The notes under the pieces: model-generated | What the model was told of the DNA's origin: nothing | What the model saw: the letters and a program-made list of their open reading frames with translations, nothing else | Databases searched by the model: none | Program-made: the position numbers and the translations under genes | Origin: Yuukianura sp. NJ FZ-2021 | Lineage: Eukaryota | NCBI GenBank assembly: GCA_046563655.1 | Contig: CM102289.1 | Coordinates: forward strand, 248,001 to 312,000 | Length of the DNA: 64,000 nt | Reading direction: 5' to 3' | Part shown: piece by piece, positions 1 to 64,000 of the stretch | Position numbering within the stretch: position 1 is the first letter of the stretch | Layout: every line of letters starts with the position of its first letter

Positions 1-878
1 AGGGAAATGACATCAGTTGCCCATGGCCAGTCACGGTAACATCAAAACGTGTCGCCGCGGTATCCAAGCTGATTGACCTTGAGGTCATGAAGGTCACGGC
101 GAAATCTGCCCGCGTTGCCGTGACGACCGTGATATTGGCTGGAATCATGCAAGCTCTGGCACGAACACGACTGAAAAATTTTAAACTGGAACCGGGAAAC
201 TGCATTGTAGGGGCCATGGCAATTCCGGTTCGGAGAAGAAACGAAGAAAAAGCGGGAAATCCTGTGTAATCTTTTCAAAAACTAACTTTTAAAAAAGAAC
301 TTTTTGAAATGGTTTCATAATTTTGCCTTTTCAATTTGCAGACTCCCAGTTGTGATGTTAAATCTGCCGGTTCTGCCGTTGACCCAAACTGAAAAAGTGC
401 TGGAGGAATTTCAAAAAGTTTTGCTGCGGGGAATGTCGTCGTGCTTTTTGTTGCCGGGATTTATGAAATTTTTGAATTCCTACTCAAATTTATTTCGACT
501 TGACTACGGAAAAGAAGCAACTAAAAAAGTTTTGGTGATTGCAAATTTTCCAGGAGCAACTACACAACTTTTCTGGGACAAAATTCCAATTGAAGACTTG
601 GATTGTGGTCAGGAGTCGAGCGGAAATTTCCGTAAGTTCTCTTAAGAGTTTTGCACTCAACAAAATTTTAATCCCGTCGATAAATTTTTTGAAAAATATT
701 TTCAGTTTTTGTCGTTTCCGCGTTTTCGTACAACGGACACATTCGGCTTCGTGTAAATGCTGATCAATGCATAATTTCAAGTGAAAGTGAAGCTGAGGAG
801 TTTGTTGAAAATGTTGAGCGCCAAATCCAAAATTTCACAGACGAATACTCAGAAATTCCTTGCATAAAAGTGGAGTAA
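1..878 (+). CDS. 3' part of wax-ester synthase/diacylglycerol acyltransferase (WS/DGAT, WSD1-like) gene, truncated by window start
   Basis: Spliced reading: ...SKRVAAVSKLIDLEVMK...AMAIPVRRR...GNP / ...VLVIANFPGATTQLFWDKIPIED / FVVSAFSYNGHIRLRVNADQCII...* (TAA 876-878). The NxPG and SYNG...D motifs match the WS/DGAT C-terminal domain. The catalytic HHxxxDG motif would lie outside the window. Confidence 0.65.
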
Positions 879-1415
879 TTAACACTTTACATTACTTTTA
901 CATTAAAATTACAAACTGCCACATTTTACATTAACTCATTTATTAAATTTATTAAATTAAATAATGAATAAATAAATGAAACTTAGTCCGTATTCACTCA
1001 AAATATTCTGAGAAACATTTCCCTTTCGTTTTCACTAGAATTTTGTTGTGTAAATTGTGAAATGTTTGAAGTATTGCCGCGTAGTAAGATCATTTTGAAG
1101 ACTTGGAAATGGCGAGGTCAGAGGTCAAGTGTGAGATAATTTCCAAGAAGCGGACGTTATTCGAGACATTTTTTTGCAACATTTCCTCCTAACCTGTGCT
1201 TAATCTTTGTTCGTGACGCTTAACTTAAGTATTCTCAATACACACAAGATTAATTTTGGCAAACAGAAATTTTTTAGAAACTTCGCTTCAGTTACTTTTT
1301 TGTGGTTGGAGGTCAATACGAAGTGAAGGACCAAGTTAAACGAAAATTACTTAAAATTATTAAAATTTAATCACAATTGGCGAATTAAACACCAAAGCTA
1401 CAATTAGCGTCAAAA

Positions 1416-2891
1416 ATGAAGCGTAGTCATTGCGTTCCAAGTTTGTTTCTAGTTTTTCTAGCACTGTTCAGTTTTGTCAACTGTGACGTAAGTGTTGAAA
1501 CTCTCATTTTTGTTTAAACTGAAGCTTGTTTCAATACTTTTTAAAATTTTACATTTTTCAAAAATTGACACGAGTAAAATTGAAAAACATTCTGTAGATG
1601 GAATTGGCTGCAAAAGTGAAGCGTTCCGTAGACATCCGAGATTATTTGGACCACATAGGAAACGTCGTAAGTTTAATAAAATAAGTTATAAAAATTTGCT
1701 TACTTATAAAAATTCATTTACTTATTTAATTTCAACAAAATTTAGATAGATGAGTTTGGGAAGCAACTGGAAAAGCAAAAGTTAGACATCGCTTCTATTA
1801 GAATTTCACAGCAAAATTTACACACAAAAGTGAACGCCATCTACAAACAGGTAACTAAATCACAATTTTTTTTAAATTTTTGTCTAAAAACCCGCTTTTT
1901 GAAAAAGGTGGCGAATGCGACGGAAGAGTTTGAGCAATCTTTGGAAATGTTGGAAATGCGAACTACCACAAGAATGCATCTACTTGATACGAGAGTCAAG
2001 AAAAATGAAGCAGCAATTAAAAGTTTAAAGTCGCAGCACAATTTGGACACCACAAAGTTACAAGTACTGTTGGAAAATTTTCAAAATTTGAGTTCAACTC
2101 CGCCTCCAACTTCCCCTCCCGTTCAAATCGAACGTTGCTGCAATGCTGCAAATTTAACTGCACTCAATTGGCGACTAGGCTCTGCATTGAACGCAATTGC
2201 TGCCATTGAAGAGCAGTTGGATCGTCAAGCATCAGCTGCTGAAGAAATTGAAGCAACTGTAACTCAGGTTAGATTTTATCAAAAAAAAAATTGAATTTGA
2301 AATTTCGAAATTGGAAATTACAAGTTTTCCCTTGCTTTCTATAGAACCTATCTGGATTTTCAACCAAGCTGGCTACAATGCAAAATCAAATCGAAAGTAA
2401 AACAACAATTTTCTGGAATTTTTCAGAACTTTTCTTTCTTTTTTAAACAAAATTTTAAAATTTTCAGAATTTTCAACTGCCGTTCCAAAGCACAGGGCTA
2501 GAATTGCACTTTTTGACCATACGGGCCATACAGGTAACTTTTTAGTGGCAATAGGTCAAAGGTCGACTTCACTTTTATGTGTTTTTCTACATGTACTTAT
2601 GTATTTACTACATAAATTTATGTTATTGCAGGGCCTACGGAGACGATAGACTTTGCCAATTGTTTTGTGACGGAGGAATGCTGCAAAAACTTGGCAATTC
2701 TGAACAATGCCGTGTCGTCTTTGAATACGCGTGGCACATGCGTAGTTGCCTACGCAGATGAGAACTGCAGAGGGGAGTTCCATACATTTAAACCAGAGGA
2801 GCCTTCAGAACCCGATATTGTCAAGCACTGGAACTTGGAATCCTGGAAAGACAAAATTAGTTCCGTCAAACCTTGTTCTGGACAATACTGA
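1416..2891 (+). CDS. Secreted coiled-coil protein with C-terminal beta/gamma-crystallin-like domain (multi-exon)
   Basis: ATG 1416 gives signal peptide MKRSHCVPSLFLVFLALFSFVNC, followed by a KVKR site and heptad-rich exons. The final exons read ARIALFDHTGHTG...LNNAVSSLNTRGTCVVAYADENCRG...WKDKISSVKPC, with paired Greek-key-like (N/D)xxSS motifs. Confidence 0.65.
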
Positions 2892-3225
2892 TTTAATTTT
2901 ATACATTTTGATTTCAAAAAACAAAAAAAAAATGTGTTTTTGTTAAAACGAAAGAATGCTGCGATTAAATTCGTCCGTAAAACATGCGAAACGGTACATG
3001 CAATGCAACGCAGCCTTACTGCAACCGCAGCTAAAGAATCCGCCGTGTCCGAGGATTAGTTTAATCACATACCTGCATTCCAGCATTCATGTCATTCATA
3101 GCCAAAGAAGTCTCGTCCACGCCTAACTTTACTTGATTTAATTAACGGTTTAGAAGGTAACTAAAGCATTGACAAGCAGTTGTCTAGCCAATTAGGTTGG
3201 TGGGACTCCGATTCCAGCTTTGAAG

Positions 3226-4860
3226 ATGAGTATCGTCTGCACCGTCTGTCGTGATCCACTGACTTCCAATCCAGTACCAGGATCTGAGGCTGACTGGGAC
3301 GGACATCGATGTAGCTCTTTGGTCGCCAGGATTGTCGTCACGGGATGTGGGCATGCACAACACGAGTTAGTGATTAGTTATCCATATCCATTATAGAAGT
3401 CGGTTGGTTATTAGTTCATGTAAACATTTGTCAATTTGCTGCAGGTATTGCCTTACTAACTGGATTCAGCGCAGGTATGTCTACCTCATTTTTATGGCCG
3501 AACTTTAACGATTTTTATCCTGGATCTAGAAATAGTATGTTTTATCTTTGTTTTTGTTGGTTGTTTTCAGCAAAAGCTGCCCGTTCTGCAGTGCCACTGT
3601 GTCCACAGCTGACTTTCGGAGAATTTTCCCCATTGGAGATGAGGATATTGAGGAAGCACAGGGTCCTTCGCCTGCTTCCCGCGAAATAGCCGAACTCCGA
3701 CGTCAGAATGTCGAAAAGGACAAGGAATTGACAAAATTGCGGCAGTCTGTGGAGAAGGAGCAAACAGAAGCGACAAAATTGCGGCAGGCTGTGGAGAAGG
3801 AGCAAACAGAAGCAACAAAATTGCGGCAGGCTGTGGAGAAGGAGCAAACAGAAGCGACAAAATTGCGGCAGGCTGTGGAGAAGGAGCAAACAGAAGCGAC
3901 AAAATTGCGGCAGGCTGTGGAGAAGGAGCAAACAGAAGCAACAAAATTGCGGCAGGCTGTGGAGAAGGAGCAAACAGAAGCGACAAAATTGCGGCAGGCT
4001 GTGGAGAAGGAGCAAACAGAAGCGACAAAATTGCGGCAGGCTGTGGAGAAGGAGCAAACAGAGGTGGCAAAATTGAGACGGGCTGCTGAGGAGGAGCACA
4101 AACAGTTAATGGAGTTACGACGGGCTGCAGAGGAGGAGGAAAAGGAGTTAACTGAGTTGCGGCTCCTTGTGAAGGAGGAACGACTTATTGCCGATGTCCT
4201 TAGGTAAGAACTTGCCACATTTTAAGTTTTTGTTGCCCAATTATGTGATACTTTTCATTCGTTTTGATTTTAACAGGGTTGACAATGCATGTCTGGAATC
4301 CAAAAATTCGGAACTCGCGGCCAAACTCGCTGCTGAGTCTAGAACTGCTGAATTAGATGTCCAGGTTGCTGATTGTAAGCGACAAATTAGGTGAGAGATA
4401 CGTTATCTTTAGATATAGACTATCGACTTAGATCTACTGATATTTAAGTTCAACTTAATAGGTTGATAACATATTTACTTTATCTAGCACACTCAAGCGA
4501 CAACTGAAGGCAGCCGTTGAGGAAAACGCAGCAACTGCTAAGAAGATCAGCCTTCTTCATAAGCACTCCACTCAAGCTCAATGTCTACTGGACCAACTAC
4601 TGGACACCAACAAGCACTACCGCCCCAACTCAACCGAGATTACTGAACCTCATGATGATGGCGACGTCACAGTTATCGATTTAGGAGATACTTCCACCAG
4701 TTGTCACTACATTCCGACTCCCAGGAAAACTACGCGTTTGAGTGTAGAAGAAATCACGGTGGATGATGATGATGATGCTGAATTCAACCATGACTCGTCT
4801 TCCTCCTACTTGGTCGAGGTCGAAACCACCAGTAGTAGTTCGTCAATTGCCGAAGACTGA
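3226..4860 (+). CDS. RING-H2 finger + coiled-coil protein (TRAIP/NOPO-like architecture) with acidic SIM-like tail
   Basis: Spliced: MSIVCTVC...GCGHAQHE/YCLTNWIQRS/KSCPFC...RRIF (C3H2C3 pattern), then a 14-aa repeat coiled coil. The last exon carries DVTVIDL and VEEITVDDDDD. TGA at 4858-4860. Confidence 0.75.
3731..4075 (+). repeat. Coding minisatellite, 42-bp unit (TKLRQAVEKEQTEA) x ~8
   Basis: Near-identical copies of acaaaattgcggcaggctgtggagaaggagcaaacagaagc(g/a). Confidence 0.95.
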
Positions 4861-5487
4861 TGGATTTCAAGATGCTTAATCTCTCAATCCAAATCAACAG
4901 CTTTCAGAAACTGGTCTAACCTAATCATAAGTTAATTTCAAGTTTTTTTAAGCATTAATTCTAAGTTTTGTAGTGGCCGTGACGCTACCTTTTTTCATTT
5001 TGTGAACTTTTTTCGGCCTATTTTTTTTATAACGACTGACTACATAATCGCATTTCCCGACCAGAAATTTGTTCGCTATCGCTGGTCTAATGTCACTTAA
5101 ATTAATTAACGACTGTACCGCTAATTAGTAACTAAGCACAAACCGTTCAAAACGACATGACTTGGAAGCTAACTCCGTAATTTAAGTCCTGCCCTGAATC
5201 AAATAATGGCATTCCTAAAGGTACAAAGGTACAATGTAACTCCATTTTAATTTTAAGTGCAATTTGAAATAAAGAATCAAGGGACTCATTAACGAAATTA
5301 GTTAATTCCGAACAATTTAGAATTCCAGTTACGATGTAAAACTAAAGTTGAATTGACGTAAATCTTCTTACGCAGACCAGCTGATCAGACAAGTGCACCA
5401 TCCACTTTCATTCCCCTCTTGAATTGAGGTGACTAAAAGTTGAAACTCCACATTTATAAGTTAAAAGTTAATGGGTTAAGGGTACCG

Positions 5488-5582
5488 CAGATTTCCAAAT
5501 AGTGCCCCGGTATTTAACAGTACCTCTGTGCAAAATTGGGCAAAAGAATATAAGTACCGGGAGGGTACTGTTTGGAAATCTG
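5488..5582. repeat. Imperfect ~30-bp inverted repeat (hairpin/MITE remnant)
   Basis: cagatttccaaatagtgccccggtattta ... taagtaccgggagggtactgtttggaaatctg. Confidence 0.6.
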
Positions 5583-5760
5583 TTATGTTGTATGTGGAGG
5601 CACTTTGAGCCGGTTCCAAACTTAACTTTCGAACAATTTCTCATCGCCTATACTTTAACTTTCTACTGTCATAGTTTTATAATGTGCATTGATGTTCGAA
5701 TGAAGTTAAGTATGGAACATTGCGTTAATTGGGAACTTGTGATGGATGCTTGGAGTGGTT

Positions 5761-7132
5761 TCAGTCGAACTCCATGTCCATGTCCATCCCCATTGACCTG
5801 TTTGGATTCGAAGAACTGCTGGGATCTGCCTCTGTGTCATCGGAACGTCCTGCTGGAGGCACAGAGCTGGAAGTTGACGAAGAAACTGCCGAGGCAGATG
5901 GAGATCTCCCTGTGCTTGAGGGTCGCTGCAGCAGATTCAACGGAAACGTTGATGGATTGATGTTTATAGATGCAGTTGAACTTTGGCCCCCCGGATCTTT
6001 GCTTTCATTTCCACTTTCGGTAAAGTCCCGTCGACAAACGGGACAAGTGCCGTGCTGAAACGAAAAATAAAATTTAATTCAATGTGGTTTGATTAGAAAC
6101 TTTCAATGTAAAAAAGTGCTTTGTTACCAGCTTGAGCCAAGGGATGATGCAAGCGGGGTGGTACACATGATCACAGTCCAGTTGCTTCACTTCCTCATCC
6201 AACTTAAATTCATCCCAACAAACGGAACATTCCAGTTTCGCAGCGACTTGTTCCGGTTGAATTTTCTTAGTTTGTAGTCGTTCTAGCTTATCAGCGTCCA
6301 ATGGTGGTGGGCCACTTCCATCAAACTGGTTCATCAACTGAGTCACAATTGTATCCAGTCCATCTCTGCCCCAAACATAGTCACCCAAGTTTCCAAACAA
6401 ACTGAAACAGAAACAATGAAATGATTTAGAAAATGTGATAAAATTTGATATTGAATTGTTAAATAACAAACACGGAAACTGTTTTCCTTACTTTGGTCCT
6501 TGAGCTTGTCCACCGAGCCCAACGATGAGGTTGCTGAGGAAGGATTGAAACAGCTGATCTGCCGGGTTGTCTGCTTCGTTGTCCTGCTGGTTTCCTCCGC
6601 GATTTGACGGGGTCAGTGTAAATGAAATTCCGGTTGCCGTTGGACGAAAGTTTGGATTCCCTTGCGGTCCAGGATTCGGATGACTTCGGGATCCTCCAGC
6701 GAACGGTCCGAACAACTAAAGGAGAAGAAAATGAGTTGAAGTGATAATTAAGATATACTGAATGCTGGATGCTGGTGAGTATGCTGATGCTGGATGTTGA
6801 CTTACCATTTCAATAAACTGAGCAGGACTAGGAGAGCCTCCAGGACCTTGTTCTCCTCCAAGAATCGATGACACCAGAGCAGCCCCTGTATCGTGAACGT
6901 GGGCCATCGGTTGCGGTTCTTGTTCCGGAATCTCCTCCACAAAGCCTCCACCACATGTGGGGCAAGTGTAGTCCTCCTAGAGACAAAAATCAATTAAACG
7001 TAGCTTAATCGAATCGATTAGTAAATGACATAAATTTACAAAACGTACTTGGTGGGGGCGTCGAAACCGGGCATTGCATGTGTAGCAGAAGAAGGCTGTA
7101 GGAGGTCGTAGATTGACTCCTGCCTCTGCCAT
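5761..7132 (-). CDS. RNF126: E3 ubiquitin ligase RNF126/RNF115 (Iruka)-like
   Basis: N-terminal zinc ribbon FFCYTC...CPTCGGGFVEEI, GNLGDYVWGRDGLDTIVTQLMNQ motif, and RING-H2 CSVC...CDHVYHPACIIPWLKL/HGTCPVCR. Multi-exon; stop at 5761-5763. Confidence 0.9.
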
Positions 7133-7560
7133 TCCGTCGATTACTCCTTTAAACAACACAATTAATCTAACAATTACCTTCAATTAATTAATTTAATTAA
7201 CCTCTGAACTTCAGCAAAAGTGAGGAGAGATAGAGAAACAAACGCAAAAAAAGAAAAAAACAAATCAGAAAGAACAAGATTAGAAATTTGAAACGGAAAA
7301 AGAAACCGCCAATTTTGTCTCAAAGAAAAATACCACTTGTGACTTTTGTCGGACAATAAAAAAGTAAAATATGGGAATATGTTTGCTTACTTTTAGGTCC
7401 GCACCCTCTTTTACTCCTCATAAAAATACACAGGAACGAAGATTACCGCATTCTGTGCTCAAATTTGATGCACTTTCTCCACAAAGGAAAAGAAAATAAC
7501 AATCAAAGTTAATCAATGATTAACTTAATTCAAAATAAACATAAGTTTAATTAATCCTGC

Positions 7561-7795
7561 AAGAAACAGATTCTGCCGTTTACATAAGGAATCTGTGTCT
7601 CTTCTGCCTTCCTCTCTCAGAGGAGACCATGAGAGTGAATGAGAAGAAATTGGTGAGCTTCCCTTTTATATGAAGTCGAGAGGAGTAGAACGAAGGAGTG
7701 TTTTACTCTTTTGGAGTTGGATGTTGGGGGAGGGAGTGGGTGGCAATGGACAAAATGCATGCAGGGACCACCCCAACTCCAAAAAACCCCCAGAA
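7561..7795 (-). repeat. Dispersed ~230-bp repeat carrying TATA + Inr-like motifs (copy 1)
   Basis: Reverse complement aligns by eye to 27220-27454 and partly to 27562-27725. Confidence 0.85.
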
Positions 7796-9339
7796 ATCAA
7801 ACATTTTGTGTGAAAAAACGGAGAAAGTTCCTCAAAACAGGCAGAATCTATTGGAGTTTGACTCCAGTTCAATTTTATTTTTGTTTTTGAAGACAACTCT
7901 CATCTTCTCCATGCAGTTTCACTTGTTAAATCCAAGTAAAAGTCCCAAAAGCTTTTCAGTTTCACTTCCTTTACATGTTTTTCCAAACTTTCTTTGTACT
8001 TATCTTATGAAAGGTTAAAAATAAAATGCATTTTTCATGTTATTTCACAGAAAACAGACCTGAAAAGACCAATTAATGCGGGAATTGCTGTTTTTTTCTT
8101 GTTAAGAAGCAAAAACGACAGTTGTAACAATTTTCTCGTGTAAAAAGTCATTTGTGATGCTTTTCCATCATCATTTCGTAGGAAAAACTAAAAAATTTTG
8201 AATGTGAAAAACACAGAAAGTTCCTGAGAACAGGAAGAGTCTGTGTGAGTTGACTCCACTTTATTTTCAGTTTTGGTTTCGTCCACTCCAACAACACATT
8301 CTACACACAGTTTCTGTTGTTCAAAGTCAAAGTCAATGTTCAAAGGCTTTCCAATTCCACTTTCTCTTTATTATGTTCACTAACTTTCTTCAGAATTTTA
8401 CTTTCCGTTTGAAAATACATTTTATTCGAAAACGAACCGTTAAAATTGAAGTTATGTTGGAAAAAGTGTGTCATGTAGTAAAGAAACATGTACTACACTA
8501 GTGAAAGGTGTTTCACTCTGATCAACCGCCATTTTGAGTTCCAAATTAATCGTTCAAGACATCGTCATTTGCACAACACTACTCCAAATGACCAAATAAC
8601 TTTCTCCTTCAAAGTGTTTTCGATCCTCATAAGGAGACAGGACGCCTGCTGAGCTGCAGAGGCGCCAAACTCCCAATTTGAAATAAAACAAAAATAAACG
8701 AGTCCAACAAAAAGCTTTCACTTGTCACCCTCCACGCCTTCACTTATGGGCGTCTTTAAAAAAATACCAACAAAAACATTTAAGTTAAAGTAAACTGCAA
8801 AGCATACATCATGTTTGAGTAGTTTTAATTAAACTAATTAAGATTAGAAAAGTCTTAGTTATTTTATGTTGATTTCCATTAATTCGTCGTTTATACTGGT
8901 TTTATTTTGGGTTAAATTCCACATGTAGACTTTTCCCCAAGTGGGTGAACGAGAGGTGGGTGTGGCCCTCAGAGTTACCTCTGTTTAAAATTTTTGTCAA
9001 TCTGAATTAAAATCCGGTTAATTACTACTTGGAAGTCACTAACTAATTAAAAGTAATTAATCGATTAATTGAGAAGTGTCTTCCTCTACATGACGACCGA
9101 CGTAGTAAGTGACCAGCGAAGGAGACGCAGACAAATCCTACGTTGGCCAACGAGGAACTGTCGAAACCGGTGGAAAGTCAAAAGTAAGTGATAACCGATT
9201 TATAGAAACTTAATTAGTAATTAACAATCGTGGTATCGTTTATTTTATTCCAATTAAAAGTTTAGTTATAACTTGCTAGTCTACTATTTTTCAGTGATTA
9301 GGACAATTCAAGATGGCTGAAAGAGACAAACAAAGATAG

Positions 9340-9708
9340 TTAGGATTCGCCTTCTCCGAATGACGTTTCTGCTCCCTCTACAAGTGTGTTGACGCTCTCA
9401 AAGAGTTCTGGGATTTCCTTGAGGAATTTGTTGACTTCTCTTAGGTCAAACTTCCCCACGGAGTCTACCACCTTCCCCAGATCCCCCAGTCCCCCCAGTT
9501 GCCTGCCCTTTTGGCTGTCCTCGGGAAGTGTCCCCCAGTGTTCTAGCATCCATTCACTCCTGTAGTCAGGTACTGCCGCTGAGTAGCACACGTCCATGAG
9601 TACCACCATCATTACGACCACCTACATACGAAGATAGCAATATTAAAACGTTTCATTTTCGTTTTTGTTTCAGAAACTTACCGAGATGAGGAGAATATTG
9701 GAGTTCAT
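9340..9708 (-). CDS. Small secreted prepropeptide of unknown function (2 exons)
   Basis: MNSNILLIS / VVVMMVVLMDVCYSA signal peptide, then ...QKGR-QLGGLGDLGKVVDSVGKFDLREVNKFLKEIPELF; GT-AG intron 9622-9681. Confidence 0.7.
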
Positions 9709-10052
9709 GTTGATTGTACGAAGAGAATAGAAACGAAACTGCGTCGAGGGAAGATGGTGAGTTGTAATTGAGGAGTAATCGATTAATATTCGTAATTGAG
9801 AAGCACTTGATTAACATTTAATTGTGATTAACTAGGAACCAGCTGTGGAAGTAGAAAGAGATGAGGCCGTTGAACCCGGTGGATGAATTAGAAAACCACG
9901 AAGAGGAGCCTCAATCCCTAACTCAAAACGGAAGCTATACGAATAGAGGGGTTAAGTTTTGGGCAAAAACTGAAGAAAAATTGGCAAATGAAATGGAAAA
10001 GTAAGATGAATTTATATTTTGTCCAGATAAGTCCCTAATTTATAAGTTAGGG

Positions 10053-10594
10053 TTAGTCGTATGTGCAAACGAGGTGGTTTCTTCCACGTCCCTCTGAATT
10101 CGTTTGGCATCTTAGCCCTTCATTTTTGCAACAAAATCCAGAAGAACAGAGATTTCCGTAGTGTAAGCATTTGGAAGCAGCCCGCTTCTCAATTGAATGC
10201 TCCCCTCTCAAATTTTGCAATTTCACACACTCCCCTGTAACAATTCGGTGTTTTTAAAATTTTCATTTTTTTCCAAATGAAGTTGAAATTTTATGAAATG
10301 GCATTACCGCATGTGGCAGATCCATTGGGAGGACAGTTTACTCCGAATATTCCGTCTGGAGGGGGACATCCGTTTAGAAAGTAGTCACACTCAGCTAGGA
10401 GCCAAGATTTTAAAAATTTCAAAAGTGCGTTTTAATTTCTCAGTGTTAATTTTCTGTTTTTATTTACCACAAATTCTGAAAATCAAAGCCTTTTCTTCGA
10501 TTTCATGTTCGTTAGGGCCGGACGTCACCGGTACGGGAGTAACTGTTTTGATCAAAGCGAAAATCAGAAGAGCAAATGTGACTTTGGCTTTCAT
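10053..10594 (-). CDS. Secreted Cys-rich precursor: 6-Cys peptide + KR-released inhibitor cystine knot (knottin)
   Basis: Exons 10594-10468, 10394-10308 and 10234-10053 with phase-1 GT-AG introns: MKAKVTFALLIFALIKTVTP...EHEIEEKALIFRICAECDYFLNGCPPPDGIFGVNCPPNGSATCGECVKLQNLRGEHSIEKR-AASKCLHYGNLCSSGFCCKNEGLRCQTNSEGRGRNHLVCTYD*. Confidence 0.8.
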
Positions 10595-11763
10595 TTCAAC
10601 GACTGCCAAACTTATTTTTTGAAAAGCATGAAATTAGGAATGGAAGAAATTCAAAGTAATGTCAAAAATGAAATCTAAATTGCAAATTTTGGAAATTGGA
10701 AAACAGTTTAAGTTAATTAGAGAGTTTTCTGGACATGGGCAGTTGGTTTCATGGTACCAATTGTTTACAGCGTTTCTGCATTGCTGATTTTCCAAATTGC
10801 TGAGTTAAGCGGAATAGTTGGTTGGAGAAGCTGTGACTAATTGACCTTGTGGGGTAATTAGCGTTAAAGTGGTTAACTGTAGTTTGTATAATTAACTAAC
10901 TCCAATCTAATCCCAGCCACTTGCGGCTCTTCCGGGTCTTTTTGCGGTTTAAGAATCAAATCTCGGAGTGAACCGACCATGGTCATCCAACATTCAGGGC
11001 TTTTCGGAGTTCCGCGGTTTTCAACTTCGTCATCAGCTAAATCCCAAACTCTCAAAACCTAACAAAACTAAACACTAGTTTAACTTTTAATTTTTAGTAA
11101 ACAAAAATAAGTTAGTTTGTAATTTAAAACTTGAAAACTAAAAATAATTTTTTTGTTTTTTTCAGAAACAAGGAACAGTTACGTAAATGCCAACATGTGT
11201 GGAAGCCGGTATATTGGATTTGGATTTTTTCTGAAGAAGCGACTCGAGGGAAACGTGAGAACGGATATCTTCGAAGCATCAAACGAAGATACTGGAACTG
11301 CGAAGTTACTGGTACCGGACAAATACTGGCTGCTTGTGAAGTATTGGCCGGAAACAAATGGCTTCAAGTGTTCCCAGCACAGACGTGAGTTAGAGGTTAT
11401 GCAATCGCTGTAGAAGTGGCAACTGTGCTACAGCTTTCAGCAGCACAGTGTTTCCGTCCTTTTTAAATTGTGAATTTGATTATTCCTTTGGTGTGGGACC
11501 GCAGAAGAGACTTTGTCTCTTCCCGTGGTTTTGCACATTCTGTGGCTAATGTGATTAACTAATTCTCGGTCTAATTTTTGTTGCCAGGTGACCAATGGGA
11601 TGGCAGCCACGTCTGTCCAGGGCGATAACCGAAGCCATATTAAGCCTCTCCAGCCTCCACTCGTCCCCATTGTTCTCTTCTTCCTTACGAAGGAAAGTTC
11701 AATTTCACTTTTGACGGCTTACCCGTTTAGTCGACTGCTTTTGAATTTTGATCATCCGAGAGA

Positions 11764-14700
11764 ATGGGTGTGTTGAAGGATTACATGGCTGAGAAGGCGA
11801 GTGCTGCGAGCACTGAAACCATCACGATTGTGTCCGATGGCCAGCAGTTTGATCACTTTTCCACCGTGGAGGGTCTGGACTCTTATGAAATCGTTGTCGT
11901 CGATGGAGGCTACCAACAGATCGATGAAGAAACGACGGTCATCATCGTCGGTGGCGACGAAACGACGACCACCACGACCACTGAGCAAGTCATCATCATC
12001 CAAGACGAACTCCCATTCCCACTCTGCCCCGGAGAATTCTGGGTAAGGAACTTCAATCCCCTACCGATTACCAATTCAGAACAGTACGAACGTTAAACAA
12101 ACGTTCAAACGTTTTAAACGTTAAACAAACGTTTAAAATCATCTTCATTTCGTATCTAGTTAGTAAAATAGTTTTAACAAATGTTTGATGGTAGCTTATT
12201 CTGTGTTTAGGCTGAGGGTCTCCGGACTGTCTATGGAGAACGGTAAGATTCACAACGATTCTCTTGAAAACTTTAACGTTTTAGGAACGTTTTACTAACG
12301 TTTTTGGAACGTTGTACTTGCAACTTACAGTAATTGATTAATGACTTTGTTAATTAGTAACTTGGTTCTGGGCTACACGAACTCGTTGGAGATTCAAGTG
12401 AGCGACACGAAGACAGCTGAAGTTGGACCAATGAGCAGTGGCCTCGTTTTGCAAATGGGCAAGGGCGGATGCCAAACGATCGGAACTGAGCAGACGTTCT
12501 ACGTGGACATGACTGTCGTTGACTTTAAGATGTCCAACCCCAGTGGAGCCATCACCCTCGAAGTCGATTCCAACCGAGAAGGTAACGTTTCAGTAACTTA
12601 CTCTACTCATTTTAAATCAGTAAGTTAGTTGTAGTCTTAACTAGTTGATTAATTGATTTCTATAAACAGCTCAACGGTGCATGTTGGTGGCCAAGAACAC
12701 TCATCGTGTCTTGTCCAAGTTTGCCAAGTTTAGCCAACAAATCAACTGGCCCTCATTGGTCGCTCAGTACACCGTAAGTTTGTGAACCAAATCTGAATTC
12801 TGGAGAATAGTTTTTACAGTTTTTAGACTTCACACTTTTTTGTTGTTTTTTGTTTTTATAGTCTGACAAAGTTGCTTTCTACAAGGAATACTTGGAGGTA
12901 ACTGATCACAAACATTTTGTTTAGGATTTAAGTTAAGAGTTATACTAAAAGTGACTTATCATTTTCAGATGTTCTACCCAGCAACTCTGGACGTTTACTT
13001 CAACACGACAGTGACGATGAACTGGGACTTGGCCAAGGTCGGAGGCCGAACTGGAAAGCAAATCCTGCTCAACCGGAAGACAATCAACTTCGGATCTGAT
13101 GAAGTCCTCACTTGGCCACCAGCCCAGTTCGACTTCTCCCCAAGGAGTACATCGAACTGGTGGAAATGACTTCGGCAACATCAGCCAGAATTGTCACCAG
13201 AATCGAACGATTTGTCTCCATCTTCATCTTCCCCTTCATCACTGATCCTGCTGATGTGCTCATCATGGAGGAAAGACTCAAGATTGGACTCACATTCGAG
13301 TACATTGTTTCTGTCGTCACCAAGTACATTGTGGACCAACACCACTCGGACTTTGTTCTCGAGTTGCCATTCCCAACTGACCCGGCTGAATTCTGGAAGG
13401 TATTTCAAACATAACTTTGTTTATAATCTAACTAGCACTAAAAAGTATAGATTTTTGATTTGTTATTTTGATTTTGTAGGTTGCTATCCAAACTGTGTAT
13501 GGAGGAGAGCACCAGAGCGACATTTTCTTGTTGATGGGTGTGACGAATGCACTCAAATTCCACTTTGGCGATGACTCTGCCAACACTGGCTCTCTCCTTT
13601 CTGGGCTCACTGTCAAGGTCGACAAGGTCAGCTCCACAAACGCCGCTGGATCACCCGAGTTTAGCCTCAATCTCAAGGTCGTCGACTTCAAACTGACCAC
13701 CACACGACCAGGAATCAACCTCGAGTTGGACAACAGCCGTGGAGGTAAGGAAACTACAACTTTTTCATACTATTCTCATAAATATACTAAGTTTCCTGAA
13801 TATTCTGAAATCCTGAGGTTTTGAGATTTTGAATTTGCAATAAGCTGTTTCTGGTTACAGATGCCACTTGTGTGATCACTGCCCAACAAACTGCCCGAAT
13901 TATCGAGCGATTCGACCAATTCAAGCGCCGTGTCACCTGGAAATCACTTGTTGACGAATACCAGCAAAACCGAATTCGGTTCTTCCGAAAGTACTTGAAC
14001 GTAAGAATCTAGGATTTGAAAAAATTCTTTGAAGAATTTTCTAAAATTCTTTTAACAATTTTCTAAAATGCTTCAAAGTTTGAATCTTTTTGAAAGTATT
14101 GACCAAGTATTTTGATTTTTGCAGTTCTTCTACCCAGCTGACTTTGCTTTTACGTTCAACATCAAGCAGACAGTGAATGCTTCCTACTTGGACTTCCCTG
14201 GATTTGATGTAGACCGAGTTTTCATTACCCGAGACACTGTCGTTTCGAAGAACACGACCATCGCCAAGTTCCCACCGAGCAACCTCAACATCACTCCCAC
14301 CAAGCAAATCGAGTTTGTGTATCCAGATGCTCCAACGGTCGTCGTCATCACGGTGGATCGCTTTGATCTCAACTTTGTCACTCCGGAGAGCACTGACCCC
14401 AAGGACCTCACCATCATCTACAACACCATCACAGCTTCCACCATCTCATTCGAATTCATCAGGAAGGAGGTACGGAATTCACATTTTAAGAAAATTCAAA
14501 AACTTTTTTGGTTTCAAAAAAAAGTTTTTCTTTAAAAAAAAGTCCCTAGTCTTGTGATTAGAAGGAAGCAGTGTTGGTGGATATCCACTTTTTCGACATT
14601 TCATCCACGGCTGGATATCCAGTGGAAGAAATGGACGAAATGGATGAATCCAAAGGGGCGGAGCTTTGCCCTCTGAATTTCAATTAATTGAGTACAAACA

Positions 14701-17700
14701 ACTAAAAAACGTGAAACCACTGTTCAAAAACTATGTATATATTGTTTTCAAATACGTTTTAAACTAATATATTAACTATAATCGCGAAAGTAAAGCGTTC
14801 TGATATCATTTCGTAAACTTAAATTTGAATTAATTTGAATTTCGCGCAAAATTTGTGATTTCTTCCATCCACTTTTAGTTTCGTCCATTTGGGGCGCGTT
14901 TCTTCCAGTGGATATCCACTGGAAGTGGCAATTAAGCCACTGGACGTTTAAGCGTCCACCAACACTGGAAGGAAGGATTTAAGAGGTATGGAGGTAGTTC
15001 AGTGGTGAGAGCATTGCCCCGCCACGGGAAATATGGGGTCGAATCGTACTCCACGCATTTAATTTTTTTTCTCTCTCTCTCTTGTAGGTGACGAAGTATG
15101 TCGTGACGAAGCTTCCATTCCCATCGAACCCAGCCAAGTTCTGGGCAGAGGCTGTGAGTATTTAATCTTTTATTTAAATTTAATTAAAGTATAATTAGTT
15201 GATTAATTTTAAATAAAAAGTAAATATTTGTTTAATTATGCTTAGATTCGTACCATCTATGGAAATGAGTTTGTGCTTCTTGGGCAAACGGATTCGTTTA
15301 GTTACAAGAAAGTGGTAGGAAATATTGTGAAGCAAGTGAAGACCCAGTGCTGTTTCGTGGTTGAAGTTGGAGATGGAGTGACTGGAGTGACTGATGACCA
15401 TGAGAACGTTCTGTCCATTCCACTCATCCTCAAGTCATTCAAGATGGTTGACACTGACGGAGCAATTGAACTGGACCACGACTTTTCTCGCAAACGTAAG
15501 CAAAATTAGTGAGGTCAAAGGTCAACTTAAAGTTAACTCTGGTCTTTGATTTCCAGATGAAGAAGGAACCTTGGTTCTTCGCCACGCCAACCAGGTAGTC
15601 GAGTGGTTCCAAAACTTCTACAAGAACTTGGATCTCTTGACCCTCATCGAAGGTATGAAACAAAAATACTGTAAAAGTAGTAAAAAAAATTTTTAGCACC
15701 TCTTTTTTTAGTATTTTTTCCACTATGAAGCGCTAACAAAATTTAATCTCCCGGTATTTCCCACTGCCCCGGGAAATATTACAATTTACTGGGAAATACC
15801 GAACCCTTTTTAAAAAAATGCACAGAAAATACTAAAAAAGTCACTTTTTGTTAAATTACGTGACTAATAACAATGTGAAAATTAATTTATTATTTATTAT
15901 TATATTAATTATTATTAATTTGAAATTGTAGACTTCAACCGTGACCCGGCTGCCTTCTACAAGGAGTACATCCGCCACTTCTACCCAGCAGTTATCCAGC
16001 TCAGCCTCAACCTCAAGAAGGTCGTTGATGGTAGCAAAGTGGGCCATTTTGACGGAACTCTCACACTCCTCAACCGGGAAACTGTCGTCCTCATCTCTGA
16101 CGAAGTCCTCAACTTCCCACCATCTCAAGTGGAACTCACTGCACTCAGACCAATTGAGTTTGTGCAAAGGGAACAACCCAACAACATCATCATCGTCATC
16201 GAAAACTTTGGCACTCGCGTCATCAACTTCCATCCACGAAATGAACAGGAGATCATCATCTACCGAGAAATCATCGACAATGGACCAACCATCCAACTCA
16301 TCCAACAACATGGTAAAATCTCCACTTTTCCAAACTTTTTTTTTCAAAAGTTTGATTTCTTTGATTTTGAATTGTTTTGTGCTTTTTAGTGGAGATTCTG
16401 TTCATCGAGGTAGTTGGGAAAGAGGAGGTCAAACTTCCGTTTCCAGTTGATCCAAGTCAGTTCTGGATTGAGGCCATCAAGACCCTGCATGGAACAGACC
16501 ACGCCCTCCTTGGTCTCACTGAAATCTTCAAGTTCAAGGGCCCAGACGGAAAACCAATCAATTTTGGAAAACTGCCCAACGGTGAGACTTTCGAAATCAA
16601 AATCGCCGAAGACTGTTTGATTGGCAACGTTATTGAAACCTTGTTTTCATTTTTATTTTCAGGTTTGACCTACAAGATCACCGAGATTGTACCAACAGAC
16701 AAGCAGGTCAGCATCACCTTCGAAATCATCGACTTCCAGTTTGTCTCACCCGATGGAAAGTTCAAGGTCACCACTGACAAGAAGCCAGGTAAGACACCAA
16801 TACATCAAGTTTCCCATATTATAAATTCTCATAATTTTATAATTTCTATAATTTTTATAATTTTTCATAATTTTTATAATTTTCAGGCCAAACGATCACG
16901 ATCACTGTCCAAAACACGACGAAGATCGTCGAGATTTTTGAGCAGTTCAAGAAACCAAAGAACCCAACTGTCTTGATCCAAGAATACGAACGAGACCCCA
17001 AGAAATTCTTCGGCCAGTGCGTCTTCTAAAACAAAACTTTTTTAAAAAAGTTAATTTTTTGAAATCAGAATTATGAATTAAAAATGCTTTGTTTTTCAGA
17101 TACTTGGAACTGTTCTTCCCAGCCAACATCACCTTGAACTTCGACGTGACGACTTACTACGAGGAAGTGATCTACGTTTCCAAGGAACCCACGATCATCG
17201 TGCAGGAGATCAAGGAGTTCCCACCAAAAGACCTCCAGATCTGCCCCACCAAGCCAATCCAACTCATTGGGCAGAAGGACCCCACTGTCATTGTGTATAT
17301 TGACACCTTTGACACGAAGACGGTCGTCCCAAGCAGAACTGTCATCGACCAAATCTTCCACGTCGATGTCATCACCTTCGACGTCGTCAAGTATGTCACG
17401 CAAGTCATCGTCTCTCAGGACTTACCATTCGAAACATGCCCAGGTAAACTCAAATTACCGTATTTCCTCGCTTATAACACGCAATCGCGTATAAGACGCA
17501 GTCAGAAATTAAAAAATACCAAAATAGCACGTAAGAGTTAACTTGCGATTACCGTATTTCCTATAAGACGTATTTTTGTATAACTCGCAGCCAGAAATTC
17601 TCAAAAATTCCTAAATAGTCAGAATTTCTCAAAAATATTTAAATAGCGCGTAAAAGTAAGAGTTAACTTACGATTTAGTAATTTAGTAAAAAAAAAAAGT

Positions 17701-20700
17701 TTGAAAATTATTTCAAATTGTAAAATATTTTGGTGGATTTAGGCAAATTCTGGAAGGATGCTTTGGTGTCCATCTACGAAACGGACTCCCACGTCCTCTT
17801 TGGTGTGACGAACAACTTCGAAGTGACGGACTCCACTGGAAAGAAGCACAACCTCGGAACTGTGCTCTCTGCCTACACCATCAGGATCAAAGATGGAAGC
17901 TCCTGTGACATACCAGACTGCCAGTTTGTCCGAATTGAACTCGAAATTCTTGACTACAAAGCCACCACGCAACACCCAGGATTCGAAGTGTCTTTCGACA
18001 AGCTCCGACCAGGAGACATTTGCACTCTGTCTGTCAAGAACACAGTTGAATTCTTGAATGACTTCAAGAAAGTGTTCAACCCCAAGAACTGGCTCAACCT
18101 CATCGAACAGTTCAACAAGGGACCCAAGCAATTCTACGCTCAGTAAGAACAAAAATATTTCACAAAATACCCTAATTCCTCCCATATACTGTGCGTATTA
18201 TATAATGTTTCCTTTCCAAGACGGTTTAAAGCGAGGATTTAGGCTAATTAAAATTCCACTTTTGAACTTTGGATGGTAATTGTTGTTTACTTGCAGGTTC
18301 ATTGAACTTTACACCCCATCTACCTTGACCCTGAGCTACAACACGACGTACAAGTTCGACAAGACGATCATCACGATCCCAGGGACTGAAGACAAGACTT
18401 TGGTGAACCAGGATGTGATTGTGATCACTTTTGACAAGGTGAAGCAGTTCCCTCTCAAGGATGTGACCATCATCACCCGAGAACCAACTGTGTTGGTCGA
18501 GAGAGACAATCCAGACGTCGTCATCGTCACTGTCACCCGAGTAGAAACTCAGATCAAGTATGTCGTTGTCGATGAAAAGACTGACATCACTGAATTCAAC
18601 AACGTAAGTTCTTAAACTTAACACTCTGTTTTTTAGTTTAGAGTGTTAATGTTGTGTTTGTTTTGCCAGGCCATCATCCGTGGAATTACTATCCAATTCA
18701 TCTGGAAGGTCACCAATCAGTGGGTCACTGGAGGAACTGGGGAACTACCACCACCACCACCAGTCGACAGACCCAGATCACACAGCAGAAGTAAATCTCC
18801 ACCCCATAAAGACAAATCACCCGGCAGAGACAAATCTCCACCCCATAAAGACAAATCACCCGGCAGAGACAAATCTCCACCCCATAAAGACAAATCACCC
18901 GGCAGAGACAAATCTCCACCCCATAAAGACAAATCACCAGATGATAAGGAGAAATCACCAGAACCAGAAGAGCAAATTTGGGGAGTTCCATTTTCACTCA
19001 ATCCAGGTCAGATTCCTGAAAAATGTTAAAAATCCGAAATGTGAAAATAAAAGTGAAAGTTTAATTTGTGTTTTAGGTCGGTTCTGGTCTGATGCTGTTC
19101 GCCACATCTATGGCCACAAGGTTCTCATGCTGGGATCCACTGACAAATTCACCGTCAACGACCGCAACATCGGCAATCTCTACACTGGAGTCATCCTGGA
19201 AGTTGGAGAGGGATCTGACGAAGACTCAGATGACCTTCTCCTCAAGTTCAAGGTCACCGACATCAAGATGATCCACCAAGATGACGCCATCACCGTCGTT
19301 CAAGACACGCAAAAGAAACGTAAGGTTTGAAACTTTTATTTTCAACAAAGGTCATCAAATATCACTTTTGTTTACTTTTAGGCCCAACTTGCTCCATTGT
19401 GTCACACAACGTGGAGAAAGTAGAACTCAAGTTCCAATACTTCAACGACTCCACCAAGTGGAAGGCCCTTCGAGACGACTACCTCCATGACCCAGTCGCC
19501 TTCTACAAGAAGTAAGTGACCTTCTACTGTATTTCCTTACGTATAACACGCACTCGAGTATAAGACGCACCGAAATATTCAGTTTTCAGCGAAAAATTAT
19601 GTTTCGTTCCAATTTTTTTTACGAAATGTCTCAGATTAAAATTCTTGCTCTAAAAAAATCTATGGATTTTTTTTTGGAAATGACTAATTTGTTTTTGTTT
19701 TACAGGCACATCGATGTGTTCTACCCAGCCTCTGTGAACTTCAGCCTCAACTTGAAGTACACGATCGATGGATCCCTTGTCCCAGTTGGATTCACTGACA
19801 AGAAGACCCTCATCAACAGAGAGATCATCACGTTCACATCTGAACCAATTCTGAAGTTCCCACCAGGAGAAATTCTGTTCTACCCCAAGGGCCCAGTGAC
19901 TCTTGTGGAGAAGGAAAATCCCACCAACACTGTCATTGTCATCCAGTCATTTGTGAAGCACCTTGTGCACTACAATCCAAGTGACGTCCACCAGCAAAAC
20001 GCCACGCAAACCATCCTCATCAAGGGACTCACCTTCGAAATCGTCAAGACATATGTCATCCAAGTAAGTTCCACGTGATCTCTCACCTTAGAATTTTGAA
20101 AATACTAAGGTCAGACGTTATTTTCCGCTATTTCCCAGTATTTTCCGGCATTTCCCAGTATTTCCCACTGCACTGGGAAATAGGAAAATGTATTGGGAAA
20201 TGTAAAATAATACTGAATCCTGGTATTTTCATTTTTAGACTTTTTGAATTTTTTGCAGCATATTATCGTGGAGTGGCCAATTCCTGAACTTCCGTTTAGC
20301 CTGGTTCCAGCCAAGCTGTGGCAAGATGCCATCAGAACCCTGTACGGAGAGCACTTTGTCTACTTTGGCCTAATTGATTTGACGAAGATGAAGGGGCCCA
20401 AGGGGGAGGTGCCCATTGGACCAATGCACGGCGGCTTCACATTCAAGTTCATCGATGTGACGGAGGACTTGACGAAGGGCTTCAACATCTCCCTCCAGAT
20501 TGTGGAGTGCAAGTGGGTCAGCGAAGATGACGACACTGAGGTCGTTCTGGACACAACCAAACCAGGAAGCATCATCACCATCCGTGTGGACGACGAAACC
20601 AAGATCATCGAGACGATTCAGCGCTGGAAGACCACTCGCCAATGGGACAGTCTCATTGAAGAGGTACAACTCTACTATACAACTTGATAAGTATTCAATT

Positions 20701-23700
20701 TATAGACGTATAACGCGCGCGTTATCTGTTGTTTTTCGATCCCACATGAGATGCAAAAATGAAATTTATTGACAATCTTCCCCAGTTCCAAACTCCACAA
20801 ATTAAAATTCACCGTATTTTGAGAGATTGGCAATGATGTTTGAATGCGGCTTATATGCGAGTGCGCGTTATACGCAGATAAATAGGGTATTTTAAATATT
20901 GGCAGTATTTGGGCTGATTTTGAATTTTTTGTGCAGTACACACAAAACAAGGTGACCTTCTACCAGAAGTATATTCAGGTAAATACTATTTTTTGAATAA
21001 AAAATAAACCGTTGATGAAATCTTTTTGAAATACTTGAAATTATTTTTTATACTAGATACAAGTTTTTGATTTTGTTTTGCAGTACTTCTACCCAGCCAT
21101 CCTGGAGCACCACTTGGTGAACTTGCAGTTCACGTTCAAGGGCAACACTGCTAAACTTCTGGGATTCGATGGGCCAGTCGTTCTGGAAAACAAGACGACC
21201 ATCCACTACATCACGCACATCAAGGAGTTCCCACAAAACGACATCAAGTTTGTGCGCCAAAACACGATCGAGTTGGTGTTCCCAGGGAAGAGTGACATCA
21301 TTGTGACGATTGACACTTACCCCAGCAGCATCTGGGTCCTTCCGTTGAAGAACAACCAGTACGACATTGACTTTGTGCTCGAACTCTTCAACACTGGACT
21401 CACCTTTGACATCATCCACTACCGAGTCATCAACTACATCATCTCCAAGCGACTCCCGTTTTCCATCAACCCAGGAGTCTTCTTCAGTGAAGCCATCAAA
21501 ACAGTATGGGGACCAGGTTAGTCCTTTACCAATTACTTCAACATTTTAACCTTAAATTATAACTTTTTAACATTAGTTTTTAAGATTCTAACATTTTAAG
21601 CGCATTTTTGTTCATTATAAACTTTTTTTTGTGTAGGAACTCTGATTCTGGGAGGATCTCAGGAGTTCCATGTGACTCTGCCGGATGGAAAAATTTACAA
21701 TGTTGGCCCAATGCTCAATGGATTTACAGTAGAGTATGGAGAAGGTCGCTATGAGAAGGGAGAGGACATCACTGTTCTTCTTCGTCTCACGGACTACAAA
21801 ATGACAAACAAGCGAGGAGGGTTCCAAATCCAACTGGACAACACCCGAGAAGGTAATCTTCTACTTTCTAAAACAAATCTTAAAAACATTTTTGAATTTT
21901 GAAACTAATTTTGTATGTGAATTTATAGGAAACAGCATTGTGTTGGTTGTTGAGAACTCTCAAAAGGTGATTGAGCGATTCGTGCAAATGACGCATGCAA
22001 CTGGATGGGACGCTTTGGCTTTAGAGTACAAGAGTGACCCCAAAGTATTCTACCGCAAGTACATACAACTCTTCTACCCAGCCACCATCAAGGCCACCGT
22101 CAATCTCAAGTACACCATTGACGCCAAATTGACGGCACTCCCAGGATTCACTGGCACCAAGACTTACGTCAACAGAGAGATCATCCACATTGTCACCAAG
22201 TACGTCAACATCACTTGAACTTACTTCAATTAGTTAAAAACTTATTTAAATTAGTTAGATTACAATAAAATAAGTTATTTTATTGTTCTTTTGCAGGGAT
22301 ATCACTGACTTCCCACCGACCAACTTGGATCTTAGCCCAATCAACCCAGTGGAACTGATCTTCCCAGGCTCAGACACTGTCGTCTTGACAATCAAGGAAT
22401 TCCACTCAATCTGGACTCGACCAGTCATCAAGGGAGATGATGAGTACATCATCCTCAGGAAACTCATCAAAACTGGAATCACCTACCAGTACCTCATCAC
22501 CACGTAAGAAAATACTCCCAAGCATCTCCAAGTACAAAGTACAAGTAACTGCAAATATCCAGTACTTTTATTTATACTTGTTCTTTTGAATTGCAGCGTT
22601 GAGAAGTACATCTCGTTCCAATGCTTGGACCACCCCCTGGCTCCGGACACTCTCCCATTCCCAGTATGCCCAGGAGACTTCTTTGTAAGCCATTCAAGAT
22701 TTAATTAACAATTGACTAATTAATTGTGAAATTAAGAGTTTACTTTTATTTATTCTTTACTTATTATTTATTATTTTTATTTATTTATTATTTACTTATT
22801 CTTTCCCTTTATTTATTTATTTATTTATTTATTATTTACTTATTCTTTCTCTTAGGCCGAAGCCATCCGTACGATCCATGGTGATTCTACTCTTTTGATC
22901 GGAAGTTCCAGCCAACTTGAGTTTATCGATGAGAAAGGAAACAAGTTGGACGATGGACCACTCTTGACGTCCCTTCTTGTCAAGATTGTCAAGGGCTCCT
23001 GCGAGACTTTCCAGGGTCGCAACTCAATTAGAGTCTCCTTCGACATTCTGGACTTCAAGCTCACCACGGAACACAGCAAGACAGAAATCGAATTCGACCG
23101 AATCCGCAAGGGTAAACTATTTCCCAAAAATTTTTCAAAAAACTTTGGCTGGAAGACAATTTTCATGTCAATTTTCAATTTTAGGAACCAAAGTAACGTT
23201 GGAGGTCAAGAACGTTGACGAAATCATCCGTGAATTCGCCAAGATCGCTGACATCACCAACTGGGACAAACTCACCGTTGAAGTAAGTTTTTTCACAGAA
23301 ACTCATAAACAAAAAAAAACTGAAAAAAAATGCTGTGAAAAGTTTTTGGAAAAAACGTAATTGGATTTTGGTTTTTAGTACCACAAGAGCCCGGTTGAGT
23401 TTTACCAACAATACATCAACATGTTCTTCCCAGCTACGATCAAGTTGAGCTTTAACCTCAAGAGTGTCACCAACAATGTCGTTGTCGTCAACCGTGACAT
23501 CATTCACATCGACTCTGACGAAATCCTGACCTTCCCACCAAGTCAGTTCGAACTTCACTTGAAAGAACCCATTCACTTTGTGGAACACGACCACCGAACA
23601 GTCGTCGTCTTCCGAATCAACACTCTGGAGACTCACATGGTCCACCTTGTTCCAAAGGGAGACGATGACATCAACGAGGTCAAGCAGGTCATTCAAGTTG

Positions 23701-26700
23701 GCAACTTCACTTATGAGTTTGTCATTCGAATTGTCATCAAGTATCTCGTGCGTCCACCGCCAATCATCCCACCACTTCCGTTTTCTCTGGATCCACTTGT
23801 GTTCTGGCCAGAAGGAATCAGACAAACTGTTGGCGAAGGAGACTTCTTGCTCTCACTTTCTGATGACGACTTTGTCGTTAGCTTTACCGACGGCACGGTG
23901 ACCAACTTTGGACCACTTTTGTCTGGAATGACTTTCAAACTGGTGGAAGCCACTCAAGTGGACACTGAATACCAACTGCGATATGACATTGTTGACATGA
24001 AGCTTGTTTCTCTGGATGGATCTTTGGAGGTGGAGCAAGACAGAGATGTGCCTGGTAAGTTCCCTTTGACTTGCTGGCAGAGACAACCGTGCGCAACTTC
24101 TCGTTTCTGCGTTAAAACACTGACCTCATACTTTCCAAAATTCCGTCTAACTCCTTCTCCTGTTTTTTATTCAGTGGGCCAAATCACGGTTGTCACGCGC
24201 AACGGACTCCAAATTGTTGAGATAATCGAGAAGCTCAAGAACGCTGCCAACTGGGAAACTGTCAAGGCTGAGGTAACTTTCACAACTTTTTATAAAATCA
24301 GAAATTTATATAAAATTTTCAAAAATTTTGAAAATTTTGAAAATGCTGAAATGCTTTATGTTGGTTTAGTACGAACTGTCACCGAAGAAGTTCTACGAGA
24401 AACACCTCGTCCACTACTACCCAGCTGACTTCAAGATCAACGTTCACTTGAAGTTTGTCCACAGTGGCACCAAAACTTTCGTTACCAAGGACATTCTGAC
24501 CTACACTGGAGAGATCAGCAGCTTCCGCCATGACGGAATCAAAGTCACACTTCAGAATCCGATGATTCTCGTCGAAAACCGACAATCTGACAATGTCCTT
24601 GCCAAGATCATCATCGTCAAGAAGACCTGGATCACTCCAAACATCACTGACGAAAGAGAAATCACGCAAGTGAAGGAGATCATCCAGAACAACACGCTCA
24701 CTTACGTCATTGTCAGAGAGAAGGTCTACAAGTACATCATCGGAAGCCGAGTCCCATTCCCACTCTGCCCAGGTACGATACTTGCCAGTATTTCCAAAGA
24801 TACTTGCCATTATTTCTGAATTATGGTATCTAAAATATGAAAATGTGTACAGGTCAATTCTTTGCCGAGGCTGTGAAGACGATTTCTGGAGATGGACACT
24901 GTGTCCTTGGTATCACCCATCACTACCAAGTTGTTGTGGAAGGAAAGACGATTGATCTTGAAATGGCTCTGAGTGCAATCACGTTGAAGATCCATGAAGG
25001 AGCTTCCTGGGACTACACGCATGACAAGTCTATCCGAATTCGTGTAGACATCCGTGACTTCAAGTTGGCTCGTCGTGACGGTGGATTTGAGCTCGAGTAC
25101 GACACTACTCGTGAACGTAAGTTAAAAAAATTACTCTAAAACTACAAAATACCGCAGACCTTTCTGTAACTTTTTTGACTTTTTCCAAACATCTTGACTT
25201 TCAACTTTTTGAAACTTTGACTTAACTTTTTGACTTTTTTTTTTGAAATTAGGTGGAAATGCTTACATCACTGTGAACAACACGACTGAGGTGTTCAAGA
25301 CGTTCAACGACTTCTTCCACCCGTCGAAATGGGATGCTTATGCTGCCATGTACAACCAGAACCCCAAGGCCTTCTACGAAAAGTACATCCACGTCTTCTT
25401 CCCAGCTTCCTTCGACTACAGCATGAACTTGAAGTTGGCAGTTGACGGAGAGTTCCTCAACCTCCCAGGAGTGGATGACCGAGAGACATTCATCACCAAG
25501 GAAATCGTCAACTTCAACTTCCCTGGTCTCCAGAAGTTCCCGCTTGGAGAAGACCTCATGCGATTCAACGTCTCCAATCCAATTCAGTTCGTCAGACGAT
25601 CTGATGTCACCAAGGTCATCATCAGTGTTCCAAAGGTCGAAAGTGTCTACATCTCGCCAGAGTACCCAGACAAGGCTGAGAAGGCTATCTTCGATCAAGC
25701 CATCCTCGATGGACTCAGCTTCCGATTCGTCTCTGACATGGTCAGTCTCTCACATTTTAACAAACAACTTATTTTTACACAAAAACTGAAAAGTTATTTC
25801 TAAAAAGTGAAAAGTTATGTCTAAAATGTGGAAACGTTTAAATTTTTCTGCTTTTTTGCAGGTTTCTCGGTACATTGTGACCAGAATGCCATTCCCAACT
25901 GACATTGGTCTCTTCTGGGAACATGCTATTCGCACAATCTACGGAGAGAAGCACTTGTTCCTCGGAGTTTCAGACAAACCCAACATCGCTCACCCAGAAG
26001 CCGCTGGATCCAAAGACAAGATCGAATTTGCCGTTGGACCAACCATGTCTGGCCTGTTGACGAGCGTTGGAAGTGGAAGAGTGACTGGATCTGGAGCCAA
26101 CGTTAAAATCACTTGTGACATCCACCTCAAGGACTTCAAGCAAACTGACTACGAAGGAGCTGTCGAAATGGCCTATGATCCAACCAGACCAGGTAAGCAC
26201 ACCAGAATTTAGTGAAATTTCAGTTTCTAATTTTCTTTTAGTTCTTTTTCCAACTTTTTTCATTTTTTGTGACAGGCGCTACCGGAAAACTGATTTGCTT
26301 GAGCCCAGCCAAGGTCGTTGAGCAATTCGCCTGGATGGCTGATCCACCAAACTGGCAACAGTTGCTGGACGAGTACGCAGAGTCACCGAAGAAGTTCTAC
26401 AAGAAGTACGTCAAGGTCTTCTACCCTGCTCGAGTCGAAATCCCAATGAACGTCACGTTGGCAGTTGGATCACACAAGGCTCAGGTGGAGAACTACAAGG
26501 GAGGCAAGCAACTCATCTCCAAGGAAACATTCACTTTCGTTCGAGAGTCAGTTCCATACTGGCCAGTTGCCAGCACACTCTTCATCCCAAGTGTCTCCGT
26601 GGAAATGGTTGACACGGCAACGCAGAAGTTGAGTGCCTACTTCCTCCGTAAACGAATCACGATGGTCCACCCATCGAAGGAGGAGAAGTCAGAACACGAG

Positions 26701-26829
26701 ATTTGCTTGAGATTCTACGAATCTGGAATCTCGTTCCGACAGGTTACGGATTTGTGCAAGACCTACTGCGAAGTTCCCGAGTTCAAGAAAGTCACGCGAG
26801 TCTTTGTTGACTGGGTCGAAGTCGTCTAA
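11764..26829 (+). CDS. Giant (~3000 aa) uncharacterised protein with 12 tandem ~235-aa repeats, ~39 coding exons
   Basis: Phase-compatible GT-AG exons. Each repeat starts (L/V/M)PFxxxPxxF(W/F)xxAIxTxYG and contains DFK, DxxRxG, WxxLxxEY, FYxKYIxxF(Y/F)PA and FPP motifs. Strong codon bias (TTC/ATC/AAG/GGA/CCA). No signal peptide; in-frame stop upstream of ATG 11764; TAA at 26827-26829. Confidence 0.85.
14569..14967. mobile_element. Non-autonomous hAT-type MITE in an intron
   Basis: TIRs cagtgttggtgga ... tccaccaacactg; perfect 8-bp TSD gaaggaag at 14561-14568 and 14968-14975; internal tggatatcca palindromes. Confidence 0.9.
14986..15068 (+). pseudogene. tRNA-Gly(GCC)-like pseudogene / tRNA-derived SINE
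   Basis: gtatggaggtagttcagtggtgagagc...ccgccacggg...gggtcgaatcg...tccacgca plus T-run: A box, GCC loop, degenerate B box, imperfect acceptor stem. Confidence 0.55.
17456..17585 (+). mobile_element. MITE-end remnants (TACCGTATTT...TATAAGACGC family); related copies at ~19526-19571 and ~20690-20890
   Basis: Recurring ccgtatttcct...tataacacgca...gtataagacgca motif in several introns of the giant gene; the 20690-20890 copy has inverted ends. Confidence 0.55.
18793..18940 (+). repeat. Coding 39-bp repeat (KSPPHKDKSPGRD) x ~3.7 in the linker between repeats 5 and 6
   Basis: Identical copies of aaatctccaccccataaagacaaatcacccggcagagac. Confidence 0.95.
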
Positions 26830-27219
26830 AGCCTAAAACACAACGGAATCTACTGGACACGGACATGATCACGAAATACTCTCAAAACAAACCCATGATA
26901 TCAAAATTCAAAGTTTAAATAAATTGGCAGTCGCAACTTACTTGTCTCCTTGTCTTTCCCCATTTAATTATTTAACAGTTGAACCCATGGCCACAGAATG
27001 CATTAGAAAAGCTCAGAAAATGCTTTACTTTAGAAAATCGGACATCAACTTTTTCAAAATTTGGACAAGAGGGTACCTTTTAGAATTTCTAAAAATACTC
27101 CATATTTTTGTGAGTTCAGCGAAGAGTTGGCCTCTCTAGGATGCCCACATTCGAAGGCGAAAAAGGGTGAAGAGTGAAAAGTTGTTGGACTTGCATATTT
27201 TTGTACAATTTCAATTTTA

Positions 27220-27454
27220 GAATTTTGGGGGTTTGGAGTTGGGATGGTCCCTCCATGCATTTTTGCCATTGCCACCCACTCCCTCCCCCAACATCCAACT
27301 CCAAAAGAGTAAAACACTCCTTCATTCTACTCCTCTCGTCTTCATATAAAAGGGAAGCTCACCAATTTCTTCTCATTCACTTTGTGGTGTCGTTCGAGAG
27401 ATGAAGGAAGAGGAGACACAGTTTCCTTATGTGAACAAACAAGATCTGTTTCTT
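27220..27454 (+). repeat. Dispersed TATA/Inr-bearing repeat (copy 2)
   Basis: ...tcttcatataaaagggaagctcaccaatttcttctcattcac...; inverted homolog of 7561-7795. Confidence 0.85.
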
Positions 27455-27561
27455 CTTCACTTATTTTTAATTGCTATCTCCAATTAACTCTTATTTTAGT
27501 TAAATAATCAAAAGATCCAGGGGATCGATGCATCAAAACATTGTCATTTTGAATTGACGAT

Positions 27562-27725
27562 GTTGGGGGTTTGGAGTTGGGATGGTCCCCACATGCATTT
27601 CTTCCATTGCCACCTCACACTGTTCACCACCCCTAACTCCAAAAGAGTAAAATCCAAAGGAATCCTACTCCTTCCCTCGCCATATAAAAGCAAAGCTCAC
27701 CAAATTCCTTTCCTTCACTCACGTC
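27562..27725 (+). repeat. Dispersed TATA/Inr-bearing repeat (diverged copy 3)
   Basis: gtttggagttgggatggtccc...ctccaaaagagtaaaa...catataaaagcaaagctcaccaaatt...ttcactc. Confidence 0.8.
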
Positions 27726-28971
27726 TCTGTCTTGGAAGGGGAGAGGAAGGGTTTTTGTGTTTGAGAGATGGCGCTGCAGAGAGAGGGTGACTGGTGTTGT
27801 GTGGGGCTTTTAGTGCAACCGACGTCTCCTTCATTTGCATTTTCTCCCTCCTTCCTGCCGCATTCGTCTCCTCTTCGTCGCCACTTTTGTTCCTCTGTCT
27901 TCAGCTGTATCCTCCCGCAAGTAAAGTGTCCGTTACTTTAATTCTAGTTTAATTAACGTTCATCGATTAACCATTGTTGTTAGTTAGTCATAATCTCATG
28001 ACCATACAAAGTGTCAACTACAGGTAACAACTAACAACTAAAGGAACCAAAAGTCATAAGGTCTAACGGTCAATGTTTGTTGCTTTTAGTTGGGAATGGG
28101 GTTTTCTAAAAATGGACACCCACATCATCACCTTCCGCATCGGCATCACCTCTTCCAAATCTTTTGATCCTGCATCTCTATTCTCCATTTCAGTCGTCGT
28201 TCCTCTTGTGCAAACTTTGGCGACGAATCATTCCCACCTCTCCATTTCTACTACTTCCATCGTTGCTCAACTACTTGGAAGGTAGGACGCGAAGCACTTT
28301 TCACATTCCACTTTCCACATTTTGATAACAAGGTAAGGAACGCTCTTTTTCATTACTTCTGGTTGGCATTTAGTCTTTTGTTTGGGCTTCAATTGGTCAT
28401 AGTGAGAACCGTTGAGGTCAAACGTAGTTCAAAGGTCAGGTCACTTGGACAAACGTAATTCGGAAGGGAGGGACTTTAACTTTACCGGGGTTCAGTCCTT
28501 ACATGAGGTGCTAAAAATGGAATTGAGATGCTGGGAAGACAAATGGCCCAACACTTGCCATCTTTGTATCTGTCAGTGTTTATATTCCATCTTCATTTCT
28601 TTAGACTCAATCAATTCAGTTCCAGTGCAGGGTGACACTGGATTCATTTACCTAACTTACACTTCCAAGATAGCTAAGAGATTCTTCTCAAAAAACTCAC
28701 GCATTCCACAGCATCTCGATTCCAAAGTTATTTTATGATTCTGATCCCACGTTATTTTTGTTTTGGTTTTAGATAAGATGCTATAATTCTATTTTTGCCT
28801 AAGTATTTTAAAGTTCAACTGAAGTTATGTACTTTTGTTTTTGTTTAGAAGGAGTAGTGTGGCTATGGTGGACTCTGCCTCACTATTTTTAGCTCAGCCG
28901 TAGGGACTAGTCGGGAGTAGTATTTGGGAGGGGAAATAGCTTAAAAATGACCAAATATCAGAAACGGTTTG

Positions 28972-29610
28972 GTTTTTGAATTTTTAGGGGGATTTAAAAA
29001 GTTCTTTTAAAAACAACTTTTCTCTAGAAAAACTTTAAAAAAAAAAATTTAAATTACTTCTCAAACGCTGCTTTTTGAATTTTTAGTGGGGGATTTAAAA
29101 AGTTCTTTTAAGAACAACTTTTCTCTAGGAAAACTTTTTTAAATTTTTAATTACTTCTCAAATGTTGCTTTTTGAATTTTTAGTGAGGGATTTTAAAAGT
29201 TCTTTGAAAAACAACTTTTCTCTAGAAAAAGTTTTTTTTTTAAATTTTAAATTACTTCTCAAACGTTGCTTTTTGAATTTTTAGTGGGGGATTTAAAAAG
29301 TTCTTTTAAAAACAAGTTTTCTCAAAAAAAACTTTTTTTTTTTTAAATTTTAAATTACTTCTCAAACGTTGCTTTTTGAATTTTTAGTGAGGGATTTAAA
29401 AAGTCCTTTTACGAACAACTTTTCTCTAGAGAAACGTATTTTAAAAAAAAATTTAGTTACTTCTTAAACGTTGCATTTCGAATTTTTGGGGATTTAAAAA
29501 GTTCTTTTAAAAACAACTTTTTTCTAGAAAACTTTTTTAAAAAAATTTTAAATTACTTCTCAAACGTTGCTTTTTTGTATTTTTAGTGGGGGATTTAAAA
29601 AGTTCTTTCC
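28972..29610. repeat. Satellite A, ~115-bp unit x ~5.5
   Basis: ttttgaatttttagtgggggatttaaaaagttcttttaaaaacaacttttctctagaaaa...ttacttctcaaacgttgc repeated. Confidence 0.9.
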
Positions 29611-31255
29611 TTTCAAATATTTAATCCTTATTTCTAGGCTTCGAATCATTCGCAACTTTTTATCATTTCAAATATTTAATCCTTACTTTTATGCTTCAAT
29701 CCTTCGCAACTTTTTATCTTTTCAAATATTTAATCCTTAGTTTTAAGCATCGAATCCTTCGCAATTTTCTATCCTTTTAACCATTAAATTCTTAGTTGTA
29801 AGCTTCGAATCCTTCGCCACTTTCTATCTTTTTAACCATTAAATTCTTAGTTCTAAGCTTCGAATCCTTCGCCACCTTCTATCTTTTTAACCATTAAATT
29901 CTTAGTTCTAAGCTTCGAATCCTTCGCCACCTTCTATCTTTTTAACCATTAAATTCTTAGTCCTAAGCTTCGAATGCTTCGCCACTTTCTATCTTTTTAA
30001 CCACTAAATTCGTAGTTCTAAGCTTCGAATCCTTCGCCACCTTCTATCTTTTTAACCATTAAATTCTTAGTCCTAAGCTTCGAATGCTTCGCCACTTTCT
30101 ATCTTTTTAACCACTAAATTCGTAGTTCTAAGCTTCGAATCCTTCGCCACTTTCTATCTCTTTAACCATTAAATTCTTAGTTCTAAGCTTCGAATCCTTC
30201 GCCACTTTCTTTCTTTTTAACCACTGAATTCTTAGTTCTAAGCTTCGAATCCTTCGCCACTTTCTATCTTGTTAACCACTGAATTCTTAGTTCTAAGCTT
30301 CGAATCCTTCGCCACCTTCTATCTTTTTAACCATTAAATTCTTAGTTCTAAGCTTCGAATCCTTCGCCACTTTCTATCTTTTTAACCATTAAATTCTTAG
30401 TCCTAAGCTTCGAATGCTTCGCCACTTTCTATCTTTTTAACCACTAAATTCGTAGTTCTAAGCTTCGAATCCTTCGCCACCTTCTATCTTTTTAACCATT
30501 AAATTCTTAGTCCAAAGCTTCGAATGCTTCGCCACTTTCTATCTTTTTAACCACTAAATTCGTAGTTCTAAGCTTCGAATCCCTCGCCGCTTTCTATCTC
30601 TTTAATCATTAAATTCTTAGTTCTAAGCTTCGAATCCTTCGCCACTTTCTATCTTTTTAACCACTGAATTCTTAGTTCTAAGCTTCGAATCCTTCGCAAC
30701 TATCTTTTTAACCATTAGATTCTTAGTTCCAAGCTTCGAATCCTTCGCAACTCTATCTTTTTAACAACTAAATTCGTAGTTCTAAGCTTCGAATCCTTCG
30801 CCACTATCTATCTCTTTAACCATTAAATTCTTAGTTCTGAGCTTCGAATCCTTCGCCACTTTCTATCTTTTTAACCACTAGATTCTTAGTTCTAAGCTTC
30901 GAATCCTTGGCAACTTTCTATCTTTTTAAACATTAGATTTTTAGTTCTAAGCTTCGAATCATTCGCAACTTTTTATCTTTTTAAATATTTAATCCTTACT
31001 TTTAAGCTTCGAATCCTTCGCAACTTTTTATCTTTTTAAATATTTAATCCTTACTTTTAAGCTTCGAATCCTTCGCAACTTTCTATCCTTTTAACCATTA
31101 AATTCTTAGTTGTAAGCTTCGAATCCTTCGCCACTTTCTATCTTTTTAACCACTAAATTCTTAGTTCTAAGCTCGAATCCTTTGCATCTTTCTATTTTTT
31201 TAAGCATTAAATTTTTAGTTCTAAGCTTCCAATCCTTTGATCTTTCTACCTTTCT
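29611..31255. repeat. Satellite B, 55-bp unit x ~30
   Basis: ccattaaattcttagttctaagcttcgaatccttcgccactttctatctttttaa; period 55 (29891 to 29946). Confidence 0.95.
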
Positions 31256-31480
31256 ATCTTTTAAGTATAAAATAGGTAATATTTTTCTTTTGAAATCTAC
31301 AAATTACTGAGGCCCCCTTCCTTTAAAGTATAAAATAGGTAATAGTTTTCTTCTAAAATCTACAAATTTCTGAGGCCCCTTCCTTTAAAGTACAAAATAG
31401 GTAATATTTTTCTTCTAAAATTTACGAATGACTCAGGCCTCTTTCCTTTAAAGTATACAATAAGTAATATTTTTCTTTTC
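31256..31480. repeat. Satellite C, ~62-bp unit x ~3.7
   Basis: cctttaaagtataaaataggtaatatttttcttctaaaatctacaaa...gaggcccctt. Confidence 0.85.
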
Positions 31481-31483
31481 CTA

Positions 31484-32756
31484 ACAAATTTTTTAAGTTT
31501 ATTATTCTCTGTTAAGGTGCAAATTCACATTCGGAGACAAATTTTTTAAAGAATTTATTATTCTCTGTTAAGGTGTAAATTCACATTCGGAGACAAATTT
31601 TTTAAAGAATTTATTATTCTCTGTTAAGGTGTAAATTCACATTCGGAGACAAATTTTTTAAAGAATTTATTATTCTCTGTTAAGGTGTAAATTCACATTC
31701 GGAGACAAATTTTTTAAAGAATTTATTATTCTCTGTTAAGGTGTAAATTCACATTCGGAGACAAATTTTTTAAAGAATTTATTATTCTCTGTTAAGGTGT
31801 AAATTCACATTCGGAGACAAATTTTTTAAAGAATTTATTATTCTCTGTTAAGGTGTAAATTCACATTCGGAGACAAATTTTTTAAAGAATTTATTATTCT
31901 CTGTTAAGGTGTAAATTCACATTCGGAGACAAATTTTTTAAAGAATTTATTATTCTCTGTTAAGGTGTAAATTCACATTCGGAGACAAATTTTTTAAAGA
32001 ATTTATTATTCTCTGTTAAGGTGTAAATTCACATTCGGAGACAAATTTTTTTAAAGAATTTATTATTCTCTGTTAAGGTGTAAATTCACATTCGGAGACA
32101 AATTTTTTAAAGAATTTATTATTCTCTGTTAAGGTGTAAATTCACATTCGGAGACAAATTTTTTTAAAGAATTTATTATTCTCTGTTAAGGTGTAAATTC
32201 ACATTCGGAGACAATTTTTTTTAAAGAATTTATTATTCTCTGTTAAGGTGTAAATTCACATTCGGAGACAAATTTTTTAAAGAATTTATTATTCTCTGTT
32301 AAGGTGTAAATTCACATTCGGAGACAAATTTTTTAAAGAATTTATTATTCTCTGTTAAGGTGTAAATTCACATTCGGAGACAAATTTTTTAAAGAATTTA
32401 TTATTCTCTGTTAAGGTGTAAATTCACATTCGGAGACAAATTTTTTAAAGAATTTATTATTCTCTGTTAAGGTGTAAATTCACATTCGGAGACAAATTTT
32501 TTTAAAGAATTTATTATTCTCTGTTAAGGTGTAAATTCACATTCGGAGACAAATTTTTTAAAGAATTTATTATTCTCTGTTAAGGTGTAAATTCACATTC
32601 GGAGACAAATTTTTTAAAGAATTTATTATTCTCTGTTAAGGTGTAAATTCACATTCGGAGACAAATTTTTTAAAGAATTTATTATTCTCTGTTAAGGTGT
32701 AAATTCACATTCGGAGACAAATTTTTTAAAGAATTTATTATTCTCTGTTAAGGTGT
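31484..32756. repeat. Satellite D, 56-bp unit x ~22, near-perfect
   Basis: caaattttttaaagaatttattattctctgttaaggtgtaaattcacattcggaga; variation is almost only in T-run length. Confidence 0.97.
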
Positions 32757-33080
32757 ATTTTGTCGATATTTTACTGATTGGCTTTTTTCGTTTCGGATAT
32801 TTGGTCATTTTGAAGTTTTTCCCCCTCCCTAATACCGCGCCCAACTATCCCTCCCGTCGGCTGAGCTAAAAATAGTGAGGCTGAGTTCCTCCCACCCACA
32901 CTACTGAAAGTGCTGCGATGAGCATTGGGAAGAGGTGCCGTTGCGGAAGTGAAGATTCGATCACGTGGCCTGACAGTGAAGCAATGGCCAACTTCCGGAA
33001 GAAGAAGGATGAACTGGAGTTGTACATGGAGAGAATGAACGAAGTCAAATGTAAGTCAATAAACCGGTTGTAAACCGCAC

Positions 33081-33900
33081 ATAAAAAAGTAGCTTTAGCG
33101 TTTAGGTGTTTTTTTTAAACAAACAGGACTAATCAGGCCCCAGTGGAAGTGGGGGCGGGTCCGGGTCCCCCCAGTTTCCCGCACCCCCCTCCCGAGGGAG
33201 TGGGGGTGTTTCGCCCACTTTCCCGCCACCCGAGGGGGAGTGCGGCAGTGTTTTCCCCACTTTCTCACCCCCCCCCCCCCCGATGCAAATGGGGGTGAGG
33301 TCAAGCAGAGATGTGAAGAGGTAGGATATGGATAAAGCAACAACAGAAGGAATGGGCACTGGACAGTGCATGGGTGTGTTGGTGAACTGCTGCGTAGTAC
33401 ATTTTTTGCTAAGCAGAAAACCAACTCCCATGCCATTTACCTTTCCAGTCCCACAAGCAGGGTTTTTATACCCACACTTCCTCCATCTAACAATTCACGT
33501 GAACTTTGAGATCGATTTTGACCCGGAATGAGGTCACTGACGGGAATGATTTTGCAAACTTGATCTCACCCGGGTCATTAGCTGTTAAATGGTGAAAACC
33601 GGAACGAAATCGATCCAGTAGTTTCCGAGATAATTGTGCGGATATTTTCACCTTTTTTCAATGGTGCTCCCTATGCCAAGACGGAAAACGCGATGACGGA
33701 CAGGCTTTTCTTACGGGGCAAGACGGAAAACGCAATGACAATGCTTTCTGCTATGCCAAGACGGAAAACGCAATGACAATGCTTTCTGCTATGCCAAGAC
33801 GGAAAACGCGATGACGGACCGGCTTTCCTTATGGGGACAAGACGGAAAACGTGATGACGGACAAAAACACATTTATAAAGTAGCTAAAGCTACTTAATAA
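33081..33900 (+). mobile_element. Helentron/DINE-1-like non-autonomous element (HINE-like)
   Basis: Subterminal IR aagtagctttagc (33087) / gctaaagctactt (33883); 3' hairpin aagtagct-aa-agctactt; internal tandem repeats of caagacggaaaacgc (33670-33862); gaaatcgatccagtagtttccgagat core. Confidence 0.55.
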
Positions 33901-34058
33901 TGTTCGTTCAGTATTCTTTAAAGAGTATCTTTGGTTGATTGACAGTTCCGGATGTGGTATGTGGTGAGTGCTTGATTGTTGATTCCTCCTCAATGTGTCT
34001 TTGGCCATGTCACTATTTGTGACAATATTTCCCTAGCCCTGAAAGGTTACAATTACTA

Positions 34059-35929
34059 CCTAGAGGCGCATTTGTTTTGGGAAGGGGGGGGAGAGATAAT
34101 TTTGAATCGAAAACAAAATCGCATGAGTGGTTCGCCGCCCCGCGATCCAATTCACAGGGTGCGCCAAATGTCAAATGACAATAAACTTTGAAAACGCGAA
34201 TTTTTCAACAAGTGATGAATTAAATTTACCATTTATTGGTTAGTATTAAATTTGTAACGATAAAATCACATCAGGTGCTCGAAATGGCCTCCATTTTCTT
34301 GGAGACAATGGTGGAGTCGCATATAAAACGATTGTCTTACGTTCTCCATCATTGTCGCTGTTATCTGTAACCTAAAAAATTACGAATTGCTCTCTTCAAG
34401 TCCATTGGAGTCTCAGGCCGTTTTGGAACAAAAATTTGCTGTCGCATGTAACCCCAGCCGAAATAATCGAGCGGCGCGAAGTCCGGACTCTAGCGGGCCA
34501 GAGGATCGGTCCGCCGCGCCCGATCCATCTCCCCGGGAACTCTTTGTTGAGCTCATCCCGCACCAAGCGCGACCAATGAGCTGGAGCCCCGTCTTGCTGG
34601 AACCAAATATCGGCGGGGTTAATTCCCTGTCGTTGAGCGGATCTGTAAATTTCCGGAAATGCTTCATTTTGAAGCATCGCAAGGTAGGAATTGGCGTTTA
34701 TGTTTCCAGGGAAAAAGAATGGCCCAATACGCTCATCGCCGAAAAATCCAGTCCAAATGTTTAGCTAAAAATTAAAAAAAAAAGTTTTGTCTCATTTTTG
34801 TTTTAATTTTTTTTCCAATTTTTCTTGCAACTATTTTTAAATTTTTTGTTTCAATTTTGTGTTTTCATTTTTTTTTTTCAATTTTTTGTTTCAATTTTTT
34901 GTTTTCAATTTTTCTTTTCAATTTTTTTTTCAATTTTTTTTTTAATTTTTTTCAATTTTTTTTCAATTTTAATTACCTTTGGAGCGCCCTGTGCTTTTAA
35001 CCCTTCACACCAGAGTGGGTTTTCTTTAGCCCAATAGCGGAAATTTTGCCGATTGAATTCGTCGTTAAGAAAAATTGTGGCCTCATCACTGAAGACAATC
35101 TTACGCAAAAAATTTCGATCTTGATTAATTCGGTCAATCATAATTTCAGCAAAGTCAATCCGTTTCTGATAATCGCCTTCGTGCAGTTGCTGATGAACTT
35201 GAAGCTTGTAAGATTTGTAGCTATTTTCTTTTAAAATCCGTCCCACAGATCTTTTCGAAATTCCAGAATCAAGAGACAATTGCCTGGTAGAAACATGCGG
35301 GTTAAGGTCAATTGCTGCCAATATGGATGCCGACAGGTTTTCATTTGTCGCTGGTTTCTTTTTTTCCTTGGCGATTTTGTTTGCGACGGATCCAGTTTTT
35401 TCAAATTTTTCCACGATTCGCTTCACATCTTCAGCTTTGGACATTGGATGATTAAAGGAGATTGGATCTCCATTGTAACGATGCATAATTTCCGTGAAAT
35501 TTTCGTTGGAGTACATGTAGCGGAGCTTAACAATAGCAACACGCTGCTCGATGGAGTAGGGTACACGCTTAGTCGCCTGTCAAATTAACGAAACACTTAT
35601 TGGTGTGGGTCGGGCTTAACGTAAATTTGTAATTCAACCTTACCATTTGAGAAGAATTGATGGAATGCAGGAATTTACTTTTCAGTTTTGAGTGTACGAT
35701 CCACGATCCAGGTACAATTTTTAAAAAACCCGCTTCGTTCAGTCTTTTAACTTAGTAAAACTTGTCAAATTAAGAATTAACTTAAGCTTGTGGAGGTCGG
35801 GAGCGGAATTGCATGATGGGATCGGCCGTTGGGCTCGTTGTCGGTTGCGCGCCTAACCATTCCCGCGCAAAAAGAGGGGGAGAGGGAAACTTCCTCTCCC
35901 CTCATTCCCAAAACAAATGCGCCTCTAGG
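34059..35929 (-). mobile_element. Tc1/mariner-superfamily DD41D (rosa) transposon, full length
   Basis: TIRs cctagaggcgcatttgttttggga ... tcccaaaacaaatgcgcctctagg; TA TSD at 34057-58 and 35930-31. Confidence 0.92.
34266..35646 (-). pseudogene. DD41D transposase with two introns and two apparent 1-bp frameshifts
   Basis: M/ATKRVPYSIEQR...HTH...IVFSDEA...RYWAKENP / LNIWTGFFG...WFQQDGAPAH...WIGRGGPILWPAR[fs]SPDFAPLDYFGWG...[fs]...GGHFEHLM*. There are 41 residues between the second and third Asp. Confidence 0.85.
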
Positions 35930-36177
35930 TACAAAGAGTAGTGTTGAGATGAGATACGATTTGTAGTTTATATTGAAGATCCTAAACTTTTCTTGCTCCC
36001 TCCCCCCGACTGCTTTATATTTTTGGACAGGAGTCAAAAGATTCGTAGAGAGGAGGGGACTTGGCATTAATACCTAAGCCAATTCTTGATTGAATTCCAT
36101 TTAAGTTTACTCAAAAGTTATTTAGTACAAAAGTTAATTAAACTGAACTGTCAACTAAACTGTCGTGTATAGTTAGG

Positions 36178-38288
36178 ATGGATTTAATAACGTCCAAGAA
36201 TGTCCCACGTTCCACAACTGGTAATGACAATTCCAATTTTGAATGAATGTCTTTAAGTAAAGAGGTTTACATGATACGAATTACTAATTAAATTTTAATT
36301 AATTTTTTTGCTAAAGGGAGTCAACAGTCATCGAAACTTGGAGGGTACGTCGCAGGTCAGACAAGGAAAGGATCACGAACTCCAGATCAAAATAATGTCA
36401 GACCCGGAACTCTTCTTGGGAGGTGCTCTCATTTGGATACGTTCAAGAGGTCACCTCAGTTGACCTCTTACCTCAAAGTCCACTCCACTTTTGTTTTTCC
36501 TCAAACAGACAAGGAATACGAACTGAAGGGAATCTACGGAAGATGTGTCTCTTGTGATTCCGTTGTCGGAACTCATCTCTGTCTCAGATGTACTTTCATT
36601 GGATGTGTCAAGGGAGGGCACTTAAAGGAACACTTCGAAAGTACTGGACACGAACTAGGTACTTAACTCACTCCTTTCTAATCTAAACTACGTCTGATTG
36701 TCGATTGCCTTCCTTTTAGCCTCCAACTTGTCAAATGGATCCATCTACTGCTTCAACTGCTCAGACATCTTTGTTGATCGACTGTTCGCTCGTCCACCGA
36801 GGTCCAGGCAGTATGAATTGACTCCTAATCCGGTCACACCGGTCCACAGGAAGTCAAAGGCTGCAGCCATTTACCGTCGTACGTTTAGCAAAACGTCTGT
36901 GACCTCTCCACAGTCTATTCTTGGTCTACGAGGACTCATCAACCTGGGCCACACTTGTTTCATGAGCTCCATCGTCCAGGCACTCATTCACACACCTATT
37001 CTACGTAACTTCTTCTTATCAAGTGAAATCAACTGCTCAGAAAAACATGACATCGGGAAGAGGAAACCCTGCATTGTCAGTTTGGTTGCGGATCTATACC
37101 AAGAGGTTTGTAAAGTATACTGAAAATGAGGCCACAGTTCTCTCCTTTCTCATTAGCTCATTAATCTCATTAATCATGTGAAACTAATCCTGTTTTTGGT
37201 AACAGTTTTACAGTGGAAAGAAGACGGCGATGAGTTTACATGATTTGCTGTTCAAGATTTGGGCCAATGCTTCTCATTTGGCTGGTTACGAGCAACAAGA
37301 TGCCCATGAATTCTTCATCGCCATGCTAGATGCTCTTCATCTGCACTTCCATGCTCCTGATCTCAGAGGAATCTGTAACTGTGTCATCGATCTCATCTTC
37401 CTCGGCAAACTGGAATCAGCTGTTACTTGCATCAGTTGTGGGTAAGATTCTCCTATAAACAGCAGCCCTACAGCATTGAATTGAAATTGATTCAGTTAAA
37501 ACGTTTTTTTTTCGTTCTATGTAACCAGTCACAAGTCCATCACTGTTGATCCATTCTGGGATACTTCACTTGACTTAATGACAGATGACCCCGGAGTAAC
37601 ATTGACCCTGAGTGATTGCCTCACTCGCTACACGAGAGTGGAGCACTTGGGCTCCACTGCAAAGATTTGGTGTACAAAATGCAACAGCAACCAGGAATCA
37701 ACGAAACAACTCAAGTTCAAATCCCTTCCGATGGTTCTCTGTCTCCACCTCAAGGTAATTTATTACTAATTACTTTTGTAATTACTTTCAGTTCCAGTTT
37801 ACTAACAAAGTATTTTTTGTTTTGCAGCGGTTTGAGCACAGGACGAGCTATAAGAAGATTGACACGAGAGTGGAATTTCCCGAGCATCTGTCAATGTATG
37901 ACTACACTTCGGACTCTGCCATCCAGGAGCAACCAGGCTCCAACCTCCGATCCAGTGTCAACAGACTAAGTGCCAAGTAAGTACTTTTTTTTTTTACAAG
38001 TTTTTCAAGTTTACAAGGTTCAAGTTTTTAAGTTTTGAGATTGAATTTCTTACAATTTGATCTTTCGCTTTTTGTGACAGATATGTGCTGTATGCAGTGG
38101 TAAACCACGTGGGTTCGCTGGAAGGCGGTCACTATTTTACTTACATCCTGCACGCAGGGGGGACTTGGTACAAATGTGATGACCACTGGGTTACCATCGT
38201 CCATCAGTCAGAAGTACTCGCCAGTCCAGGATACTTGCTCTTCTACCACAAACAACTCATCTCAAAACCCAATTCCATCTTACAGTAA
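36178..38288 (+). CDS. USP22: Ubiquitin carboxyl-terminal hydrolase 22 / nonstop-like
   Basis: ZnF-UBP (CSHL..., [14 protein letters not shown]), Cys box [22 protein letters not shown], His box [19 protein letters not shown]. Start exon uncertain (ATG 36178 or 36247). Confidence 0.88.
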
Positions 38289-38811
38289 ACCAATTGACTA
38301 ATTCACAGTAATCTATTAACGATTAGGGTAGTTAAAAGTCAAGTTCTTAGGCTCATTCAGTTGAACACTCCCTTTCAAAGGCAGTGACGCAGAGTTAAGG
38401 GACTCTTTTTATGACAAAAAATCAAAACAAGTTTGTTCATTTTTTTTTCAACTTTCTAAATAATTGGTCGATGACGAAGTCACTTTTGATTTTTAGAGTA
38501 TCTTATAATTAAATCTGTAAAAACGAGATCATCACACCATCATCATCATCCCTTCCAAATCATAATTGTTGATGTTATAGAAATTAAGTTGCTTTTTCCT
38601 AGAATATTGACATTGACACGGAAAAGTGCCAAAATGTGGTTCACTTTCGTCCTACCCTAACTTTTCACTCTTGTCGTTATTGGCATCTTGACAAAAATTT
38701 ATAAAAAATCTGACAACTTTGGATTTACAATTTTACATTTTAAACTGAGGAACTCGCCATTAACCGTTTCACTTTTTGTCAGTTGACACTGACCTAAGCT
38801 TATTTCAAGTC

Positions 38812-39829
38812 ATGCGCAGTTTTAATCTTTTTAGTCTCTTGATTCTGTGTAGTTTGGGTGTGAAACATGGCCAACTTTCTAGAAACGTCAGTTCTACGCA
38901 TGTGCAGAAAGGCAGTTGGCGCATAACCAAACGTCTTCTTTGGATGAACAAAAAACGAAAGTTTGTGCTTCCAACCGGCACAATTTTGACACTGCAACCC
39001 AAGATTACTTTGCCAGTTTTTAGAAACAAACCGTTCAACGGTGGACTCAATTCGGACATTCAAGCTACGTGGTACTTTTACAGTAAGTAAATTATAGAAT
39101 ATATTATATATAATTAATTAAATAAAATGTGTTTTATGTTGGCAGTGTACTTTGACAAACTCGGAATGACCTCGGATGACCACATTTTCCCACTTCGGAT
39201 GCCTCCATTCTACCCCTTCGGTGACCTCATGACACGGAAAGACGATGAAGAAGAAACAAATAGCAGCGCAGACGATGAAGATCAAACAAATAACGTTGAA
39301 GAAGCGAAACACAACGTTGAAGAAATGTTCGGGAATTTTTCAAATTCAAATATTGGCGGGATTCCGACGTTTTCAAGACGAAGGAGGTCTGTGATGTCAC
39401 TTCCACCACCGGAAAACTTGCACGGAGGAGAGCGTGCCGTGATGCTGCCAAGTATCGAAAGACTACTGGCCTCCGTGGGATTTGAAGGGAAGGGGTGCCT
39501 TCTAAGGGCCATTTGCGAAGTACACGAATTCCCGCTAGACAGAGGGTACGGATTCTTCGGAGAAATTGTTACTCTATTTTTCAGGTAAGAGCATAAGCCT
39601 TAAAACGAATCGGGTTTACCCGATTAACACCTATAACTTAACATTCATCCAACTTTTAGTTAACTTTCGTTTTTCCCTTTACTTTAACAGTATTAGCAAG
39701 TCCCGGTATGCCAGGTCCCACATGCCGGAGTACTTGAAGGCAGAAGAAACTGGAAAAACTGGCGACTGCTCACCCTATCACAAGGCATGCACAAAATCTA
39801 TTTTTCATTACGTTGCAGACACATCATAG
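38812..39829 (+). CDS. Secreted DM4/DM12-family protein
   Basis: Signal peptide, KRKFVLPTG, RRRRS site, HGGERA...GFEGKGCLLRAICEVHE...GEIVTLFF, EYLKAE...GDCSPYHKAC; 3 exons. Confidence 0.85.
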
Positions 39830-40007
39830 CGACAGACAGACAATGTGGATTCATAGAGTAGCTTTCGGTGCTTAATCTTTACTTAAATTCGGAACTCCTG
39901 CAGTATTTATTAAACCGCAGTTTTTGATTAAGTAACACCAGTTTTAAATGCTCAGTGTTGTAAAACCGGAGTGTTTTAAGACCTCGATGTTTTAGAATCT
40001 GAGTGTT

Positions 40008-41727
40008 TTATCTGCCGAGGGCCTTGTTGACGGAATTTTTAGCGTTGACAAGCCCATAACCGAACTGATTGTTGGGATATTTGGAACCATCCAAGAAGCA
40101 AGTGATGAGTGGGGACTTGAGTCCTTCAGTGGTACATCCTTCAACGAGCCCCTTCCTCACTTGTTCCACAGTGATACTCTTCCTGGCCGCCCGCATGAGA
40201 CCTGCCACTGCAGCCACATGCGGTCCAGACATACTTGTGCCAGAGATCGTCTTGTAGGCAGTATCCGAAGTGTACCAGGCAGAGTAGACGTTGGTTCCAG
40301 GGCCAGATAGGTCAGGTTTAATCCATTTCGTGAACCCTTGGCACACAGGTCCCTTGCTACTGAAACTGGACAGGCGATTGTCTTCCTGGATTGACCCAAT
40401 TCCAATTGCCTCTTGTAAGTATGCGGGTGAGCCAGTCGTATAACACAGTGGACCACTGTTCCCGTTACTGAAAATCGGAACGATTCCGGCCGCAATCCAC
40501 GATCTTATCATTTCAAGGTACGTCGGTGTTTGTGCACTTCCTAAAACACCAAGCATTGCATCAAATTATAACTTTTCAGGGTTAAAATTAGGCTAATCAG
40601 CTGATTATTCATTATAATCACCTTAGTAACCAAGATTAATCAGGCAGGTTTAGCAACTTATAGATAGTTAATTGAAGACATACCTCCCCAGCTGTTGTTG
40701 GCCACATCCGGAGTTTTGGTGCAGTCAGGGTTGTTTCCCTTGGAATCCGTTGGGCAGATGATCCACTCTCCGCACCGTTTCAAATGTCGTTCTGCACACG
40801 AGTTGTCTGCGCATCCTTTGCAGGCAATCCATTTCAGCCCAGGGGCAACTCCAATTCCATTGCTTCCCACCATTGTACCTGAATAACATATAATTTTACG
40901 TCTAAAATGCACGGTAAAGTGTACAAACAAAAATGAAACAAATCGGTACGATACAGACGAAACGGTACGATACCGGAACATCCAACCACTTACCCATTGT
41001 GTGTGACCTGTAATAAAATAAATAAAATAATAAATAAACTAGAAGAAGAGATACAAATACTAAAATGAAACATTTGAGCTGACCCGTGACCGTTGTTGTC
41101 GTTCGGTAGATCCGAACCGGCACTCGGATCGAACCATGCATTTCCTCCGAGATAGCTGGCTCTCAAAGCCTCGTGAGTCCACCTCACTCCAGTGTCAATT
41201 CCAGCGATAATCGCTCCAGCTCCATTCGTTCCGCCCGGCATCGTCCAAGCATCATAAGCTTGGATCTTCCTCACTCCCCAAGTATAGTTGACACCATTGC
41301 CCTGCTTTTCCATTGGTTCATCCACTACTTCCTCCGACATGTCGTCATTGAACGTCGCAAACGTTTCATCAGCGATTCCAGCGATTAGGCTCCCGAACAG
41401 AGTCTGGACGCTGTTCAAAACGCCACTCGAAACGCCACTCACGAAAATCTCATTTGTCCCCCAAAAACTCTCGAATTTGATTCCAGTAAAGACGGATTGG
41501 GTGTTCAGAAAATTCAAAATGGGGGACTGCGATTTCGCAGCGTTGTTAATCAGCGCTTCACGCACCGCGGCGGCGCGTTCTCCTCGAGTGTTAAAGGACC
41601 GTGACTTGATGGAATTGAGGACAGAGTCTACTCCGCCGTTCATTCGGATAAAAACGTTACGCCCCTGACCATTACCAAAGTCTACTAGGACGACTAAAAG
41701 TACAGCGAAGAATTTCAAAAATTCCAT
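40008..41727 (-). CDS. Secreted subtilase (S8), bacillopeptidase F-like
   Basis: Signal peptide and propeptide; catalytic triad IDTG, NGHG/SHTMG, GTSMSGPHVA; oxyanion SNGNSG; WIACKGC and IKPDLSGPG; 14-nt microexon 41007-40994. Confidence 0.9.
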
Positions 41728-42425
41728 TTTCAAAATTTTAAAACTTCAGACAAAAAACTCAGAGAGGATGTAAAGGCTAACTTTGAAAAAAACCGTATTT
41801 ATAGTCACCAGCACACAGACGCTTCCGTCAAGTTCAATGCTGACGCTGGTAGTAAAACTATTGTCAACTTTTTAAAAATTTCCTTTTTTTGTGACACAAA
41901 AATTGAAATTTCACAGCGTCATAAGTTGATTAATTGAATTTCTGTTTTGAAAATGAACACTGAAAAACAGTCCACATTTGCGGTCAACACATAAATTTTG
42001 GCAACCGGTACCGGATCCATTCAGGTTTCGAAAAAGAGGAACAAATCAATTAATCATATGAAGGTTAAATAACAACGTAAGGAAAACCGTAAGCTACCAA
42101 TTGCGTCAACCGAAACTTTAAATTTTGAAATTTCAAAACTCAAAAAAACGAATTTTAATTGCTCAGGAGTTTGGATTAAAAATCACAAGCTTCAATTTTC
42201 TAACTCCGTTTCTCACTCATGAAAAGTCTTAAGGGTCGCAGACGTTCTGAAACTGGAGGACTAGAATTTGCATGATGCTGAAAATAGCGTGTGGCTTTTA
42301 GCTGATCCAATAAGTTATTACAACTAAACTTAATTATAATTAAAGTAAAATAATTAAGTTACTTAACTGAAATTAAGAAGAATTGAGTGGACACTGGTCA
42401 GTGGAAGCTAGAGTAGAGTGGAGTG

Positions 42426-45399
42426 TCAGTTGTCGTAGACTGGAAGTGGATGAGCCTCGGTGTTAAAGACGACTGAGGTCAAGTCGAAGATTGGTTTGTC
42501 ACTGAAGAGGAGGTAGAAGTACTTGAGTGTTTCTGCGAGGAAGAATGACTCCATCATGTCACGAGGTTGCGTGTCAAGGGGGTTGAGGACAGAGTTGATG
42601 GATGTGAATCCATAGGGTGTTCGCGTGTACTTCATGAAGGCTCCAAAGATTTCCCAGCCCCAATCTTGGTACATTTTGTCTCCAGTGATTTGGTGCAAGT
42701 ACCAAAGACTCTCCACTGTCTCTGGTCTTAGGAGATTGTGGGCGTCGTTAGGCTTCACGTAAAAATCTTCGTTTTTGTCATCCTGAAAAAAAAACAAAAG
42801 AAAATCAATCTTGGTGCCCGGAAAAATCAGCTAATCCTCAAATTTCACAGATCAGCTGATTCACAGATATTCACATATCAGATGATTCACATAAGCTGAA
42901 AAAAAAAATGAAAATAAGAACATTAGTTGAAAATCTTACGCCTATTGTGAAGTAAGTGATTTCTGGAGCGAGTCCAGTGGGTTGTCGGGTGTAAGTTAGA
43001 TAGCATGTATGAAGCAGTGCCTTGGCCAGGTCAAGGTGCCACTCAGGTAAACCGTGGGAGTAGCCCAGAGCAAGGGTTCCGGGTAAGTAGCAAACCAGAT
43101 GATCCTAAAATGATTCCAGTTTTGATATATTATATTTATATTTAAATTAACTGAACTATAGAAAAAGGAAGTGATTATCAGCTGACCATTTTAGGGCGAA
43201 ATGTCTGTCCATTGTTTTCCAGTTCTCCCAAGTAAGTGAGGTTGGACAGAGGAGTTCTTCTAAGCATTTGACTCCGCATGCCCTCCACAGCTTCCAAGTA
43301 ATCCTCCTTCAGACTGGCCAAATCGACACAAAATTGAGTAAAAGTGAAACGTTATGGTTAAAAAGTTGGTGATAACTTACAAATCGATTGTCTTCCCAGT
43401 TTGAATCCACTGTTTGAGGAGATACTCATAGTAAGAATCTCCACGAGCACCAAGAGTAACCACCGATGACAGGCGCAGATTTCCTAAAATCCATGTCAAA
43501 CGTTTTACATTTTTTTCAACCTTTAAAAAAAATATTTTTTGACTAATGACTTCGAAATCTTACCATCTTTTGGAGAAATGTGGATAGGGACGAGGCCGTG
43601 TCTCTTACGTTGACCATGTATGATTTTGGAAACATTCATGGCAGCATTCTGGAAAAAAAAAGAACAAAAAAATATCACAATGTTTTCTTTGAACATCATT
43701 AAAACTCGGATGCTGGAAGCATCACATACTGGAAGTAGCACAAGCTGAGTTGTTACCTCGAATGCTGGATTTCCAGTTTGACGAGAGAGGTCACGAAATT
43801 CCAGTTGGATTGTGGCCACTTCTGAGGTCGTGCTGTCTGGATTCCAATTGGGGCCTTGAGCCAGTTTCGTTCTTAAGTTCACATCGGAGTATGGAACTCC
43901 AGATCTATAATTAAAAAAAAACAATGTTGATTAGTACTTGCTTAAAAATCGGAGTTAATTAAGTACGAATGTTGCTTTACGGTGATTTGAATGCAACGAA
44001 CAGGAGACCTCCTAGTTCATCTGCCTTGTCTAGAAACATTTTGTCGCCGGACAAGTGAAAGGCACTTAGAAGTCCACCCACTACGCGAATCGTCGTCTCA
44101 AACAAGTTCACATTCTTCGTACTATGAAAAGTCAGCTGATCGTCTACCCAGTCACGAGCCTCGTAGAATTCTGGAAAAAAGTCAAACTAAGTTTAGTTGA
44201 AATCGATTACTAATCGTAGTTTAATGGTACCTTTGTTTAGTCCCATGATGAGCATGGTGTCCAGTGAGTCAACCAAGGTCAGCCCAAGGCCAAACCAGTT
44301 GTGCCTCTGAGCAGAAACTGACTTCAGATGGTCACTTCCCATGGAGTAGTTGCGATATCCGCCCCAAGCATGCAAGAATGCTTCCACCACCGCTTTTTGT
44401 CTCGCGTTTTCAGGTCCTGTGTAAGTATCAAATTCATATTCGTTTTAAAAACGTTTTTTAAGAAACGATGTTAAAAATAGTTGACAATTGAAGGTAATCG
44501 TTACCTGAGAACTTCATATTCTTCATCAACGTTTTCATTTTTATCACAGGTGAGCTGGAGAGTCCAGTCTTGGCCTTGGACTTCTTCCTCAGAGGAACGA
44601 CTGGATCATGAGAAATCACACTCCTGATGTTCTCCTTCACTTGCTCATCGATTCGACTCTGGAAATGACAAAAATCATTAACTTCCATTAAAATAACTTT
44701 ATTAACTTAAGTTTTCATTAATTAACTTTTACCTTGAGATCAAGTGCTGCCTTAACAGTAGTGGAAGAAACAGTCGTTGTGGTTGTGGAACTTGAAGTGA
44801 CCTTGACTTCAGGCTTATCGTCAAACTGATCCAGATCTTCCTCTTTCTTAGAATCGATGAAGTTGTCCACTGGCTCTTCGTCACCACCTAATTGATTATC
44901 CTTGGCTAAGGGTAACCCGTCCCAGGGAGCCTTAAGGGCCGGAGGTCCCTTGTCCATGTCCACTGGAACTGGATCATGATGGGCCAGAATCTGCGGCTCC
45001 TCTTGCTGAACCACATGATTACTATTCCGATCATCTGTTGGTGCACTACTGGATTGAATTACTTTGTTCTGCTGGAGTTTGGATTGTTGAAGGAAGTAGT
45101 CTGGTAAACTTCTGTTCGAACTTTGTTCAGGCATCCACGAAAAGGATGTTAGTATCACAACAAAAATTATTAGAACCATGATAATCATGAAGAGAATACT
45201 TTTCTGTGGCCGTGAAAGTCGGACCATACACTGCAAACACATAAATCATAAATCCTTGATTACTTCCTTTTAAAGTTCGATTACTCTTTGCATATTGGTA
45301 ACTCACTCTTCGTAGTAATCTGATCCTTGACTTGATTAAGGAAGTCGATGGATGACCCGTGTACTCCGGTACGTAAACTGCTGTGTAACTGTCCTCCAT
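42426..45399 (-). CDS. MAN1B1: ER mannosyl-oligosaccharide 1,2-alpha-mannosidase (GH47)
   Basis: Type II TM ([16 protein letters not shown]), stem region, [49 protein letters not shown]; many exons. Confidence 0.92.
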
Positions 45400-46451
45400 G
45401 TTCACAAATTGCGAATCGTAATTAAAACGTTAAATCAAACTTTTTAAGGAATTTCTCCTCCTGTTCCGGTGGAAGGTGGAGTTAGACGGTCGAATTCTGC
45501 AATGATACTCTGCTCCTTCCAACCATTATTCGGCGACCTTTGACCTGAAACATTAGAGAAAGTTATCGTATGATCAATGACTTAAAAATGGATTGAATTA
45601 ATCGATTGATGTTTACTTACTTTAGCAAGTTGAGTTAAAAGGAAGCCTAGTCAGTCACTACCGAACAAGAGCAAACCAACATACGAAACAGTTATGCAAT
45701 AACTGATTACGAGACAGATTTTTTGTTTTTTAATTTTTCAGTACTGCTTTCGCACATTTGTATTTGGGTTGAAGTAAGGCGGAATTACTCCCATTGGAAC
45801 CAAGCATTGTAATCATCCGCGTCATATTTGTAGCTACGCTCTAAGTGCAGCAAATGATTACACTATGAATACTTCAATTAGGTTTTCACAATTATTGTAA
45901 CTGCCAGATATGGTAGTTACAGAGTGGTTACAAAAATTGCAGTGATAACCATAATAGTGCAATTGGGGCAATGCTGTTTTACTTCAATCTACATTTGTCC
46001 CATGTGTGGGACACTAATCCTCAGAAACGGCAGATTTCTCAGTAACTTGCAAAATAAGTAGCGGAAGCTACTTTATAACCTTCTCTATGCCTGACAGTGT
46101 GTCTTTCGGTTTTTAATGTTAGCGGAATAATTTCAGAAGTTACCAATTTCAATCACGGTAGAACCATTCAACATTTCAATAAAAATTTCAACGGTGAAAC
46201 TAAAAAACATCAGTGTGTCTGTTCCGTTTAAAATTAAAACTTGCTGAAATTTTACATTTGAATCCGTAAAGGTCTGGACTTATTTTTCGAAAGAAATGCG
46301 GTTGTTTGTAATAAAAGTCAATTACAGGAAACTTCGGTTAAATTTTGACTCTTTTCTAGTTGATGCCAATTAAACCAATTACTTACTCGATATTTAAGGT
46401 GAGCACAACGCTCTGTCAATTTATAATTCACTTGTGGAACTTATAAGCAAA

Positions 46452-48146
46452 ATGGGAAAATTTGAGTTTGTCGTCATTTTGATTTTTGCATTAGGGCAAA
46501 ATGTTTTTGCCGAAGACTATTACAGCATTGAACTGGACGGAAAGTTTAGTCAAGACGGTGGACGGTACATCTCTGAAACTTTGATGGCGGCAAAAGCTGA
46601 ATTTAGGGAGCAAAAGAGAGAGGAGAGAGATGTGGAACCACGCCTTCTTCCTCCGATTACATTCATTGGCACGGTAACCCTCAGGACACCCAGATATGTC
46701 GCCGTAGTTGGGGTCAACTCGTCCTTTGAGTTTACGCAATTCTGGGTTGACCCTGACGAAAACGTCGAAAATGTCGACAGCAATCGGGTCAAAAGGGATT
46801 CGGAGCAAAAGGAATCGGCTCGACTCGGGTTTTACGGTCAATTTCAATTAGGCAAACGCAGGTCCGAAGTTCTCCGAGTCAAAATATACGTGGACGTTAC
46901 TCGCGAATCCGACAAATACATTCGGTAAATTTACTCAATTCTTTTCCGTAACCTTAGACTTTTATGTGATTTTGCGGTTCCAGTTCATAAGGGCTAAACC
47001 AAAAATGGGTACTGCAATAAGGGCTAATAAGAAGTAGCCCTTACTGAAGTGGCTCCTTATTTTTAGTCGTGTTTTAGTAGGTATTTTTTAGCCATTTTTG
47101 GAAAGCCCTTTTCGGTTTAGCCTTTATGAACTGCTGAGTAAATTTAACGTAAAATTTACTCGGCAAATTTACTAAAAATTTGTCTCCCGTAAAATTTTCA
47201 GACCGTAACTTTGCTTGGAAAGATTTTTTAACATTGCATAAATGCACTTAACAACATAATTTATCACTTGTAAATTTCATTTTAATTTAATTGATTATTA
47301 ATAATAACTATAATTAATTTTAATAATTATTATAATTAATTATTGATTTACTAATTTTTTGCACTATGTACATTTACGTACGCCGTAAATTTACCCGACA
47401 AAGTTTTGTTCAGAAGTGGCAATGATGTTTGCCACTTACTGTTGATTCAATTGCTGTTGATCTTTTTGAATTTCAGGCCCATTGACTCGTCAGAAATGGG
47501 CGACGTGAAAGACAAGCTGGAATTCGGATTCAAAGGGAAGCTGTCCGGCCCTTCTCGCAATGGAAAAGTAGAATCTGCATTGTTTGGCTTCAACGTAGGG
47601 GTCCAGTCCGAGGAAAAGGAGTCAACCAATCGGCTCAAACGACAATCCGATCAACAGATTTCGGATCAACAGGAGCAAGGACAATCCGATCAACTAAAAC
47701 CAGTTGTCAAAATCGATGGAGACTTTACCGTTGAGGAAGTGATGGGAAATGGAGGCAGGATGGTCACAGTTGACAAGGTCACGGGAGAAATTTCTTTTGA
47801 CACGACAATTCCCACTGAAAACACTTCGCCAAAAGACCTGTTTTACGCCAATGACGGAACACCTTCGTTCCAATATTACTTCGAAACTGCCGGGAATGTC
47901 ACGGGCAGTGTGGACGGAAAACCGGTTTTTGTCGAACCGCTTACCGTTTCGTTCCGGAACACGGTTGAGGAGGAACTTCGGCGGAAAAGAAACGCTGAAA
48001 AACCGGAGACGTTGGAACTGGAGTACGACGGCTACTTTTCCGGAGTATCCCGAACGAATCCGTCGGACAGAGATCGGTTCGGGATTTTGGCAAAACTCAA
48101 ACTCTGGGAAATCAGCACCGTTTATCACCCCAGAGACTACGAGTAG
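46452..48146 (+). CDS. Secreted multi-furin-site beta-hairpin protein, paralog 1 (2 exons)
   Basis: Signal MGKFEFVVILIFALGQNVFA; phase-2 intron 46925-47476; sites REER, RVKR, RLKR, RRKR. Confidence 0.85.
46981..47133. mobile_element. Small MITE-like inverted-repeat element in the intron of paralog 1
   Basis: cagttcataagggctaaaccaaaa ... ttttcggtttagcctttatgaactg; no clear TSD. Confidence 0.65.
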
Positions 48147-48593
48147 TCACATCCACGTGTGAAATTTGCTTTCAATTTAAAATCTTTGAAAGTTAAAATT
48201 TTTTGAAAATAAACTTTTTCGAATTCAAAATTTCTGATGTAATAAATAATTTTCAAGTGACATAAATTAAAGGGCTCAACCGTGTTCCAAATGTAGTATA
48301 ATATACTAATAGAATTTATTTCAGTAACGTGAGACTAAAAAAGTCGACGTTTTAAGAATTTTAAGGTTTAGTCGAAGTAGCTTTAATTAATATTTTACAT
48401 TTTAGGTGAAAACGCAATGTCTGGGTTTGTAAAGAAGTGTGGTTGCTTGTAATTCAAGTCAATTACAAAAAACTGCAGTTAATTCTTCAAATGTTTTCTA
48501 GTCAACGCCAATTGAACCAATTAACAATTCGATATTTAACGCGACCAAAATGCAGTTTCAATGTCTAAGTCACTTTTGGAGTTTGTAAGCAAA

Positions 48594-50011
48594 ATGGGAA
48601 AATTTGAGTTTGCCGTCATTTTGATTTTTGCCTTAAGGCAAAATGTTTTTGGCGAAGAATCGTACAGTATTGAGCTGGATGGAAAGTTTAGTCAAGACAG
48701 TGGGCCGTACATCACTGAAACTTTGATGGCCGCAAAAGCTGAAGTGAGAGAGCAAAAGCGAGATGTAGAACCACGCCCCCTTCCTCCCATTACATTCACT
48801 GGCACGGTCACTCTCAAGACTCCCGGATATGTCGCTGTAGTTGGGGTCAACTCAACGTTAGAATTTACGCCATTCTTGGTCCACACTGACGAAAACATCG
48901 ACAGCAATCGGGTCAAAAGGGATTCGGAGCAAAGGGGAACAGCTAGACTCGGATTTTACGCTCAATTTCAAATGAAAAAACGCAGTCCCGAAGTCGACAG
49001 AATCAAAATTTATTTGGACGTTACTCCAGAATCATACAACTTCATTCGGTAAATTTACTCACGAGGGAACATTCCCAAGCGGATGTCAAGTTTTTGGATT
49101 TTCAAAGGTCATATTCTGTATATGAACATTTTCTGCAGTAGTTTCCGTTGCCGGCGCCAAAAAAAGTATGCCCACCTGGGCTAATTTTTTTTTTGCGTTG
49201 GCAAACGAAAGTAATGCCGAAAATTTTCTTTCGACATGCAGAATATGACTGTATTTTTTAAGTTCAAAAACAGGGCATCTGGTTGGGAATGTTCCCTAGT
49301 CAGTTTTTTTTTTGTAAGGAATAAAAATACCTCATAAATGTGTTGTGCTAGTTAAATGCTAACGTAACTTTTGATCCAATTGTCGTTGACCTTTTTGCAT
49401 TTGCATTTAGACCCACCTCTGACGAACCCGTGACGCCCAGGATTGACTTTGGATTCAAAGGGAAGCTATCCGGTACTCTGCCCACTGGAGACGTCGAAAC
49501 GGCAATGTTTGGCGTTGATGTTGGTCTGGAAGAAAACCGGGTCAAACGGCAATCTGATCAACAGGTCATCAAGGTCGATGGAGAATTTAGGATGAATGAG
49601 TTGATGAGGTATGGGGGGAAAAGTGTTTCAGTTGACAAGGTCACGGGACAAATTTCTTTTGAAACAGCACCTTCCACTGACATCGCATCACCAAAAGTAC
49701 TGTTTTACGCCAATGACGGAAGGCCTGACTTCCAAAATTATTTTGAAACGGCCGGGAATGTGACGACCAAAATCGACGGGAGACCGATATTTGTAGAACC
49801 GCTTACCGTTTCGTTCCGAAACACGGTAGAGGAACTGCGGCGGAAAAGAAACGCTAAAGAACAGGAGTCATTTGAACTGGAGTACAACGGCAACTTGTCC
49901 ACGGTAACCTCAACGAATCCGAGGAACGGAGATCGGTTCGGAGTTTCGGCGAAACTCAAACTCTGGGAAATTAGCACCATTTATCTCCCCAGAGATTCCG
50001 ACGATGCCTAA
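48594..50011 (+). CDS. Secreted multi-furin-site beta-hairpin protein, paralog 2
   Basis: Phase-2 intron 49049-49410; sites EQKR, RVKR, RVKR, RRKR; closest to paralog 1. Confidence 0.85.
49064..49297. mobile_element. MITE-like inverted-repeat element in the intron of paralog 2
   Basis: agggaacattcccaagcggatg ... catctggttgggaatgttccct. Confidence 0.65.
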
Positions 50012-50373
50012 ATGTCACCAAAATTTCAATTTTTTGAAAAAGAAATTTTTATTAAATTCAAAATTTCTGATGCACCAAATTATTCTCAAGTGACATAAAT
50101 TAAAAGCCATCACCATGTTCAAAATTGTTTTTTTAATTAACATTGACATTGACAAATCCAGTTTCTGCGGTTTTTTTAAATGATGACTGATTTTTAAGTG
50201 GAAGTGCAAAGGTTCAAAACTTTTTGAAACGATTGATTGTCCAAATTGAGCTAATTGCAGGAAACTGTAATTAAAATGTTTACAGAATTTTAAATTTTTG
50301 GAATTAAGCAGATGAAGTGTTTTGCTATTTAGTGGGTGGCTTCCCTACTGCTATCAGTCATTCCTTGACAACC

Positions 50374-51680
50374 ATGGCTAAATTTCATTTTGCCGTGTTT
50401 TTGCTGTTTGCCGTTTTTGCTGAAAATATTTTTGGCCAAGCATGGGTAACTTACGAACTGGACGGGAAGTTCGGTCAACAAGTTGGGCCGTACATCACGG
50501 AATACCTAACAAAGGCCAGAGCTGACGTCCGGGAGTCCGAAAGAGCAAAGAGGGAAATAGATAGGATTCCTGACCTTCCTCCCATGAACTTTACTGGCAC
50601 AATAACGAGAAGGTCACGAGAAGAGGTCATTGTAATTGGGGTCAATGCAACTTTTACACTAACTGACATGCAATTTGAGTCAGAAGATGACGAATTCAAC
50701 AGAGTCAAGCGGGATTCGGACAAAACTATCCGATTTGTGTTCTACGGTCAATTTAAAGTAGATTCCAACCGACGAAACGGGAACGACGAAGTTCTGGCAG
50801 TCAAAATTTCCTTGGACTTGAAACATTTCTCACAATTAACTACTCCGTAAGAAAAAGTTTCAATTTCAAAAATTTGAAGAATTTTGTTTTTTGGAATATT
50901 TTTTTTGTTGACCCAAAAAATGTTGATCCATTGTAGCTTTTGAAAACAAACCAGTTCCCATTCGCCACAGCACAAGGATTCCTCCATCTTCCGCTATTTT
51001 GTTGATCCGATTTCTGTCGATTTTGTTGTTTCAGACTTCGCGAGGGTGAAGAAGTAAAATCTGGAATGGAAATTGGGTTCAAGGGAAAAATCACTTCTGG
51101 GAATGACCCCGACAGAAATCCATTCCTGCTTGACCTCAGTTTCGGTTTCGATGCGAATCGATCACGGGACCCGGATTTCCACGAGGACACTGAAACTAAT
51201 CGACAAAAACGTCAATCCCCTGAAAATCGGAAAGAAGTTTTAAACATCGACGGAGAATTGACGATTGACGAAACGGGATGGCGTGGCAGACATGTTGTGA
51301 CTGTTGGTGTCAAGGGAGAAGCATCACTTCAAAATGTTGTTGCCATAGAAACAGTTTCTCCAAAAGAATTGTTTTTTGCTGCCGATGATTATACGAATCA
51401 ACACTATTTTGAAACCCATGGCAATGTAACTGGAATATACAATGGTAAAGAGATTTTCGTTTTGCCGTTTGGCGCCAGTACTCGCACGACGACGGAACAA
51501 GTTCGGGAAAAACGAAACTCTCCGAACGAACTCGGCAGTTTCGGATTTGAATACGACGGTGTCGTTACCGAACGATACTCGCTTCGAACCCTCGTCACTT
51601 ACGGCATTTCCACAAAATTCGATTTCTGGGGAATCAGCGAAACACGAAGCTCTGACGAACCGAATTCAAATTCTAAATAA
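50374..51680 (+). CDS. Secreted multi-furin-site beta-hairpin protein, paralog 3
   Basis: Signal MAKFHFAVFLLFAVFAENIFG; intron 50847-51034; sites RAKR, RVKR, RQKR, REKR. Confidence 0.85.
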
Positions 51681-52141
51681 TACTATTCCTTTGCAAATTG
51701 TTCTTTTTTCGAAATAAAATTTGCAGGATGAAATTTTAATTTTTTTAAACAACTTTATTTTGAAACTGACAAGAAATTGACACAAACAGACAAACATTAA
51801 TTCATTTCATTTTAGTAATTCACTACGCATTACTATAAATTTCTGAATCCAGGATTTGTAATACAACAATTAGTAGGCTCAAAATTGTTTTTACAGATAA
51901 TCCAATTGGCAATGAAAAGTTTAGGTTCTGCGGTTTTTTAAACCAAAAATTTAAATTTTTAAATGCAACTAAAAAGATTCAAAAGTTTCAAACGATTGAC
52001 TGATCAAATTTAGCTAAATGGCAGGAAACTGTAATTAAGATTTCACAAAACTTAAAATTCTCAGAATTAAACCAATTAAGTTTTTTGCTATTTAGTGCCT
52101 GGCGTCTTTATTGTTTCCAGGCAGTCCTTGACGTATCAACT

Positions 52142-53475
52142 ATGGCTAAACTTCATTTTGCCGTGTTTTTGCTGTTTGCCGTTTTTGTTGAAAATGTTTT
52201 TGCTGAAGCAGAGGTGTCTTACGAACTTGAGGGGAAGTTCCGTTCAGAGGATGGAGACATGACGGAATTCTTTACCACGGCAAGAGCTGACTTCCGGGAG
52301 TCCGAAAGAGAAAAGCGGAAAGTTGAAGCGATTTCTGCAATTCCTCCGATGACTTTTACTGGCACAATAACGAGAAGGACACCGGGAGAAGTTTTTGTCT
52401 CTGGGGTCAACGCAACCTTTACAATAACTGACATGCAATTTGAGTCGGAAGATGAAGAATTCAACAGAGTCAAGCGCCATACCGACGACACGGTACGATT
52501 CGGCTTCTACGGTCAGTTTAAAGTAGATGACAACCGACGAAACAGCGATGACGAAGTTCTGGCGGTCAAAATTTCCTTAGACTCGAAAGAATTGTCACAC
52601 ATATCTACTCCGTAAGCAACAAAAATTCAATTTCAAAAATTTTAAACGTTGGTCTCTTACTAAACTTTGAGAGTGCGTAAAAAAGAGTCTGATAGCCCAA
52701 GGGATAGAGCGTCTCCCCGATTGGAGAGAAGTGGGTTCGAATCCAACTTGGTTCATTAATTTTTTTTTATACCGTAATCTTTTTTTCTCTCAAGCCAAGT
52801 GGCCCTATGTGTTGTTGATCCAATTGCTGTTGACTTTGTTGCAGATTTCACAAGGATGAAGAAGTAAAGAGAGCTGTGGAATTTGGATTCAAGGGAAAAA
52901 TTTCTCCAATTGACCCCGACAAAAATGGCAATCCACTCCTGCTTGACGTCAGTTTTGGTTTCGACGAAAATCGTGACTCCGACTACGAAGAAAACTGTGA
53001 AACTAATCGACGAAAACGTGAATCTCATCAAAAAAACAAAGCAGTTTTGAAAATCGACGGAGAGTTGACGATTGACGAAACGGGACGGCGTCGCAGAGAT
53101 GTTGTGACTGTTGGTGTCCAGGGAGAAGCGTCATTTGAAAATATCGTTGCTATAGAAACTGCTTCTCCGAAAGAGTTGTTTTTTGCTGCCAATGACTACC
53201 TGGATCAACATTATTTTGAAACCCATGGCAACATCACTGGGAAATACAATGATGAAGAAATTTTTGTTCTGCCGTTTGACGCCAGTACGCGTACGACGAC
53301 AGAACACGTTCGGAAAAAACGAAACTCTCCGAACGAACTCGGAAGTTTCGGACTTGAATACGACGGTGTCGTTACGGAACGATACTCACTCCGAACTCTC
53401 GTTACTTACGGCATTTCCATAAAATTTGATTTCTGGGGTATGAATCAAACACGAACCTCTGACGGAACGAATTAA
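52142..53475 (+). CDS. Secreted multi-furin-site beta-hairpin protein, paralog 4
   Basis: Intron 52612-52844; sites REKR, RVKR, RRKR, RKKR. Confidence 0.85.
52685..52768 (+). pseudogene. tRNA-like / tRNA-derived SINE copy in an intron
   Basis: A box tagcccaaggg, B box ggttcgaatcc, 3' cattaatttttttt tail similar to the 14986-15068 copy. Confidence 0.5.
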
Positions 53476-53829
53476 AATTTTAAATAATACATCTTTACAT
53501 TTTCTTTGTTTCGAAATAAAAAATTGCATGAATTCATTTTGAACATTTGTTTTAAAATTTGGTACAGGCAGGCAAGCATTTCAAATGGGTGTGTCTGTTT
53601 TCGGTTTTCAGCTTCTGTGTTTTTTTTTAATTTCAAAATTTAGATTTCTAAGTGCTAGTACAAAGGTTCAAATTTTGCAAAGGGTTGATTGTTCAAATTT
53701 AGCTAATTTCAGGAAGTTTCAATTAAAATGTTGACAAAATTTTTAATTTTCGGAATTAAACCAATTGAGTTTTCTGCTATTTAATGCGTAGCTTCACTAC
53801 TGTTTTCCAATCAGTCCTTGGAACTTGAA

Positions 53830-55113
53830 ATGGCAAAATTTGACTTTGCCGTGTTTTTGCTGTTTGCCTTTTTTGCTGTAAATGTTTTTGGTCAAGCCTG
53901 GGTGTCATACGAACTTGAGGGGAAGTTCCGACAGGAGAATGGGCCCAACATCACCGAACTCCTAACGACGGCCAGAGCTGATCTCCAGGAGTTCCAAAGA
54001 GCAAAGAGAGACGCAGTTCATGCAATTCCTGCGATGACCTTTACTGGGTCAATCACAAGAAGGTCACCGGGTGAGGTCACCGTTTCTGGGGTCAACGCAA
54101 CGTTAACGCTAACTGACATGCGGTTCGAGTTGGAGGGAAACGGAACGAACAGACTCAAGCGCGGTATTGACGAAACGGTACGAGTCGGATTCTACGGTCA
54201 GTTTAAGTTGCACGGTACCAGGAACAACGAAGTTCTGGCTGTCAAAATTTACCTGGACTTGAAACACTTATCACGCATAACAACTCCGTAAGTAAAAAAT
54301 TTCAATTTCAAATATTTTAAAAATTTTGAAAAACGAGGAGTTGTGGAGTCTGGGAACGAACGGTGCCATCCTTTCAGATTTTGTGCACAAAAGTGTTGAT
54401 CCGATTGCTGTTGATTTTGTTGTTGCAGAAGTCTTCGCGCTGATGAAGCAGTAGCAAGTAGCGTGGAATTTGGATTCAAGGGGAAAATTTGTCCAGGTGA
54501 CCTCTACACCAAGGTCAATCCGATTCTGCTTGACCTCAATTTTGGTTACGGTTCAAAGTGGTCGCCTAACCCCGGCTACTACTCAGACTTTGAAAGTAAT
54601 CGACAAAAACGTCAATCCCGTCAAAATCGGAAAGAAGTTTTGAAAATCGATGGAGAGTTGACGATTGATCAACCTTGGTGGAATGGCGGTAGAGATGTTG
54701 TGACAGTTGGTGTCCAGGGAGAAGTATCTCTTCAAAATATTGTTGCCATAACAACTGCTTCTCCAAAACAATTGTTTTATGCTGCCAATGACAACATGAG
54801 TCAACGCTATTTTGAAACCCATGGCAACATCACTGGAAAATACAATGGTCATCCCATTCTCAGTCTTCCGTTTGGCGCCAGTACGCGTTCGACGGTAGAA
54901 CGATTTCGGGAAAAACGAAACTCTCCGAACGAACTCGACAGTTTTGAACTTGAATACAACGGTGTCGTTACCGGACGATACTCGAAACGAACCGTCGTCA
55001 CTTACGGCATTTCCACAAAAGTCGATTTCTGGGGAATCAGCAAAACGCAAACCTCTGACGAAACGAATTCCAATATTAAATATATATATGATAAAATTTT
55101 CAAAAAACAATAA
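53830..55113 (+). CDS. Secreted multi-furin-site beta-hairpin protein, paralog 5
   Basis: Intron 54288-54428; sites RAKR, RLKR, RQKR, REKR. Confidence 0.85.
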
Positions 55114-55621
55114 TTGTTTTTTGATATTTTGACGTTGACACAGACACATGAAAATTTAAAATCCTTTTAGTAGTATGCATTTATGCATGCATTTGAAATT
55201 TTAGTTTTTCAAATTAAAAAAAATCTAACCACAATATGAAATGATTATTTTTTGCAATAGAACAATGCAACTGATTTTAGAAATCAAAGCAGTGTTTGTG
55301 TTGTCTCAAAAAGTTGGTTTTGAGATTTCTAAAAACAATTACGCTGTGCGTTTTGGTTTTTAGATTTTGGAAACCAAAATTTGAACGCAACCACGAAGTT
55401 GTTAATTTATCCCAAAATTTGTAATCTTTTGGTTTTTAGTCATTTTTTTTTGTAACCAACACATGAGAAAACCACAACTTTTAAAGTGATTTTACACTTT
55501 CCTTCTAAAGTGGTCACTGCAGTTGACTTTGTTCACTAGAATAAACACAATACCTCCAGTTCTAAAGTTTTTAGAAATTTTAAATTTCTCTTTTCAAAAA
55601 AAATATTTAAATTTTTAAAGA

Positions 55622-57940
55622 ATGGCTGTCAAATCATTTCATTTTTCAGACTACTGCCTCGTGCTACTGCTGATTTTGGTTGTAGAAAGCGGTTTGACTT
55701 CTGGTTCAACCACCGTGCCAGTGAAAATTAGGCAGACAAAATGTGACCCCGGTCAAGGTCAAGGTCAAGGTCAAGGTCATCTGGGGAACAACTCAATTCA
55801 TTTGTACATTCCCATGTCAGGAGTACAAAAAACCACAGTTACGTTCCACATTGAGTTCCAAATTCCCAAAGCAACGAAAATTCCAGGCGCAGAAAAACGT
55901 TTGCTCACAAAAAGTCAAAGTTTGGAAAATTTTTTGATCAGATCACAAAAATTTGAGCGTTCAGCAATTTCAAGTGAGGAGGGAAATTTTGAATTTCTTC
56001 CCGAACTTGAGTATCCAGTCGAACTGCCGGATACACCGACAGGTGAACATTTTGAACCGCTTTGGAATCTGCGCAGAAAAAGAGACGCAGAAACAAGTTC
56101 AGTTAAAGAGAAAATTGAAAAATCTTATCCGCAAGTTCCTGCCAGTTCTGTAGAATTGACCAACAATTCAACCGAATCGGGGCAAAGTGAGACAGAATCT
56201 GAAGACAAAAATTCAAAAACCGAAACGCTTGAAGAAACTCCCCCAAAACGACCATATCCGATTCGTCACCCACAAGCGGTAAAAGACGCTTCCGGAAAAA
56301 TCCGAGTGGATACGAGTACCACTAAGCCGAAAAAAACTAAAGCGCGGAAGCAGTGTACTTGTCCTCTCGGAAAACAAGGAAAAACTGAAAACAAAAATGG
56401 AAAAACCGAAACCCGAAATGGTCCGGACCAAGAATCCGGAAATTCCGAAACTCCGAATGGTGCAGAAAGTGCTGGTGGTGGAGGCGGTTTCCAAGGTTTT
56501 GTGAGCGTAGTTTCCGTCACTGCAACAAATTTAGCGGGAGCGGGCATTTTGGGTTACATGATTGTTCGGAAACTGGGCCATGTCAAGACACACATAGCCT
56601 CCCAAAATGGACAGAAACAAGGCTCAAAGGGGTCTGGGCAATATTACCATGCTAAAATTCTATTAATTTTGAATAATATATTAAAATATATGTTTTAAAT
56701 AATTTAATTCAGGACTCCTACGTTGGAAGTGGGACATAAGCCTGACACCGGTTCTGGTGGGAATGCTACCCTAGGAGGAGATGATGGAGGTACGCCTGTG
56801 GTACAACAAACGGTACCAGAAGAAGTCAAGCCACCCGTTGAGGAAAAGGTACCAGAAGAAGTTAAGCCACCCATTGAAGAACAAAAGGTACCAGAAGAAG
56901 TTAAACCACCCGTTGAGGAAAAGGTACCAGAAGAAGTTAAGCCACCCATTGAAGAACAAAAGGTACCAGAAGAAGTTAAACCACCCGTTGAGGAAAAGGT
57001 ACCAGAAGAAGTTAAGCCACCCATTGAAGAACAAAAGGTACCAGAAGAAGTTAAACCACCCGTTGAGGAAAAGGTACCAGAAGAAGTTAAGCCACCCATT
57101 GAAGAACAAAAGGTACCAGAAGAAGTTAAACCACCCGTTGAGGAAAAGGTACCAGAAGAAGTTAAGCCACCCATTGAAGAACAAAAGGTACCAGAAGAAG
57201 TTAAACCACCCGTTGAGGAAAAGGTACCAGAAGAAGTTAAACCACCCGTAGAGGAAAAGGTACCAGAAGAAGTTACACCACCCATTGAAGAACAAAAGGT
57301 AGCAGAAGAAGTTAAGCCACCGGTAGAGGAGCAAAAGGTACCAGAAGAAGTTAAACCACCCGTAGAAGAAAAGGTACCAGAAGAAGTTAAACCACCCGTA
57401 GAAGAAAAGGTACCAGAAGAAGTTAAACCACCCGTAGAGGAAAAGGTACCAGAAGAAGTTACACCACCCATTGAAGAACAAAAGGTACCAGAAGAAGTTA
57501 AGCCACCCAATGATGAACAAAAGAAACCTGATGATGTTGTGATGATGGTGGAAGAACATCAGCCGGAGCCGCCAAAACCTGATGATGTTGTGACGATGGT
57601 TGAAGAACATCAGGAGGAACCCAAGAAACCTGATGATGTTGTGATGATGGTTGAAGAACATCAGGAGGAACCCAAGAAACCTGATGATGTTGTGACGATG
57701 GTTGAAGAACATCAGCCGGAACCGCCAAAACCTGATGATGTTGTGATGATGGTGGAAGAGGACCATGAGGCACCGCCTAATGATGATGTTACTATGGTAG
57801 TTGAAGATGAGGGAGGGAGTGAGGAAGGTGATCGCTTCCACCCTGGTCGAGGACGCGGACGTGGGCATCATCTGGGGCCACTGCCAAGCATTCATCCTGG
57901 ACTCCACAGAGGGCGAGCAAGAGGATTTGGACGCCGTTAA
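55622..57940 (+). CDS. Signal-peptide protein with furin site, putative TM segment and long PEVK-like repeat tail
   Basis: Two ORFs joinable by a phase-2 intron (~56632-56712); LRRKR site; hydrophobic FVSVVSVTATNLAGAGILGYMIV; EEKVPEEVKPP repeats; Arg/Gly/His C-terminus. Confidence 0.7.
56812..57800 (+). repeat. Coding tandem repeats: alternating 36/39-bp units, then 51-bp units
   Basis: VPEEVKPPVEEK / VPEEVKPPIEEQK, then KPDDVV(M/T)MVEEHQ(PEPP/EEPK). Confidence 0.95.
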
Positions 57941-58764
57941 CACCAAATTAACAAAAAATATATTGAACGTATATTTTCAAATCAGTTTAATAAATCAAAT
58001 CGGTTCAAATTTTTTTGTGGTTGTAAACACAGAGCATTCTTCTCCAAATTCAATTGGCTTCTGCCTGAGTCTTTTTTTAAATTGACTTTGGATAGTTTTT
58101 CATAATTTTTTTTTCATAAAGTTTTGGACTCATTTGCTATTTGCTAATTTGTTCTCGTTAAAATTTGAAAAGTGCATTACTTAAGTGCTGTCTAATTTTG
58201 ATGCGGAGTGTTAAATTTCGTCTCGACTCTTACTGTTAATGTGCAATTTTTATGTACATTTTTTCATTGGAAAGCAATAAAACTCCTTTGCCAACTGCCA
58301 CAACCTCTTTGTTCGAAAGTTTCATTTTTACATGACACTCGTATACGGGTAGCTTGAAACCGGTAGGTCCAAATGTGTACGGAGATTTATGTACCGTTGT
58401 TCAAAATTACAGTTACTCATAGAAATACTCACCACAAACAGATTTTTAAACTTATCTCCATTTCCATCAGATTCAAAATCACAGCGGTCTATAAATTTCC
58501 GTTCACAAGAGTCCCGGAATTGTCTTTGACTGCTAAAACTGTAGCAATAAGCAGAATCTTGGGAGTGGAATTTGTGATGCACAGCGACACGGACCTGGAA
58601 CGACGTTTTCTATCCAATCACAAAGTCATACCTAAATTCAATCTTCAGTTAGCAATCGCCATTCAAATCTCTCAAATCAAAGTGAAAACTTTTTCAAAAA
58701 AATTTAGTTTTTTCCAAAATCCAAAAAAGTTTCGTAACAACTTCCGAGTACTCAGCTTTTCAAA

Positions 58765-59413
58765 ATGGCCAAGAAGGGATCAATTGTAGTCATCGTTGTA
58801 GAGTGGGTAAGACGCTTTTGCATAACCCCGTTTTTCAAAATTTTGATAAGTATATAGGTTTTAAAATAATTTCAAAATTGAAGTTTTTGCAAACAACTTT
58901 TGTAAGAAGTGATTGTGGACAAAATTGCAGGTGATCGTTTTGGCATCGGCCATATTGGCTTCCGGGGCCTCAGTTTTGTACGTTACGGACGTGGAAGGCA
59001 GCAGTGATTCATCATTTCTGCAGTTTCTAGCAATTGGCCTCTGGTTTTCATTTTTAATCCAACTTGGACTTACTCTACTCCTCACCAGGGGCTTCCAACA
59101 AGTAAACATTTTCAAAAAATCTTTTTTTTTCTAACTTTTTCAAAATTTTGAACTTGAATTTCAGGATTCGGCTTCCAAGCTACACTTGTGGATCCAAATC
59201 ACTACTGTGCTGGTTCTGTTCGCTTCGTTCTTTGCCATGCGTGCCTTGATTATGCTTGATTGGTTCGGAATGACGGGAGCTTCGTTTTGCGTCTACCGCT
59301 ACTCAGCCATCCTCACAATCCATGCCCACTGGAGACAAATTTCTGATGTCAACTTCATCTCTATTCGACGAGTTGCGCAGAAGGCTGACGACACTGTCAT
59401 GCTGGTCGTATAA
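58765..59413 (+). CDS. Small multi-pass (about 4 TM) membrane protein, 3 exons
   Basis: MAKKGSIVVIVVEW / VIVLASAILA...FLAIGLWFSFLIQLGLTLLLTRGFQQ / DSASKLHLWIQITTVLVLF...; phase-0 GT-AG introns. Confidence 0.7.
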
Positions 59414-59661
59414 AATTTCCAAAATTTACACATTTCAAAATTCAGACATTTCCAAATAATTCAAAATTTTATTCTTTCTTAAATGACAGTGAAAGAGTAA
59501 GAGTCAATACATGGCTTTACTATTAACTATGGTTTAAAATAACTTCAACTTTGGAGGGATTTTATTCTAAAAAAAACTTTATTCATGATTACGTTTTTTA
59601 GCAATAAACGCTTTCAAATTTCAAGTTTTTCATAAAAGCCACACCTCTTTGAAGCTTGTTT

Positions 59662-60846
59662 TCACAAAGCTTGCAAAATGCGAGTGACTAGGTTCAAAAC
59701 TGCCGTTAGAAGTGGCGTGGGCGACACTTCTCCAAGTAGTGCTTGAATTCCGTGCAAGCCTTCAAGCACATCTTTAGGAATGTACTTGCTCACTGGGGCA
59801 AGGAGTGCCAAAAGGAGTTCCAGCGGCTCAATTTCTACCCCGCACTGCAGAACGTCCACGTCAAAATATCTCAAGTGATCTACAGCTGTATGAGCTGTCG
59901 GAAATGCCGAGTCGGAGCAGTTCGGATCTTCGTAAGTCGAAGTACTGCAGTATTTCCCCGTACCGTTACCGGACACATTGTGAATCCAGAATTCGTTTTG
60001 ATGGTGGACGAAACCCAGAACGGCGGGAGCAATTTGCGGAGCAATGTCACCGCGGTTCACAACTCGAGCGATCGGCATGGCCAAACCGTTCATGTAGTTG
60101 GCCAACACTTTGTTGCCGGTACGCGGTGCTCCGTACGTGAACAACTTGAATTTGGCGGTACTCAAGTAGCCAGTGGTGAGTTGCTTGAATCTGAAGAGCA
60201 ACAGAGAGGCCATGGATCCACCCAGGGAGTGTCCGGTGATGACGACAGTAAAAGTCGGATTCTGCGCAAGCGCAGCTTCCAAAAGAGTCGTGCTCTGGTT
60301 AAGGATTGTTTTCGTTTCTTTGTTGAAGCCCAAGTGAACTCGCGCCCCGGGCGCGTTCGGTGCCTTTGCGTCGACCAGAATTGCCGTTGCGTCGTTGACT
60401 AGATTCGGAGCGTTGTGACTCCCACGCAAACTCAGGACGATTTCCTGTCTGCAACTGTCCACAACAATGAATGCTTTGACAGTATCATCCGAATTGTTAA
60501 AAACGGAGCGGACCTTGACACATCCAGGACTCTGGACACACCATGGACATGTCCATGACGCCAACGAAGAGAAGCAGTATGCTGCGCCTGCGTAGTGCAT
60601 GTAATAACGCACGTCAGCCTCCGGCGGTCGACTTAAAGCGTAGTTTCCAATTGGAGCAAACGTTGTTGAAACGTTTCCGACAAAAACTGGGCCAACTACG
60701 GCGTTTAACGCCTCTTCGGCCCAGCCTTGGAGACAACTTAGCAAATCTGTAGTGAAGAGAGAGCAAGCCAACACAGACGGCTGTATAGGAGTAGCTCCAA
60801 GGCAACAAGTTGCCAAGGCAACGGAAACCCAATGATGGAGTTCCAT
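59662..60846 (-). CDS. Secreted class 3 (fungal-type) triacylglycerol lipase, intronless
   Basis: YAGAAYC, WTCPWC, LSLRGS, VHLGF, TGHSLGG, TYGAPRTGN, RVVNRGDIAP, FVHHQNEFWI, EDPNCSDS, DHLRYF. Confidence 0.92.
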   Translation of the reverse strand: MELHHWVSVALATCCLGATPIQPSVLACSLFTTDLLSCLQGWAEEALNAVVGPVFVGNVSTTFAPIGNYALSRPPEADVRYYMHYAGAAYCFSSLASWTCPWCVQSPGCVKVRSVFNNSDDTVKAFIVVDSCRQEIVLSLRGSHNAPNLVNDATAILVDAKAPNAPGARVHLGFNKETKTILNQSTTLLEAALAQNPTFTVVITGHSLGGSMASLLLFRFKQLTTGYLSTAKFKLFTYGAPRTGNKVLANYMNGLAMPIARVVNRGDIAPQIAPAVLGFVHHQNEFWIHNVSGNGTGKYCSTSTYEDPNCSDSAFPTAHTAVDHLRYFDVDVLQCGVEIEPLELLLALLAPVSKYIPKDVLEGLHGIQALLGEVSPTPLLTAVLNLVTRILQAL

Positions 60847-61470
60847 TGTCAAGCGCTTTTTTAAAAAGTGAATTCCAAAGTTCTTTAGTTGAAACTTTTA
60901 TTACTTTTTTACTACTTTTTTACTACTTTTACTACGTTCCATTGTCCTTGTCGTTGAATGAGGAGATGGTTATGCGGGTATTGAGAGGTGCTAAGCTTTG
61001 CAGCTACCCAAACATGTTGCTGGGACACGTAGTTCCTTTAGAACATCCACAATATCCAATTCCTTGCTCAAGGACGTCAGCCTTTTTTGAAAACAAAAGA
61101 GTATTTGAAATATTTAACACAATGAGCATGACTCTGGATTTAACTGGAAGATAAAATTGTGGTGCTTACGGGAGCTCTGTCGTGGAAACAGCAAGCAACA
61201 GTTAATCCTGTACACCCTGACCCGTGGTCGCTGGAAAACTGTCCCCTTTTGTCTTTACATTGCTGATGAGTTGAACACTGCCGAGGAAAAAAACATTCGT
61301 GCTCTATTTTCCATCCGCTGTATATGTAAATACCGTAAACATTCTAATAAAGGCGGATTTAAACGTCTGTTTTCAACGTCGGCGGTTAACGTTGAGACCT
61401 TAATAAACGCCTGGGCCGTTATTAGAAGTTTTACGGTATATAATAAATCAGGCAACAAATTGCAAAGTAT

Positions 61471-63938
61471 TTATATATGCACCCACATTCCGTATAAATT
61501 TTTGTCACCCTGTGCAACAAATTAAATGTGTTTGCAATTAACAATGCGTGTTTTATATATGTCGCAACCTTACATATCTGACTTCGTCCGTGCAGTAGCA
61601 TTTTTTCTTTTGGCTACAAATAGTATACTTTCCCCTTCCGTCACAGTAATTTCCACATTCGTCTCCACGTTCGCACTGTTGCAATAATGTCCTTTGGTCA
61701 CATGCCAATGAATATCGAACAAACGAAAACAAAAAGCTTTTTTTCACTCACGTAGGATTTCTCTATGCAACTACACTTGCCACCCTTGCAATACACTTTT
61801 AAGTTTTTGTCAGTACACTTTCCCTTACAGTCTGTATTTGTAGAACACTAACATCAAACGGAAAAAATTCTGTTATTTTTAAACCTGGAAATCGTATGAG
61901 CAGAATTTATAGTGTTCAGAAAGTTCTGTTTTACTTACTTTCTTTTGAGCGCACACACACTCACGTCTTGTTTCAGCACCACAAACATCAACGGCGGGGG
62001 CCACGCACCCCTTCTTACAATTCTGAGCACACTACAGTGGCAAACAAAAAATATATGTTAGTCCCAAAAAACTAAAACCATATAAGTACAACGTCGTCCA
62101 AAACTATAAACTATATATACTAACTATATCTATATATAATATATATAAACTAACTAGATATGTCTATATAAACTATAAACTAAATATATAGACTAACTAT
62201 AAGCCAAATTAGTATAGTGAACATTTTCTCTGAACAATAGTCCTTAAGATATGCAAACATTTTAATCTTCGAACTTGTTAACTTTTTTTTGATAGGCTGT
62301 TTTCACATCCCTGCTTAGAATGAGAATCCCCGAGTTTGTGGAGTTGCATATAAAATGTCTAAAAATATGCAGCCGGACTGAAGGGAAATTCTTTGGTATG
62401 TCTGCTACCATGGATCAATTTTAGACCCGTTTGTAAAAATCCTTCCCATAAAAATGAATGGATACGAGGACTAACTTACGTAGCTTTTGGAAAATTATGA
62501 GTTTCAAACTAATGTTTAAACGCTTCATCGTTTTTATGTACAACATGTTAACTGCTCAAATTTTTTTCGACGCACTGTACATTTTAAATATTCCAGTATA
62601 CTCAGGATAAAAAATGTTTACTATTTTTTCAAATATTTTGTATGGTTTCAATATTTACCTAAATATTTCCGAAGACTTTTCCCGAAATTTTGTATTTAGA
62701 ACCTGCGAAACATGAAAGAAATAAAGAAATATTGACGCGTTTTCCAGTTTGAAATAGACGAAAATTGCATCAATGCCCGCCTTGAAAGTGTAATATGTGA
62801 ACCGTAGATGACAAGTTTCAAGTTTGCATTTATAGGAAATTTTGATCATTTTGATGTTAAGGAAGCGATAATCTCAACCCTTGAGCACAAGCCTACCTAG
62901 TTTTTCTTTTAACAGCGACACAGCCGGGCTGCTGCTGTGTCAATAGTAATCCATATTGAGAATCATGTTGGAATCGTTTTTACGTATTCCTTTGTCTAAT
63001 TTACGCCGTAACCTTTGAGTTCCAAAGCTACGTTGGAGTTACTAGGTGAAGATTTGCATAGCTTGCTAGCAACACTTTCAATCATCACTTTTGGATTTGT
63101 ACATGTGTCCCAAGGTTTGTGGATGTGTGTCCAACTCACCGTCCTGCAATAGCAACATCCTGTTTTAAAGTTGGTAGCATTCTTTTTGAAGGCATTAAAA
63201 ATGGTTTCAATGTGGCTGTCGCCTGAATGCCCCTTGTTGCAAAACGGGTTGGAGTCTGTGCATCCAAAACCATATGCATCACCTCTGTCTTCCTCAATTT
63301 TCTTATCACATTCAGATTGGCCGTCGCACTGTATAATAAAACATTTTATTTAGTTCCAACATACACATGCGATAATTTTTTTCATTTTTAATTTCTTCAG
63401 CCGAAGCTAAAAATATATGTCAAACTAAAAACTGAGCCCTTTCAGCGGAAACAACTTGTTCATGTTCATTTTTGAAACCATGAGGGGATTTCAGAGCTAA
63501 TTTCTCAAATATTCAAAACCGAGACGGTTCAAGTTTTTTGTGAGAATTAAATACAAAAAGAGTTTGCAAATATCCCTTTACGTAATTTTAAAGCGGTTGT
63601 CACGGGAATTATTTTGGGGTGTTGCGGTTTTAATGAGACACGTTGTAAGTTCGTTTCTTACGGAATAACAAATTCCAGTGGGCTGATCTACTTCCTCGCC
63701 GTAGGTCACTGTGAGGATAGTGCTGCATATCAACGTAAGGCCTAGGCAACACTTCAAAACGCTCAAATACCTTAAAAAGTTTAAACATTTAAATAAACAT
63801 TTAAATAAGGTTAGGTTACGTTAGGATGAAATAAATCGCAGATAAAAAATCATTCTTCCAATAACAATTTCGATAATTCAATTTTTATCTTAAGTGTTAG
63901 TTTAAAAACACCCAGTCTTTGTACAGTTCGACTTACAT
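61471..63938 (-). CDS. Secreted Cys-rich protein: 10-Cys N-domain + three exon-encoded CS-alpha-beta (defensin/scorpion-toxin-like) modules
   Basis: Proposed exons: AT (63938-37) / G-YLSVLKCCLGLTLICSTILTVTYG..ICYS (from 63770) / 63328-63005 / 62031-61939 / 61847-61752 / 61675-61574 / 61509-61471. All joins are phase-compatible GT-AG with no internal stops. Confidence 0.65.
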
Positions 63939-64000
63939 GATGATGGAGATTATCAGAGTGTAGATTTAAGAACTTCGAGAACTAAGATTTCAGCTTCGAA

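Follow-up and report, generated by a model that had tools for sequence, protein, structure and literature searches.

A giant springtail gene of twelve divergent units, predicted to fold as DynF-type barrels, with relatives in a few actinomycetes

What does an animal make of twelve divergent copies of one domain joined in a single chain, and what might such a chain hold? The question is raised by a window (the whole stretch of DNA analysed) of 64,000 nucleotides from the springtail Yuukianura sp. NJ FZ-2021 (assembly GCA_046563655.1, contig CM102289.1, positions 248,001 to 312,000 of the forward strand), from whose first letter all coordinates are counted. An earlier note, written from the letters alone, had proposed a giant 12-repeat gene here, and overall both the gene model and a repeat profile search confirm it.

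One gene of 38 exons

The spliced model describes one gene of 3,375 amino acids, which begins with an ATG at 11764, ends with a stop at 26827-26829 and has introns of 61 to 618 nt (median 97, n=37).

11764..26829, + strand: coding part, 38 exons in a single open frame, all 37 introns GT..AG
+ strand, exons 1-10: 11764-12042, 12211-12242, 12358-12581, 12670-12773, 12862-12897, 12969-13399, 13480-13744, 13861-14000, 14125-14469, 15088-15153
+ strand, exons 11-20: 15246-15495, 15557-15652, 15932-16312, 16390-16788, 16887-17016, 17100-17443, 17743-18142, 18297-18603, 18670-19006, 19077-19319
+ strand, exons 21-30: 19382-19511, 19706-20063, 20259-20663, 20937-20978, 21084-21516, 21637-21852, 21929-22199, 22297-22503, 22597-22684, 22856-23111
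+ strand, exons 31-38: 23185-23282, 23379-24054, 24175-24272, 24370-24772, 24853-25116, 25253-25740, 25862-26192, 26276-26829
13134..13138, + strand: frame break, a C run one base shorter than in an RNA contig, where two frames overlap
26918..26923, + strand: AATAAA polyadenylation signal in the 3' UTR, seen in the sequence

Thirteen of the 15 RNA joints listed match model introns exactly, and loose RNA ends at 19384 and 22297 agree with two further model acceptors. Two apparent joints, 20410>20556 (GC..CA) and 20978>21129, were discounted and put down to gaps in the alignment of a divergent contig, RNA record 3, in which the 340 bases between the aligned pieces equal the 253, 42 and 45 nt that the model assigns to exons 23 to 25. 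Spliced RNA contigs cross the borders between units, record 3 for example running from the sixth unit (R6) to the eighth (R8). Because these contigs join exons over unit borders, and because one frame spans all 38 exons, the locus is one gene and not several, as had been claimed. RNA cover of the 5' end starts somewhere in 11567-12133 (compared from 11000 on), and there may be an upstream exon, 5' of the model start at 11764, that carries a signal peptide. At the other end RNA record 5 spans 26273 to 26935, where the contig stops.

Could the locus nevertheless be a pseudogene, or several genes wrongly joined? The frame breaks by 1 nt after 13137, and 21 of the 37 introns are known from prediction only; the model carries an X at 13137, and only on that condition is the frame open. 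Yet the RNA contig has an extra C that restores the frame, no further stop occurs in 10.1 kb, and 31 of the 40 listed differences between RNA and window are synonymous, which is a sign of coding constraint. Together with the contigs that bridge unit borders, these observations leave a defective or misjoined locus barely credible.

Twelve divergent units in a chain

An iterative profile search of the 1,957 six-frame ORFs of the window gave 28 matches, all on the + strand between 11794 and 26778, and none elsewhere in the window. N-halves and C-halves alternate strictly, 12 of each, with a partial C-half in the leader; the linker exons were located with a second search seed. E-values below refer to a profile made from 7 proteins outside the window; positions 39 to about 265 of its 288 were matched.

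11764..12009, + strand: N-terminal leader, 82 aa, acidic and Thr-rich by composition
12010..13363, + strand: R1, aa 83-357, E 1e-46
13364..15111, + strand: R2, aa 358-627, E 2e-40
15112..16433, + strand: R3, aa 628-898, E 2e-41
16434..17421, + strand: R4, aa 899-1167, with a 27-aa insertion in the N-half, E 1e-30
17422..18984, + strand: R5, aa 1168-1515, includes the low-complexity insert, E 3e-30
18742..18975, + strand: low-complexity linker R5/R6, a PPPPP run and then about four copies of KDKSPGRDKSPPH
18985..20288, + strand: R6, aa 1516-1776, E 4e-38
20289..21452, + strand: R7, aa 1777-2038, E 1e-19
21453..22651, + strand: R8, aa 2039-2309, E 1e-44
22652..23774, + strand: R9, aa 2310-2570, E 1e-38
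23775..24750, + strand: R10, aa 2571-2823, E 1e-17
24751..25885, + strand: R11, aa 2824-3089, E 6e-34
25886..26826, + strand: R12, aa 3090-3375, most divergent unit, outside the R1-R11 clade, E 6e-40

All 12 units thus match a profile of proteins from outside the window (E 1e-17 to 1e-46), and their starts lie at most 1 nt from those claimed before. The motifs named with them (PFxxxPxxFW, AIxTxYG, DFK, DxxRxG, NRExI, FPP and others) are all visible in the 12-row alignment. The repeat length of about 235 aa had been set too low, as spliced units measure 253-286 aa, and R5, with its low-complexity insert, 348 aa. RNA contigs end loosely at 18761 and 18966 within the R5/R6 linker, so the number of KDKSPGRDKSPPH copies may differ in the RNA source. 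The leader has 17 acidic residues (D/E), 2 basic ones (K/R) and 13 Thr, in keeping with the acidic Thr-rich N-terminus described, and shows weak similarity to the last part of a C-half, with profile positions 56-143 covered by 11794-12042.

The protein is rich in V (9.3%), T (8.6%), I (8.5%) and F (6.6%). Its N-terminus is not hydrophobic, and no segment looks membrane-spanning, because Pro and Asp occur in the 19-aa windows of highest hydrophobicity (maximum 1.76); a model with neither signal peptide nor membrane segment suggests a cytoplasmic protein. Codon bias is stronger than in neighbouring exons with Pfam hits, which served as the comparison set (ENC 44.6 versus 54-61, and 44.2 in 200-codon blocks; C3 0.41 versus 0.24-0.34). 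Judged by this bias the protein is probably highly expressed; contig depth cannot rank expression. The neighbours are ordinary animal genes (RING finger, USP, DM4_12, subtilase, GH47 and class-3 lipase), and no polyketide synthase (PKS) gene was found among them. The GH47 exon places the host among the springtails, and the class-3 lipase has only distant, mostly fungal relatives. As a whole, the earlier interpretation stands in part: one gene, 12 units, a mostly beta unit with a helical insert, the lack of a signal peptide or membrane segment, codon bias, chain layout and an undescribed sequence family hold, the repeat length does not, and abundance is no more than probable.

Nematode polyprotein lipid-binding allergens show another way in which tandem units may be used, since there the precursor has a signal peptide and is cut at dibasic sites that recur regularly from unit to unit. 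A precursor that yields 12 single barrels would suit a tandem array of probable lipid-binding units with stand-alone single-unit relatives. However, a dibasic site occurs at only 1 of 12 junctions and no cleavage motif is conserved; the signal peptide is missing, and units that are only 18-34% identical to one another are unlike those of typical polyproteins. We consider such processing highly improbable.

How did the array arise? A phase-1 intron at alignment column 137 is common to 10 of the 12 units, and R1-R11 form a clade (support 100/98). Given this shared intron and clade, the amplification would have occurred in a eukaryote, by internal duplication after the unit had gained an intron.

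Relatives in eukaryotes and soil actinomycetes

A profile search of 1.84 billion proteins returned only 23 hits, which comprise fragments specific to single repeats, single units that stand alone (P0006 and P0022) and one-unit proteins that Streptosporangiaceae secrete. Each database fragment has one specific repeat as its best match, at 35-53%. One stand-alone unit sits on a poly-A mRNA and likewise has no signal peptide, and the bacterial members bear signal or Tat-like peptides. Outside the eukaryotes the relatives thus appear to be rare secreted proteins of soil actinomycetes. Membership is doubtful for P0023, with a 452-aa internal repeat (E 2.9e-4), and for P0021, of which 44 aa align (E 5.8e-5), and both were left aside; no longer homologue of the 254-aa exon was found among proteins of 446-2000 aa.

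That the domain is undescribed at the sequence level, as proposed, is borne out by model searches. Pfam gave nothing above cut-off for 8 exon pieces, 12 N-half pieces and 6 database relatives, NCBIfam gave no match for 5 relatives, and PDB sequence searches with half-unit and whole-unit profiles gave nothing significant. In an ESM Atlas search with P0006 the best score, 0.90, was to unnamed bacterial clusters with low recognition, and it was not used. The open-access literature searched contained no description of the springtail giant protein.

In three of the six genomes with a strong unit match (G002, G010 and G086) the unit gene adjoins an enediyne-type PKS cassette, with a KS/AT/KR/DH PKS at a distance of 1.2-2.6 kb and a DUF1702 gene at about 10-12 kb; G002 and G086 also have an FG-GAP protein near the unit, and G002 has a hot-dog thioesterase there as well. 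PMC7692728 describes the KS/AT/KR/DH order with DUF1702 and thioesterase neighbours as the mark of enediyne PKS clusters. The linkage was not seen in the other three genomes: DUF1702 lies on other contigs in G001 and G047 and is missing from G003; no conserved operon was found immediately around the Herbidospora galbida copy. Weak partial matches in G027 and G272 stand outside the six-genome count.

Transfer between domains of life, with amplification in the animal afterwards, probably connects the springtail gene with the bacterial ones; the unit tree gives no direction of transfer, which we infer. Other microbial secondary-metabolism genes are reported from springtails, namely beta-lactam genes (PMC5200902) and microbial-type terpene synthases (PMC13638087). 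If the transfer is true, the unit is a further case of this kind, with an unusual domain amplification.

A predicted ligand-holding barrel and its comparison with known systems

Since no window unit is encoded on one exon, fold models were made of relatives instead. They form an eight-stranded antiparallel barrel that superposes on DynF (PDB 6UBL), their closest solved structure, well above other barrels, and they run from strands through three helices to strands again, in agreement with the mostly beta unit with a helical insert described before. By these models each unit would fold as one DynF-type eight-stranded beta-barrel. An N-terminal helix (LPFPxxPxxFW..AIxTxYG) would lead into a first set of strands, a three-helix insert (W..L..EY...P..FY.KYI..FYPA) would come between these and the remaining strands (NRE.I, FPP, P.ELV), and two helices would close the C-terminus. 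The link is structural only: the A4 profile finds DynF in the PDB at E 0.34, which is not significant.

The crystallised DynF holds palmitate inside its barrel, as seen in the crystal structure and by GC-MS. By analogy, one long hydrophobic molecule, for instance a fatty acid, a polyene or a polyketide-like lipid, most likely sits inside each unit. We favour, with moderate confidence, a cytoplasmic high-capacity chain of 12 DynF-type barrels, each holding such a molecule, which would serve as a binder, buffer or carrier of hydrophobic ligands. The family connects springtails to a few actinomycetes, where the unit is secreted, single and often beside an enediyne-type cassette. Against ligand binding, the DynF paper takes the palmitate to be a probable carry-over from the E. 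coli in which the protein was made, and saw no polyene when DynF was expressed together with the PKS; any role of DynF in enediyne biosynthesis is thus putative.

Would each barrel rather be an enzyme whose substrate is a polyene or a lipid, one possibility raised for DynF and its orthologue in early enediyne processing? Sungeidine biosynthesis requires that orthologue, Sgd15, for which a part in processing has been considered (PMC8725005); enediyne-type cassettes adjoin bacterial units as well. However, P, G, F, W, L and N make up most of the 30 columns that do not vary between bacterial and eukaryotic units; the polar residues there are limited to one Asp and four Asn, and no conserved His, Cys, Ser, Lys or Glu is among them, so that a catalytic signature appears to be absent. 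It would be unusual for a single chain to hold twelve divergent catalytic copies, and the springtail gene has no adjoining polyketide genes. An array of enzymes is therefore very unlikely.

Alternatively, the 12 barrels may be inert beads, holding no ligand, in a long cytoplasmic scaffold or elastic filament. The beads-on-a-string layout that the earlier note had recognised, with units separated by short junctions, would suit this, as would the PEVK-like low-complexity insert between R5 and R6, a codon bias typical of abundant structural proteins and conserved residues that are mostly structural. Against it, the closest solved structure is a ligand-filled barrel, eukaryotes have stand-alone single-unit forms, and bacterial relatives that are single, secreted and in half of the six genomes beside a polyketide cassette fit a scaffold poorly. 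A purely mechanical role seems to us unlikely.

The ligand-holding chain that we favour has a bolder extension, in which transfer between domains of life brought a soil springtail an accessory barrel from the enediyne or polyene clusters of actinomycetes. Twelvefold amplification would have turned this barrel into an abundant cytosolic 'sponge', which either sequesters toxic lipophilic polyketides of microbes or carries ones that the springtail makes itself. We regard this as unlikely; if true, it would be an animal device for chemical defence or detoxification of bacterial origin. Regardless, a protein family that had no Pfam or NCBIfam model and no name gains a fold and a testable function, and an animal appears to have strung 12 such barrels together in a giant protein that is probably among the most highly expressed of its kind there. 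The identity of the ligand could reveal new lipid or polyketide handling in soil arthropods and help to settle what DynF-type barrels bind.

DynF comes from the dynemicin enediyne cluster of Micromonospora chersina, and the unit ties it to a broader family, some of whose members are secreted proteins of actinomycetes encoded next to enediyne-type cassettes. The unit has about 265 aa against 211 in DynF and adds the three-helix insert, and eukaryotic units have two C-terminal helices that DynF lacks. Bacterial unit proteins carry their export peptides, unlike DynF, and whereas DynF is a dimer of single units, the springtail protein is a chain of 12, presumably in the animal cytoplasm. By sequence DynF's nearest family is Pfam DUF6073 (PF19550), because one member aligns with it end to end (E 2.3e-4). 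DUF6073, of which no mention was found in the open-access literature searched, also occurs in the unit's own actinomycete family, the Streptosporangiaceae (9 of 151 genomes). The unit falls outside it: hhalign of A4 and A5 against 8 DUF6073 members gave probabilities of 0.1-0.3%, and the one PF19550 match by hmmscan among the relatives, P0015, has E 0.23 and 11.5 bits against a 25-bit cut-off.

Soluble eight-stranded lipid binders, the YceI/TT1927b polyisoprenoid-binding proteins and the avidins, match far more weakly than DynF, are single domains and have no sequence relation to the unit. Outer-membrane eight-stranded barrels (PagL, NspA, OmpA and OmpW) were rejected as models, as the springtail protein shows neither the export signal nor the membrane insertion that marks them. 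We know of no polycalin or Artemia globin with bacterial single-unit relatives beside polyketide clusters. Polycalins have the lipocalin fold and are secreted or membrane-anchored, and Artemia globins have the globin fold, both different from the fold of the springtail unit. Still, the lepidopteran polycalins and the nine-domain globins of Artemia are, in arthropods, chains of many copies of one small ligand-binding domain.

Gene structure and transcript support

The window reads as eukaryotic, with a GC content of about 0.40 and coding sequence split into many short ORFs. A profile seeded by one 254-aa exon and scanned against 1,957 six-frame ORFs returned 28 matching pieces within 11794-26778, every one on the + strand, alternating strictly between N-half and C-half (12 each) with a partial C-half in the leader; it found no match in the rest of the 64-kb window. 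Short linker exons were located with a second seed. The gene was then modelled by keeping the reading frame consistent and scoring splice sites with a measure trained on the RNA-supported introns, every unresolved junction being read directly. It comprises 38 exons and 37 GT..AG introns of 61-618 nt (median 97); the 10,128-nt CDS, from the ATG at 11764 to the stop at 26827-26829, encodes 3,375 aa.

Features of the gene (window coordinates)
12010, 13364, 15112, 16434, 17422, 18985, 20289, 21453, 22652, 23775, 24751 and 25886, + strand: starts (LPFP...) of units R1 to R12
12211-12242, + strand: micro-exon of the gene model
12862-12897, + strand: micro-exon of the gene model
20937-20978, + strand: micro-exon of the gene model
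26918, + strand: AATAAA, upstream of an RNA contig end at 26935

A public metatranscriptome run, available as contigs, matched a fifth of the words sampled. Aligned to 11000-28000, 12 contigs, 90-99% identical, cover 28 of the 30 bins between 11567 and 27442; the longest measures 12,517 nt, counted over the whole contig rather than the stretch matched to the gene. The alignment contains 35 joints, and 14 of the 15 listed have GT..AG ends; once shifted within the stated ambiguity, 14 listed joints are exact GT/AG introns of 73-273 nt. Thirteen model introns match listed joints exactly, the acceptors at two listed loose ends (19384 and 22297) fit the model, and 21 of the 37 introns rest on prediction. 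In RNA record 3, the 340 bases separating aligned pieces equal the 253+42+45 nt of exons 23-25, an agreement that speaks for the micro-exon as well as the acceptor at 21084, and by which two odd joints were dismissed as alignment gaps. A 1-nt frame break after 13137 in exon 6, where the C run 13134-13138 is one base short of the RNA contig, was modelled as X and reflects either a homopolymer assembly error or a real allele. RNA contigs cross unit borders, record 3 running from R6 into R8, and 31 of the 40 listed differences between RNA and window are synonymous; given these observations, and in spite of the frame break, a non-functional or mis-joined gene is barely credible. The profile search, the spliced model and the border-crossing contigs confirm the 12-repeat protein described in the earlier note.

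We find that the leader, 82 aa with 17 acidic residues, 2 basic residues and 13 Thr, is acidic and Thr-rich as had been proposed, and that a non-hydrophobic N-terminus and no membrane-spanning-like 19-aa window agree with the proposed lack of a signal peptide or TM segment. Codon bias is likewise stronger than in the neighbours: ENC is 44.6 (44.2 in 200-codon blocks) with C at 41% of third positions, versus 54-61 and 24-34% in neighbouring exons with Pfam hits. GC is 48.7% in exons and 28.5% in introns.

The unit, its relatives and its amplification

The spliced model reproduces the 12 previously noted repeat starts to within 1 nt, and all the motifs noted are conserved columns of the 12-unit alignment. 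The unit size of ~235 aa had been underestimated: spliced units measure 253-286 aa and R5, owing to a PPPPP and (KDKSPGRDKSPPH)x4 insert, 348 aa. Within the KDKSPGRDKSPPH tandem repeat (18742-18975), RNA contigs break off into unmatched tails at 18761 and 18966, which suggests that its copy number may differ in the RNA source. Pairwise unit identity is 18-34% (mean 27%). Ten of the 12 units have a phase-1 intron at alignment column 137 in common, indicating that DNA-level amplification of the unit took place in a eukaryote once it had gained that intron; other intron positions are common to subsets. Inter-unit junctions are short, and a polyprotein cleaved between units, with a dibasic site at only one of 12, is highly improbable.

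The unit is unmatched by any Pfam or NCBIfam model or PDB sequence, in keeping with an undescribed sequence family. When the full set of 1.84 billion representative proteins was searched with a linker plus C-half profile, only 23 hits reached E <= 0.001, all of 86-452 aa. Fifteen fragments are repeat-specific, best to one repeat at 35-53% identity and far lower to others; they represent 11 of the 12 repeats (R6 missing), and one, P0001, spans R2 into R3 in window order. Thus the multi-repeat architecture is old and conserved in diverged relatives. A further fragment, P0013, is ambiguous, with 29% identity to R6 and no repeat standing out, and P0021 and P0023 were set aside as doubtful. P0006 and P0022 are complete stand-alone units; P0006 (284 aa, no signal peptide) is encoded by a metatranscriptomic poly-A mRNA that is complete (L004 1-1074), showing that single-unit eukaryotic forms exist. 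Nonomuraea and Herbidospora (Streptosporangiaceae) contribute P0015, P0018 and P0020, 'hypothetical proteins' in which a single unit follows a signal or Tat-like peptide. A profile of seven non-window proteins only recognises each of the 12 window units, at E 1e-17 to 1e-46. The search of the 1.84 billion proteins, annotated springtail proteomes among them, gave no giant homologue, so that these proteomes either lack the gene or do not have it annotated.

Neighbouring loci in the window

The neighbours are ordinary animal genes: RING finger, USP deubiquitinase, DM4/DM12, subtilase, GH47 mannosidase and class-3 lipase. A GH47 exon is 75% identical to the springtails Orchesella dallaii and O. 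cincta, 72% to the springtail Allacma fusca and 59-66% to insects, in line with a springtail host. The lipase, an intron-less 411-aa ORF at 59665-60897 (-), has fungal rather than arthropod closest named relatives (Sanghuangporus, Fomitiporia; ~30% identity) and, judged by sequence, is possibly a second transferred gene. A Tc3-type transposase HTH plus DUF4817 ORF at 34908-35579 (-) is a remnant of a Tc1/mariner-like element. Five paralogous two-exon genes lie in tandem at 46398-55113 (+), each opening with a signal-like 'M[AG]KF.FAVFLLFA' and 'YELDGKF' and carrying dibasic 'NRVKRDS' and 'RKRN' sites; the array matches no Pfam family. In the first of two large ORFs at 55619-57940 (+), the N-terminus is hydrophobic and another hydrophobic stretch follows further on; the second is made up of ~14-aa PEVK-like 'VPEEVKPPVEEK' tandem repeats and is strongly enriched in A (AT skew 0.35).

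Bacterial loci and comparison with DynF

The unit is rare in bacteria: pattern and tblastn searches of 185,579 species genomes gave three loci, seven of 301 sampled Streptosporangiaceae genomes match (five strongly), and a phylum-wide sample of 400 genomes yielded no match outside the centre genome. Neighbourhoods were surveyed in the six genomes with a strong match.

Unit gene beside an enediyne-type cassette in three actinomycete genomes (loci)
L003 5785-6393 and 7746-8768
L020 16007-18723
L021
L022

In three of the six (G002, G010, G086) a KS/AT/KR/DH polyketide synthase lies 1.2-2.6 kb from the unit and a DUF1702 gene ~10-12 kb away; G002 and G086 also have an FG-GAP protein there. G002 has a hot-dog thioesterase as well, and carries two tandem unit copies at the PKS locus and a third elsewhere. 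Enediyne PKS clusters are recognised by such a PKS domain order accompanied by DUF1702 and a thioesterase (PMC7692728). The other three are unlinked, DUF1702 being solely on other contigs in G001 and G047 and absent from G003. The association is real, not universal. A delta-60/DUF5122 beta-propeller gene lies between two unit copies in Nonomuraea. Herbidospora galbida has a DynF-related DUF6073 gene and a DUF1702 gene 26 kb apart (G001:C1:115648-116289, G001:C1:142458-143357), with its unit homologue on another contig.

No unit of the window gene is contained in one exon, and models were predicted for P0006 and P0018 in place of window units. P0006, folded from a 45-row alignment including 24 exon pieces of the springtail gene, forms one compact domain (pLDDT 91.0, pTM 0.86) ordered as helix, five strands, three helices, six strands and two helices; the bacterial P0018 unit (pLDDT 93-98 over residues 90-322) has a P0006-like order minus the last two helices. 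The suggestion of a mostly beta unit with a helical insert is borne out in these models. The earlier interpretation is largely right, except that the fold is not new: by the relatives' models the domain would be a barrel like DynF (PDB 6UBL), the palmitate-containing eight-stranded barrel of the dynemicin cluster. We consider it somewhat probable that the protein is a cytoplasmic, presumably abundant chain of 12 DynF-type barrels, each of which would bind a long hydrophobic ligand. Beside the palmitate in DynF, an inert structural protein is unlikely but deserves some weight; an enzyme array is improbable. The sequence family has no name, its 12-fold architecture in an animal is new, and it occurs in two domains of life.

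A member of DUF6073 (PF19550) aligns end to end with DynF (E 2.3e-4), making this DynF's nearest sequence family. The units reach DUF6073 at best at E 0.23 by hmmscan and below 1% probability by hhalign, and the unit-family profile A4 reaches DynF among PDB sequences at E 0.34. On the one hand, the unit is not a sequence-detectable member of DynF's family, whereas on the other hand the predicted models suggest that it resembles a DynF-type barrel in look and putative working.

Follow-up and report, generated by a model that had tools for sequence, protein, structure and literature searches.

Nematode polyprotein allergens of the ABA-1 type are secreted as chains of tandem units, which a convertase cuts at R-x-K/R-R. 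Their units are helical lipid binders of ~130 aa and are nearly identical to each other. Furin-cut secreted precursors that release multiple products are also documented in arthropods, with Baramicin A and Attacin C as examples (PMC8423362). In fungi, a kexin/furin-family protease cuts the secreted repeat precursors called KEPs (Ustilago maydis Rep1 and Candida Ece1/candidalysin) at KR-type sites, and the Rep1 pieces self-assemble into beta-rich, amyloid-like fibrils (PMC9769878, PMC6339444).

The tandem family of five genes (G1 to G5) described here lies in a 64-kb stretch of DNA, which we call the window. It resembles the ABA-1-type allergens in having a predicted secreted tandem-unit chain with R-x-K/R-R sites, at which cleavage is predicted. 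With Drosophila Baramicin A, Attacin C/MPAC, and apidaecin-type precursors (PMC8423362), it would share products split by R-x-[KR]-R and units that appear partly repeated, and it shares duplication of the locus. Unlike the short peptides of the Baramicin-type precursors, to which no sequence or Pfam relationship was detected, its units are 33-112 aa long, predicted to be strand-rich, and mostly acidic, and would be released by a putative cleavage. An earlier note on this locus had suggested that the fragments assemble after secretion, and the KEP/Rep1 system is the closest model for that idea. However, KEPs are fungal with short, nearly identical repeats, whereas the present genes are in an animal-like genome, their repeats are long and highly diverged (1 of 21 pairs detectable), and only four of the six linkers have a site.

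Gene models and locus organization

The interval 46452-55113 on the + strand of the window starts at the first base of the G1 ATG and ends at the last base of the G5 stop codon. The ten ORFs, all of them intact (10/10), pair into five two-exon genes with predicted products of 351-380 aa. The gene models are as follows.

46452..46924 and 47477..48146, + strand: G1, exon 1 (ATG to phase-2 donor) and exon 2 (TAG stop), 380 aa
48594..49048 and 49411..50011, + strand: G2, exons 1 and 2, 351 aa
50374..50846 and 51035..51680, + strand: G3, exons 1 and 2, 372 aa
52142..52611 and 52845..53475, + strand: G4, exons 1 and 2, 366 aa
53830..54287 and 54429..55113, + strand: G5, exons 1 and 2, 380 aa

The predicted intron is in phase 2 (split after two codon bases) with a GTAA donor in all five genes and interrupts the same codon in each paralog, which bears out the shared phase-2 intron proposed in the earlier note. 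The predicted acceptors are pyrimidine-rich CAG or TAG. Other in-frame acceptors are also present; those with the best polypyrimidine tract were chosen, and they also agree with the paralog alignment. The introns are 141-552 nt long, contain stops in all three frames, and have a GC content of 30-38%, compared with 44-48% in the CDS. All ten paralog pairs have a dN/dS ratio of 0.25-0.51, and their dS reaches 2.3. A separate TATTTA box stands 48-61 nt ahead of the ATG of every gene, each of which also has its own poly(A) signal, and these promoter-like boxes and signals are conserved across the five genes.

46391..46397, + strand: TATA-like box TATTTAA, 5' of G1
48533..48539, + strand: TATA-like box, 5' of G2
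50326..50332, + strand: TATA-like box TATTTAG, 5' of G3
52089..52095, + strand: TATA-like box TATTTAG, 5' of G4
53778..53784, + strand: TATA-like box, 5' of G5

Conserved basic sites

Four basic sites were located in each predicted protein.

46617..46628, + strand: G1 site 1, REER
46785..46796, + strand: G1 site 2, RVKR
47631..47642, + strand: G1 site 3, RLKR
47979..47990, + strand: G1 site 4, RRKR
48750..48761, + strand: G2 site 1, EQKR
48909..48920, + strand: G2 site 2, RVKR
49538..49549, + strand: G2 site 3, RVKR
49838..49849, + strand: G2 site 4, RRKR
50542..50553, + strand: G3 site 1, RAKR
50701..50712, + strand: G3 site 2, RVKR
51201..51212, + strand: G3 site 3, RQKR
51504..51515, + strand: G3 site 4, REKR
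52307..52318, + strand: G4 site 1, REKR
52466..52477, + strand: G4 site 2, RVKR
53008..53019, + strand: G4 site 3, RRKR
53311..53322, + strand: G4 site 4, RKKR
53998..54009, + strand: G5 site 1, RAKR
54151..54162, + strand: G5 site 2, RLKR
54601..54612, + strand: G5 site 3, RQKR
54907..54918, + strand: G5 site 4, REKR

The Rx[KR]R motif occurs 3, 3, 4, 5, and 4 times in G1 to G5, compared with a mean of 0.21-0.27 in shuffled sequences (P <= 0.003), an enrichment of >10-fold. Site conservation was scored over six full-length sequences (G1-G5 and the metagenomic homolog L001), giving 24 site cells. The P1 Arg is present in 24/24 cells, the P4 Arg in 6/6 sequences at sites 2, 3, and 4 and in 5/6 at site 1, and the P2 Lys in 6/6 at sites 2 and 3 and in 5/6 at site 4. 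The mean share of the top residue is 0.67-0.90 in the P5-P1 columns but 0.22-0.49 in the 24 flanking columns, and the flanks are variable and indel-rich (21-62 gap cells of 144). The four basic positions are thus kept despite diverging flanks, as had been claimed earlier, including the first-site exceptions REER in G1 and EQKR in G2, and L001 agrees with this. Conservation so far beyond the flanks supports the view that these are probable processing sites, since processing sites look like this.

Protein features and internal repeats

A hydrophobic N-terminal stretch of ~20 aa is found in all five paralogs and in L001, and we take this hydrophobic N-terminus as a putative signal peptide. The proteins contain 0, 0, 0, 1, and 1 Cys from G1 to G5, in line with the few or no Cys described before. 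Two N-x-S/T sequons, GVN[AS][ST] and GN[VI]T, are kept in 5/5 paralogs, and the second is also present in L001; such sequons would fit a secreted protein.

The repeat motif φxφxGxφ was searched as [FILVMYW]x[FILVMYWT]xGx[FILVMYW] with 2000 shuffles as the control. There are 7, 7, 7, 7, and 8 copies in G1 to G5 and 6 in L001; the shuffles had means of 0.75-1.25, and 0/2000 reached the observed count. The copies in G3 are 44-56 aa apart. Each protein consists of ~7 units of ~50 residues, with one φxφxGxφ strand motif per unit. In hhalign, unit 1 (residues 61-113) aligned with unit 3 (161-217) at a probability of 84% (E 7.6e-6), and the score of 28.9 compares with a maximum of 11.1 over 30 column-shuffled controls. 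Both of these units end in N-R-x-K-R. The second-best pair reached 15% and the remaining 19 of the 21 pairs <=8.4%. The seven internal repeats of the earlier note hold as a motif that recurs 7-8 times, whereas clear internal homology is limited to this single pair.

Cleavage at the four sites would give fragments of about 33-37, 49-54, 87-102, 96-112, and 50-64 aa from the N- to the C-terminus. Most are acidic, with a pI of 4-5, and GRAVY values of -0.1 to -1.2 mark them as hydrophilic. In G1-G4, 19 of the 20 predicted fragments are acidic; three fragments of G5 are near-neutral, and none is strongly cationic. Such acidic, hydrophilic fragments fit poorly with the idea of a membrane pore.

Predicted structure and family searches

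AF2 models were built per exon from just 6-8 sequences, with low mean pLDDT values (47.9 and 59.0), and the hairpin and exposed-loop claims are therefore soft. These low-confidence models show six long hairpins besides a single strand and a single helix. The predominance of strands fits the beta-rich character noticed earlier, but the idea of five single hairpins fails in these models, where the fragments would contain a strand plus the helix and then 1, 2, 2, and 1 hairpins. As for burial of the basic sites, also raised earlier, sites 2, 3, and 4 are in coil (pLDDT <50) between the predicted hairpins, which would speak against it; site 1 is at the end of the predicted helix. Site 1 is also weaker in sequence than the others (REER in G1, EQKR in G2).

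In the fold search, the exon 1 model, in which the signal peptide was counted as a strand, had neighbors at Z 6.8-5.2 with 99-132 residues aligned and rmsd of 3.2-5.6 Å. All are under Z 8, which is below the tool's own meaningful level and common for unrelated models. The neighbors included 8-strand OMP barrels and YceI (Z 6.4-6.8) and the TULIP lipid binders Der p 7/JHBP (VIA Z 5.2-6.1, rmsd 4.7-5.6 Å), the latter with no JHBP match in Pfam. The exon 2 model gave nothing above Z 3.9, and Foldseek nothing at E <= 0.001. Aerolysin/ETX-MTX2-type pore formers had no Pfam match, and no such chain was among the structural matches listed for these low-confidence models.

Pfam returned two noise matches and nothing else at E <= 1, and no family was recognized through Pfam, PDB sequence profiles, fold searches, or the ESM Atlas. 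The earlier statement that no family is recognizable agrees with these empty results from the curated libraries. Membership in the ABA-1/DVA-1 family was rejected, as there is no Pfam profile match and the low-confidence models predict almost nothing but strands, apart from a single helix. A search of 1.84 billion representative proteins gave three real relatives, all metagenomic. L001 is ~30% identical, has the intron in the same phase-2 codon, and carries a basic motif at each of the four sites; in P0004, an exon-2-only homolog, sites 3 and 4 read RRRR and REER, respectively. Our results support a true tandem family of five genes without recognizable relatives in curated libraries, and it is best read as a previously undescribed, lineage-restricted protein family.

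A neighboring S8 protease gene (39992-41745, - strand) was considered as a kexin-type (S8B, P domain) convertase and rejected, because it is of the subtilisin/aqualysin/proteinase K type. The best matches of its catalytic-Ser exon were chains of subtilisin, aqualysin, proteinase K, and Tk-subtilisin, at E values from 1.7e-18 to 1e-8, with no kexin/furin chain among the 60 matches listed. No cognate convertase was found within the 64-kb window.

Discussion

We lean slightly toward the explanation that these genes encode lineage-restricted secreted proproteins, which a furin-type convertase would cut into five mostly acidic, beta-rich pieces. Because the four furin-type sites keep fixed positions, the newly made chain is probably processed into five pieces. 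The protein would enter the secretory pathway through its putative N-terminal signal peptide, a furin-type proprotein convertase would then cut after the conserved R-x-K/R-R motifs, and the cuts would yield five mostly acidic beta-rich polypeptides. We would guess that the pieces remain together or re-associate as one extracellular beta-sheet assembly and are not free small peptides. A bolder and rather doubtful extension, drawn by analogy, would carry the fungal Rep1 principle over to an animal: a kit of beta-hairpin modules, encoded as a single chain and separated by a convertase, whose acidic hairpins may assemble extracellularly into a hetero-oligomeric beta-barrel or cross-beta fiber as a structural, adhesive, or defensive material, with a fold without known relatives.

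The conserved basic loops could serve binding instead of cutting. The protein would then be a secreted single-domain beta-rich protein, for instance a barrel or sheet of 13-14 strands or a propeller-like fold with the seven ~50-aa repeats as its blades, and the basic motifs would be uncut surface loops for an anionic ligand (such as glycosaminoglycan, phospholipid, or mineral). The seven repeats are regularly spaced (44-56 aa), strands run throughout both exon models, and the whole chain looks structured because the strands and hairpins are conserved along with the basic sites. The exon 1 model also faintly resembles meander barrels and lipid-binding beta-wraps (OMP barrels, YceI, and Der p 7/JHBP), its best neighbors, at scores common for unrelated models. 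However, the motif preserves the precise residues that a convertase reads (P4 Arg, P2 Lys, and P1 Arg) and not just positive charge, the site flanks are indel-rich spacers, and all fold matches are under Z 8. Furin normally cleaves an R-x-K-R that is exposed on a protein of the secretory pathway. We consider the single-domain protein unlikely. A prohormone-like or granin-like acidic precursor of neuroendocrine granules, cut by PC1/3- or PC2-type enzymes at dibasic sites into signaling peptides, would share the putative signal peptide, the fragment pI of 4-5, the hydrophilic composition, and the multiple dibasic sites. Granins are disordered, in contrast to the strand-rich models here. No Gly precedes any basic motif at all sites examined, and an amidation signal is therefore missing; at 33-112 aa, the fragments are long and show conservation along their length, without short conserved cores in variable spacers; and five tandem paralogs that diverge with a dN/dS of 0.25-0.51 would be atypical of hormones. 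Such a precursor is quite improbable.

The layout also parallels that of Baramicin A, with tandem related units between furin sites (PMC8423362), and tandem gene expansion with fairly fast divergence would suit a "protein operon" of host-defense peptides or proteins in which each fragment acts alone. The mostly acidic fragments, with none strongly cationic, argue against this, as do the very unequal units, one pair of which alone is clearly homologous, and the lack of likeness to known antimicrobial families in Pfam; we regard it as improbable. An artefactual origin of the gene models, or their decay into pseudogenes, with the ORF pairs unexpressed, is hardly credible given ten intact ORFs, a dN/dS of 0.25-0.51 in every pair even at dS up to 2.3, conserved promoter-like boxes and poly(A) signals, and the recurrence of the exon-intron structure in L001, a ~30% identical homolog from another source.

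For the modestly favored proproteins, the moderate purifying selection and the expansion in tandem would suit an extracellular effector or a matrix component (such as defense, surface, or secretion material), which is only a guess. As public protein collections hold almost no members of the family, with three relatives among 1.84 billion representatives, all of them metagenomic, it marks an under-sampled animal lineage. If the sites are uncut, this is simply another lineage-specific secreted family. If the cuts are real, it would be a new protein family, probably with a new fold, that applies the polyprotein strategy to long beta-hairpin modules instead of short peptides. Fungal repellents, insect immune peptides, and nematode lipid binders are described cases of the convertase polyprotein strategy, which is not known for modules of this type. 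The five paralogs with four invariant sites would then offer a compact system for how cleavage controls the assembly of a beta-rich extracellular protein.

A tandem array of five two-exon genes

The ten ORFs at 46398-55113 on the forward strand pair into five genes, G1 to G5, whose predicted exons and protein lengths are as follows.

Predicted coding exons and products of the tandem paralogues
G1: 46452-46924 and 47477-48146, forward strand, 380 aa
G2: 48594-49048 and 49411-50011, forward strand, 351 aa
G3: 50374-50846 and 51035-51680, forward strand, 372 aa
G4: 52142-52611 and 52845-53475, forward strand, 366 aa
G5: 53830-54287 and 54429-55113, forward strand, 380 aa

In all five genes, a GTAA donor follows exon 1 two bases into a codon, so that the intron interrupts the same aligned codon in phase 2 throughout. 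The predicted introns (141-552 nt) carry stop codons in every frame and have pyrimidine-rich 3' ends terminating in CAG or TAG. We chose the acceptors by the best polypyrimidine tract and the fit to the paralogue alignment; other in-frame acceptors exist. The GC content is 30-38% in the introns versus 44-48% in the coding sequences, and the introns diverge much more than the exons (61% versus 83% identity between G3 and G4). The best available support for splicing appears to come from a distant relative. L001, a metagenomic contig of 1602 nt, encodes a complete homologue (~26-36% identical) in two exons, whose phase-2 intron falls in the same codon as that of G1-G5 (donor GTAAGC after exonic CG, acceptor TTCAG).

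In every gene, a TATTTA[AG] box stands 48-61 nt 5' of the ATG, CCAATT-like boxes are present upstream, and an A[AT]TAAA signal lies 33-100 nt 3' of the stop codon; the spacers between genes measure 354-461 nt. Because every gene has its own TATTTA box and A[AT]TAAA signal, the array likely consists of five separate transcription units. A tblastn search of the window detected no family members beyond these five (57 hits; the three that fall outside the array have E >= 0.021), and no Rfam families were found there. The sequencing runs listed as containing this stretch are four DNA runs from one study, with no RNA run among them.

Identities to G3 are 44-69% for the exon 1 products and 38-74% for the exon 2 products, and a tree of the paralogues has two groups, (G1,G2) and (G5,(G3,G4)). 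The dN/dS ratio is 0.25-0.51 in all ten paralogue pairs, with dS ranging from 0.39 to 2.3 (Nei-Gojobori). These sequence comparisons point to five old genes that are still intact and evolve under moderate purifying selection. The tandem family described in the earlier note is thus confirmed.

Strand motifs, repeat units, and basic sites

The proteins have few or no cysteines, as had been noted before (0, 0, 0, 1, and 1 in G1-G5), and the N-terminus is hydrophobic, with two N-glycosylation sequons conserved across the family. The hydrophobic-glycine strand motif reported earlier recurs in every member: the pattern [FILVMYW]x[FILVMYWT]xGx[FILVMYW] occurs 7, 7, 7, 7, and 8 times in G1-G5, compared with about once in shuffled sequences, and the observed count was reached in none of 2000 shuffles. 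In G3 the motifs start at residues 27, 71, 121, 171, 227, 283, and 329, a spacing of 44-56 aa. Among the 21 pairs of these ~50-aa repeat units, only one shows clear internal homology by profile comparison. Its members, U1 (61-113) and U3 (161-217), both composed of a hairpin, an acidic linker, and N-R-x-K-R, match with an hhalign probability of 84% (E 7.6e-6, score 28.9), and the maximum score in 30 column-shuffled controls was 11.1. The second-best pair, U1 and U4, reaches a probability of 15%, and the other 19 stay at or below 8.4%.

Rx[KR]R motifs, proposed earlier as cleavage sites, occur 3-5 times per protein versus 0.21-0.27 times in shuffles. The four shared sites in G3 are listed here.

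Basic sites in the G3 protein
Site 1: residues 57-60
Site 2: residues 110-113
Site 3: residues 214-217
Site 4: residues 315-318

At the first site, the earlier reading of REER (G1) and EQKR (G2) is borne out; the site is weaker in these two paralogues. In L001, each of the four positions carries a basic motif (RSKR/RESR, RPKR, NRFKR, and KRQGR). We aligned the six full-length sequences, G1-G5 and L001, and numbered the residues up to the putative cut as P5-P1. Arg occupies P1 in 24 of 24 site cells; P4 is Arg in 6/6 sequences at sites 2-4 and in 5/6 at site 1, and P2 is Lys in 6/6 at sites 2 and 3 and in 5/6 at site 4. The mean share of the top residue is 0.67-0.90 in the P5-P1 columns versus 0.22-0.49 in the 24 flanking columns, and gaps fill 21-62 of the 144 flanking cells. 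The claim that the sites are kept while their flanks diverge therefore holds in this alignment, with near-invariant motifs set in variable, gap-rich flanks.

Searches for relatives and known folds

We built a profile from the exon 2 products of all five genes and searched 1.84 billion representative proteins with it. Six matches had E <= 0.001, and three were taken as real: P0003 (E 3.4e-17), P0004 (E 2.3e-14), and P0005 (E 6.5e-7), all singletons in metagenome collections without informative names. The proteins P0006-P0008 (E ~2e-4) were dropped as spurious, being repetitive chains of 735-940 aa matched over 32-54 positions. A word-indexed homologue search gave no match with one family alignment and, with two others, only the metagenomic P0003, P0004, P0005, and P0009; these searches added just an exon 1 product from the contig of P0003, which is L001. 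In a scan of metagenome contigs, 60 pattern stretches matched and one locus was confirmed.

Searches for a known family agree with the earlier reading, in which none was recognised. Pfam at E <= 1 gave two noise matches for the ten exon products, DUF1685 (E 0.22) and DUF1411 (E 0.063), and PDB sequence profiles at E <= 10 gave one chance match for each exon alignment. Foldseek found nothing in the PDB at E <= 0.001. Against 48,161 chains, VIA-align reached Z 6.8 with the exon 1 model (generic meander barrels and beta-wraps) and nothing above Z 3.9 with the exon 2 model, both below the tool's own meaningful level. The ESM Atlas comparison of G3 exon 2 was uninformative; its best score was 0.80, to phage clusters, with a recognition value of 1117, below the informative range.

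Predicted structure and fragments

Models were built per exon product, each with its small alignment. Both are of low confidence (mean pLDDT 59.0 and pTM 0.50 for exon 1; 47.9 and 0.41 for exon 2), and the secondary structure is consistent in both. After the putative signal peptide, the exon 1 model has a predicted strand at 21-34 and a helix at 41-58. The models then show six long hairpins, at 71-102 and 118-149 in exon 1 and at 10-39, 67-107, 124-150, and 169-205 in exon 2. Site 1 lies at the end of the modelled helix, and sites 2, 3, and 4 lie in coil between hairpins with pLDDT below 50. From these positions, the predicted products would be a strand plus helix, followed by pieces of one, two, two, and one hairpins. 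Of the five beta-hairpin fragments proposed in the earlier note, the strand-rich character is seen in the models, whereas five equal hairpins are not.

With C-terminal basic residues trimmed, the predicted fragments measure 33-37, 49-54, 87-102, 96-112, and 50-64 aa across the five paralogues. Most of the fragments are acidic (pI 4.1-5.6 in G1-G4 except for one fragment; three are near neutral in G5), and they are hydrophilic (GRAVY about 0 to -1.2). For beta-amphipathic windows the value is about double that of shuffled sequences (38 versus a mean of 17 ± 8).

Genomic surroundings of the array

The window is eukaryotic, with short introns and ~40% GC. The other features observed in it are listed by position.

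Other features of the window
6077-6487, reverse strand: RING-finger ORF
15800-27000, forward strand: run of long ORFs (e.g. 23379-24428, 349 aa), strongly negative GC skew
18793-18938: coding-looking tandem repeats, 39-nt unit, 100% matches
28969-32757: AT-rich satellite block in the low-GC trough; arrays of 101/198-nt (6.4 copies), 55-nt (29.6), 63-nt (3.5), and 56-nt units (22.7, 98% matches)
34908-35579, reverse strand: ORF with Tc3-type transposase HTH (E 2.4e-6) and DUF4817 HTH (E 0.0003), probably a Tc1/mariner-like element remnant
36292-37120, forward strand: ubiquitin-specific protease exons (zf-UBP E 1.6e-6, UCH E 2.5e-9)
39118-39585, forward strand: DM4_12 domain ORF (PF07841, E 2.7e-10)
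39992-41745, reverse strand: secreted S8 serine protease gene, three exons, 4.7 kb upstream of the array
42426-45245, reverse strand: multi-exon GH47 alpha-mannosidase gene upstream of the array (Glyco_hydro_47 E 2.4e-49 on one exon)
55619-57937, forward strand: membrane protein gene with PEVK-like repeats, downstream of the array
59662-60897, reverse strand: class 3 lipase, single ORF, downstream of the array (Lipase_3 E 1.3e-28)

The ORFs at 15800-27000 may form one large unannotated gene and gave no Pfam family. Neither did those of the membrane protein gene. Its first ORF opens with a sequence resembling a signal peptide and contains an RRKR motif and a hydrophobic segment at the C-terminus. 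In the next ORF, a 36-nt unit is repeated about 19 times (or a 75-nt unit 9 times), which encodes the PEVK-like VPEEVKPP[VI]EE(Q)K, and 5 copies of a 51-nt unit follow. These repeats account for an AT skew of 0.35 between 56 and 58 kb. The nearest ESM Atlas clusters of the lipase are from Zoopagomycota (fungal) and Nematoda. The DM4_12 domain is known mainly from arthropod proteins, and its presence hints that the host may be an arthropod. Insect examples are described in an excerpt of one source (PMC12825958).

The S8 protease carries a signal peptide and contains the motifs DTG, HGT, NSWGG, and SGTSMSGP. Its best matches are subtilisin, aqualysin, and proteinase K chains, and kexin and furin are absent among the 60 matches listed. 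We therefore ruled out this subtilisin-type enzyme as the proprotein convertase that processes the family, and its position beside a putative convertase substrate looks coincidental.

Proposed processing and its alternatives

The hydrophobic N-terminus and the two conserved sequons suggest that the G1-G5 proteins would be secreted. Since R-x-K/R-R is the furin-type convertase consensus, they would likely be cleaved by such an enzyme in the late secretory pathway. We can only guess at the fate of the pieces. They might stay together, or come together later, as a single beta-sheet assembly outside the cell. We prefer this to a membrane pore or to free cationic peptides, because conservation and strands extend along the whole chain and the pieces are acidic. 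The interpretation in the earlier note, a secreted precursor cut into fragments that assemble outside the cell, is thus partly supported.

A rival reading is that the basic loops belong to a single beta domain, stay uncut, and bind a ligand. Processing sites typically show up as an invariant basic motif within a spacer that varies and is rich in indels. Two other rivals are a granin- or prohormone-like role and the release of defence products that act independently, as in Baramicin. The family resembles the nematode polyprotein allergens. The consulted portions of two reports describe Baramicin A and Attacin C of Drosophila as furin-cut secreted precursors (PMC8423362) and amyloid-like fibrils formed by the peptides of Rep1, a fungal KEX2-processed repeat protein (PMC9769878). 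The working proposed for G1-G5, with cleavage deduced from the motifs, is like that of Baramicin A and Attacin C and of the KEX2-processed repeat proteins. However, no sequence or profile relationship was found to any of the three systems, so that G1-G5 belong to none of them, and their own units are long, diverged, strand-rich, and acidic. We consider G1-G5 a new, very narrowly distributed family, in which a known processing strategy, as the basic sites suggest, would act on an unrecognised architecture that the models predict to be beta-rich.
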